In this document: positions 1 through 32,000 of the stretch, piece after piece
Layout: each line of letters starts with the position of its first letter
Position numbering within the stretch: the stretch's first letter is position 1
Origin: Candidatus Nanosynbacter lyticus
GTDB lineage: Bacteria; Patescibacteriota; Saccharimonadia; Saccharimonadales; Saccharimonadaceae
Direction of reading: 5' to 3'
Assembly (NCBI RefSeq): GCF_000803625.1
Contig: NZ_CP007496.1
Span: 240,001 to 272,000, forward strand
DNA: 32,000 bases
Program-made: the position numbers and the translations under genes
The notes under the pieces: generated by a model
The model's database searches: none
The model's input: only the letters and a program-made list of their open reading frames with translations
Told to the model about the DNA's origin: nothing

Positions 1-623
1 ATGACTTTCTGGGATAGCTTACCCTTGACTATCAGCCAGGTACCGTCTGGGTAATCTACTGAGAATCTCTTCTCGACGATGATTTTTACTGGAACACTAT
101 CAACAGCACAGCAACTTATGACATAGCGCGCAATGTAAAAGTAATCGTATCCGTAGTTTTTTAGTAGGTCATTTGAAACGAAGCCAGTGATAGTAATATC
201 TTTATTATCGAAGTAAGAGGCTTGTTTGCAGGAATTTATGGCAGTTTTCCAGCGGTTTATTGAGATTGTGGAGCTATTTTCTGTTGGTTTTGGAATTTCG
301 CAGCGACTCTCAGCTTCAATAATTGCAGGATTCTCTCTTTGGGCGAGGCTGCTTGGCGATAGCGTCTTTGGCGGTAGTGTATAGCCGATTGTTAGGATAA
401 TAATCGCCAAGTAGGAGCTGACCTTTACTCTCCTTAAATTAAAGACAGATCCGTTAAGGGACTGTCTGCTTTTAAATTGCAACATTATATCAATAAGAAA
501 AAGTGCAATTCCAACTATACTGATTATAATGGCAAATTGATGATAACGTGGATGAGTGTAAAAACCCAGATGATCGCGGCTGGCTAATAGGAGGATATAG
601 CCACAGACCAAAATCCCGCCCAT
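1..623 (-). CDS. TIGR03943/DUF1980-family membrane protein, 3'-partial (runs off the window start)
   Basis: Not in the ORF track because no stop lies in the window. My translation from ATG 623-621 is MGGILVCGYILLLASRDHLGFYTHPRYHQFAIIISIVGIALFLID... with two N-terminal TM helices. Further on is ...YFYIARYVISCCAVDSVPVKIIV, the paired-Cys motif I associate with this family. It lies directly downstream of the DUF318 permease, as in the conserved two-gene pair. Confidence 0.6.
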   Translation of the reverse strand, partial: MGGILVCGYILLLASRDHLGFYTHPRYHQFAIIISIVGIALFLIDIMLQFKSRQSLNGSVFNLRRVKVSSYLAIIILTIGYTLPPKTLSPSSLAQRENPAIIEAESRCEIPKPTENSSTISINRWKTAINSCKQASYFDNKDITITGFVSNDLLKNYGYDYFYIARYVISCCAVDSVPVKIIVEKRFSVDYPDGTWLIVKGKLSQKV

Positions 624-636
624 CGACCTTAGTAAA

Positions 637-1680
637 TTAGCGAACATATAAGTTAACTCCCACGCCCGCCATGAAAGACAGCGCGAATATTATTAGTACA
701 ATTGTTGCTATAAAGTGCCAACGGAAAGTAGTCTTCATAAGTATAATCATTTTTATGTCTACCATTGGTCCGGATAATAAGAATGACAAGATTGAGCCGG
801 CAGTAAAACTACGTGCATAAGCTAAGGCAAAAAACGCGTCTATGCTTGAGCATATTGAAACAACAAAGCTGAGGATGATCATGGCGATAACTGACAGAAA
901 AATGTCACCACCGACGGTGTTAATGATGAATCGTGGTACAAATACTTGGGTGGCTGCGGCGATGCTAGCACCTATGACTAGTATGGTAAATAACTGCCAG
1001 AACTCGTTGCGTGAGTTGTCAAATATTTTTAGAAAAGACGAATCGTTTTTATGAGCGTGGCAATACTCTTTAAAGTCTGGATTAAGTATAGAATCTTCTT
1101 TGAATAAACTAACAATGAAAGCTGTTATTTGGACGATAATCAGCGCAAAAATGACTCTCCACCAGACCATCTGCGGCTGAAAACTGAAGGCCGTCATAGT
1201 AGCGACGATGGTTATGGGGTTGAGGATTGGTGCGGCAAATAGAAAACTGATGACGTCAGCAGGTTTAAGGCCCTGCGCCATCAGGCTGCGTGCAACCGGC
1301 ACATTGCCACATTCACAGACCGGCAAGGCTATTCCAAGCGTTGACAGCACAATTCGCCTGAGGAAGGTATTTTTTGGTAGTATCTTGAGCAGTTTGTCTG
1401 ATGGTAAAAATTTTCTAATTAGTGCCGATACAATTATTCCCAGTAGCAGAAATGGTGTAGCTTCGACGATTACACTCAGTGTGAGCGTAAGAAAATCTTG
1501 AAGCGATGGCAGTAGTTTTGTAAACAAATCTACAAGTTCTCCATTAACTAACATAGTGCTAAATTTTGAACTGAGGTAATATATAGTAATCACAAAAATC
1601 CCAAAAACAATCCAGTTTATTAATTCCTGGTTGGCGTATAGTATTTTCTTTAAGCGGCCGTCTGATAGCTTGCGCACCAT
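637..1680 (-). CDS. Predicted permease, UPF0718/DUF318 (ArsP_1-like) family
   Basis: 347-aa polytopic membrane ORF. It has the LPVCECGNVPVARSL Cys motif typical of DUF318 permeases and is paired with the downstream DUF1980-like gene. Confidence 0.7.
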   Translation of the reverse strand: MVRKLSDGRLKKILYANQELINWIVFGIFVITIYYLSSKFSTMLVNGELVDLFTKLLPSLQDFLTLTLSVIVEATPFLLLGIIVSALIRKFLPSDKLLKILPKNTFLRRIVLSTLGIALPVCECGNVPVARSLMAQGLKPADVISFLFAAPILNPITIVATMTAFSFQPQMVWWRVIFALIIVQITAFIVSLFKEDSILNPDFKEYCHAHKNDSSFLKIFDNSRNEFWQLFTILVIGASIAAATQVFVPRFIINTVGGDIFLSVIAMIILSFVVSICSSIDAFFALAYARSFTAGSILSFLLSGPMVDIKMIILMKTTFRWHFIATIVLIIFALSFMAGVGVNLYVR

Positions 1681-1687
1681 ATATAAA

Positions 1688-1693
1688 ATTATA
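1688..1693 (-). promoter_or_regulatory. -10 box TATAAT, 7 nt upstream of the permease ATG (1680)
   Basis: Minus strand reads gcggTATAATtttatatATG. No SD is present. Confidence 0.4.
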
Positions 1694-1704
1694 CCGCATG
1701 CTTA

Positions 1705-1713
1705 TGTTATACT
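1705..1713 (+). promoter_or_regulatory. Extended -10 TGtTATACT, 8 nt upstream of ATG 1722
   Basis: Sequence is atgttatactaaatcattATG. No SD. It is divergent from the permease promoter within a 41-bp intergenic region. Confidence 0.45.
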
Positions 1714-1721
1714 AAATCATT

Positions 1722-2840
1722 ATGAAGCATCTTTTACATTCGCATCATCCGTTTCGGATTTTTTGGTTTTCAGTGCTATTAACCATGGCTTTAGGTGGTC
1801 TAATTTTTACGCAAATGGGGCTTAATGGCTTATGGCTATTTGCCATTTTAGTTATTTTGGAAGTAACTTTTAGTTTTGATAATGCAGTAATCAATAGTAA
1901 GGTTCTGGCGGGGATGGGTCAGGTTTGGCAGAAAATATTCTTGACAGTCGGTATTTTTGTAGCGGTGTTTGTTGTGCGATTTATATTGCCAATTGTTATT
2001 GTGATGATTGCGAGTGGCCACGGTTTTATGGAAGTGGTTGATTTGGCTCTTCATAAGCCAACAGAATATGGTCAGATTTTGCATGAAGCATCGCCGATGA
2101 TTGACGCGTTTGGCGGGGCGTTTTTAATCATGATTGGACTTAGTTATTTTATTGATTACAACAAGCGTATTCACTGGATGCGGCATGTTGAACCGTGGAT
2201 GGCTAAGGCTGGGCGATTTGAGAACTTTAAGGTTTGTATAATGCTCAGCGTGGCTGCTGTACTGTATTTTACAGTTGACGCTCCACATAAATCACTAGTG
2301 TTGATCTCGGCAGTGCTCGGAATTATGCTTCATATTGGGCTAGAGTTGTTTGGCTCATTCTTTCATGAAGATAGCGCAAAATCTATCAAAATTAAGACTG
2401 GTTGGGCGGCGTTTGCTAGCCTGCTGTATTTGGAGGTGTTGGATGCCAGCTTTAGTTTTGATGGCGTAATTGGCGCATTTGCTATCACTAATAGTGTGTT
2501 ATTAATTGTGGCCGGCCTGGGTGCTGGGGCAATTTGGGTACGGTCATTGACTGTTTATCTGTTGCGAACTGGCGCTCTCAGTAAATATAAGTATCTGGAA
2601 AATGGTGCACACTGGGCGATTATGGCGTTGGGTATGATGATGATCGCTAAGCTGTTTCAGCTGGAATTGCCGGAATGGGCGACGGGAGGACTGGGGTTGT
2701 TGTTTGTGAGCCTGGCGGTTGGTAGCAGTATATTAGAGATGCGATCAATTAATCTGCAGGAGGCGGCGATGACTAAACTTCATCAAGCCGAGCAGAAAAT
2801 AAAAAATGGCGCATCAAAAATTGTACCTAAAAAACGGTAG
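1722..2840 (+). CDS. DUF475/TerC-like integral membrane protein
   Basis: 372-aa multi-TM ORF. It has duplicated motifs LEVTFSFDNAVINS and LEVLDASFSFDGVIGAF characteristic of DUF475/TerC-type proteins. Confidence 0.6.
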   Translation: MKHLLHSHHPFRIFWFSVLLTMALGGLIFTQMGLNGLWLFAILVILEVTFSFDNAVINSKVLAGMGQVWQKIFLTVGIFVAVFVVRFILPIVIVMIASGHGFMEVVDLALHKPTEYGQILHEASPMIDAFGGAFLIMIGLSYFIDYNKRIHWMRHVEPWMAKAGRFENFKVCIMLSVAAVLYFTVDAPHKSLVLISAVLGIMLHIGLELFGSFFHEDSAKSIKIKTGWAAFASLLYLEVLDASFSFDGVIGAFAITNSVLLIVAGLGAGAIWVRSLTVYLLRTGALSKYKYLENGAHWAIMALGMMMIAKLFQLELPEWATGGLGLLFVSLAVGSSILEMRSINLQEAAMTKLHQAEQKIKNGASKIVPKKR

Positions 2841-2859
2841 TAAGTATTATAATTTGTCG

Positions 2860-3420
2860 CTAAAGCTTGACGCTAAATGACTCAATTGTTCCATCAAGAA
2901 ACTTATTTATTAGCTTAATTGACTCTGGAAAAATCCAGCTATGAAGGATTTTTTGTTCGTCAGAATTAAATTTGCTTAAAACAAAGTCAACGCTACCGAT
3001 TTGTTTTCGCAGTAAACTGTCGGTGCCGATACGAATATGCCAAAAGTCAGAACCAATGTGAGCATGAAGCGATTTCAAACCGTTGCTGCCAGCGTCGCGG
3101 CCGCCTTTACGGACGCGGATTTTACCAAAATCAAGGTCAGTGTCATCATGAATAATTAGTAAATCATCCAGTGTCAGTTTATAAAAATCCATGATCGCTC
3201 GCGCGGCAATGCCGACCTCGTTATAATATGTGTTTGGTTTAACTAGTAGTATCTTTTCTCCAGAAAGATTCAGCTCGGCAATGTCGGCGGCAAATTTTGG
3301 CTTATTTATGAAATTTACATTTAGCTCAGCAGCAAATTTATCAATAGTCAAAAAGCCAGCATTATGTCTGGTATTGGTATATTTATCGCCAGGATTGCCC
3401 AGTGCTAGAATAACTTTCAT
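2860..3420 (-). CDS. pth: Peptidyl-tRNA hydrolase
   Basis: 186 aa. N-terminus is MKVILALGNPGDKYTNTRHNAGF. The central HDDTDLDFGKIRVRKGG and GSNGLKS motifs are typical of Pth. Confidence 0.9.
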   Translation of the reverse strand: MKVILALGNPGDKYTNTRHNAGFLTIDKFAAELNVNFINKPKFAADIAELNLSGEKILLVKPNTYYNEVGIAARAIMDFYKLTLDDLLIIHDDTDLDFGKIRVRKGGRDAGSNGLKSLHAHIGSDFWHIRIGTDSLLRKQIGSVDFVLSKFNSDEQKILHSWIFPESIKLINKFLDGTIESFSVKL

Positions 3421-3426
3421 AGACCT

Positions 3427-3435
3427 AGTATATCA
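3427..3435 (-). promoter_or_regulatory. Extended -10 TGaTATACT, 6 nt upstream of the pth ATG
   Basis: Minus strand reads ggTGaTATACTaggtctATG. No SD. Confidence 0.45.
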
Positions 3436-3451
3436 CCTGAGGCTAATAGCG

Positions 3452-3457
3452 TATAAT
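3452..3457 (+). promoter_or_regulatory. -10 box TATAAT, 6 nt upstream of ATG 3464
   Basis: Sequence is gcgTATAATaagcatATGgca. No SD. Confidence 0.4.
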
Positions 3458-3463
3458 AAGCAT

Positions 3464-4432
3464 ATGGCAAAGCGCGACAATGATTTGGAGTTTAGTGTTA
3501 ATGCGGCGTTTGACGAAGCGCGGGCGGTTGTTGACAAAGTGCCGCTATATTTGGTCAATGGATCTTTGGGTGCTGGAAAAACCAGCGTCCTTGAATTCTT
3601 ATTGCAACAAAGTGACTATAAAGGCTCACGGGTAATTGAAAATGAGTATGCTAATGAAAATATCGACGGCTATCGGCTGGAGGGATTGGCGGAGATGGTG
3701 ACGACGTTGGCTGGCGATTGCGTCTGCTGCTCGTCGAAACACGCATTGACGCGGATGCTGCTGGATTTTTGCCGCAATTCCCCGGCGCCAGTGTTTATCG
3801 AAGCGACGGGTGTGGCGCGAACGATGAGCTTAGTTGAGAAACTGATAAATGCACAAATCTTCAATAAGTATGAGCTGATGCAGAGTTTTTACGTAATTGA
3901 CGCTTACGAGATTTTACACGGGATTGAGCCGGCGCACGAGGTTGAATTACAGGCGGCGGACGTGATTTTGGTGACCAAGGAGGATTTACTAAATAACAAT
4001 GAACGAGCTGAATACGGCATAAAACTCTCCGCCCTGCCCTACGCCAAGGTGCTGAGCGCGCCGCACGGTCGGTTTGACCTAAGTAAATTAACCACGCCGT
4101 CGGGGCTGCTAGCGTTTTTTGACACGTATGACGGCGAGCTGGTCGTGCCGGACAATCCGACGTATGCGGTGCTGGATATTTCTGGTATGAAAATTGCTGC
4201 GGCGACTCTGGAAAAAATTTGGCCGGAACTTTTTGACACTTATAAACTTAGGCGGATGAAAGGCTGTTTTATTGACGATAATGGTGTGCGACATCATTTG
4301 GAGGCAACGAAAAATCAGATTCAAATAGCTAATTCTGCGGCGGAAGAGCCAGCAAAAATTGTGCTAATTGGTGAACGTGCGGACGAAATTACGCGTGAAG
4401 TTTTGTCTGCGCAATTGATGATGTTTGAATAA
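3464..4432 (+). CDS. COG0523 (CobW/YjiA/ZigA-type) G3E GTPase, putative metallochaperone
   Basis: P-loop NGSLGAGKTSVL and the CxCC metal motif GDCVCCSS. I moved the start to M79 of track ORF 3230..4432, because the upstream part overlaps pth antisense and a TATAAT box lies 6 nt upstream of ATG 3464. Confidence 0.8.
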   Translation: MAKRDNDLEFSVNAAFDEARAVVDKVPLYLVNGSLGAGKTSVLEFLLQQSDYKGSRVIENEYANENIDGYRLEGLAEMVTTLAGDCVCCSSKHALTRMLLDFCRNSPAPVFIEATGVARTMSLVEKLINAQIFNKYELMQSFYVIDAYEILHGIEPAHEVELQAADVILVTKEDLLNNNERAEYGIKLSALPYAKVLSAPHGRFDLSKLTTPSGLLAFFDTYDGELVVPDNPTYAVLDISGMKIAAATLEKIWPELFDTYKLRRMKGCFIDDNGVRHHLEATKNQIQIANSAAEEPAKIVLIGERADEITREVLSAQLMMFE

Positions 4433-4445
4433 AAGTTCGCTTTCG
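4432..4445. repeat. Direct repeat, left copy (aaagttcgctttcg); 13/14 match to 5091-5104
   Basis: On the minus strand this is CGAAAGCGAACUUU, which supplies G12-A14 and the 3' strand of hammerhead stem III. Confidence 0.6.
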
Positions 4446-4489
4446 TCGTTTCCGACTCATCAGCATAGACACGCATCTATGGAGCAAAC
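4435..4489 (-). ncRNA. Hammerhead self-cleaving ribozyme motif, type III topology
   Basis: Minus strand reads GUUUGCU-C / CAUAGA-UGCGUG-UCUAUG / CUGAUGA / GUCG-GAAA-CGAC / GAA / AGCGAAC. All invariant core nucleotides are present, stems I and II are closed hairpins, and stem III is 7 bp and open. Predicted cleavage is 3' of C4482. Confidence 0.8.
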
Positions 4490-4491
4490 AC

Positions 4492-4505
4492 GACAAGTGA
4501 GAGAA
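4492..4505. repeat. Inverted repeat, left arm (gacaagtgagagaa); pairs with 5076-5090
   Basis: The reverse complement of 5076-5090 (ttctcttcacttgtc) is gacaagtgaagagaa. That gives a 14/15 match with a single 1-nt bulge. Confidence 0.6.
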
Positions 4506-4553
4506 TCTGACGGAGAGTCTACAGACTCGCCATGTTTGCGATGTTATTGCCTG

Positions 4554-4943
4554 CTACTCCTGGTTGTTGGAGAAGTAGACGACAATGCAAGGGTCGGTGG
4601 TAGCTACCCACGGGTTGGATTCTGTGTAGCTGAATTCAACGTCACGAACCTTCTCCTCAAGGCTTTGGAGCTCTTTAAGGAGCTCCTTGCGGCACTCAGA
4701 ATTGTTTGCGACTGCTGAGGTGATTAGAAGGTCATGGTCATAGATACAGATCTCGTCTGGAAGCTTACCTTTCATAAGGTATTCATTGATTGCGGCTTTC
4801 CTGACTTCCTCGCAGAACTCAGAGATCCCCTCCTCGAAGAAGCGGGAGACCTCATTTTTTCTGAGTTCCTCCATCCTCTTCTCTGTTTCCTTGAGGTTGG
4901 CAGCCCTCTTTGCCTGGACCTCGGGGGTAATGAATGTAGGCAT
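4554..4943 (-). CDS. Hypothetical protein, 129 aa (orphan, island-encoded)
   Basis: It is the longest ORF in the island and is preceded by GGGGAGAGAG about 7 nt upstream of the ATG. It has no motif I recognise. Its codon choice is rich in GAG, AAG, CTC and TTC, unlike the neighbouring genes. Confidence 0.5.
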   Translation of the reverse strand: MPTFITPEVQAKRAANLKETEKRMEELRKNEVSRFFEEGISEFCEEVRKAAINEYLMKGKLPDEICIYDHDLLITSAVANNSECRKELLKELQSLEEKVRDVEFSYTESNPWVATTDPCIVVYFSNNQE

Positions 4944-5075
4944 TGCAGTACTCTCTCCCCATCTGGGCGAACGCCCGTGTTGGAAACACTGATCAACGCC
5001 CGGATGGCATAGATCGAAGATGAGGTTTCGGGATACTTCTTAAAATATCGCAAAATCTCACCTTCGTCTTATAGG

Positions 5076-5090
5076 TTCTCTTCACTTGTC
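5076..5090. repeat. Inverted repeat, right arm (ttctcttcacttgtc)
   Basis: Complementary to 4492-4505. It directly abuts the right direct repeat at 5091-5104. Confidence 0.6.
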
Positions 5091-5104
5091 AAAGTACGCT
5101 TTCG
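5091..5104. repeat. Direct repeat, right copy (aaagtacgctttcg)
   Basis: 13/14 identical to 4432-4445. On the minus strand it reads CGAAAGCGUACUUU and lies in the leader of the island transcript. Confidence 0.6.
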
Positions 5105-5146
5105 GACAAGGAATAAATCTCAACTTGTCAACAAAAGCTGTATTCA

Positions 5147-5175
5147 TTTATATCACTAATAGGATAAAATGTCAA
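5147..5175 (-). promoter_or_regulatory. Sigma70-type promoter: TTGACA - 17 nt - TATAAA
   Basis: Minus strand reads TTGACA(5175-5170) ttttatcctattagtga TATAAA(5152-5147). It is the only clear -35/-10 promoter I found in the window. It would give a leader of about 200 nt before the 129-aa ORF. Confidence 0.5.
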
Positions 5176-5198
5176 TAGATTTTGTCAAGAATAAAGTA

Positions 5199-6767
5199 TC
5201 ATGTGTGTTTTTCAGCGTTTTTGGCCTGCTTGTAAGCTTTGGTGACTGGTGCCAAACCGCGCACAACGCGTTCGCGGTTGGCTTTTAATTGCTTTTCATC
5301 GCGGAAAGATAGTTTAATTGGCGTTCCCGCAAAATTGAAAGCTTCACGCAAAGTTCGCTCCAAATAGCGTTTATAGCTCCAGTGGACAAATTTCAGATTA
5401 CTGCCATATATAACAAACCACGGCGGAGCAACGTCAGTCTGGACAATGTAGCGCAGCTTCGGGTGTGAATTTTTCAGACCAGCTGGCGGATGTGCGGCGA
5501 TGGCTTTCTGTAAAATGTCGTTTAAGGCACGAGTTTTACATTCTTGGCGACGACGCTTATAGATATCAAGCGCTAGGTCGAATAACTTGGCGACATTCTG
5601 TCCAGTGACAGAAGAGGTAAATATTAACGGTGCGTACGGCGTGAACTTGAAGTTATAGCTGATTTGTGGGGCAATTTCATCATGAGTATAGGCGTCTTTG
5701 TCCTCAACGGAATCCCACTTGCTGACAACCAGAACAAGCCCCTTGCCCGCTTCGTCGATGATGCCAGCCAGCCGTTGATCTAATTGAACGTTCAATTCGT
5801 TAACATCCATCAAGAGAAAACAGACGTCGGCTTCGTTGATGGCCTGCATGGTGCGCAGGACCGAGAACTTTTCGATACCGGTCTCTTGCTTGCCCTGGCG
5901 GCGAATGCCAGCGGTGTCGAGTAGCTCGATGGTCTGGCCGTGGTAGCGGACTTGGACGCGGTTGACGTCGCGGGTGGTGCCAGCGACGTTGGCGACGATG
6001 GCTTGCTGCTTGCCTGCCAAGGTGTTGAACAGGTTGCTTTTGCCGACATTTGGCCGGCCGATGAGGGCAACGCGAATAATGTCGTCAGGCGCAGTTTCAG
6101 TGGCTGGCGGAATGAGATCGGCGATGTTGTCGAGCAGCTCGGAGATGCCGATGTTATGCTCGGTGGAAGTTTTGATGATGGTTTTAATGCCAAGTCGTTT
6201 GAATTCGTCAACGTGAAGAGATTCTTTCAGATCAGCTTTATTGGCGATTAAAATGACGGGCTTGCCGCTCTTTAAGGCTTTTTTGGCGAGTTGGCGGTCG
6301 GCGTCTGATGGATAGACGGTGGAGTCGACCATGACGAGAATGACGTCGGCAGCGGCAGAAGCATCGGCGATTTGGTCTTGGATGGTGGCTTCGAATTCGT
6401 CTTCGGCGGGTTTGAGGCCGGCGGTGTCGATGAGCCAGAATTCGGCGGTTGCACTCGCGCCACGCTCCTTCGCTGGAGTACTCTTTTCGCTCAAATCTCC
6501 ACTGGAGATTTGTTGCGAGCGTTCGGCTGAAACGCCCGCTTCTCGCGAACATTTCACGGCCTCCAGCGTAGGAGGTGTCGCGTCTGCCGCATTCTCATTA
6601 GGAGATGACGCGTGGCGTTTATATGAGACCTTACCAACAACGTTGTCGCGGGTGGTGCCGGCCTCACGGGCGACTATAGCTGTGCGAGAGCGTGTTAAAC
6701 GGTTAAACATCGAGCTTTTGCCGACGTTGGCTTGACCAATAATAGCGACAGTTGGTAATTTTGACAT
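5199..6767 (-). CDS. der: Ribosome-associated GTPase Der (EngA) carrying a ~56-aa in-frame insertion
   Basis: Two tandem GTPase domains are present. The first has GQANVGKSS, DTAG and NKAD. The second has GRPNVGKSN, DTAGIRR and SKWD. A KH-like C-terminus follows. The extra segment ASSPNENAAD...GASATAE lies between the switch I region (GTTRD) and FWLIDTAG. Confidence 0.9.
   Translation of the reverse strand: MSKLPTVAIIGQANVGKSSMFNRLTRSRTAIVAREAGTTRDNVVGKVSYKRHASSPNENAADATPPTLEAVKCSREAGVSAERSQQISSGDLSEKSTPAKERGASATAEFWLIDTAGLKPAEDEFEATIQDQIADASAAADVILVMVDSTVYPSDADRQLAKKALKSGKPVILIANKADLKESLHVDEFKRLGIKTIIKTSTEHNIGISELLDNIADLIPPATETAPDDIIRVALIGRPNVGKSNLFNTLAGKQQAIVANVAGTTRDVNRVQVRYHGQTIELLDTAGIRRQGKQETGIEKFSVLRTMQAINEADVCFLLMDVNELNVQLDQRLAGIIDEAGKGLVLVVSKWDSVEDKDAYTHDEIAPQISYNFKFTPYAPLIFTSSVTGQNVAKLFDLALDIYKRRRQECKTRALNDILQKAIAAHPPAGLKNSHPKLRYIVQTDVAPPWFVIYGSNLKFVHWSYKRYLERTLREAFNFAGTPIKLSFRDEKQLKANRERVVRGLAPVTKAYKQAKNAEKHT
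6471..6590 (+). repeat. GC-rich 120-bp repeat, copy A, inside der (antisense to der); full insert about 6444-6611
   Basis: The alignment to 30200-30319 is ungapped, with 100 of 120 positions identical by my hand count. It contains the hairpin AAATCTCC-ACT-GGAGATTT at 6493-6511. Confidence 0.75.
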
Positions 6768-6775
6768 GATTATAG

Positions 6776-6784
6776 ATTATAACA
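6776..6784 (-). promoter_or_regulatory. Extended -10 TGtTATAAT, 8 nt upstream of the der ATG
   Basis: Minus strand reads cTGtTATAATctataatcATG. No SD. Confidence 0.45.
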
Positions 6785-6825
6785 GTTTTAGGGTGTTTTG
6801 GCGAGGAGGCGGTTGTTGGTGGCTA

Positions 6826-7347
6826 TTAGTTGTGTAATATCTTAGACTTAATATCTTTGAGGCGATGATTAAGCCAGCGGCTGCATGAGCTCTCTATTTT
6901 CAAATAGTCAAATATATAGTTTGAGCTGTCGTGCTTAAACTTCCTCATCGACAGATCCCCCATTTCAGCATTATTGACGGCTTGGGTATTGTTTGGAAAG
7001 TCAGCAATATATATGGCTAAGGATTGTCTGTGTATGAGTATATAGTAGTGATTTTCAGAATTATGTATACAGTAGTAGTCTTGTTTTACTGTGGGTAATG
7101 TTTCTAGATTAAGTTTTTCTGCAATATTTTCTAAACCTACTATTACCCTACCATAATCAGAGACCTGTTCATTTATTATTTCAGGAAGAGATTTATTTTT
7201 GCTTCCTGAACACAATTCTAAAATACTCTCGCGCCTTTCTTTTATGGAGTCAATTTCTGGCGTTAATGTTTGTAGGTCCAACCAAGCTTCTGCGGCCTGT
7301 CCGTGGCTTATGTCTGTCTCTTTCCGCGGTGATTCTGGTGATTTCAT
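6826..7347 (-). CDS. Hypothetical protein, 173 aa
   Basis: An AT-rich ORF with no overlapping competitor and no motif I recognise. Confidence 0.45.
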   Translation of the reverse strand: MKSPESPRKETDISHGQAAEAWLDLQTLTPEIDSIKERRESILELCSGSKNKSLPEIINEQVSDYGRVIVGLENIAEKLNLETLPTVKQDYYCIHNSENHYYILIHRQSLAIYIADFPNNTQAVNNAEMGDLSMRKFKHDSSNYIFDYLKIESSCSRWLNHRLKDIKSKILHN

Positions 7348-7418
7348 GATAAGTTATTCTTTTTATAAATTTAAATACAGAAGATATTCTACAATGTTTT
7401 TTATCAAATGTAAATAGG

Positions 7419-8123
7419 CTAGTTGGAGATTTGTTCTTCCTTCCACTCACCCCTCCTAAGTTCTCCGAGGGAATATTTCCCAAAATCCGTACGATGGAGT
7501 TTCTTGACGGTGTAGCCTAGTACGTCAAACGTACGGCGGATTTGACGATTGCGCCCTTCGCTCATCTGAACTATCCAGCGGTAGTCATCGCCATCATGCT
7601 GTCTTTCGAGGGTTAATTGACTGGGTCCGTCTGGTAGCTGCACGCCAAAATCATTAATCATCTGCCGATGGAGAGGCTGCAGCGGCTTGTCAATTGTAAC
7701 TAAGTAGCGCTTAATCTTATAGAAAGACGGGTGTGTCATGCTATGCGCAAAATCACCGTCATTGGTGAGTAGAATTAGGCCAGAGCTGTCTTTGTCCAAG
7801 CGACCGACGGGTTTGAGGTGATGGAGGTGTTTTGGCAAGAGCTTGTAAATTGTTGGCACGCCGCCCTGGGAGGCACGTGAGCAGAGATAGCCTGTGGGTT
7901 TATGCAGAACGATCAGCTTCTTTGGCTGAATTTCTAAAGTTTGACTATTGTAGGTAATCTGATTTGTGCTAGAAATCTGCTGTCCTAATCTGGCTGGCTG
8001 CCCGTCAACTATGATCTTCCCTTTCTCGATTAGTTCGTCAGCCTTACGGCGAGAAACACCCAAACTTAGCGCCACAAATTTATTAAGGCGCCAAGAGTTT
8101 TGGTCGTTGTGAGAGTCTGTCAT
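7419..8123 (-). CDS. Pseudouridine synthase, RsuA/RluB family
   Basis: N-terminal S4-like segment (RLNKFVALSLGVSRRKADELIEKGKIIVDG) plus the catalytic motif GRLDKDSSGLILLTNDG. Its ATG overlaps the upstream gene's stop as ATGA. Confidence 0.85.
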   Translation of the reverse strand: MTDSHNDQNSWRLNKFVALSLGVSRRKADELIEKGKIIVDGQPARLGQQISSTNQITYNSQTLEIQPKKLIVLHKPTGYLCSRASQGGVPTIYKLLPKHLHHLKPVGRLDKDSSGLILLTNDGDFAHSMTHPSFYKIKRYLVTIDKPLQPLHRQMINDFGVQLPDGPSQLTLERQHDGDDYRWIVQMSEGRNRQIRRTFDVLGYTVKKLHRTDFGKYSLGELRRGEWKEEQISN

Positions 8124-9076
8124 TGCTCTGGAGTTATTGATGGAGGTTGTGGTAGTTGTGAGGCTTCTGGCGTTTGCACGGGAGCGGTCTGTGGTTGGGC
8201 TACTTCTGCGCCAACCTGAGGCTCAACAGGTGTCTGGGCGACCTGGGGTGGCGTGACTGGGTTTGCCGGCTGGGCTATTGATGCTGGATTAGCGTCTAAT
8301 TCCCTAGCCATGAGCTGAGAGATATCAACAGAATTTTGCGAACTGTCAGCGGGTAGCGGTTGGATAATGCGGTCACCTAGTCCAGATGGGCGCGGCACCG
8401 ACGAAGAGAAAGGCGCTGTAGGTTGCGGTAATGTTGTTGGCTGTGCTGGCGGTGTCGGCATAGCTACTGGTGTTGGCTGCTGAACTGGTTGCGGTGCTTG
8501 AGCTTGTGACTGATAGGTTTGCTGTGTTTGTTGTGCAAACTGATTTGCTGTAGGTAATGTTGGTGTGATAGTTGGAGCGGTCTGTGGTTGTGGAGACAAT
8601 GAAGACACGTCGGGTCTAGTTATTGGTTGTGGTGCTGGAGCTTGTGGCTCTGGCGTATGTGCAGGAGCTGGCTGTGAAACTGGTACGGGATTTGTTCCGA
8701 CACCAGGCAAATCGCCTAAAGCCTCATGGACTGCCCTGACAACATCTTCAATGCCCACTTGAGATTTAACCAAATATCGATCAGCTCCAAGCTGTTCGCC
8801 ACGCTTTCGCTGGTCCTCTGAAGATAGGGCTGTCATGATGATTACTTTTACGTCTTTTGTTTCTGTCGTTGAGCGCAGAATGTCTAGCATATCAAAGCCG
8901 GAAATCTTTGGCATCATCACGTCACTTAAGATCAATTGCGGACGTTCTTTGATTGCCATGGCCAGAGCTTCTTCGCCGTCGCCCGCCGAAACGATATCGT
9001 AGCCCTCCGCCAAAAGCCGCACGCCGTAAATCTCACGTAAGCTTTTGTCGTCCTCGACCAATAAAATTTTTGTCAT
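8120..9076 (-). CDS. Response regulator: REC domain plus ~190-aa Pro/Gln-rich tail, with no recognisable output domain
   Basis: N-terminus is MTKILLVEDDKSLREIY...LILSDVMMPKISGFDML...IMTAL...KS. The C-terminal two thirds are low-complexity P/Q/T/A with repeated QPQTAP. Confidence 0.8.
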   Translation of the reverse strand: MTKILLVEDDKSLREIYGVRLLAEGYDIVSAGDGEEALAMAIKERPQLILSDVMMPKISGFDMLDILRSTTETKDVKVIIMTALSSEDQRKRGEQLGADRYLVKSQVGIEDVVRAVHEALGDLPGVGTNPVPVSQPAPAHTPEPQAPAPQPITRPDVSSLSPQPQTAPTITPTLPTANQFAQQTQQTYQSQAQAPQPVQQPTPVAMPTPPAQPTTLPQPTAPFSSSVPRPSGLGDRIIQPLPADSSQNSVDISQLMARELDANPASIAQPANPVTPPQVAQTPVEPQVGAEVAQPQTAPVQTPEASQLPQPPSITPEQ

Positions 9077-9128
9077 ATACCTATACTATACTGGAGTTTT
9101 GACAAAAAATCTATAGTACTTATGGCTA

Positions 9129-11087
9129 TTATTCGCGACCAGGAACTGATAGCTGCTGCCGGTTTCTCTTTATCTCTTCTTCAATTTCAGCCAGGGTTGG
9201 CTCGGTAGAAGTTTTAGGTGCTTGTAGATTTGCCGTTTGAGGTTCTGGGCTGGGTGTAGCCGACACCTGAGCAGAAACTGCGCCGTTGGTAATATCTGGA
9301 GATTCAATAATAGATTCTTCCGGCCGATTTTCAGGCTTAATTTCAATATTTTCAGCGGTAGCGGGAGATGGGTCTGCTTGGTCTGAGGATTCTGCGTTTA
9401 TGTTCTCCAAACGCTGAGTAGCTTCCGCGCTACTGACTCGTGGAATTTCTAGGTAAAATGTACTGCCCTCTTTATATTTACTCTCAACACGTAAGTTGCC
9501 TGACATTGTTTCAGCTAAGCGGCGGCTTAAGTACAGCCCCAAGCCGGTACCACCAATTTCGCGGGTGTCAGAATTGTCAACGCGATAAAATTTCTGGAAT
9601 AAATGCGGAATGTCCTCGGCGGGAATGCCTATGCCGCTATCTTTAACGCTTATAGAGATTTGCTTATCGTCACCAGTTATATCTACGGTGACATCTCCAG
9701 ATGGCGTGTATTTGATGGCGTTTTCTATAAGATTACTAGCAACCTCCCTAAAATGGTCAGGGTCAATATTAGCATAGAATATTGGCTGTAGCGATTTTTC
9801 TTTACCTTCGTCAATCGTGTCTGGAGCAAAGATATAATTTAGCTGCTTTTCGTTGGCTTTTGGCGCTAGTCCTTCAAAAATTTCTTTCAGGAATTCATTG
9901 ATATTGATAATCTTTGGATTATTTTTCATTCGGCCGTCTTCTACTTTACTAATGTCAAGTAGGTCTTGAAATAGCCGACCCAGATGCTGCGCTGATTCGT
10001 GGGCTTTAGTGATGAAGTCGCGCGCTTTTTCGTCGATATTGGCAGTGGCTGGATTTAAGGCTAATCCCAAATACCCTTCAATGGAGGCAACTGGTGTGCG
10101 CATCTCGTGGCTGGCGGTAGAAATGAATTCAGCCTGCTCACGTTCTTCGGCCTTTTCTTTGGTAATGTCTCGGAATACCACAATAACCCCTTCTCCGTCT
10201 GTGCCAACCGGAGAGCTGACTACTGAAACAAGGATTCGTTTTTCGGAACTGGTTAATAGGAAGAATTTATCACTGTGGGCTGGCTGGTTTTTAGATAAAG
10301 ATTGAGAGATTGGATTTTCAAGCTCGTCAACTTCCTTGCCATCTGAAGCAACCAGTTTCAGAACGCTTTTCCAATTCAGCCCAAGCGCGTCGCCTTGCTC
10401 CCAGCCGATAATTTGTTGAGCTGATGGGTTGATTAGTTCAATATTGCCGTCTTTAGAAATAGCCAGAACGCCGTCATTGATAGCATTGATAACTACATCA
10501 GATTTACCTTCAACGGCAGAGAGCTTATTCTCTAGGTTAGACACACTATTATCACTCTGCTGGCGGCGACCCCAGAGAATAAGACTAAATATTAGAGGCA
10601 GGAATCCAAAAAATATATGTCCAATGATAAACTGCGTATTTATGCCACTCTGGGTGACGAAGGCGATGATTTGCAAGACTACCAGAAGCGCCATTATGCC
10701 TAGAATAGCTATACCAAAGAATCCAGCGAAAATTGCCACAATGATCCACATCGCTAAAAATGGCGAGACGACGCCACCACTAGTAATGATGGTGACGGCG
10801 CTTACGGCGACGGTTAATAAATATACAAAAATACCGACACTGGTTTCGTGTTTTTTAGGCAGCCAGAAACATAGAATAAGCATAATTAAGCTACCGATTG
10901 CTGCTACTCCAGCCGCTTTGTCAGAGACGGATAGGCCTATCGGCAGTTGATAGCCTGTAGGAATAAACCTTGCCCATGCGTATAACAGAATAATCGTAAA
11001 ACAACTTAATAGTGCTACTTCACACAACCGCCTTAACCAAAATCTGGAAATTGTGTGAGGCTTACAGCAAATCCCGCCCTTTTTCAT
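9129..11087 (-). CDS. Sensor histidine kinase (multi-TM N-terminus, PAS-like, HisKA, HATPase_c, acidic/Pro-rich tail)
   Basis: H-box STASHEMRTPVASIEGY, N-box NLIENAIKYT, G-boxes DSGIGIP and GTGLGLYLS. Confidence 0.85.
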   Translation of the reverse strand: MKKGGICCKPHTISRFWLRRLCEVALLSCFTIILLYAWARFIPTGYQLPIGLSVSDKAAGVAAIGSLIMLILCFWLPKKHETSVGIFVYLLTVAVSAVTIITSGGVVSPFLAMWIIVAIFAGFFGIAILGIMALLVVLQIIAFVTQSGINTQFIIGHIFFGFLPLIFSLILWGRRQQSDNSVSNLENKLSAVEGKSDVVINAINDGVLAISKDGNIELINPSAQQIIGWEQGDALGLNWKSVLKLVASDGKEVDELENPISQSLSKNQPAHSDKFFLLTSSEKRILVSVVSSPVGTDGEGVIVVFRDITKEKAEEREQAEFISTASHEMRTPVASIEGYLGLALNPATANIDEKARDFITKAHESAQHLGRLFQDLLDISKVEDGRMKNNPKIININEFLKEIFEGLAPKANEKQLNYIFAPDTIDEGKEKSLQPIFYANIDPDHFREVASNLIENAIKYTPSGDVTVDITGDDKQISISVKDSGIGIPAEDIPHLFQKFYRVDNSDTREIGGTGLGLYLSRRLAETMSGNLRVESKYKEGSTFYLEIPRVSSAEATQRLENINAESSDQADPSPATAENIEIKPENRPEESIIESPDITNGAVSAQVSATPSPEPQTANLQAPKTSTEPTLAEIEEEIKRNRQQLSVPGRE

Positions 11088-11131
11088 ACCTTTTATTATG
11101 GCGAATTTTCAGGAAAATCTCAAGAGTTATG

Positions 11132-11140
11132 TGGTATAGT
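11132..11140 (+). promoter_or_regulatory. Extended -10 TGgTATAGT, 6 nt upstream of ATG 11147
   Basis: Sequence is gTGgTATAGTaattgcATGaat. No SD. Confidence 0.45.
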
Positions 11141-11146
11141 AATTGC

Positions 11147-12355
11147 ATGAATAATGATTTGGATCGGAATCAAAATGATAATCTCACAAATAATGAATCG
11201 CCCACCCTGCCTAATGCTGGAAATGTAAAAGATCAACAAACTTCTATGGAATCCTCAACAGCCACGGGTCCTTCGTTTGATAAGAGTATGGATAAGAATA
11301 AAGCATTTAAGTATGCAGTATTTTATGTGATTATTTCTGTTATTGCGATATTTGCGGGGATTTATATTTTTGGGCAAGGGTTAAGTAATCGTGGTGATAA
11401 TTTTGGGAATTATAGCGTTTTCTTAGCTACTGAATTTTTGGTCATTGGCGTTATATATAGCTCTCTGCTTTTGGCTGGATCTATGATCATACAATATAAA
11501 AAAGGGCGCTACCATTTCATCGACCGGGCGGTGAAGAATAGTCCCAAGGCTGCTTTTTATGCTGCAATAGCTGTAGTGATATTCTTAACGTTGCTCTGGG
11601 GGTCTGATAGACCTATGACAATATTCACACTCCTTCTCTCTCCTGTCGCCGCTTTTGCTTCCGCTCTGGAGATTATTAATGAAGAGTCGGTGCGACGATA
11701 TGCCATTAATATGTCGATTACTGATGGAAAAATAGAGAAAAAACACGCCCTTTTATATACCATAATTTACATAATTCTCTGTCTTCTTGTGCCGGTGTTT
11801 TTTGCTATTGTTGTATTTGATAGTCGTGATGTACTATATGCTGGTGCTGGATTAGCGTCGCTCGTTGAGGTCATATTTCCTATTGCGGCTATGATTATAG
11901 GGATGCTTATCTGTATTTCGATTTATTGGTATCAATCTGGGCGGTATTGGATTGCGAATTATCTAGTGAAAAACGGCAAATTAGTTAACTCATTTTTTAC
12001 CGCTATAATTTTTTACACGATTATGTCTTTCTTGAGCCCGTCAGCTGATATGGAAGATAAATATTCAATAATATGGCTTCCTATATCTTTGATGTTCTTG
12101 TTTTTTAAATTTATTGCCTTAATCAGCCCGCTGGTGGCGCTAGCGTATGTCTCTTGGATTACAGCGTCGTGTTATATAGGAGGTCGTCGCATAAAGTCTA
12201 TTGAAGAGAACGTAGAAAAACGTCATTTAGATTATGCGGAGCATTACGAGAATCAACCACTTTCATATAAGTGGATCAAGCCTATGATCATTACCATTAT
12301 TGCGATTATCGTCTTGCTTGCAATACTGATTCCGTTATTAATTGCGATAGGATAA
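11147..12355 (+). CDS. Polytopic membrane protein, unknown family (paralog A)
   Basis: I moved the start to M46 of track ORF 11012..12355, because the upstream part overlaps the HK gene. The N-terminus is N/D/Q-rich and is followed by about 10 TM helices. It shares the motifs ISIYWYQSGRYWI and VKNSPKA with the next gene. Confidence 0.6.
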   Translation: MNNDLDRNQNDNLTNNESPTLPNAGNVKDQQTSMESSTATGPSFDKSMDKNKAFKYAVFYVIISVIAIFAGIYIFGQGLSNRGDNFGNYSVFLATEFLVIGVIYSSLLLAGSMIIQYKKGRYHFIDRAVKNSPKAAFYAAIAVVIFLTLLWGSDRPMTIFTLLLSPVAAFASALEIINEESVRRYAINMSITDGKIEKKHALLYTIIYIILCLLVPVFFAIVVFDSRDVLYAGAGLASLVEVIFPIAAMIIGMLICISIYWYQSGRYWIANYLVKNGKLVNSFFTAIIFYTIMSFLSPSADMEDKYSIIWLPISLMFLFFKFIALISPLVALAYVSWITASCYIGGRRIKSIEENVEKRHLDYAEHYENQPLSYKWIKPMIITIIAIIVLLAILIPLLIAIG

Positions 12356-12390
12356 TAATTTGAAAATATAATAGTCAGGAGAATAATTCT

Positions 12391-13383
12391 ATGAATAATG
12401 ATCAATATAATAACCGAAACAATAATCCCGACGTAAGCAATGCACCAAACTATGGCAATACGGAGAAAAAGAGAGCCTTCAACCGTGTTGTACTCTTTTC
12501 TATAATATTTACTATCATTATACTATTGGGGGTTTACGTGTCAGTGCGAGGATTAGGGCAGTATGACAGATACGTCCTTTTCTTGACAGAAATCATTCTG
12601 ACTACATCTATGGCTAGCTCTCTGTTACTGATTAGTTTTATGATTAGGTGGTATAGGGGTGGTGATTATCAAAATGTTAACAAAATGGTAAAGGATAGCC
12701 CAAGGGCGGTAATCTACTCTTCTGTGTTGTCGGTAATAGTTTTTATGGCACTTTGGTTATACGGTAAGTCTATACCAGTAGATGTCTTGGTGCTTTTTCC
12801 TGTAATCATCTTTTCTGTTGAGCTGTTGAGCTGTTCTTTGCCGACGCCTATGGATATAATTGACCTATTAGCAAATAGTTCGTTTCCGCGCGAGGAGGAT
12901 ATGGATGAGTGGCAGCGTGTTGATGTACGTCCTACTAAAGATATGAAGAATAAGGCTCTTAGGCGAACTGCGGTCTTTGTGATAATTTGTCTCATCTCGG
13001 TGGGTTCCACTAGTACCTTATTGGGTATACTTAAGTCGTTTGCTGGTCCTTTGGGCTATATATTAGAAGCATTAGGATTGTATATATTAATGCTTGCTTG
13101 CATTTCAATCTATTGGTATAAAACTGGACGATATTGGATTACTGATAAAGTTTCAAAAGTCTTGACTGCCATTGGACGTGCGACGGTCATATTTTATGTA
13201 TTAGTCGTTTTCTTACGATTCGGGCTATTTTTCCCCATTGCCAATAAAGACGTATTCATCGTAAAGGTCTTGTCGACTATTGATATGATCAATTTTAATT
13301 TCTCTCCTATTGTTATTTTTCTGGTCGTTTTAATATATAGCTCTTGGGCTATGCTGTCTTATCATAAAAAAGTCGACGTCTAA
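12391..13383 (+). CDS. Polytopic membrane protein, unknown family (paralog B)
   Basis: An AGGAG SD lies 9 nt upstream. The N-terminus is MNNDQYNNRNNN. The motifs ISIYWYKTGRYWI and VKDSPRA are shared with paralog A. Confidence 0.6.
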   Translation: MNNDQYNNRNNNPDVSNAPNYGNTEKKRAFNRVVLFSIIFTIIILLGVYVSVRGLGQYDRYVLFLTEIILTTSMASSLLLISFMIRWYRGGDYQNVNKMVKDSPRAVIYSSVLSVIVFMALWLYGKSIPVDVLVLFPVIIFSVELLSCSLPTPMDIIDLLANSSFPREEDMDEWQRVDVRPTKDMKNKALRRTAVFVIICLISVGSTSTLLGILKSFAGPLGYILEALGLYILMLACISIYWYKTGRYWITDKVSKVLTAIGRATVIFYVLVVFLRFGLFFPIANKDVFIVKVLSTIDMINFNFSPIVIFLVVLIYSSWAMLSYHKKVDV

Positions 13384-13417
13384 CATAGAGAAAAAGTAGA
13401 CAAACCCTCCCTTTCTA

Positions 13418-13426
13418 TGGTATAAT
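13418..13426 (+). promoter_or_regulatory. Extended -10 TGgTATAAT upstream of tRNA-Glu
   Basis: Sequence is ctaTGgTATAATccatggagttac followed by the tRNA, 12 nt before the mature 5' end. Confidence 0.5.
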
Positions 13427-13438
13427 CCATGGAGTTAC

Positions 13439-13513
13439 GGCCCTATCGTCTAGCGGTTAGGACACCAGGTTCTCATCCTGGCAACCCGGGTTCGATTCCC
13501 GGTGGGGTCACCA
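13439..13513 (+). tRNA. tRNA-Glu (anticodon CUC), CCA encoded
   Basis: Hand-folded cloverleaf. Acceptor stem is GGCCCTA/TGGGGTC, anticodon stem CCAGG/CCTGG with loop TTCTCAT, and T-arm CCGGG-TTCGATT-CCCGG. The 3' end is ACCA. Confidence 0.9.
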
Positions 13514-13523
13514 AAAATATTTT

Positions 13524-13547
13524 GGCGGAGCTTTTTCCGTCTTTTTT
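13524..13547 (+). terminator. Intrinsic terminator after tRNA-Glu
   Basis: GGCGGA-gctttt-TCCGTC (6 bp including one G-U) followed by TTTTTT. It abuts the stop of the convergent REC gene. Confidence 0.55.
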
Positions 13548-13549
13548 AT

Positions 13550-13933
13550 TTATGATTTATCATTGTCCATCTGCTTAACGACTTCAATGAGGTTGCGTGG
13601 CGTAATGTCGGCTTTAATCAGATAGCCATCGACGCGACCCATCACAGACTTGCGAGAAGACTCATCTTGCTCGAAATTAGTCATAATCAGCACCTTGCTA
13701 TTTGGGATTAGATCGACATCATTATTACGGAGTGAATTTAAAATCTGATCACCGCGCTGCTCTGGCAGCATCAAGTCCAGAATAATTAGATCAAATTGCT
13801 GATTACGCGCTGCTACCAGCCCATCATTGCCGTCAACCACCCATGTTACATCATAGCCGGCTTTTTGCAGACTTCTGACATACATTTCGCCAATAAATCG
13901 GTCATCTTCTACGCATAAAATTGTCTTTATCAT
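13550..13933 (-). CDS. Single-domain (CheY-like, REC-only) response regulator
   Basis: 127 aa with MIKTILCVEDDRFIGEMY...LIILDLMLPEQRG...IMTN...K. An AGGAGG SD lies upstream. Confidence 0.85.
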   Translation of the reverse strand: MIKTILCVEDDRFIGEMYVRSLQKAGYDVTWVVDGNDGLVAARNQQFDLIILDLMLPEQRGDQILNSLRNNDVDLIPNSKVLIMTNFEQDESSRKSVMGRVDGYLIKADITPRNLIEVVKQMDNDKS

Positions 13934-13941
13934 AATTCCTC

Positions 13942-15465
13942 CTAACCCTTGTACATGGCGTGATTTTTTATCCAGCCGCCGCCCTTTCGTATCAATTGAT
14001 TATTTAATTGGCCGTCTTCTAGCAATTTATCTTTAACTGTGGCGTAAATTGGTAGGGTAAATGAGAAAACTGAGCCTTCATTCTCACGGGAGCGAGCAGT
14101 AATCGAACCGCCATGCGATTCTACGAAAGCCTTGCAAATGTAAAGGCCAATACCCGTGCCGGCTACAGCTTCACGTGATCGATGTGAGCGGTAAAACTTG
14201 TGGAATAGATTATTTACAACGTTAGCGGGCATTCCAATTCCGTTGTCAGCTACGGATATTTCTACGAAGTCACCCTTTTTCTCTGCCGAGACGGTCACGG
14301 ATCCGCCCTCAAAACTATATTTAATAGCGTTATCAATTAGATTACCGATTACTTCCCCGATGCTGCCATGATCAGCAGCCACAGTCGGTAAATCTTCTGG
14401 AATATTGACACTAAGTAGGCGGTGCTGGGTCGAGGCACGTAGCTGCATATCGTCAGAGATTGAGGCGTAAATATTCGAAACGGTATCTTCCAGGAGGTAG
14501 ACCTTCAGATGATGTCTATCAAATCGTGCTACATTAAGGATATTGTCGACGTAGCTTGATAGGCGGTTAGCAGACACCGTTAACCTTTCAAGCAGCTGTT
14601 GCTCGTCACCCTGCAGTCGCCCAGCAAATTCTTCAGTGATAATATCCAGATAGCCTCGAATAACAGTAATCGGACCACGAAGCTCATGGGCGGCAAATGA
14701 TATGAAATTAAGGTCCTCTTCTTCTGGTAAATAATTGTCAGACTTATCGATGAGGAAAATAACAGTCTCTGCAACAGTGCCTTTTTCAAATGAGGCCACA
14801 ACATCAAAAATGCGTGAATTTTGGATGATATCGGGGTTAGTGCTGATACGGCGCCAACGTCGTTCTGCTTTAATTTTTTCGTTAGAAATCTCGTGGAGCC
14901 AGTCGGAAATTGTTGGTTCGTTGATGAAGTCTAGCGCCAAAAAATCTTCGCCATTGGAGTTTCGAGAAATCGGCGCGGCGGAATTAGCAAAGATAATTTT
15001 TTGATTTTTATCAAGTATGATGACGCCGGTGCTGGTTTGGTTGAGGCCTTGAACGAGCGGAGTTTTTAGATTATCTGTAGATGTGGGCTTTTTTTCTGGT
15101 TGGTAGTCGCCATAAATTGCCTGAAGGGCGGTCTTAAATCCAGTTTTTTCGTAACGTTTGTCATTGGGTCGGGGTGGAGTATCGGTGGTTAGCTCGCCAA
15201 TCTTATGAGACAAAGCGGCTAATATTTTATTAAGCGGAGCGGTGATAATTTTAACGATGGAAATTGAGGATATAATCTGTAAGATCGCTGTTATGAGGAC
15301 GATAATCCAGAAGTTTAGATGAGAAATAGATAATCCTGTGAGATGAAGAGTAGTGGCTAGTCCTAGTATCACGCAGGCATTTGCTGACAATAATACGAGT
15401 ATGACTTTTTGATAGTAATATTGTTTGTATTCTCTTAGGGTTTTGGATTTTGGGTCTATTGCCAT
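13942..15465 (-). CDS. Sensor histidine kinase
   Basis: Two N-terminal TM helices. H-box FAAHELRGPITVIRGY, N-box NLIDNAIKYS, G-boxes DNGIGMP and GTGIGLY. A GGGGAGG SD lies upstream. It overlaps the upstream gene by 10 nt. Confidence 0.85.
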   Translation of the reverse strand: MAIDPKSKTLREYKQYYYQKVILVLLSANACVILGLATTLHLTGLSISHLNFWIIVLITAILQIISSISIVKIITAPLNKILAALSHKIGELTTDTPPRPNDKRYEKTGFKTALQAIYGDYQPEKKPTSTDNLKTPLVQGLNQTSTGVIILDKNQKIIFANSAAPISRNSNGEDFLALDFINEPTISDWLHEISNEKIKAERRWRRISTNPDIIQNSRIFDVVASFEKGTVAETVIFLIDKSDNYLPEEEDLNFISFAAHELRGPITVIRGYLDIITEEFAGRLQGDEQQLLERLTVSANRLSSYVDNILNVARFDRHHLKVYLLEDTVSNIYASISDDMQLRASTQHRLLSVNIPEDLPTVAADHGSIGEVIGNLIDNAIKYSFEGGSVTVSAEKKGDFVEISVADNGIGMPANVVNNLFHKFYRSHRSREAVAGTGIGLYICKAFVESHGGSITARSRENEGSVFSFTLPIYATVKDKLLEDGQLNNQLIRKGGGWIKNHAMYKG

Positions 15466-16562
15466 GAAACGCCTCCCCTACCTGGAGTGAAGGCTGCGAT
15501 CCAAGTCTGACCGCGATTCAAGGCAATATTCTTCCCGGATTCGTCAGTCAATTTCAGGGGTGAATTGATGTCTGCCTTTGACCAAGTTGCAGTAGTGACC
15601 ATGCCGTTTTGGAAAATATAGGCTTTGCCGCTACCAGTGGTTTTGGCGTCCTCGTAGCCGTCGGAATTTTGAGCGCGAGCTTCGACGCCGACTTCTATGG
15701 CGACTACGACCTTTGGGGCAATTTGCCCGTCTTCACGATCAGTGTGTGGTGCGCCAGCCATACTCCTGACGTAAGAATTTGATTCTTTATGGTAAGTGTA
15801 TGAGGTGTTGTAGGAGTATCCGCTGAGGTTTATAGCTATTTTTGTGGCATTTGGTGTCTCGGCTGGTTTTCCGTCCGTGCGGGTGAAGCTAGTGAATTCG
15901 GATTTGATGTATCCCTTAGCGCTGTTTAATTGGTCTATTCTTTCTCCTGATGTGTAGATGTTATGCGGCGCGTAACGGTCGCGGACTCGCCAGTAATAGC
16001 CGCCATTAAAGAATTGATCGATGTCGCGGTAGCTACCATTTCTGACCTGAGCTAGTGCATTAGGGCTGCCGCCAACGTGGGCGACCGAGGCTTGATACGA
16101 TGCTGCCCAACTGAGGTAATATAGCCTCAGGCTTCTGACGGGCCCGATTAGCGCTGGCTTTTCTCCTTGATATAGGGCTATAAATCTAGTTATACCACCC
16201 TCTGCTACTGCCTCGTAAATCACACCAGCTTTTTTCAAGCCAGATTGTGGCCGAGCGGCCGGGCTGTTCTCTATCATCACTCCAGTAACGGGCTGCTTTG
16301 TGGCGTTTTCATCAGCTACTTCTATACCAGTTAGGGGTGAGTAAAACTTTTTTGGTGTAGCTTTTTTCTTTGGTATTTGTAAATCTGTACTGGCAGTCTG
16401 CTCATATTTTATGGAATAAATAGCAATTAGAAAAACTCCAGTAATAACTACCGCACTGGAAATTAGTGCAATTGCTAAAATGTGTTTTTTTGCCCACTCT
16501 TTTATCTGTTTCCGGCGGGATTCCTTTTTTCGTCCAGATTTATCTAATTTTTCTATATTCAT
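15456..16562 (-). CDS. DUF3048-domain membrane-anchored protein (YerB-like)
   Basis: An N-terminal TM anchor followed by PVTGVMIENSPAARPQSGLKKAGVIYEAVAEGGITRFIALY, which is typical of DUF3048. Confidence 0.65.
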   Translation of the reverse strand: MNIEKLDKSGRKKESRRKQIKEWAKKHILAIALISSAVVITGVFLIAIYSIKYEQTASTDLQIPKKKATPKKFYSPLTGIEVADENATKQPVTGVMIENSPAARPQSGLKKAGVIYEAVAEGGITRFIALYQGEKPALIGPVRSLRLYYLSWAASYQASVAHVGGSPNALAQVRNGSYRDIDQFFNGGYYWRVRDRYAPHNIYTSGERIDQLNSAKGYIKSEFTSFTRTDGKPAETPNATKIAINLSGYSYNTSYTYHKESNSYVRSMAGAPHTDREDGQIAPKVVVAIEVGVEARAQNSDGYEDAKTTGSGKAYIFQNGMVTTATWSKADINSPLKLTDESGKNIALNRGQTWIAAFTPGRGGVSWQ

Positions 16563-16572
16563 GCTTATGCTT

Positions 16573-16581
16573 AGTATAGCA
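16573..16581 (-). promoter_or_regulatory. Extended -10 TGcTATACT, 10 nt upstream of ATG 16562
   Basis: Minus strand reads aaaTGcTATACTaagcataagcATG. Confidence 0.4.
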
Positions 16582-16600
16582 TTTTCGGCGCATGAATAAA

Positions 16601-18043
16601 CTATTTTTGTAGATAATTATCAATTCTTTGCAGAGTTTTTTCCTGGCCAATTAGCGCCAGCGTGTCGTTTAGTTGTGGGCTAAACTGCGCCCAGGTAGTC
16701 ACGATTCGAACCAGACTAAAGAGAATACCGGGTTTTTGGCATGTCGTTTCCAGTAGTCCGTTTAGGCAATTTTGGATTGATTCTGGCGTCCAGTCGGTGA
16801 TTTTAGCGAGTTCTTGACGTGCTACTCTTAAAAGGTTCTGCCGTTCTTCTTCGGCTAATTTTCGGAGTTGCTTATTGTCGTTAATCAATTCTTCGTCAAT
16901 CTCGGGCTCGGTGAAGAAATAGTTGGTTAATTTTGGTAAATCTTGCAATGTTTTCAAACGGTCCTGCGCTAGAGCTAAAACTTGTTTTTTATACGATTCT
17001 TTAGCGTTGTTTGATTCTTCACCCCAGAAAGCTTCGCATCGATTATAAAGGTCGTCTAAGTCGAGTGAGCGAATCCATTGGCCGTTTAGCCAAATGAGCC
17101 GCTGCTCGTCAAACCGTGCGCCTGATTTTTGGACGCGGTCAAGTGAGAACTTTTCTATTAGTTCGGCTTTGCTGAAAATCTCTTGTTCAGTGCCGTCGTT
17201 CCAGCCGAGTTGCGCTAAGAAATTCAGCATCGCTTCTGGCAAAATTCCCTCTTTTTGGTACTCGGTGACACTTTTTGCGCCATCACGCTTGCCCAGCTTC
17301 TTATTGCCAGTTGGCGCCATGATGTGTGGCACGTGCGCCAGAATTGGCGGCTCGATTTTCAGGGCTTCATACAAAGATAAATATTTGGGCGTACTGGCAA
17401 TATATTCTGAGCCGCGAATGACATGGGTAATTTTCATCTCAAAATCGTCAATGATATGAGCAAAGTTATATGTCGGCAGCCCGTCCGCCTTAATCAGGAT
17501 AAAATCATCAAGCGCCTCTGGCCCAGCTGACAATTCACCCATGACGGCGTCTTGCCAAGAATATCGCTTAATCTCCGGAACCTTAAAACGGAGCGGCATA
17601 CCCAGCTGCCATTCTGGTGGATTTTCTGGCCGATGGTCGCGGTATAAGAAAGCTCGCTTCTCGGCCTTGGCTTGGTCGCGGAAGGCTTGAACTTGTTCTG
17701 GTGTGTACGGATCGGCGTAAGCTAAGCCTTCATCAATCATTTTCTTAGCCCACTTGAGGTAAATTTCCCGTCGGTCTGTTTGATGATATGGTCCGAAATT
17801 GCCAACCTCTTCTGTACTATCGAGATTTGGTCCTTCATCCCAATCTAGCCCCAGCCAATTTAGAGTTTTTAGAATCAACTCCTCCGCTCCGTCGACAAAT
17901 CTGGCTTGGTCGGTGTCTTCGATGCGTAGGATAAAATTACCCTGATGTTTCCGGGCGACAAGATAGGTGTATAGTGCAGTACGAACATTGCCGACGTGAA
18001 TATAGCCAGTCGGACTTGGCGCAAAACGAGTTCTAGTATTCAT
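16601..18043 (-). CDS. gltX: Glutamate--tRNA ligase
   Basis: 480 aa. RFAPSPTGYIHVGNVRTALY is the HIGH region and KLGKRDG is KMSKS-like. This is the typical GluRS layout. Confidence 0.92.
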   Translation of the reverse strand: MNTRTRFAPSPTGYIHVGNVRTALYTYLVARKHQGNFILRIEDTDQARFVDGAEELILKTLNWLGLDWDEGPNLDSTEEVGNFGPYHQTDRREIYLKWAKKMIDEGLAYADPYTPEQVQAFRDQAKAEKRAFLYRDHRPENPPEWQLGMPLRFKVPEIKRYSWQDAVMGELSAGPEALDDFILIKADGLPTYNFAHIIDDFEMKITHVIRGSEYIASTPKYLSLYEALKIEPPILAHVPHIMAPTGNKKLGKRDGAKSVTEYQKEGILPEAMLNFLAQLGWNDGTEQEIFSKAELIEKFSLDRVQKSGARFDEQRLIWLNGQWIRSLDLDDLYNRCEAFWGEESNNAKESYKKQVLALAQDRLKTLQDLPKLTNYFFTEPEIDEELINDNKQLRKLAEEERQNLLRVARQELAKITDWTPESIQNCLNGLLETTCQKPGILFSLVRIVTTWAQFSPQLNDTLALIGQEKTLQRIDNYLQK

Positions 18044-18049
18044 GAATAA

Positions 18050-18058
18050 ATTATATCA
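18050..18058 (-). promoter_or_regulatory. Extended -10 TGaTATAAT, 6 nt upstream of the gltX ATG
   Basis: Minus strand reads cgTGaTATAATttattcATG. No SD. Confidence 0.5.
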
Positions 18059-18072
18059 CGTTAACTAATATG

Positions 18073-19089
18073 CTACAGACTGGTTGCAATTTTCTGGATT
18101 TGATCGTTAGAGAGATTAGCATCGCCGCTAATCTGGTATAAAATTCCGCCGTTCACCCAAGCGGCTTCTTTACCGCCGCTGTAAATTGTTAGCCCATCAA
18201 TCATCGTAGTATTTGGTGATTTATATTTTTCGGAGAAGAATTCCTTGACGGCTGATGAGTTCCAGCTGCTTTTTTGTTGGGTTATAGTGTAAGCTGAGCT
18301 GCCGTCAGCATAGGCATAGCGCATGCTGACTTCGCCTGATTTGAATTTAATTGGACCGTTTAGTGCATAGCCGTCTGGTTTGTAACCTGGATATTTGGCG
18401 TCAATTCCTGACTGAATTGCCGCCATCCTTATGGAAATGTTTGGCATACTTAGATATGTCAAATAGCCGCCAAGTAGCATTACCGCAAGACCAACAGAAA
18501 AGGTATTCAACCAGCGTAGTGCGCTGCCTTTTTTCTGGCGTCGTCGAGCTTTTTTATTGCTAGTAATTTCATTTGATAAGGCTTTTTCGATAGCCTCATT
18601 TTTTAATTCTTTAGCGGTTTTTATGGCTGGCTTTTCGACTTTTTTCGGGGCAACTAGTGGATTATTATTGGTATCTAGCGGTCGACGCTCTTTTCGTAGT
18701 TTGCCATTAACGCTAAGATTTCTGTTTTGGGCACGACGAATGACAGGATGAGCTTCAGCTGGGCGATTAACGACAATTCTCTCTGGGGTTGGCTTGCTGA
18801 CTGTTGGCGTAGCAAATTTCTTTACGGCAACATGTTGCTGTACAGAAGCACGGGTCTTCTGGGGTTTGGCAGCTAGTGCTGTACGTTGCGGCATCTTAAC
18901 ATGTCGACGATTTAAAGTACTCGATTTTTGAATGTGATTAGCATGGATGTTTGATACTGCGGTACCGCGGTTGTTGATTGGCTGCACTTTTTTTACTTCA
19001 GTTTTCTTTACATCAATGTCATCCATCACCATGCCAGTTATGGTGTTGTAGGCTCGCCCATTGATGACTACATAATTTTTACTCGTCAT
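18073..19089 (-). CDS. Membrane-anchored hypothetical protein (basic N-terminal half, one TM, DUF4367-like C-terminal domain)
   Basis: 338 aa with a TM helix at FSVGLAVMLLGGYLTYL. The C-terminal ...AAWVNGGILYQISGDANLSNDQIQKIATSL resembles anti-sigma/DUF4367-type ectodomains. An AGGGGGA SD lies upstream. Confidence 0.4.
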   Translation of the reverse strand: MTSKNYVVINGRAYNTITGMVMDDIDVKKTEVKKVQPINNRGTAVSNIHANHIQKSSTLNRRHVKMPQRTALAAKPQKTRASVQQHVAVKKFATPTVSKPTPERIVVNRPAEAHPVIRRAQNRNLSVNGKLRKERRPLDTNNNPLVAPKKVEKPAIKTAKELKNEAIEKALSNEITSNKKARRRQKKGSALRWLNTFSVGLAVMLLGGYLTYLSMPNISIRMAAIQSGIDAKYPGYKPDGYALNGPIKFKSGEVSMRYAYADGSSAYTITQQKSSWNSSAVKEFFSEKYKSPNTTMIDGLTIYSGGKEAAWVNGGILYQISGDANLSNDQIQKIATSL

Positions 19090-19158
19090 TAATCCCCCTA
19101 ATGTTTATTCCTGTATATATAGTACAAATCGCCTACGGTTTTTTCAAGTATGCAAATA

Positions 19159-19167
19159 TGTTATAAT
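19159..19167 (+). promoter_or_regulatory. Extended -10 TGtTATAAT, 10 nt upstream of ATG 19178
   Basis: Sequence is ataTGtTATAATttccgtaattATG. Confidence 0.4.
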
Positions 19168-19177
19168 TTCCGTAATT

Positions 19178-20674
19178 ATGTATCGACAAAGAAATCGTAC
19201 TAAGGAACTCGCAAGGCGAGCCTTTGTGTACACGTTAATGACATTATCGCTTATTACTCTTCTGGTATTTTTAACTTTTAGAATGCTTGGCTATACATTT
19301 AATCCTAATACAAAAGAATTACAGCAAACGGGACTAGTCCAATACGAGTCTCATCCAAGCGGAGCGTTGGTCTATGTTGATGATATGGAGTTACGTAGGA
19401 CCTCAACAAAGAGTACTGTGCTTCCAGGAAAGCATACATTTGCAATGAAGTTAAATGAATACGAGCCATGGCAGAAGACGCTGGATATTAAATCTGATAC
19501 CGTAACCAATCTGAATTATGCCAGGCTTATTCCGATAAAACGCGAGACTACAGAGGTAAAAACGTTTGATTCGGTGCAGACCATCTCATTATCGCCGAAC
19601 GGTGGTTTTTTGATGGGCTTTGGCACAAAGGATAAAACTCCATTCATGACTGTCGGTGATATCCGCGACACCAATAAGGGCAAAGAGAAATTTACGGAAT
19701 ATAATCTCAGTATAAGTATCTTGGCTGGCTATTCCCTGTCTGCTGATGGTCACGTATTTTCGGTGGCGGAATGGGACCGCGACTCGCGATACGTTTTAGT
19801 CAAGCACTCATATCCAGCAGAAAATAATGCCACGGGCGTGCAGTGGCTGGTTTTTGACAGAGAAAATCCGGAGAAGATTATCGACGTAACGACTATGACG
19901 GGCTTAAGCGTGAAGCAAATTAGTTTCGCAGGAACTGGCGCTCACTCGGTATATATTTTGCAGGAGAGCGGTGAGCTTCGTCGAGTTGATCTGGATAGCT
20001 CGACGATTTCTAGTCCAATTTTAACTGGCGTAGAATCATTTAAGCTATATGGCGACGACCGGCTATCTTACGTGTCGATTATTGACGGCAAAAAAGTCGC
20101 GGGTATTTGGAAGCGGGATTGGAAAGAGCCGTTCGTTATCGGTAAATTCACCACAGATAAGACGCCAATTATTCGGACCTCTCGCTATTTTAATAAAGAC
20201 ACTGTAGTTTTAGCGGTTGGTCAGGATATGACAATTTATAGAGGAAATATATCAGATTCTAAGGACCGACAGAAAGAATTTTTACAGACTGCAAAAAACA
20301 TTAAGACTGAAAACGCAACGACAAGTATGACCCTGGATAATGCCGGGCGGTTTATAGTGGCACAAAAAGGTGCAGCGTTACAATCATACGATTTAGAGCG
20401 CAAAGAGTTGTCTCGGGTGTTTAATATTGGTGTTGCGCAAGAGGTGAAATGGCTTGATAATTTCTATATCCGTAGTGTATCGGCTAATGGAAAGATGGAG
20501 GTTCGTGAATTTGACGGCACTAACGCACATACTTTGCTGGACGTAAAAAGCGGCATGGATTCGGTTTTATCAGCTAACCAGCGTTATGTCTATGGAGTTA
20601 CAGTTAACGCGTCTGGAAAATTTGTCCTGAATAAAATGAACATGGACAATGGCTCAATAGGATTATTTAACTAA
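19178..20674 (+). CDS. PEGA-domain membrane-anchored protein
   Basis: An N-terminal TM helix, then SHPSGALVYVDDMELRRTSTKSTVLPGKHTFAMKLNEYEPWQKTLDI (PEGA-like). The long C-terminal region looks beta-rich. Confidence 0.55.
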   Translation: MYRQRNRTKELARRAFVYTLMTLSLITLLVFLTFRMLGYTFNPNTKELQQTGLVQYESHPSGALVYVDDMELRRTSTKSTVLPGKHTFAMKLNEYEPWQKTLDIKSDTVTNLNYARLIPIKRETTEVKTFDSVQTISLSPNGGFLMGFGTKDKTPFMTVGDIRDTNKGKEKFTEYNLSISILAGYSLSADGHVFSVAEWDRDSRYVLVKHSYPAENNATGVQWLVFDRENPEKIIDVTTMTGLSVKQISFAGTGAHSVYILQESGELRRVDLDSSTISSPILTGVESFKLYGDDRLSYVSIIDGKKVAGIWKRDWKEPFVIGKFTTDKTPIIRTSRYFNKDTVVLAVGQDMTIYRGNISDSKDRQKEFLQTAKNIKTENATTSMTLDNAGRFIVAQKGAALQSYDLERKELSRVFNIGVAQEVKWLDNFYIRSVSANGKMEVREFDGTNAHTLLDVKSGMDSVLSANQRYVYGVTVNASGKFVLNKMNMDNGSIGLFN

Positions 20675-20682
20675 CAATTAGT

Positions 20683-22056
20683 TTACCTACCGAATAATCT
20701 CTCTATAAGTGTTGGCTCGGGTTTTCCTGGGATGGCAGATTTGTTATTCTGCGGCTGACTTGTGCTAGGTTCAGTTGTTGCGGTGGCTTTATTTGGGTCG
20801 GGGCTGATCTGTTCAGCGAAAATCAATAAGCGCTTCTCTGCCGTACCTAAAGGAACACAGCTAACTAGTGTCAACATTGGCTTATCTGTAGTTAGCTGAA
20901 CCTTTGAGACTTCGTTTGGCATGACGACCTCGGTGGAGGTGATTTTATAAGTGTAGCGCTTACTGTTGTAATTCATATAGATGATGTCGCCCTTGACTAG
21001 TTTTTCATTCTGGGCAAACACAAACTTATAGTCGCCTGCAGCAAAGGCATCATTACTGGAGTGTGCAGCAAAAACCGCGTTGCCTACCTGGCCTGGCACG
21101 GCGCTGGCTCCAGGAATTGAGAAGTGGGCGACTCCTCGCCTCATGGCTTCTGACTGAGATTTTGTGTCGCTAGCAGCCCCATAAACCACTGGAGCATCAA
21201 CATTGATTTTAGGAATAATAATCCGAGATTCAGAGCTAACCGTAACATCTGTGGACGCGTCAACAATAATATTCTGAGGATCAATTGCGCCAGGGGTGGT
21301 GTAGGCGGCTACTGCCCCAAAAATGATGCGATTATATTGTAAAAACATGAAGATTAGTAGTACTGACAGGCCAGCAATCGCCGGGATAAAATGGCGAGAT
21401 TTTTTGACCTTCTTGGCGGAATCTCGAACTTTTTGTTGAATTTGACTACGAAGCTCTTTTATGGCGACCTTTTGTGGGTCTAGGGGCTCGTCGGCGTCTG
21501 AATTTGCATGCCTATTCTCCCTATTTAGCCTAGATATCTCACGGTTTTTTGCATTAATATTTTCAGCATAATAACGCTCGTAGTACATTTGGTAGTATTT
21601 TTGCCAAGCACTATGATACTGCTTCCATTGGTCGGCTGAAACTTGGGTGTGGATAGTCGAAGTTTTATTCTGGACTGGGCTTATTACGGTGTCTGATTTT
21701 TTTTCTGGCTGGTCTGTTGGTGTCTCCTGGGTGATTGGTGCTGTTCGCATAGCGTGGCCGGAGCTAGCTTTTTGGTCGGAATTTGATTGAACTTGAGGCG
21801 TCTGCTGCGAGCTAATATATTGAGGTCGAGTTTCATTGGTTGGATTGCCATTCGGTTTAGTTTGAGGTTGTGGCTGCTGGGGAGTGGCTTGATAATCTTC
21901 TGATCGAGCATAGATAGCGTCAAGCTGTCCACGAATAACATCAGCAGCGGCGCTCTGCGAAGCTGCTGGATCACGAGCTGGCGGCGCAAGAGGTCGGCGC
22001 TGATCTGATTGCGGCATGCCCACTCGACCGTTTGATTGATCATCCGTCGGATACAT
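20683..22056 (-). CDS. Sortase-family transpeptidase with a long disordered P/Q-rich N-terminus
   Basis: A TM helix (IPAIAGLSVLLIFMFL) is followed by the catalytic-domain motifs VFAAHSS (His), TLVSCVP (TLxTC Cys) and KRLLIFAE (Arg). Confidence 0.7.
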   Translation of the reverse strand: MYPTDDQSNGRVGMPQSDQRRPLAPPARDPAASQSAAADVIRGQLDAIYARSEDYQATPQQPQPQTKPNGNPTNETRPQYISSQQTPQVQSNSDQKASSGHAMRTAPITQETPTDQPEKKSDTVISPVQNKTSTIHTQVSADQWKQYHSAWQKYYQMYYERYYAENINAKNREISRLNRENRHANSDADEPLDPQKVAIKELRSQIQQKVRDSAKKVKKSRHFIPAIAGLSVLLIFMFLQYNRIIFGAVAAYTTPGAIDPQNIIVDASTDVTVSSESRIIIPKINVDAPVVYGAASDTKSQSEAMRRGVAHFSIPGASAVPGQVGNAVFAAHSSNDAFAAGDYKFVFAQNEKLVKGDIIYMNYNSKRYTYKITSTEVVMPNEVSKVQLTTDKPMLTLVSCVPLGTAEKRLLIFAEQISPDPNKATATTEPSTSQPQNNKSAIPGKPEPTLIERLFGR

Positions 22057-22122
22057 AACTTACCTTATTATACGGTAAATCAGCGGTAAATAAAAGTCGT
22101 GCTTGTGAGCGGGGGTCTATTA

Positions 22123-22131
22123 TGTTACAAT
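22123..22131 (+). promoter_or_regulatory. Extended -10 TGtTACAAT upstream of tRNA-Leu
   Basis: Sequence is ttaTGtTACAATcgtacgg, 28 nt before the tRNA 5' end. Confidence 0.4.
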
Positions 22132-22159
22132 CGTACGGTAGTTTGAAGCGTTCTCTTGT

Positions 22160-22246
22160 GCCGCGGTGGCGGAATTGGTAGACGCGCTAGACTCAAAATC
22201 TGGTGAGCAATAGCTCGTGCCGGTTCAAGTCCGGCCCGCGGTACCA
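22160..22246 (+). tRNA. tRNA-Leu (anticodon CAA), long variable arm, CCA encoded
   Basis: Acceptor stem GCCGCGG/CCGCGGT, anticodon stem CTAGA/TCTGG with loop CTCAAAA, variable arm TGAGCAATAGCTCGT, T-arm GCCGG-TTCAAGT-CCGGC, 3' end ACCA. Confidence 0.9.
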
Positions 22247-22266
22247 GAGATGGCTTCAGGCTTAAT

Positions 22267-22290
22267 CGTCCAACTTTTGGGCGATTTTTT
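22267..22290 (+). terminator. Intrinsic terminator after tRNA-Leu
   Basis: CGTCCAA-ctt-TTGGGCG (7 bp including one G-U) followed by ATTTTTT. Confidence 0.5.
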
Positions 22291-23077
22291 ATGAAGAAAT
22301 AGCAGTACTAATGGCTGCTAGCGGCGCTTTCGGCGACCAAATCAAGTAGCTAGCGGCGCGAGCGCCGACGGTTCCTCGCCAAATTGCCATTGGTGCGTCC
22401 CATTTTTGGGTGACGACTTCTCCGCTGTGAGCGATTATTAAATTGTCGGCATGAAAAACGCAAATTGTTACGGGATATGTAATGGTAAATTTGTGAAGTG
22501 TCTCAACAAGTTGCGCCAGCTGAATGCTAAAAGTAATCATCTTTGGGTAATAAATGGCGCGGAATATTTTCTGAACTTGCGCCAGACTTGCCACAAAAAC
22601 CACGCGCGGATTATCTAAGATCTCCTGGAGGCCGTTCTGGACCAGGTCAATCGCATCTCTTGTTAATACTACTGGGATTTCTGACTTTTTTATCAATTCT
22701 TCATAGACAATTGACGTTTGGCTGTTGCGTCCAGCATCGCCGCAGAGTAGTAACACGTCCGCCCATTTTTCTAAGGCTAGAGCTTCACTTAGGGCTTCGT
22801 TGGATAGGCTGCCTGATTGGTTGGTTGGTGCAAATAATACGTCGGTCATTACAGCGGGAACGCTTTTTTTCAATATGTCAGGCAGTAATACGCGAGCTTC
22901 ACCGACGCCGGCTTTAAGAGCTTCTTGATAACTTTCCGCGACCGCTAAAAATCCCAATTTATTGCCGCCAATAATCCCCAGCTTCCCTGCTTGATCGCGC
23001 CGCTCTGGCTTATTCCATTCAACATCAGGAAAAAGCGGTTTGCCTTGTTCTTGTCTGTGCCAAAATTTCATGTCCAT
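22289..23077 (-). CDS. YjeF C-terminal-like (carbohydrate-kinase/NAD(P)HX-dehydratase family) protein, divergent
   Basis: GKLGIIGGNKLGFLAVAESYQEALKAGVGEARVLLPD and LLCGDAGRNSQT resemble YjeF_C. The C-terminal nucleotide-binding GxGD motif is not evident. A GAGGTGGA SD lies upstream. Confidence 0.4.
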   Translation of the reverse strand: MDMKFWHRQEQGKPLFPDVEWNKPERRDQAGKLGIIGGNKLGFLAVAESYQEALKAGVGEARVLLPDILKKSVPAVMTDVLFAPTNQSGSLSNEALSEALALEKWADVLLLCGDAGRNSQTSIVYEELIKKSEIPVVLTRDAIDLVQNGLQEILDNPRVVFVASLAQVQKIFRAIYYPKMITFSIQLAQLVETLHKFTITYPVTICVFHADNLIIAHSGEVVTQKWDAPMAIWRGTVGARAASYLIWSPKAPLAAISTAISS

Positions 23078-23878
23078 TTACAAATCCACCTCAATACTCA
23101 CCGGACAGTGATCGCTGCCCATTTGTTCGGGGTGAATTTGTGGATTAGTGACGTGATTTGCAATTTCACGTGATGCCAACCAATAGTCAATCCGCCAACC
23201 GACATTGCGTGCCCTAGCATTAGCCCAATGTGTCCACCAAGTATAAGCACCGGTTTTTTCGGGAAAAACTGCCCGGAACGTATCAATAAAGCCAGCGTCC
23301 AAATAATTCTGAAAGCCTTCGCGCTCTTCGTCGGTGAAGCCGTGTTTGCCAACATTAGGTTTGGGATTTGCTAAGTCAATTTCTTTATGCGCCACGTTCA
23401 TATCTCCGCAGTATAGTACCGGCTTTGACAGTTCCAATTCCTGCAGATAAGCCAATACTGCCTTATCCCATTTTTCATGGCGTAAGCCCAGTCGACTCAA
23501 GTCTCCTTTGGAGTTTGGTGTGTAGCAAGTAACCACCCAAAAACTATCAAACTCAGCCGCGATAATCCGCCCTTCGTCAGCTGGATCGCCATATTTATCG
23601 CCAATTAAATTGAATCTTTCAATTATATTTTGCGGAAATCCATCATGCCAATTCAGCGGTGGGATTTTTGAGAAAATTGCCGTACCAGAATAGCCTTTTT
23701 TAGCGGCAGAGTAGAAATGCTCGTGATAATCTGGAAGGTCGATTTCAACTTGGTCTCGTGCAGCCTTGGTTTCTTGTAGACATAAAATATCCGGATTGTA
23801 CTTATTGATGAATTGCGCAAATTCGCCCTTGTTGATGACTGCGCGAATACCGTTTACGTTCCAGGAGAATAGTTTCAT
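23078..23878 (-). CDS. xth: Exodeoxyribonuclease III (AP endonuclease)
   Basis: MKLFSWNVNGIRA, CLQETK, GDMNVAH and SDHCPV motifs of the EEP/ExoIII family. Confidence 0.9.
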   Translation of the reverse strand: MKLFSWNVNGIRAVINKGEFAQFINKYNPDILCLQETKAARDQVEIDLPDYHEHFYSAAKKGYSGTAIFSKIPPLNWHDGFPQNIIERFNLIGDKYGDPADEGRIIAAEFDSFWVVTCYTPNSKGDLSRLGLRHEKWDKAVLAYLQELELSKPVLYCGDMNVAHKEIDLANPKPNVGKHGFTDEEREGFQNYLDAGFIDTFRAVFPEKTGAYTWWTHWANARARNVGWRIDYWLASREIANHVTNPQIHPEQMGSDHCPVSIEVDL

Positions 23879-23884
23879 ATGATT

Positions 23885-23890
23885 ATTATA
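23885..23890 (-). promoter_or_regulatory. -10 box TATAAT, 6 nt upstream of the xth ATG
   Basis: Minus strand reads cgcTATAATaatcatATG. No SD. Confidence 0.45.
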
Positions 23891-23893
23891 GCG

Positions 23894-23902
23894 TGGTAAT
23901 AT
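23894..23902 (+). promoter_or_regulatory. Extended -10 TGgTAATAT, 6 nt upstream of ATG 23909
   Basis: Sequence is gcgTGgTAATATaatttaATG. It sits back to back with the xth -10 box inside a 30-bp intergenic region. Confidence 0.45.
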
Positions 23903-23908
23903 AATTTA

Positions 23909-24715
23909 ATGAATATACCGCTGGTGTATAGTAAGTTTTTAAGTGAGATTTCTAGTGGTTTTATGGATGTTGGGGATATAAAGACTGCTTACTATTTTCA
24001 TCATAATAACTCAGATAAAACCATCCTGTTGATTCATGGCATTGGCGGAGACTTTCATGGAATGATTCCTCTGGCGTACTTCTTGAAAGATAGTGCGAAT
24101 ATTTTATTTGTTGACCTGCCCTCGCATGGCAATAGCCAATTGATTAAAAATACAGATGTTAGAAATATTGAAGATTGGGCGAAAGGCTTGATAGTGGCTT
24201 TTAGAAAAAAGAACTTACAAATTGATGTAGTGGTTACTCATTCATTGGGTTGTTTGGCGGCTCGTAAGGTGAATTGTTCCAATATTTGGTACGTCAACCC
24301 ACCGATTAAGGCTTCAGTTGCAGTGAAGATTTCTTCCGCGATCTTGTATCATATTCGTTGGATAAATCAGTATGTTTATTTAAACTATTATTTTTCAGTA
24401 TTGCGTGGTGTATGTTTGATGAGAGATAAACAAAAGAATACGATAAATCTAGTAAAATGGCTGACAAAAAATACCAACGTAACCTCACGACAATACCTGG
24501 AGCAAGCAGGAATAGCTCGAGATATTCCCATAAAAGAGAGGTCGGTTAATTCCGGGAAAGATTTTACGGGAATGATCGTGGGAAGATTTGATAAAATTAC
24601 CCGCCCCGTCCGACCGTCTGGGCTGAGAATTGATAAATTTGTTGAGCTTGAGACTGGTCATTTGTCGGTTTTGGACAGTCCAGAATTAATAGCGAAACTA
24701 ATATTGTCAGAATAA
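23909..24715 (+). CDS. Alpha/beta-fold hydrolase
   Basis: LLIHGIGGDFHG (oxyanion region) and the nucleophile elbow VTHSLGC. Confidence 0.6.
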   Translation: MNIPLVYSKFLSEISSGFMDVGDIKTAYYFHHNNSDKTILLIHGIGGDFHGMIPLAYFLKDSANILFVDLPSHGNSQLIKNTDVRNIEDWAKGLIVAFRKKNLQIDVVVTHSLGCLAARKVNCSNIWYVNPPIKASVAVKISSAILYHIRWINQYVYLNYYFSVLRGVCLMRDKQKNTINLVKWLTKNTNVTSRQYLEQAGIARDIPIKERSVNSGKDFTGMIVGRFDKITRPVRPSGLRIDKFVELETGHLSVLDSPELIAKLILSE

Positions 24716-24719
24716 ATTT

Positions 24720-24728
24720 TGCTATACT
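24720..24728 (+). promoter_or_regulatory. Extended -10 TGcTATACT, 6 nt upstream of ATG 24735
   Basis: Sequence is tttTGcTATACTgtagatATG. No SD. Confidence 0.5.
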
Positions 24729-24734
24729 GTAGAT

Positions 24735-25757
24735 ATGAGTAAGAAGGCTGATAAGAAACTAATTGTTGATATGATTTCTGAAAGTGAGTTTACTGTTCAG
24801 GGTCACGGTGTGCATACGGCTTATAAAGAGATTACAGATGCACTGCGAAAAAGAAAAGATATTGATATTGAAGTAAACTCTAAGCGTCCATCTGACATTA
24901 TTCATATTCAGACTATGGGACTTTACTCTTTTCGTCATTTGATAAGGAAAGGTGGAAAAAAAGTAGTCTCTGCTCATATTGTGCCGGATAGTTTTATTGG
25001 TTCAATTAAGGGCGCCAAATATTGGAAACCTCTGGGTAGGATGTGGTTGAAATTTTTCTACAAGAAAGCGGATTTGGTTTTGGCCTGCTCTGGTATGGTT
25101 GCCGATGAGCTTATAAACGACATGAATGTCCCTAAAACTAAGGTTCTTTACAATACAATCGATATGTCGAGGTATAGGCATTCGGCTGCAGAAAAGAAGC
25201 TAGCCAGAAAGAAGCTTGACCTTAAGGATAATGATTTTGTAGTGATGGGAAATGGTCAGGTCCAGCCGCGAAAACGCCTCGACATTCTGATAAAAGCAGC
25301 TAAAAAAATGCCAGATGTAAAGTTTTTCTGGGTAGGAGGCATTCCATTTAAGAATCTAGGAGCAGACTATCATGCTATGCAAAATATGATAAAAAGTGCT
25401 CCTGACAACCTTACGGTGACTGGTGTTATTCCTCTGGAGGCTGTTAAAGATTATTATGTAGCTGCCGACTTGTTTGTCCTTCCTGCTATGCAAGAAAACC
25501 ATCCTATGTGTGTATTGGAGGCAGCAGGTGCTGGATTACCGATTATTTTACGAGATATTCCTCAGTACGATGATACGTTTAAGGGTGATGCCGTTATGGC
25601 AAAAACAGATGATGAGTTCTTGGATTTGATTGATTTACTTCGTAAAGATAAAAAGGCTTATAGTAAAGCGTGTCTTGGAGCTGGGAAAATTGCCAAAAGG
25701 TTTGACAGCAGTGCTGGTGCTGAACGGCTAGTCGAGTTTTATCGGTCTTTGATATAG
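24735..25757 (+). CDS. Glycosyltransferase family 4 (GT-B), possibly a glycolipid synthase
   Basis: 340 aa. The C-terminal half has FVLPAMQENHPMCVLEAAGAGLPIILRD, an E-x7-E-type region. Confidence 0.75.
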   Translation: MSKKADKKLIVDMISESEFTVQGHGVHTAYKEITDALRKRKDIDIEVNSKRPSDIIHIQTMGLYSFRHLIRKGGKKVVSAHIVPDSFIGSIKGAKYWKPLGRMWLKFFYKKADLVLACSGMVADELINDMNVPKTKVLYNTIDMSRYRHSAAEKKLARKKLDLKDNDFVVMGNGQVQPRKRLDILIKAAKKMPDVKFFWVGGIPFKNLGADYHAMQNMIKSAPDNLTVTGVIPLEAVKDYYVAADLFVLPAMQENHPMCVLEAAGAGLPIILRDIPQYDDTFKGDAVMAKTDDEFLDLIDLLRKDKKAYSKACLGAGKIAKRFDSSAGAERLVEFYRSLI

Positions 25758-25758
25758 A

Positions 25759-25767
25759 TGGTATAAT
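25759..25767 (+). promoter_or_regulatory. Extended -10 TGgTATAAT, 6 nt upstream of ATG 25774
   Basis: Sequence is agaTGgTATAATgagaatATG. It overlaps the end of the preceding GT gene. No SD. Confidence 0.5.
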
Positions 25768-25773
25768 GAGAAT

Positions 25774-27072
25774 ATGAAGATAGGACTTTTTACGGATAGT
25801 TACCGGCCGTCTATTAATGGGATTGTTTATGTAGTCGAATCTCTGAAGCGTGAGCTGGAAGCTTTGGGGCATGAGGTTTACGTTTTTTGTCCGGCAAAGT
25901 CTATTAGTCCATCCAAGCAGGCGGAACTTCTGCATGAGGATGACAATAGTCGGATCGTTCGTTTTCGTTCTATTAAAGGAGCGTTTTTTGATGATTATGA
26001 TACGTCGGTATTCTTCCCTCCTGTGGTGCAGCGTCAAATTGCCAATATGAATCTGGACGTTGTTCATATTTTTACGCCGTCGCAAATTGGATTGTTAGGT
26101 GTAAAAGTGGCGAAGAAAAATAATATTCCGCTTATTATTCAGCACTGTACTGATTTATATGAGTTTGTTGATCACTATCCGGCGGTTCTGCCAGGAGCAC
26201 TGGCTTTGGCGGGAATTGTTTTTCCCTTATCGGTCAAGCTGAATGGTCAAGATTTGTTAGAGGTTGCTAAGCTTTATCGTCCGCGTAATGGCGTGACAAA
26301 ATGGAATAAAGATATCATTGAGCGTGTTATTACTATTTTATATAGCAAGGCGGACGCGGTTATCGCATTGTCGCGTAAAAGCCGCGACCAGTTGCAATCT
26401 TGGCAAACGGAAGATTATGGATACGATATCACTTTAATGCCAAATGGTGTCAACGCCCTTCCGAAGCCAAAGTCTGAGCGGATAAAAGAGTTTCGAGAAC
26501 AATGGGGTTTGAGGGAAAAAGATGAGGTATTTGGCTTCGTTGGGCGCTTGGGTGAGGAGAAAAACCTACCAATTCTTATCGAAGCATTCAACAAATTCAT
26601 CGCCCCAGACAGGCCGAAGTCCAAGCTGCTATTTGTCGGTGATTTTGAATATCGTCAAAAATTGGAAGAGATGGCTGCTGAAACAGATTTTGTAGATAGG
26701 ATTATATTTACTGGCGCTATGCCTCGTGAAGATTTGGGCGTGGCGTATGGTGTGATAAATGTATTTACCTTCCCTTCACTGAAGGACACGCAAGGTTGGG
26801 TTCTTCATGAAGCGGCTCATGCTGGTAAGCCGATTGTAATTATAGACAAAGAGGTTTCGGAGGTAGTTAAAGACGGTGTCAATGGTTATTTTGCAGAAAA
26901 TACTCCAGAAAGTGTTGCCAAAAAGGTAATTTCAATTCTAAAGAGTCCGAAAAAGCAGGCAGAGTTTAGTGCTGAAAGTAAAAAGCTTGCCAGCAAATTT
27001 ACTGAACGCAGTCAGGTCAAGAGGCTGGAGAAGCTTTATAAAAATTTGATTGAAATACGGGAAAATCAGTAG
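25774..27072 (+). CDS. Glycosyltransferase family 4 (GT-B), diacylglycerol glucosyltransferase-like
   Basis: The N-terminus MKIGLFTDSYRPSINGIVYVV resembles monoglucosyl-DAG synthases. FTFPSLKDTQGWVLHEAAHAGKPIVIID is the E-x7-E region. Confidence 0.75.
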   Translation: MKIGLFTDSYRPSINGIVYVVESLKRELEALGHEVYVFCPAKSISPSKQAELLHEDDNSRIVRFRSIKGAFFDDYDTSVFFPPVVQRQIANMNLDVVHIFTPSQIGLLGVKVAKKNNIPLIIQHCTDLYEFVDHYPAVLPGALALAGIVFPLSVKLNGQDLLEVAKLYRPRNGVTKWNKDIIERVITILYSKADAVIALSRKSRDQLQSWQTEDYGYDITLMPNGVNALPKPKSERIKEFREQWGLREKDEVFGFVGRLGEEKNLPILIEAFNKFIAPDRPKSKLLFVGDFEYRQKLEEMAAETDFVDRIIFTGAMPREDLGVAYGVINVFTFPSLKDTQGWVLHEAAHAGKPIVIIDKEVSEVVKDGVNGYFAENTPESVAKKVISILKSPKKQAEFSAESKKLASKFTERSQVKRLEKLYKNLIEIRENQ

Positions 27073-27078
27073 TAGATT

Positions 27079-27555
27079 TTATCTATTGGAGATTAGACGC
27101 CTGGCCTCTCTGTCTTGATCGCGGCGCTTGATAGTCTCGCGTTTATCGTAGGTTTTTTTACCTCTAGCTAGAGCAATAACCACTTTGATAAATTTTCCAT
27201 TAGTCAATAATTTGGTCGGCACAATAGTCATGCCTTGCTTTTTGGCATCTGTAAAATGGGCAAGTTGTTTTTTGCTGACTAATAATTTTCGTGCCGAAGT
27301 ATCGACTGATCGGGTGTTTGCTTCTCCGCGGACGTTTAGCCGTAACGAAAAACTAGCGTTATTTAGCCATAGCTCGTTATTTTTTAAACTGACGAAAGCG
27401 CCCTTCAACTGAACATGTCCTTCCCTGGCGGCGCGCACCTCCAGCCCAGTTAAAACCAGCCCAGCCACAATTTCTTCGCCCAACTCATAGTCAAACCGAG
27501 CTCGTCGGTTAATGACGGCTTGGGTGTTTGGTTTTTTCGTTTTTGGCTTTGGCAT
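27079..27555 (-). CDS. smpB: SsrA-binding protein SmpB
   Basis: 158 aa with NRRARFDYELGEEIVAGLVLTGLEV... and a basic C-terminal tail, as expected for SmpB. Confidence 0.92.
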   Translation of the reverse strand: MPKPKTKKPNTQAVINRRARFDYELGEEIVAGLVLTGLEVRAAREGHVQLKGAFVSLKNNELWLNNASFSLRLNVRGEANTRSVDTSARKLLVSKKQLAHFTDAKKQGMTIVPTKLLTNGKFIKVVIALARGKKTYDKRETIKRRDQDREARRLISNR

Positions 27556-27561
27556 GGGTAT

Positions 27562-27570
27562 ATTATAGCA
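27562..27570 (-). promoter_or_regulatory. Extended -10 TGcTATAAT, 6 nt upstream of the smpB ATG
   Basis: Minus strand reads ccTGcTATAATatacccATG. No SD. Confidence 0.5.
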
Positions 27571-27661
27571 GGTTTAATGACCTGTAGAGATAGAAATTTA
27601 TATTATGCCATAAGCATGTTAAAAATACAATATATAACCCTTGAAAAGAGTGTGTCATTTT

Positions 27662-27670
27662 TGTCATACT
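27662..27670 (+). promoter_or_regulatory. Extended -10 TGtCATACT, 6 nt upstream of ATG 27677
   Basis: Sequence is ttTGtCATACTggatgaATGcgt. This supports the track start at 27677. Confidence 0.4.
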
Positions 27671-27676
27671 GGATGA

Positions 27677-28843
27677 ATGCGTGGAGAAAAAATGTCTGGC
27701 CGCGAAGGCTTATTACTTAATGGCGAGCAAGATCAAGTTCCTCTTGGTGAAATTGTACAGCTATCTCAGATTCGTGGCGACAGAAATAGAGTAACGACCG
27801 CCCTGAAGGACAGTATCCTGCAGGAAGGGCTGCTCTATCCACCAATTGTAGCTAGCGTTACTCCTGCTTTACTGGAGGAGTATATCGGCTTTACAAATCG
27901 TACGTGGGGTGGTGATGCGAATTTCGATGACTTTGCTGACAGGCTGCGCCTAGATGGCAATTACTATCTTATGGTAGCTGGACACACCAGATGCGCGGCT
28001 GTCGAGGAGCTAATCAACGAAGGTGCGCTTCCTGCTGATATTGAAATGCCGGTTAAGGTAGTAAAAATGGGTTCAGTCATGGATATTGTCTCAGTTCAGC
28101 GGGCTGATAATCTACATAGTGCACCTCCGAAAGAGCGTGAAGCTATGGCTATCGTGGAGTTGTACGTTTGGGGTTTGGAGAATGGTAGTTGGAGTAATAA
28201 AAAAGAATTCCTCAATAGCCAGTCCAGTCAAAACATTAATATTACAAGAGGCACACTACGTGATGCTTTACATTACGCTAATCTGCCATCAAGAATTCGG
28301 AATTTCATTTTAGGCGGTGCAATTAAGTATTCCGTGGGGGTCGAGATGGGTGCTGGCGTCCCTATTATGCTGGACTTTTTTGCTTATAAAATGGGCTTTT
28401 CTGGGTTTGATGATTCGGCGATAAACGAAGAATCCAAAAGACAAATTGAGTTGGCTACTGAAGTCTTCTTGGATAGGCTGTGTATTGAAATAGTTAGTGG
28501 CAATCGGAGTACAGGAAAGAACAGAAGTATTTTGGAGTCTAGGGTTCTCATTAGGAATGAGCTTGAGAGAATGAAAGGTGTGATGGTGCCGGTGTCAGAC
28601 GAGCCGCTATTTACCTTGCAGGAGCCGCCGTCGCAGATTATTGATGGTGAAATTAGAAATCTTCGTCGAGCGCTTAATGATATGACTGTAAGGCATGCCA
28701 GCGGTTTATTATCGGATATGATTAAGGGCCAAGAGGGGTTGCTGGGTAGCGATGAAGTGGATAGCTTATTAGAGAAACTTAAGTCCGCAGAAAACTATGA
28801 GTATCAGAGTTTGGGCGGAATAGCCTTATCTGCAAGTATCTAA
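27677..28843 (+). CDS. ParB/Sulfiredoxin-like N-terminal domain protein
   Basis: LSQIRGDRNRV...LKDSILQEGLLYPPIVA...YYLMVAGHTRCAAV resembles the ParB N-terminal (ParBc) fold. The remaining ~250 aa are uncharacterised. No parA gene is adjacent. Confidence 0.5.
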   Translation: MRGEKMSGREGLLLNGEQDQVPLGEIVQLSQIRGDRNRVTTALKDSILQEGLLYPPIVASVTPALLEEYIGFTNRTWGGDANFDDFADRLRLDGNYYLMVAGHTRCAAVEELINEGALPADIEMPVKVVKMGSVMDIVSVQRADNLHSAPPKEREAMAIVELYVWGLENGSWSNKKEFLNSQSSQNINITRGTLRDALHYANLPSRIRNFILGGAIKYSVGVEMGAGVPIMLDFFAYKMGFSGFDDSAINEESKRQIELATEVFLDRLCIEIVSGNRSTGKNRSILESRVLIRNELERMKGVMVPVSDEPLFTLQEPPSQIIDGEIRNLRRALNDMTVRHASGLLSDMIKGQEGLLGSDEVDSLLEKLKSAENYEYQSLGGIALSASI

Positions 28844-28861
28844 TACTTCTCCCCCCACCTT

Positions 28862-28870
28862 TGCTATAAT
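28862..28870 (+). promoter_or_regulatory. Extended -10 TGcTATAAT, 7 nt upstream of ATG 28878
   Basis: Sequence is ttTGcTATAATaagtcggATG. No SD. Confidence 0.5.
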
Positions 28871-28877
28871 AAGTCGG

Positions 28878-30758
28878 ATGATAGCCGACATTCACATCAC
28901 CGAAAAAAGTTTTGGCGACAAGACGTTGATGCGCGACGTCAAGTTTAGCGTGGATGATGGTGAGAAGGTTGGTGTGGTCGGCCGTAATGGCGTCGGTAAG
29001 TCGACATTGTTTGGCATCTTGGCGGGCACGGACACCGACTATACTGGTGAGGTGATTTTTCGGCGCGGCATCACCGTGGCCAGTACGGCGCAGGAGCATC
29101 ATGGTTTGGGCGATCAGACGGTGCTGAGCTACATTTTGGCGGGGCTACCAGAATATGCGAGCTTAAAGAAAATTATTGATGAATATCCCGAGACCATGGG
29201 CGATAATATGCGTAAAATTGAGGAGTACACGCAGGCACTGGAGCGATTTGACCAGAAAGGGTTTTACCAGATCGAGGAGAAGATTGCCCGAGAGCTCGAT
29301 AATTTTCAGCTGAGCGGGTGCGGCGAGCGGCCGCTTGGTTCCCTGTCGGGTGGTCAGAAGCGGCTGGTGGAGATTGTGAAGATTATGCATGCGGGGGCAC
29401 ATTTGGCGCTGATCGACGAGCCGACTAATCACATGGATTACGTTGCCAAGCAGCAGTTTATCGACTGGATGAGTTCGCAACCGCGCCAGGCCATGTTGAT
29501 CATCACCCATGACCGCGATGTGTTAGGCCGGGTGGATCGAATTGTTGAACTTAAAGACGGCCAAGCGGTCAGCTACCGCGGTAATTATGACGCCTACCTC
29601 AAGCAAAACGCTCAGGCGACGGCGGCGGGCATGAATAATTTTGAGCAAGTCGAGAAGCGGATAACTAACCTCAAACAAAAAGTGCTGGATTATCAGCGGC
29701 TGAAGGAAAAGTCGCGTAACCCCGGCACCATCCAAAAGTTTAAGCGGCTGGAACATGAGGCGCGGGCCGAGCTGGCGGAATTATCAGAGATGGACAAGCC
29801 GACGTTTTGGATCGACAAGCAGTCGGCTGGGCAGCTTGATTATAAGTCGGCTGAGCGCTACGGCAAGTTCAAGGCGCGCAATATCCGGCTGTCGATGAAG
29901 GACGCGGCCAGTCGCAGTCAGCATGTGCTGGTGCGAGTTGAGGACGCGGCGGTTGGCGTTGGCGAAAGGATATTGTTTGAGGGGGTGAATATTGATCTGC
30001 GCGAGGGCGAGGCGGTGGAGCTGCGCGGCCGTAACGGCGCCGGCAAGACGACGCTGATTCGGATGTTGTTGGGGCAGCGGCGAGGTTCGGACTCCAGTCT
30101 CTCTGGCAAGTCGATGGTTTCGCGGACGGTGTTGCCGGACGCATTCGACTTGGAGGAGACGGCTGGAAGTCGAACCGCGGCAAGCGCTCCGCAGTCCTCC
30201 GCCAGAGCACACTCTTCGCTCAAATCTCCACCGGAGATTTTTCGCAAGCGTTCGGCTGAAACGTCCGCTACTCGCGAACGTTCCACAGTCTCTGGCGTAG
30301 AAGGTGTCGCACCTGCCGCTCCCATCCTTTACTCCGGCAACCTCTTCCTTGACCCGCAGGTGCGGGTGGGCGTGTATGAGCAAGAGATTGATGAGCGGTA
30401 TTTGGCGGATCCGCTGCAGGCGTCGATTGAGAAGTTGTATCTCAGCCGCGACCTGCCGATTTCTGATACTAAGATTCGCCAACTACTGGCTGACTATTTG
30501 TTCACCGAAGCCGATCGGATGACGCCGCTGGCTCGCCTGTCGGGTGGCCAAAAAGCGCGCTTTCAGATTATCGCTATGCTAGCAAATGACCCGCAGCTGC
30601 TGATTTTGGATGAGCCGACCAACCATCTTGACCTGCCGAGCATCGAGGAGCTGGAGACGGCGCTGGCGAAATATTCTGGCGCTATCCTGTACGTTAGCCA
30701 CGACAATTATTTCCGCCAAGAAATCGGCGGCGAGGTCGTGCAGATTGGCGCAGCATAA
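28878..30758 (+). CDS. ABC-F family ATPase (two ABC domains, no TMD) carrying a ~80-aa in-frame insertion in domain 2
   Basis: Domain 1 has GRNGVGKST, LSGGQKRLV and LALIDEPTNHMD. Domain 2 has GRNGAGKTT, LSGGQKARF and LLILDEPTNHLD. An extra S/A/R-rich segment, RRGSDSS...GVAPAAP, lies shortly after the second Walker A motif. Confidence 0.88.
   Translation: MIADIHITEKSFGDKTLMRDVKFSVDDGEKVGVVGRNGVGKSTLFGILAGTDTDYTGEVIFRRGITVASTAQEHHGLGDQTVLSYILAGLPEYASLKKIIDEYPETMGDNMRKIEEYTQALERFDQKGFYQIEEKIARELDNFQLSGCGERPLGSLSGGQKRLVEIVKIMHAGAHLALIDEPTNHMDYVAKQQFIDWMSSQPRQAMLIITHDRDVLGRVDRIVELKDGQAVSYRGNYDAYLKQNAQATAAGMNNFEQVEKRITNLKQKVLDYQRLKEKSRNPGTIQKFKRLEHEARAELAELSEMDKPTFWIDKQSAGQLDYKSAERYGKFKARNIRLSMKDAASRSQHVLVRVEDAAVGVGERILFEGVNIDLREGEAVELRGRNGAGKTTLIRMLLGQRRGSDSSLSGKSMVSRTVLPDAFDLEETAGSRTAASAPQSSARAHSSLKSPPEIFRKRSAETSATRERSTVSGVEGVAPAAPILYSGNLFLDPQVRVGVYEQEIDERYLADPLQASIEKLYLSRDLPISDTKIRQLLADYLFTEADRMTPLARLSGGQKARFQIIAMLANDPQLLILDEPTNHLDLPSIEELETALAKYSGAILYVSHDNYFRQEIGGEVVQIGAA
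30200..30319 (+). repeat. GC-rich 120-bp repeat, copy B, inside the ABC-F gene (sense to it); full insert about 30078-30321
   Basis: The alignment to 6471-6590 is ungapped at about 83% identity. It contains the hairpin AAATCTCC-ACC-GGAGATTT at 30222-30240. Confidence 0.75.
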
Positions 30759-30760
30759 AA

Positions 30761-30783
30761 ATCCCGCCACTGTTAGGCGGGAT
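30761..30783 (-). terminator. Intrinsic terminator, best on the minus strand after the glutaredoxin-like gene; possibly bidirectional
   Basis: ATCCCGCC-actgtta-GGCGGGAT (8 bp). On the minus strand it is followed by TTTTTAT. On the plus strand only a weak T-run follows. Confidence 0.55.
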
Positions 30784-30806
30784 AATTACTCGTTCAAGTG
30801 TATATT

Positions 30807-31094
30807 CTAGTCAGCCAATAAGCCGTTCTTGCGCAGCAAGTCTTGCAGCTTTGGTCGGTCAAAGCCAAGCACTAGTTCCCCGTTAATGTCGGTGACTGGC
30901 ACGCCTTGGAAATTGCCACCGTTTTTATTTAGCAATTCTTCCTTAGCGCTAGGATCGGCCTCGATATCCTTAGAAACAAAATCAATACCCAACTTTTTCA
31001 GCCATTCCATTTCCGTGTGGCAAAACGCACACCAGCTGGTGCTATATACAACAACTTTTGTGTCTTGGTGGTTGTTTGTCGTGTCTTCGCTCAT
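30807..31094 (-). CDS. Glutaredoxin-like (NrdH/Grx family) small redox protein
   Basis: 95 aa with VVYSTSWCAFCH (CxxC) and GVPVTDINGELVLGFD. A GGGGAG SD and a TGcTATAAT box lie 27 nt upstream. Confidence 0.75.
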   Translation of the reverse strand: MSEDTTNNHQDTKVVVYSTSWCAFCHTEMEWLKKLGIDFVSKDIEADPSAKEELLNKNGGNFQGVPVTDINGELVLGFDRPKLQDLLRKNGLLAD

Positions 31095-31145
31095 ATACTC
31101 CCCTGTTTAATAACAATCTCAATTATAGCATATTGGCTACGCTTA

Positions 31146-31367
31146 TTAAGAATTCTTAGAAGTCAGGTGCCAGCCTTTGCACCATTCGCAGCGATATACG
31201 TCAATGGATAAATTTGAGTTGACTAGTTCTTGGGTGTCCGCGGCTTGGCGTGCTTTTACTTCTGTCGAGAAGTGTCGCTTTTTCTGACAATTAGCCAGAC
31301 CAGTAATTGACATCAATGATGTTTTCTGTGATTTTTGACTATTTTTTGGATAATTTCGCCGAGGCAT
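31146..31367 (-). CDS. Small basic protein with a C-terminal YRCEWCKGWHLTS motif (Zn-ribbon-like), function unknown
   Basis: 73-aa ORF. TGtTATACT (31378-31386) lies 10 nt upstream of the ATG. Confidence 0.45.
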   Translation of the reverse strand: MPRRNYPKNSQKSQKTSLMSITGLANCQKKRHFSTEVKARQAADTQELVNSNLSIDVYRCEWCKGWHLTSKNS

Positions 31368-31377
31368 CTTGCAAAAT

Positions 31378-31386
31378 AGTATAACA
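31378..31386 (-). promoter_or_regulatory. Extended -10 TGtTATACT, 10 nt upstream of ATG 31367
   Basis: Minus strand reads cTGtTATACTattttgcaagATG. Confidence 0.4.
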
Positions 31387-31389
31387 GAT

Positions 31390-31398
31390 TGATATAGT
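31390..31398 (+). promoter_or_regulatory. Extended -10 TGaTATAGT, 11 nt upstream of ATG 31410 (atp operon)
   Basis: Sequence is atTGaTATAGTgataagtaatcATG. It is divergent from the previous promoter within a 42-bp intergenic region. Confidence 0.4.
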
Positions 31399-31409
31399 GA
31401 TAAGTAATC

Positions 31410-31667
31410 ATGAAGGAAACTGATACTTCTGCTAGTAAAACAGACGACTTTAATGCGGCAACGCTTTTGACTAAGACGATGATTGGTACGACGTGGCGGA
31501 TGTTTTTGCCGACAGTTGGTTTAACTTTGTTGGGATTGTGGCTGGATGATAGAACTGGACTAAGGCCTAAGTTGACGCTTATGGGGATTGTCATTGGCGT
31601 GATTGTTGCGGCTGTTCTGGTGTTTTTGCAAATTGCTAAGATTAAGCGACAGGAGTCGAATAAATGA
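31410..31667 (+). CDS. AtpZ/AtpI-like small membrane protein (ATP synthase operon leader gene)
   Basis: 85 aa with two TM helices. It lies immediately upstream of atpB and overlaps it as ATGA. Confidence 0.6.
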   Translation: MKETDTSASKTDDFNAATLLTKTMIGTTWRMFLPTVGLTLLGLWLDDRTGLRPKLTLMGIVIGVIVAAVLVFLQIAKIKRQESNK

Positions 31668-32000
31668 TTAATTACATAGCAAGTGCTGGTCCGCACATTT
31701 CGGTAAAAGTTGACGAAGTTTTTAATATAGCTGGCGTATCAATAACTAATTCTCATCTGGTTGGGATCTTAGGTTTGGTGGCGCTAGTATGGCTAATGTT
31801 CCGCACGCGAGTAGCAGTTTTAGGGAAAAAGAAGCATAATTTTGCAACCATGTTGGCCCAGTGGACTTTTGATGGACTATATAATACTGTTCATCAGGTT
31901 ATTCCTGACGAGAAGTGGGCGCGTAAAGTAGCGCCGTTATGTATTACCCTGTTCTTCTTTATTGTCGCACAGTACTGGCTGGGACTTTTGCCGATTGTTG
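31664..32000 (+). CDS. atpB: F0F1 ATP synthase subunit a, 5'-partial view (runs off the window end)
   Basis: My translation is MINYIASAGPHISVKVDEVFNIAGVSITNSHLVGILGLVALVWLMF...ITLFFFIVAQYWLGLLPIV. An AGGAG SD lies at 31651-31655. Context and hydrophobic pattern are typical of subunit a. Confidence 0.75.
   Translation, partial: MINYIASAGPHISVKVDEVFNIAGVSITNSHLVGILGLVALVWLMFRTRVAVLGKKKHNFATMLAQWTFDGLYNTVHQVIPDEKWARKVAPLCITLFFFIVAQYWLGLLPIV

What the first reader, a model, noticed from the sequence alone, without database searches (positions are those of the whole stretch)
4432..5104. Direct and inverted repeats link the 5' leader to the ribozyme, suggesting a 659-nt unit present as a slightly greater-than-unit-length copy
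Two repeat pairs bracket the ORF.

(a) The 14-mer aaagtWcgctttcg occurs at 4432-4445 and 5091-5104, matching at 13 of 14 positions, 659 bp apart. On the minus strand it reads CGAAAGCG(A/U)ACUUU, which is the GAA core plus the 3' strand of hammerhead stem III.

(b) Directly next to the right copy, 5090->5076 (GACAAGUGAAGAGAA) is complementary to 4505->4492 (UUCUCUCACUUGUC). That segment ends 2 nt 5' of the ribozyme's stem III. The pairing is 9 bp, a 1-nt bulge, then 5 bp.

The leader could therefore form a long extension of stem III. This would be 7 bp with one U-U mismatch, a small internal loop, then 14 bp. The short 3' copy cannot do this, because the sequence beyond it is the neighbouring gene. 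This is the pattern expected if the locus is one unit plus 14 nt of a circular or tandemly repeated element, where a type III hammerhead opens into a long helix as in viroid-like and retrozyme-type RNAs.

Two alternatives fit the same data. The repeats could be att/TSD-like direct repeats plus terminal inverted repeats of a small mobile DNA. Or the leader could be a cis regulator that sequesters the 5' strand of stem III. With only one ribozyme, this genomic copy alone could produce a 3'-processed linear RNA but not a circle.
Basis: inference. Interest (0 to 1): 0.85.

Follow-up and report, generated by a model that had tools for sequence, protein, structure and literature searches.

The report
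Ribozyme-ended gene cassette in Saccharibacteria
The two repeats are real, but they are conserved RNA-folding elements inside one promoter-to-hammerhead gene cassette of an ultrasmall (Saccharibacteria) bacterium, where the 5' leader pairs with the 3' end of the message just before a self-cleaving ribozyme; they do not mark the ends of a 659-nt circular or viroid-like unit.

Summary
Both repeats exist at the stated coordinates. They recur in about 50 related cassettes from Saccharibacteria genomes and metagenomes.

The "unit plus 14 nt" reading fails for three reasons:
- Homology between loci continues about 88 nt upstream of the 5' repeat copy and includes a near-perfect sigma-70 promoter.
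- There is one hammerhead per cassette.
- The short contigs are not circular.

The locus on the minus strand, 5192->4420, reads in this order:
- promoter;
- 5'-terminal hairpin, whose 3' strand is the 5' repeat copy;
- 5' arm of a 16-bp long-range helix;
- a second hairpin;
- RAGATH-10 RNA, which carries the Shine-Dalgarno sequence;
- a 129-aa ORF of unknown function;
- 3'UTR;
- 3' arm of the long-range helix;
- type III hammerhead.

The long-range helix is kept through five different "zip-code" sequences in cassettes that carry unrelated ORFs. A different 3'UTR segment (GCRAACAU) covaries with the stem III 5' strand.

Best reading: this is a polymorphic, recombining expression slot. Its mRNA gets its 3' end from ribozyme cleavage and is clamped 5' to 3'. 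Cleavage, RNA stabilisation and the recombination mechanism are inferred, not shown.

The parts
4420..5192 (-). Whole conserved cassette block, from the promoter to the hammerhead plus about 15 nt. The last part overlaps the stop codon and final codons of the convergent cobW-like gene.
   Evidence: A local alignment with L001, which lies in the pepN/rnhB-yraN context, covers window 5192->4419 at 97.8% identity over 775 nt. The same block limits are seen across about 50 loci.
5147..5175 (-). Sigma-70-type promoter: -35 TTGACA (5175->5170), 17-nt spacer, TG-extended -10 TATAAA (5152->5147). The predicted transcription start is near 5141. A second overlapping TTGACA-16-TATCCT lies at 5188->5161.
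   Evidence: Read directly from the sequence. It is conserved in nearly all loci. The upstream variant was found by the promoter scan.
5098..5138 (-). 5'-terminal leader hairpin 1. The outer stem is GCUUUUG (5138->5132) paired with CGAAAGC (5104->5098). The inner stem is GAC.../...GUC with a variable interior.
   Evidence: 10 tested pairs are 98.3% paired, and pair 7-16 shows GC->AU. The inner stem covaries: GACAAG/CUUGUC versus GACGGAAC/GUUUUGUC. It is part of the RNAfold MFE.
5091..5104 (-). It comprises the 3' strand of leader hairpin 1, then GCGYAC, then a YUU linker.
   Evidence: It is conserved as CGAAAGCG[C/U]AC[U/C]UU in about 50 cassettes.
5074..5090 (-). 5' arm of the long-range helix. 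It consists of the constant GACAAG followed by a variable zip code (UGA-A-GAGAACC in the window).
5013..5067 (-). Leader hairpin 2. Its outer stem GAAGGUGAG/CUCAUCUUC uses the 5' strand of RAGATH-10 helix P1, so it could act as an anti-P1 structure.
   Evidence: It is in the RNAfold MFE. The inner stem covaries, GAUA..UAUC versus GGUA..UACC. It also produced a spurious MIR781 hit.
4950..5029 (-). RAGATH-10 RNA (Rfam RF03147). Its 3' tail GGAGAGAG is the Shine-Dalgarno sequence for the ORF.
   Evidence: 77.9 bits against a gathering score of 41.2. It is present in every homologous cassette.
4554..4943 (-). ORF of 129 aa. It belongs to a hypervariable family of unknown function. The predicted fold is a long N-terminal helix followed by a small alpha/beta domain.
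   Evidence: ORF listing. 69 homologues, those carrying an organism name being Candidatus Nanosynbacter / Candidatus Minimicrobia, i.e. Saccharibacteria. No match in Pfam, PHROGs, PADLOC or PDB sequences. AlphaFold2 pLDDT 77.6. No Foldseek hit with E<=0.001.
4532..4539 (-). 3'UTR segment X (GCAAACAU). It is complementary to the 5' strand of stem III and is the first conserved element after the variable ORF.
   Evidence: The 8 pairs are 95.3% paired, and pair 78-131 is AU in 19 sequences and GC in 14. The repeat finder I3.
4515..4528 (-). Small 3'UTR hairpin GAGUC-UGUA-GACUC.
   Evidence: Helix 4: 84.6% paired in this register; other variants form a longer stem. It is in the MFE.
4492..4507 (-). 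3' arm of the long-range helix (GAUUCUC-UCACUUGUC).
4435..4491 (-). Type III hammerhead. Stem III is GUUUGC/GCGAAC. The cleavage triplet is CUC, with predicted cleavage 3' of C4482. Stem I is CAUAGA/UCUAUG, the core is CUGAUGA, stem II is GUCG-GAAA-CGAC, followed by GAAA.
   Evidence: Rfam RF00008 scores 38.1 bits, below the gathering score of 48.5, with local E 1.8e-6. The stems are 98-100% paired across 35 sequences. It folds correctly in the 712-nt MFE.
4432..4445 (-). 3' copy of the 14-mer (CGAAAGCGAACUUU). It comprises the hammerhead GAAA core, the 3' strand of stem III, and 3 nt that reach the cobW-like stop codon (TAA 4430-4432 on the + strand).
5350..5359 (-). AGCGAACUUU inside the der coding sequence. 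The same 10-mer forms the hammerhead 3' end. In array L043 a der 3' fragment starts exactly at this point, directly after a hammerhead.

Best explanation
The locus is a chromosomal, self-contained expression cassette of a Saccharibacteria (TM7) genome. It sits between the convergent genes der and a cobW-like GTPase.

A strong promoter drives one mRNA. The conserved non-coding frame of that mRNA surrounds a strain-variable ORF.

The two repeats are RNA structure elements of this frame:
- The 5' copy of the 14-mer is the 3' strand of a 5'-terminal hairpin.
- The 3' copy is the GAAA core plus the stem III 3' strand of a type III hammerhead.
- The inverted repeat is a roughly 16-bp helix that pairs the leader with the 3'UTR immediately before the hammerhead, closing the whole message.

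Inferred mechanism:
1. The hammerhead cleaves after C4482. It takes the place of a terminator and cuts the mRNA free from read-through RNA that is antisense to the convergent gene.
2. The new 3' end carries a 2',3'-cyclic phosphate. The long-range helix holds it next to the 5' hairpin.
3. The freed stem III 5' strand is then captured by the 3'UTR segment GCRAACAU. This leaves a 2-nt overhang, blocks religation and shields both ends from exonucleases.
4. RAGATH-10 and the hairpin upstream of it set ribosome access to the Shine-Dalgarno sequence.

At the DNA level, the conserved frame acts as homology arms, about 200 bp on the 5' side and about 120 bp on the 3' side. Through these arms ORFs are swapped between strains and between two or three chromosomal slots.

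Shown here: the architecture, its conservation, the covariation, the contexts and the arrays. Inferred: cleavage in vivo, stabilisation, the order of folding, and the recombination mechanism.
For: Architecture and conservation:
- RAGATH-10, an ORF and a type III hammerhead occur in the same order wherever the fetched DNA reaches both ends: 15 of the 17 genome loci, with L009 lacking only an Rfam hammerhead hit because its core is the CCGAUGAG variant, and L010, which holds a decayed ORF, lacking RAGATH-10; and 8 of the 8 further loci scanned for both RNAs (6 metagenome loci plus L055 and the second cassette of L043).
- The promoter and leader are conserved upstream of the 5' repeat copy.

Folding:
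- The MFE of the 712-nt transcript contains the leader hairpin, the long-range helix and a correctly folded hammerhead. Its z-score is -5.47.
- No terminator-like site was found in 4300-5300.

Long-range helix:
- It is present in about 50 cassettes at -19 to -24 kcal/mol.
- Its 14 tested pairs are 96-99.6% paired.
- Two pairs show compensatory changes: AU 20 / GC 11 and CG 21 / UA 12.
- Three further, wholly different zip codes remain complementary in cassettes with unrelated ORFs: L037 GACAAGCAGAUGA/UCAUCUGCUUGUC; L055 CAG-UU-GAGAAUA/UAUUCUC-CUG; L066 GGUAGUCGU/ACGACUGCC, 14 bp including one U-G.
- Two of these cassettes end in intrinsic terminators instead of a hammerhead, so the clamp is a general feature of the frame.
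- Departures from Watson-Crick pairing include many G-U pairs on this strand, which fits RNA pairing rather than DNA pairing.

Alternative helix: X:X' covaries.

Slot polymorphism: unrelated ORF families occupy the same frame.

Movement between contexts: the window block is 97.8% identical to one in a different context.

Circularity: the short contigs are linear, and those that reach beyond the cassette carry host-gene flanks.
Against: - There are no RNA data, so cleavage, the transcription start and the RNA ends are all predicted.
- The hammerhead scores below Rfam's gathering threshold (38.1 against 48.5).
- Three cassette variants carry a U4->C core change (CCGAUGAG).
- Most of the covariation within the main alignment comes from two haplotypes. 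Part of it could therefore be linkage by descent. This applies especially to X:X', whose two sites are only about 50 nt apart, and there are exceptions (L011, L039).
- The long-range helix and X:X' together form a pseudoknot. RNAfold cannot score that, and their coexistence is untested.
- In this single sequence the long-range duplex is not better than 5 of 60 shuffles.
- The near-identity of the leader and hammerhead CGAAAGCG-N-AC motifs is not explained by this model, beyond a possible common origin.
Confidence: 0.65

Rival explanations
1. The locus is one unit plus 14 nt of a 659-nt circular or tandemly repeated hammerhead element (viroid-like or retrozyme-like), and the 14-mer is the unit junction.
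For: The 14-mer copies match at 13/14 and lie 659 bp apart. Stem III abuts a long helix, as it does in viroid-like RNAs. The predicted processed mRNA (about 5141->4482) is also about 660 nt. Tandem cassette arrays do exist (L043, L066).
Against: Conservation continues about 88 nt upstream of the 5' copy and includes the promoter and the partner strand of the hairpin. There is one hammerhead per cassette, and the upstream copy lacks CUGAUGA. In arrays the repeat unit includes a promoter and a fragment of a host gene, so it is not a 659-nt unit. The 713- and 773-bp contigs have no terminal overlap. There are no hits in IMG/VR. The TTT part of the repeat is not conserved.
Confidence: 0.04
2. The cassettes are mobile DNA modules that move by recombination at short conserved sites. 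The candidate sites are the hammerhead 3' end (A)GCGAACTTT, which contains most of the reader's 14-mer, and the 12-mer CATTTTTGRCAA at the left edge. This would resemble an integron-like array without a recognised integrase. It is compatible with the RNA-level explanation.
For: Near-identical blocks lie in different contexts. There are three flank combinations: der/cobW, pepN/yraN and der/yraN. In array L043 a der 3' fragment begins exactly at AGCGAACTTT after a hammerhead, and the der coding sequence has that 10-mer natively. In L043 and L066 the next cassette starts at CATTTTTGRCAA after a 100-bp yraN fragment, with slightly different crossover points. This 12-mer pair lies 846-851 bp apart in most pepN/yraN loci. 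The codons after the hammerhead (MFE* versus VLE*) are exchanged between contexts (L009, L014). The cobW-der gap is a variable hot spot.
Against: No recombinase lies in or next to the cassettes in the loci read. The leader copy of the 14-mer is never a junction. No clean empty site was found. Natural transformation plus homologous or microhomology recombination through the conserved frame could explain everything. The 7-bp GAATAAA flanking the window block may be chance.
Confidence: 0.2
3. The leader copy GCGYAC is a cis-regulator. It sequesters the 5' strand of stem III, either switching the hammerhead off or capturing the strand after cleavage. This is the 7-bp extension the reader proposed.
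For: GCGYAC lies 3 nt from the long-range helix, opposite GUUYGC. Five of six positions can pair in all sequences. The motif is strictly conserved.
Against: The central position is unpaired in 35/35 sequences and there is no compensatory change. Forcing the pairing costs about 3 kcal/mol because it opens the leader hairpin. The alternative partner X (GCRAACAU) gives 8 bp with covariation.
Confidence: 0.12
4. The inverted repeats are DNA sites, either for inversion of the ORF segment relative to the fixed promoter (an inverton) or as TIRs of a MITE-like element.
For: A 16-bp inverted repeat with constant GACAAG/CTTGTC flanks the variable module, and the promoter lies outside it.
Against: Wherever promoter/leader and hammerhead or terminator could be placed relative to the ORF they were in the sense orientation (about 50 cassettes found with one-strand patterns in ORF-oriented loci; the inverted arrangement itself was not searched for). 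Bulges are conserved and G-U pairs are tolerated on one strand. The arms are about 100 nt inside the conserved block, so they are not terminal.
Confidence: 0.02

Closest known systems
Bacterial type III hammerhead ribozymes near 'twister/hammerhead-associated genes', and the RAGATH RNA motifs. My understanding is that the RAGATH motifs come from the Weinberg et al. 2015 and 2017 searches; the 2017 main text held here does not mention RAGATH and its supplements were not available.
   Same: The locus has RAGATH-10 (RF03147) and a hammerhead flanking a small gene of unknown function. The review PMC6765202 states that the reason for these gene associations is undetermined, and that mRNA 3'UTR processing has been suggested.
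   Different: Here the full transcription unit can be laid out. It has a 5'-3' clamping helix and an alternative partner for stem III, and it occupies a polymorphic slot in Saccharibacteria. I found no paper in the held library that links hammerheads with Saccharibacteria/CPR.
Ribozymes placed in bacterial 3'UTRs. Engineered twister reporters from Felletti et al. 2017 are cited in PMC6765202.
   Same: Self-cleavage in a 3'UTR defines the mRNA 3' end and influences expression.
   Different: This case is natural. The cassette also supplies helices that could protect the new 3' end, and it has no terminator.
Viroid-like RNAs and retrozymes with type III hammerheads (PMC7761336).
   Same: A type III hammerhead whose stem III continues into a long helix.
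   Different: The cassette is DNA-encoded, promoter-driven and protein-coding, with a single ribozyme. No unit-length repeats or circles were found. The helix partner comes from the 5' leader of the same linear mRNA.
glmS ribozyme and riboswitch-type leaders.
   Same: A structured 5'UTR RNA (RAGATH-10) sits next to the Shine-Dalgarno sequence, with a competing upstream hairpin.
   Different: The ligand or partner is unknown, and the self-cleaving element is at the 3' end rather than in the leader.
Integron gene cassettes and polymorphic hot-spot islands.
   Same: Unrelated small ORFs alternate in a fixed slot, and short arrays occur.
   Different: Each cassette carries its own promoter. No integrase or attC-type sites were seen. 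The boundaries are RNA-frame sequences.

Membership tests
Hammerhead ribozyme, type III (Rfam RF00008) | Conserved core: CUGAUGA ... GAAA with an NUH cleavage triplet | tested here: met
   CUGAUGAG, CGAAA and the triplet CUC are all present. The core is invariant in 35 sequences, except that 3 of the 35 distinct sequences carry U4->C.
Hammerhead ribozyme, type III (Rfam RF00008) | Three helices, with stems I and II closed by loops and stem III open | tested here: met
   The Rfam alignment covers model positions 1-54. The stems are 98-100% paired. The fold is recovered in the full-length MFE.
Hammerhead ribozyme, type III (Rfam RF00008) | Score at or above Rfam's gathering threshold | tested here: not met
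   38.1 bits against 48.5, with local E-value 1.8e-6. Homologues score 28-41 bits.
Hammerhead ribozyme, type III (Rfam RF00008) | Self-cleavage activity | not testable with these tools
   This needs in vitro transcription and cleavage assays, or mapping of 2',3'-cP ends.
RAGATH-10 RNA (Rfam RF03147) | Match to the covariance model above the gathering score | tested here: met
   77.9 bits against 41.2, full length 1-82.
Viroid-like / retrozyme-type circular or tandem hammerhead element | The unit is bounded by the repeat, with homology ending at the repeat copies | tested here: not met
   Homology runs about 88 nt beyond the 5' copy. The shared block is 5192->4419.
Viroid-like / retrozyme-type circular or tandem hammerhead element | A ribozyme at each unit junction (two or more cleavage sites per multimer or per LTR pair) | tested here: not met
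   There is one hammerhead per cassette, and the 5' copy lacks the CUGAUGA core.
Viroid-like / retrozyme-type circular or tandem hammerhead element | Free circular or head-to-tail unit copies exist | tested here: not met
   Contigs L059 and L060 have no terminal overlap. Units in arrays carry promoters and host-gene fragments. There are no viral-contig hits. RNA circles could not be tested.
Small mobile DNA with TIRs and a TSD (MITE/IS-like) | Inverted repeats at the element termini | tested here: not met
   The inverted-repeat arms lie at 5090-5074 and 4507-4492, well inside the conserved block 5192-4420.
Small mobile DNA with TIRs and a TSD (MITE/IS-like) | Target-site duplication, and an empty site in relatives | tested here: inconclusive
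   A 7-bp GAATAAA flanks the window block (4427-4433 and 5189-5195) but does not flank the other loci. The five cobW loci examined contained no clean empty der-cobW junction.
Invertible DNA segment (inverton) | Both orientations are found in populations | tested here: not met
   Every cassette recognised (about 50, by one-strand patterns in ORF-oriented loci) is in the sense orientation; the inverted arrangement was not searched for directly.

The most novel reading that the evidence does not exclude
Saccharibacteria carry a modular, ribozyme-bounded gene-cassette system. It consists of a fixed RNA frame made of a promoter, a 5' hairpin, RAGATH-10, a 5'-3' clamp and a hammerhead or terminator.

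Unrelated small ORFs are plugged into this frame. They are exchanged between strains and between chromosomal slots by recombination at frame sequences, including the hammerhead 3' end GCGAACTTT and the 12-mer CATTTTTGRCAA.

In arrays, read-through transcripts cut at two successive hammerheads would have 5'-OH and 2',3'-cP ends and could be ligated into circles.

If true, this would give the long-unexplained association of bacterial hammerheads with certain genes a concrete role, both in mRNA-end engineering and in cassette mobility.
Probability: 0.2. Interest if true: 0.8.

Novelty: new variant of a known kind. Interest (0 to 1): 0.55.

Why it matters
The biological role of most bacterial hammerhead and twister ribozymes, and the reason they cluster with certain genes and RAGATH RNAs, is still described as unknown (PMC6765202).

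This locus provides a complete natural transcription unit. The ribozyme takes the place of a terminator, and the message is clamped 5' to 3' by a helix that survives complete changes of sequence. From this come direct, testable predictions about 3'-end formation, mRNA protection and control of the ribozyme by competing helices.

It also exposes a strain-variable slot, apparently built for high expression (near-consensus promoter), in the reduced genomes of oral Saccharibacteria. The small proteins encoded there may matter for the epibiotic lifestyle or for phage defence.

Some cassette-bearing genomes are named like cultured Nanosynbacter strains (TM7-008, TM7-087), although I did not verify that they are in culture. 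Saccharibacteria have been genetically manipulated (PMC10633639, seen only as a title and abstract), so experiments look feasible.

Tried and rejected
- **Free circles.** I fetched the shortest contigs encoding the ORF (713 and 773 bp). They are linear, and one includes host flank. The many 0.5-1.5-kb contigs are best explained as assembly breaks at a strain-variable ORF. For example, L002 and L013 come from one MAG, share the same flanks, and have ORFs only 38% identical.
- **Viral origin.** No relative was found in IMG/VR.
- **Empty site.** Five cobW-like loci were fetched and none has a clean der-cobW junction. They hold another cassette, an Rce1-like gene with a relic hammerhead, small ORFs, or a different neighbour as in TM7x.
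- **Degenerate second hammerhead.** I asked whether the leader hairpin is one. The layout is similar (hairpin followed by CGAAAGCGNAC), but the 5' side matches CUGAUGAG at only about 5 of 12 positions. This is left as speculation.
- **Single-sequence statistics.** The first duplexfold control, on 120x150 nt, was uninformative. I replaced it with an 18-mer scan.
- **Literature.** Nothing was found on RAGATH-10 itself. The supplements of the 2017 RAGATH paper are not held, and PMC4509812 is not held.
- **Second ribozymes.** An Rfam scan of the hot-spot loci found no twister or other ribozyme.


Full report
**What is at the locus**

All features lie on the minus strand. The region between the convergent genes der (5199-6767, minus strand) and a CobW-like GTPase (ending at 4432, plus strand) contains, in order:
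- a RAGATH-10 RNA (5029->4950; 77.9 bits against a gathering score of 41.2);
- a 129-aa ORF (4943->4554);
- a type III hammerhead (4489->4435; 38.1 bits, below the gathering score of 48.5; local E 1.8e-6).

The hammerhead has the CUGAUGA and GAAA cores and a CUC cleavage triplet, which places cleavage after C4482.

**Checking the observation**

The 14-mer occurs only at 4432-4445 and 5091-5104, matching at 13/14.

Taken alone, neither feature is strongly beyond chance:
- the 13/14 direct repeat appeared in 2 of 100 shuffles;
- the pattern gave two or more window hits in 8 of 100 shuffles;
- an equally stable leader/3' duplex appeared in 5 of 60 shuffles.

**Relatives**

The ORF has 69 homologues; the named ones are from Saccharibacteria (Candidatus Nanosynbacter, Candidatus Minimicrobia). 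I fetched 17 genome loci, 16 of them labelled Saccharibacteria or Nanosynbacter/Minimicrobia and one a 1.7-kb contig binned as Atopobium sp., and 36 metagenome loci. None came from IMG/VR.

Wherever both RNAs were scanned and the fetched DNA reaches both ends, a locus has one RAGATH-10, an ORF and a hammerhead in the same order; the exceptions are L009 (CCGAUGAG core variant, no Rfam hit) and L010 (decayed ORF, no RAGATH-10).

It continues upstream through the other strand of a hairpin and into a promoter: TTGACA, 17 nt, TG-n-TATAAA, at 5175->5147.

The window block 5192->4419 is 97.8% identical to the block in L001. That block lies between different genes, an M1 aminopeptidase (called pepN here) and an rnhB-yraN fusion.

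The unit is therefore a promoter-to-hammerhead block of about 760-775 bp, not 659 bp.

**What the repeats are**

The 5' copy of the 14-mer is the 3' strand of a 5'-terminal hairpin, GCUUUUG-UU-GAC[...]GUC-CGAAAGC.
- It is 98% paired.
- One outer pair changes from GC to AU.
- The inner stem covaries.

The inverted repeat is a long-range helix of about 16 bp between the leader and the 3'UTR. It ends 2 nt before stem III.
- It is present in all of the roughly 50 cassettes recognised by the leader and hammerhead patterns.
- It is predicted in the MFE of the full 712-nt transcript, together with a correctly folded hammerhead, at z = -5.47.
- On a 35-sequence alignment, its 14 tested pairs are 96-99.6% paired.
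- Two pairs change on both sides: AU 20 / GC 11 and CG 21 / UA 12.

The strongest evidence comes from cassettes that carry other ORFs. They keep the constant GACAAG/CUUGUC, but their zip codes are entirely different and still complementary:
- L037 cassette 1: CAGAUGA/UCAUCUG;
- L055: CAG-UU-GAGAAUA / UAUUCUC-CUG;
- L066 cassette 2: GGUAGUCGU/ACGACUGCC, 14 bp with one U-G.

L037 cassette 1 and L066 cassette 2 end in intrinsic terminators rather than hammerheads. The 5'-3' clamp is therefore a property of the frame and not of the ribozyme.

Three things argue for RNA pairing rather than DNA sites (TIRs or inversion sites): tolerance of G-U pairs on this strand, conserved bulges, and the fact that every cassette recognised is in the sense orientation.

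**The proposed stem III extension**

The leader's GCGYAC can pair with GUUYGC at 5 of 6 positions. The centre is unpaired in 35 of 35 sequences and nothing covaries. Forcing this pairing costs about 3 kcal/mol, because it opens the leader hairpin.

A different partner exists. The 3'UTR segment GCRAACAU (4539->4532) pairs with the stem III 5' strand over 8 bp. It is 95% paired, and one pair is AU in 19 sequences and GC in 14.

This segment is the first conserved element after the variable ORF. Its two sites are close together, so linkage by descent cannot be excluded.

**Mechanism**

The mechanism is inferred. The hammerhead replaces a terminator, and no terminator was found in 4300-5300. It separates the mRNA from read-through RNA that is antisense to the convergent gene; its 3' end lies 2 nt from that gene's stop codon.

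After cleavage, the 3' end is held by the long-range helix next to the 5' hairpin. The freed GUGUUUGC can be captured by GCRAACAU, which leaves a UC>p overhang.

RAGATH-10 carries the Shine-Dalgarno sequence in its 3' tail. An upstream hairpin (5067->5013) competes for the 5' strand of its P1 helix, which suggests control of translation.

**DNA-level behaviour**

The same frame holds unrelated ORF families:
- the 129-aa family and a 38%-identical relative of it;
- a 133-145-aa family;
- a 92-aa ORF rich in hydrophobic residues (possibly a membrane protein; no topology prediction was run);
- a 251-aa ORF;
- another 145-aa ORF.

Three flank combinations occur.

Arrays exist in L043 and L066. Their cassettes are separated either by a roughly 150-bp der 3' fragment that starts exactly at AGCGAACTTT, or by a roughly 100-bp yraN 3' fragment that ends at CATTTTTGRCAA. 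AGCGAACTTT is the hammerhead 3' end and is also native to the der coding sequence, at window 5350-5359.

The junction involves the hammerhead copy and a site inside a gene, not the leader copy.

The cobW-der gap is a variable hot spot, and I found no clean empty site. No recombinase was seen. Homologous or microhomology exchange through the conserved frame is the simplest mechanism.

**Protein**

There was no family, defence-system or structural match. The AlphaFold2 model (pLDDT 77.6) shows a 50-residue helix followed by a small alpha/beta domain.

**Comparison with what is known**

RAGATH motifs and bacterial hammerheads are known to cluster with certain genes. The reason is stated to be undetermined, and 3'UTR processing has only been suggested (PMC6765202). 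I found no paper linking hammerheads with Saccharibacteria.

I class the locus as a new variant of a known kind. It is a known ribozyme and RAGATH gene association, now resolved into a clamped, ribozyme-terminated, polymorphic expression cassette.

**Verdict**

- The interpretation as a circular or greater-than-unit-length element is not supported.
- The cis-RNA alternative is supported in modified form.

Noticed in passing
window 5013-5067 and 4950-5029 (minus strand): A conserved hairpin upstream of RAGATH-10 pairs GAAGGUGAG with CUCAUCUUC, which is the 5' strand of RAGATH-10 helix P1. The 3' strand of P1 runs into the Shine-Dalgarno sequence. The arrangement looks like a switch that sets translation. 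The inner stem covaries, GAUA..UAUC versus GGUA..UACC.
   Followed up: partly
L043 1-2003; L066 3760-5450: Tandem cassette arrays. Successive cassettes are separated by a fragment of a host gene: a der 3' end that starts at AGCGAACTTT, or a yraN 3' end that stops at CATTTTTGRCAA. Transcripts reading through two hammerheads would carry 5'-OH and 2',3'-cP ends.
   Followed up: partly
window 4427-4433 and 5189-5195: The 7-bp direct repeat GAATAAA flanks the conserved block in the window only. It may be a target-site duplication or chance. If it is a duplication, the empty site would leave only about 4 nt between the der and cobW-like stop codons.
   Followed up: no
L009 and L014, about 15 nt after the hammerhead; compare window 4420-4434: The last codons of the convergent gene are exchanged between contexts. 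yraN ends in MFE*, as the cobW-like gene does, instead of VLE*. The recombining block therefore reaches into the neighbour's stop codon.
   Followed up: partly
L056/L057, about 3515-3545 on the + strand (minus-strand feature): In some genomes the der-cobW gap holds an Rce1-like (CPBP) membrane protease gene. It is followed by a hammerhead with an intact core but a degenerate stem III, and there is no leader or RAGATH-10. This is probably a relic.
   Followed up: partly
L054 (Nanosynbacter lyticus record CP124549, which I take to be strain TM7x), downstream of the cobW-like gene: This N. lyticus genome has no hammerhead cassette here. A 95-aa gene ends in an ordinary hairpin-plus-U terminator, and der is not the neighbour.
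   Followed up: partly
L003/L022, L009, L033 hammerhead cores: Three cassette variants read CCGAUGAG instead of CUGAUGAG (U4 to C). From general knowledge of the hammerhead core, I expect this to impair cleavage. These would serve as natural controls.
   Followed up: no
window 5199-6767 (der): The Der/EngA GTPase carries an insertion of roughly 45 residues, rich in Ala, Ser and Glu, in or next to its first GTPase domain (about residues 52-100). The Der proteins in L010, L011 and L055 are 476-478 aa, against 522 aa here.
   Followed up: no

Follow-up and report, generated by a model that had tools for sequence, protein, structure and literature searches.

The window analysed here is a stretch of 32,000 nucleotides from the genome of Candidatus Nanosynbacter lyticus TM7x. 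Two unrelated housekeeping genes in it, der and a gene encoding an ABC-F ATPase, each host in frame a copy of the same GC-rich palindromic repeat, hereafter called element A (Table 1). Both genes, and the opposite strands on which they lie, had been assigned from the sequence alone, and are confirmed by Pfam; the ABC-F protein is 100% identical to TM7x_01415. The two copies of A align without gaps at 113 of 140 positions (identity 0.81), and recomputation over the tract 6471-6590 versus 30200-30319 returned the same 100/120 identities that the sequence-only reading had counted. Within the window the pair is found by BLAST with an E value of 1.3e-33. Low complexity as the source of the similarity was checked by shuffling, and the best of 500 shuffled sequences reached an identity of 0.44. 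The GC content is 0.60 in both copies and 0.442 in the window, in line with the contrast earlier drawn between the repeat (about 60%) and a 40-45% background, but the host genes are by themselves at 0.51-0.55.

Table 1. Genes, repeats and structural features in the window (window positions).
Feature	Position	Strand	Description
Host der	5199..6767	-	ribosome-biogenesis GTPase, 522 aa; Pfam MMR_HSR1 x2 and KH_dom-like; PDB alignment to B. subtilis Der
Element A in der	6451..6590	-	Der residues 60-106; repeat D1; covariance model 158.6 bits; D1 is a direct repeat
Closing stem of A, left arm (terminal inverted repeat), der copy	6451..6478	.	pairs with 6561-6587; inverted repeat I5
Hairpin 1 of A	6493..6511	.	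AAATCTCC-ACT-GGAGATTT; same motif at 30222-30240
Hairpin 2 of A	6528..6556	-	12-bp stem; G.U pairs on der-sense strand; counterpart at 30257-30285
Closing stem of A, right arm, der copy	6561..6587	.	from fold, covariation and inverted repeat
Host ABC-F ATPase	28878..30758	+	626 aa; Pfam; PDB matches EttA, YheS, Uup
Element B	30085..30179	+	~95 bp, single long hairpin; ABC-F residues 403-434; inverted repeat I10
Element A in ABC-F	30180..30319	-	ABC-F residues 435-481; covariance model 150.2 bits
Closing stem arms, ABC-F copy	30180-30207 and 30290-30316		

The strand assigned to each copy of A in Table 1 is the better-folding one. This is the sense strand of der for the der copy; in ABC-F it is antisense to the gene, which reads the element in frame +1. 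Der and ABC-F thus read opposite strands of the same repeat, with the peptides correctly quoted in the sequence-only reading, and homology of the two inserts at the protein level is for this reason impossible. The overlapping ORFs described earlier on the other strands (6319..6735, plus; 29918..30325, minus) are both present, and the idea that A is free of stops on both strands can be made more precise, the consensus being open in four of the six frames (shuffle P ~0.017). The element peptides are of low complexity, with many S, A, E and R residues; predicted tryptic peptides include SQQISSGDLSEK and EAGVSAER in Der, SAETSATR and SPPEIFR in ABC-F. A covariance model of A detects only these two copies in the window, and nothing extra in 437 kb of loci. 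Hairpin inserts other than the two A copies and element B were not found by a survey of inverted repeats in the window.

Element A is made of a long closing stem and two hairpins. The closing stem (~23 bp) corresponds to imperfect terminal inverted repeats with arms of ~23-28 nt, and compensatory changes occur at 12 of the 23 pairs of helix 1. Hairpin 1, already recognized from the sequence, is found in both copies; all its 8 pairs are invariant across 44 copies, which were collected by using this same motif as search pattern. The second stem previously reported is real, but longer than described, reaching 12 bp. In this hairpin 98.7% of the cells are paired on the der-sense strand vs 87.3% on the other, and four pairs have changed on both sides. 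The folding energy of the der copy is -71.7 kcal/mol (z -6.6); z values range from -4.3 to -6.6 on the better strand, and are -5.2 and -2.1 on the other. Across the 44 copies 92.5% of the cells are paired, vs 37-52% when partners are slid. Changes on both sides were counted at 16 pairs, a result obtained in 0/500 shuffles, and wobble pairs occupy 138 cells on the better-folding strand vs 24 on the opposite one. The folding suggested as a check of the sequence-only reading thus returns a significant fold with covariation. None of the Rfam 15 covariance models matches A at gathering threshold, the only match, mir-1267, being due to chance (E 3.5).

The der gene of TM7-074, which is collinear with the window at ~93% DNA identity, lacks A. 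The alignment is interrupted at 6446-6600, and 15 nt, corresponding to VSYKRHASSPEETAQAEFWLIDTAG in the protein, are found where the filled site has 153. P0054 likewise has an empty site, TM7x and others a filled one, filled and empty Der proteins being 86-88% identical; an empty site is found in a complete genome (CP158487.1). Comparison of Der orthologues hence reveals presence/absence polymorphism at the exact site. The insert measures ~56 aa, as earlier estimated, only if B. subtilis Der is taken as reference; against the closest orthologue with an empty site it is 46-48 aa long. Distant Der orthologues feature no homologous peptide at the insert site, which is bare or occupied by unrelated inserts. 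Other states of the site include A next to B, in P0004, and, in P0044, B beside an A whose core has been removed by an in-frame deletion of 102 nt. Clear target-site duplications were not seen at the empty/filled der pair, nor at RNase HII-YraN junctions, the boundaries being blurred by divergence.

The ABC-F insert spans 83 aa (residues 399-481), close to the ~80 aa proposed, but it is composite and results from two elements, B followed by A, rather than one. B is missing from the ABC-F gene of P0234, which carries A alone, and is interrupted by a further module in other lineages; in Der of L032/L071 it adjoins A, inverted relative to it. Further modules, the insert segments labelled C and D, nest at the same loops as A and B. 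Orthologous copies of the ABC-F A element are found across 23 GTDB species.

In the predicted structure of Der, residues 55-104 are coil with pLDDT <50, located between the strands 44-51 and 106-114; by PDB alignment the insert falls between beta2 and beta3 of GTPase domain 1, between switch I and G3. The placement in surface loops suggested from the sequence is therefore matched in Der by a low-confidence loop. The ABC-F insert follows the Walker-A helix of NBD2 according to a manual alignment; the AlphaFold model, derived from a shallow alignment, has a mean pLDDT of 32.7. In RNase HII-YraN the insert lies in the inter-domain linker.

The A family is confined to Saccharibacteria, both oral and gut. 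At least some 170 copies were found, always at the same few sites. A 20-nt hairpin pattern detects about 52 loci among genomes and MAGs of Saccharibacteria, and a second sequence block at least 120 further metagenome loci. The host sites are Der, ABC-F, LeuRS, TopA, an RNase HII-YraN fusion and Dus, in all of which the host ORF is intact, plus one intergenic site, where A, oriented so as to fold well, lies 31 nt past the stop codon of relA/spoT. The search for more copies, and for their coding or intergenic location, accordingly yields a repeat hosted by unrelated genes and by one intergenic site. At most three exact-pattern matches per genome were detected in a GTDB scan; allowing for variant hairpins, and for sites known from metagenomes alone, 2-5 copies per genome are estimated. 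The many dispersed copies per genome expected of an RPE-like class are not found. Copies are present in the complete genomes CP128407.1 and NZ_CP076459.1, as well as in the TM7x protein set. In one metagenome contig (L114) the N-terminus of Der is joined through the element to the C-terminus of ABC-F; this chimera appears to be an assembly error at the repeat, and single metagenome contigs therefore need caution. A phage or viral origin was considered and rejected: IMG/VR contains no true copies, and its two matches are 20-nt chance matches. The literature searched links Saccharibacteria to palindromic or MITE-type elements in no paper, in keeping with the earlier remark that no equivalent was known in such genomes. 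Four points extend the sequence-only reading: the composite nature of the ABC-F insert, the 2-5 copies per genome, the recurrence of the sites from lineage to lineage without exception, and the occurrence of either orientation in the same gene.

All coding copies of A use exclusively frames +1 or -1, out of six. These two frames swap when A is inverted about its own arms. When A is flipped in silico between pairs of outer arm positions satisfying x+y = 0 mod 3, the peptide types interconvert and no stop codon arises. Because inversion exchanges two open frames, A can take either orientation, or flip, with the host gene left unbroken. Both orientations are indeed found at the same site in different lineages in ABC-F, LeuRS, TopA and RNase HII-YraN; in the latter, the inversion between GGGTTCGC and GCGAACCC takes in the whole of A with its arms, and the two forms fall in one subfamily. 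Subfamilies, whose members are at most 4/102 nt apart, cross host genes: one links Der, TopA, ABC-F and Dus, another RNase HII-YraN, TopA and LeuRS. Homogenization within a genome was not seen between ABC-F and intergenic copies. The choice of strand is not bound to the direction of replication, as intergenic and LeuRS copies separated by ~35 kb on shared contigs have opposite orientation; the mixed orientations in CP128407.1 also speak against such a link. Rapid phase variation is likewise unsupported, the flanks of the closest opposite-orientation contigs being just 92-95% identical.

Within A, nonsynonymous changes predominate (957 vs 91 synonymous ones in ABC-F), and variation at 4-fold sites does not exceed that at other sites. 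Judged from these substitution patterns, protein-level constraint on A is absent. Hidden coding constraint in another frame was discarded, since the frames richest in synonymous changes contain stop codons. In a sample selected by pattern, the core of A diverges 2-6.5%, vs 32-38% at flanking 4-fold sites. In an unbiased sample, made of loci chosen without reference to A, the figures are ~10% and 23-28%, and A evolves ~2.5 times more slowly. The very strong conservation suggested by the former sample (5-17 times below neutral) is in part an ascertainment effect, inflated because the copies were selected by an exact-pattern search. The slow evolution of A suggests that it is either constrained at the nucleotide level or recently copied, and not simply neutral junk.

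Element A is best explained, with a probability of about 0.7, as an RPE- or MITE-like, selfish and non-autonomous GC-rich coding palindrome of ~140 bp, tolerated as a disordered surface loop. The sequence-only reading had similarly proposed a DNA-level, RPE-like element inserted in frame, with which copies, empty site, fold and Der loop all agree. Copies would be placed in frame into the few permissive loops and linkers of housekeeping proteins. As the frame stays open, read-through of A is implied: the ribosome most likely produces a hydrophilic, disordered surface loop of ~46 aa, the amino acid sequence of which would itself be free of selection. Recombination based on the arms, including inversion in situ and ectopic conversion or transposition between copies, would best account for the movement of A among genes and for its reorientation, selection retaining copies solely in tolerant sites. 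Several observations go against this reading. Low copy number and recurring sites are unlike those of a freely transposing MITE or of RPE-1, no clear target-site duplication was recognized at the der empty/filled pair, with its blurred boundaries, and A evolves slowly even in the unbiased sample. A parent IS or a transposase related to A was not seen in the loci examined.

A second, more tentative view, which we consider possible but doubtful, is that A, B and segments C-F are flip-tolerant coding palindromes, maintained at the nucleotide level and exchanged among fixed loops of essential proteins, where they may be inverted in place; they would then be cassettes of possible use rather than decaying junk. 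Exchange could occur by arm-directed recombination or through a hypothetical dedicated enzyme. If so, lineages would acquire alternative peptide loops, and the elements could serve loop diversification, or the control of core genes at the RNA or DNA level.

Selection at the host level is also at the heart of an unlikely alternative, in which A is a functional nucleic-acid structure, for instance an mRNA or DNA hairpin with a proposed role in expression, stability, translational pausing or protein binding, and the peptide is a by-product. Divergence of the core is below that of neutral sites in both samples, independently of codon position; G.U pairs favour one strand (138 vs 24 cells); 60% GC is kept in a 44% GC genome, and the intergenic copy is well-oriented behind relA/spoT. 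Yet recent copying between loci can also yield low divergence, and A can face either way with respect to the host mRNA even in the same gene, so that the mRNA does not always bear the better-folding strand. A close relative moreover does without A in der, the in-frame internal deletion of P0044 is tolerated, and Rfam holds no matching family. Repeated hits at the same positions in both orientations would follow from a homing-type element, in which a dedicated recombinase or nuclease recognizes these gene sites. In LeuRS, as in ABC-F, exactly one position is shared by different subfamilies of opposite orientation; elements B, C and D accumulate at the same loops, and A is more similar between species than its flanks, with no obvious co-conversion tract. 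The flanks of different host sites, however, have no evident target motif in common, and recurrence is also explicable by replacement of resident copies via arm homology and by selection for the few permissive sites; homing is regarded as quite improbable. Hardly any credit goes to the notion that the similarity reflects an ancient protein segment peculiar to the lineage, chance in low-complexity sequence, or a faulty assembly. The composition of the peptides and the one chimeric contig could be quoted in its favour, but it is refuted by the translation of opposite strands, by an E value of 1e-33 and shuffles not exceeding 44% identity, and by filled and empty sites in complete genomes.

The coding palindrome favoured here can be compared with systems described before. 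In the outline given by a 2024 MITE review (PMC10969869), Rickettsia palindromic elements (RPE; Ogata et al. 2000 Science 290:347; 2002 Genome Res 12:808) resemble A in being palindromic repeats of 100-150 bp without an ORF of their own, inserted in frame at fold-compatible positions of unrelated housekeeping genes in a reduced-genome, host-dependent bacterium; they too form several families, and no transposase is known according to the same text. A differs in its Patescibacteria host and is likened to RPE by features, not by sequence; membership is not claimed, because all true A matches are in Saccharibacteria. It also differs in the number of copies, 2-5 per genome as against the 44 reported for RPE in R. 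conorii (PMC10969869), in the use of recurrent fixed sites, with either orientation per site and two frames exchanged by flipping, and in being GC-rich in a 44% GC genome, with further elements nested beside it. Bacterial MITEs (Correia/NEMIS, ERIC, and intragenic ERIC/BOX with ORFs; PMC10969869) are likewise short and non-autonomous, feature terminal inverted repeats and a strong fold, and occasionally make in-frame fusions with host ORFs (PMC10969869). Unlike them, A has no recognized target-site duplication or parent IS, and is overwhelmingly intragenic and in frame. REP/REPIN sequences associated with RAYTs are, like A, hairpin repeats in which symmetry is maintained and structure is biased to one strand, a bias expected for a single-stranded intermediate. 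REPs, however, are extragenic and number tens to hundreds of copies, while A is mostly intragenic and found in few. The GC-rich clusters and byp elements of yeast mitochondria, mobile GC-rich hairpins of a reduced genome of lower GC, may also enter coding genes. They measure ~30-60 nt, and ribosomes skip the byp kind; A is longer than byp, and keeps its frame open.

The Patescibacteria, an enormous lineage about which little is understood, have reduced genomes and a host-dependent life. A process similar to that of Rickettsia was deemed merely conceivable for other prokaryotes in the 2024 review (PMC10969869), and in-frame coding palindromes have so far been treated as almost peculiar to Rickettsia. 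A putatively unrelated family in Patescibacteria suggests that such elements emerge time and again where genomes are reduced, host-dependent and short of intergenic space. The family accounts for length heterogeneity and for some misassemblies in Saccharibacteria MAGs, and A sites are markers for strain typing. TM7x and its relatives are cultivable and genetically tractable (PMC10633639), so that mobility, translation and fitness effects of A are directly testable. A provides a concrete example of one DNA segment presumably translated in either orientation at one site, and points to a route by which essential proteins such as Der, LeuRS, TopA and ABC-F may gain lineage-specific disordered loops.

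The GC-rich hairpin repeat located in der and in the ABC-F gene (element A) is 140 nt long, and the repeat search of the window retrieves its two copies as a direct repeat (BLAST E value within the window 1.3e-33). The sequence-only reading had reported 120 bp of ungapped similarity; identity is 100/120 over that range, and 113/140 over the full length. The pair is above chance, since identity did not exceed 44% in any of 500 shuffles (500/500). The peptides that had been quoted are present in the Der and ABC-F translations, and as the same DNA strand serves as sense in ABC-F and as antisense in Der, protein homology is ruled out. Both copies are 60% GC against 44.2% of the window, as had been pointed out, although the two host genes are already 51-55% GC. 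Candidatus Nanosynbacter lyticus encodes an identical ABC-F protein (TM7x_01415, 100% identity), and the window's Der sequence occurs unchanged on 8 contigs of public assemblies, at least four of them oral-type Logan runs; the window thus comes from TM7x or from an almost identical strain. The right end of the ABC-F copy is 86% complementary to a host tract found 29 nt downstream (inverted repeat I11), which could be chance or a target-site feature.

Features of the window discussed in the text
Feature	Position	Strand	Source or remark
Element A, copy in der	6451-6590		repeat search
Element A, copy in ABC-F gene	30180-30319		repeat search
Element B	30085-30179		95-bp hairpin
der	5199-6767	-	Pfam
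ABC-F gene	28878-30758	+	Pfam
I11, right end of A	30308-30321		inverted repeat
I11, host tract	30351-30364		inverted repeat
Region not aligned to TM7-074	4539-4912		divergent
Small ORF	4554-4943	-	divergent
RAGATH-10 RNA	4950-5029	-	full-length
Two-gene island	11127-13391		2.26 kb
Island ORF	11012-12355
Island ORF	12391-13383
tRNA gene	13439-13510	+
tRNA gene	22160-22243	+

In each copy the ends of element A are paired as a closing stem of about 23 bp, accompanied by two internal hairpins. Both stems noticed earlier are found: hairpin 1 is a perfect 8-bp AAATCTCC-N3-GGAGATTT, and the other is present as hairpin 2, with a 12-bp stem. The best fold is given by the der-sense strand (-71.7 kcal/mol; z -6.6 with RNA and -6.8 with DNA parameters). 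Among 44 distinct copies, standard pairs occupy 92.5% of the cells on this strand, against 37-52% with partners slid, and 16 pairs changed on both sides, a value reached by 0/500 shuffles (for example, CTGGAG/CTCCAG in Der copies and CCAGAG/CTCTGG in ABC-F copies). The opposite strand pairs less well (87.1% of cells), a G.U on one strand being A.C on the other (138 cells vs 24). These counts are supportive, not proof, because the rows are related and one of them supplied the structure. Element A matched no Rfam family.

A full-length search retrieves Der proteins of close relatives that differ in length; the variable loop is the one joining switch I (GTTRD) to G3 (FWLIDTAG). It has no insert in the database protein P0054 or in Der of Nanosynbacter sp. 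TM7-074 (VSYKRHASSPEETAQAEFWLIDTAG), which is 476 aa long and 88% identical. It hosts A in TM7x, A and B in P0004, and B with just the left arm of A in P0044, where 102 nt have been lost internally and in-frame. Window positions 1-19003 align collinearly to the TM7-074 genome at about 93% identity, with three breaks. One is the element A site, measuring 153 nt in TM7x and 15 nt in TM7-074; at another, which includes a divergent small ORF, no alignment is obtained; the third is a two-gene island absent from TM7-074. The island ORFs carry N/D-rich repeats (family D2) at their starts, and have no Pfam match in the precomputed table. At this loop, Der of more distant Saccharibacteria carries either no insert or an unrelated one, so the A segment is no ancient domain. 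The unrelated inserts occur in P0082, P0087, P0104, P0113 and P0056, and may represent additional families of such elements; examples are SSDLRERSERIFEDDRSG and a repeat of the motif WREAVGDDFGGE. Shortly past the 3' end of der there is a RAGATH-10 RNA match (sRNA motif; E 1.6e-13, 77.9 bits).

By alignment, the Der insert falls between positions 40 and 52 of the B. subtilis Der structure, which places it at the beta2-beta3 turn of GTPase domain 1. In keeping with the loop position proposed earlier, residues 55-104 are coil with pLDDT <50 in the AlphaFold model, between strands 44-51 and 106-114. The ABC-F insert, in a manual alignment to EttA, would come after the Walker-A helix of ATPase domain 2; the ABC-F structure model has a mean pLDDT of 32.7.

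The ABC-F insert is composite, as element B is found directly upstream of A. ABC-F proteins otherwise 92-97% identical to that of the window differ at this loop, which may host A only (594 aa), B and A (the window protein, 626 aa), B interrupted by an additional module of some 70 aa (684-687 aa), or another module altogether (642-644 aa). B also adjoins the same end of A in Der proteins of some lineages, inverted relative to it. Taken together, these states indicate that these loops accumulate nested hairpin modules. LeuRS and TopA share one flanking peptide after A, and an ASHKTIRDP...PLAP module is found ahead of A in TopA, Dus and part of the ABC-F proteins. Modules recurring beside A across host genes include ASHKTIRDPLKPAQIFSE.PLAP, one of about 70 aa (SRKHL...QKKSLTSQLEY...), GDAGFADDVREA and TSDTNSTDQLKSRATSQKKSG; carriers of extra modules are the ABC-F proteins P0200, P0224 and P0210, and the loci L102, L123 and L121 (TopA), L190 (Dus) and L154 (LeuRS).

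Copies were counted by scanning 185,579 species genomes with a 20-nt hairpin pattern. This matched 63 loci, about 52 in Saccharibacteria genomes or MAGs, the remaining ones matching just the 20-odd nt of the pattern. Element A is found in sense orientation in ABC-F (23 loci) and TopA (1 locus), antisense in LeuRS (18 loci) and Der (8 species), and as non-coding DNA between convergent ppa and relA/spoT (5 loci). A second, independent pattern identified at least 120 loci on metagenome contigs, adding as hosts an RNase HII-UPF0102 (YraN) fusion, with A in the inter-domain linker (at least 31 contigs), and the dihydrouridine synthase Dus (at least 3 contigs). No true copy was found in IMG/VR viral contigs. 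A covariance model of the 44 copies, run on the window and on 437 kb of related loci, detected no further A, and copy number is thus low; exact-pattern matches are at most 3 per genome, and 2-5 copies are estimated allowing for variant hairpins and sites known solely from metagenomes. At the intergenic site (contig L017, 3134-3359; also L006, L015, L037, L040) B and A, oriented so as to fold well, begin 31 nt past the stop codon of relA/spoT and may serve as a terminator or 3' structure; B lacks one of its arms in L037. In the metagenome contig L114 (13439-13570) the Der N-terminus is fused to the ABC-F C-terminus through A, most likely by misassembly at the repeat; A can thus break Saccharibacteria assemblies.

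Clustering of 173 copies (at most 4 differences in 102 nt) revealed subfamilies common to Der, TopA, ABC-F and Dus, to RNase HII-YraN, TopA and LeuRS, and to ABC-F and the intergenic site. Such cross-gene subfamilies, along with the co-travelling modules, are the strongest evidence that copies of A have recently moved or been converted between loci. No clear target duplication was seen at the der site or at the RNase HII-YraN junctions, and no enzyme for the copying of A in the loci covered.

The A consensus is open in 4/6 frames (shuffle P about 0.017), and all coding copies are in frame +1 or in frame -1. Since outer-arm pairs satisfy i+j = 138 = 0 mod 3, inversion about the arms exchanges the two. 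Simulated flips of the TM7x copies are stop-free through the other peptide type, and the resulting peptide resembles natural copies in opposite orientation. In the metagenome sample both orientations occur at one position in each of ABC-F, LeuRS, TopA and RNase HII-YraN. In RNase HII-YraN, DNA alignment shows the whole A, arms included, inverted between GGGTTCGC and GCGAACCC; the two orientations belong to one subfamily, which points to a probable inversion in place. Opposite-orientation copies in LeuRS and ABC-F are of a different subfamily, which suggests replacement or a separate insertion, not a flip. Rapid switching is not supported: flanks of the closest opposite-orientation contigs are just 92-95% identical, and orientation differences are therefore between lineages.

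The analogy with the Rickettsia palindromic elements (RPE) drawn from sequence alone fits this evidence, A being probably a non-autonomous coding palindrome tolerated as a predicted disordered loop. That A is a functional RNA or DNA structure is a live alternative. The A core, taken as the 88 nt that lie outside the pattern, differs by 2-6.5% at pattern-selected loci against 32-38% at flanking 4-fold sites, a contrast inflated by ascertainment. In ABC-F genes picked by protein similarity alone, where hairpin 1 variants occur, the values are 8.5-12.8% for A, 23-28% for flanking 4-fold sites and 8.5-10% for all flanking sites. The rate of change of element A is thus about 2.5 times below that of neutral sites, which could reflect hairpin constraint or recent copying. 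A simple mRNA-level role is at odds with the variation of orientation within one gene, and with A being dispensable in der of a close relative. The peptide appears to be free of constraint, as 4-fold sites inside A are not more variable than others in either sample (0.4-7%; 3.6-17%), and changes in the ABC-F host frame are mostly nonsynonymous (957 vs 91 synonymous). Hidden coding constraint in an alternative frame was rejected, as no frame accounts for the pattern.

In full-text searches of the literature outside subscription journals, no paper was found that links Saccharibacteria, Nanosynbacter or CPR to palindromic elements, MITEs or in-frame repeats. A 2024 MITE review describes RPE as an exceptional case and deems similar processes elsewhere conceivable (PMC10969869). 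To the RPE analogy element A adds that it is reversible within the host frame, recurs at a small fixed set of sites, and nests with other modules.
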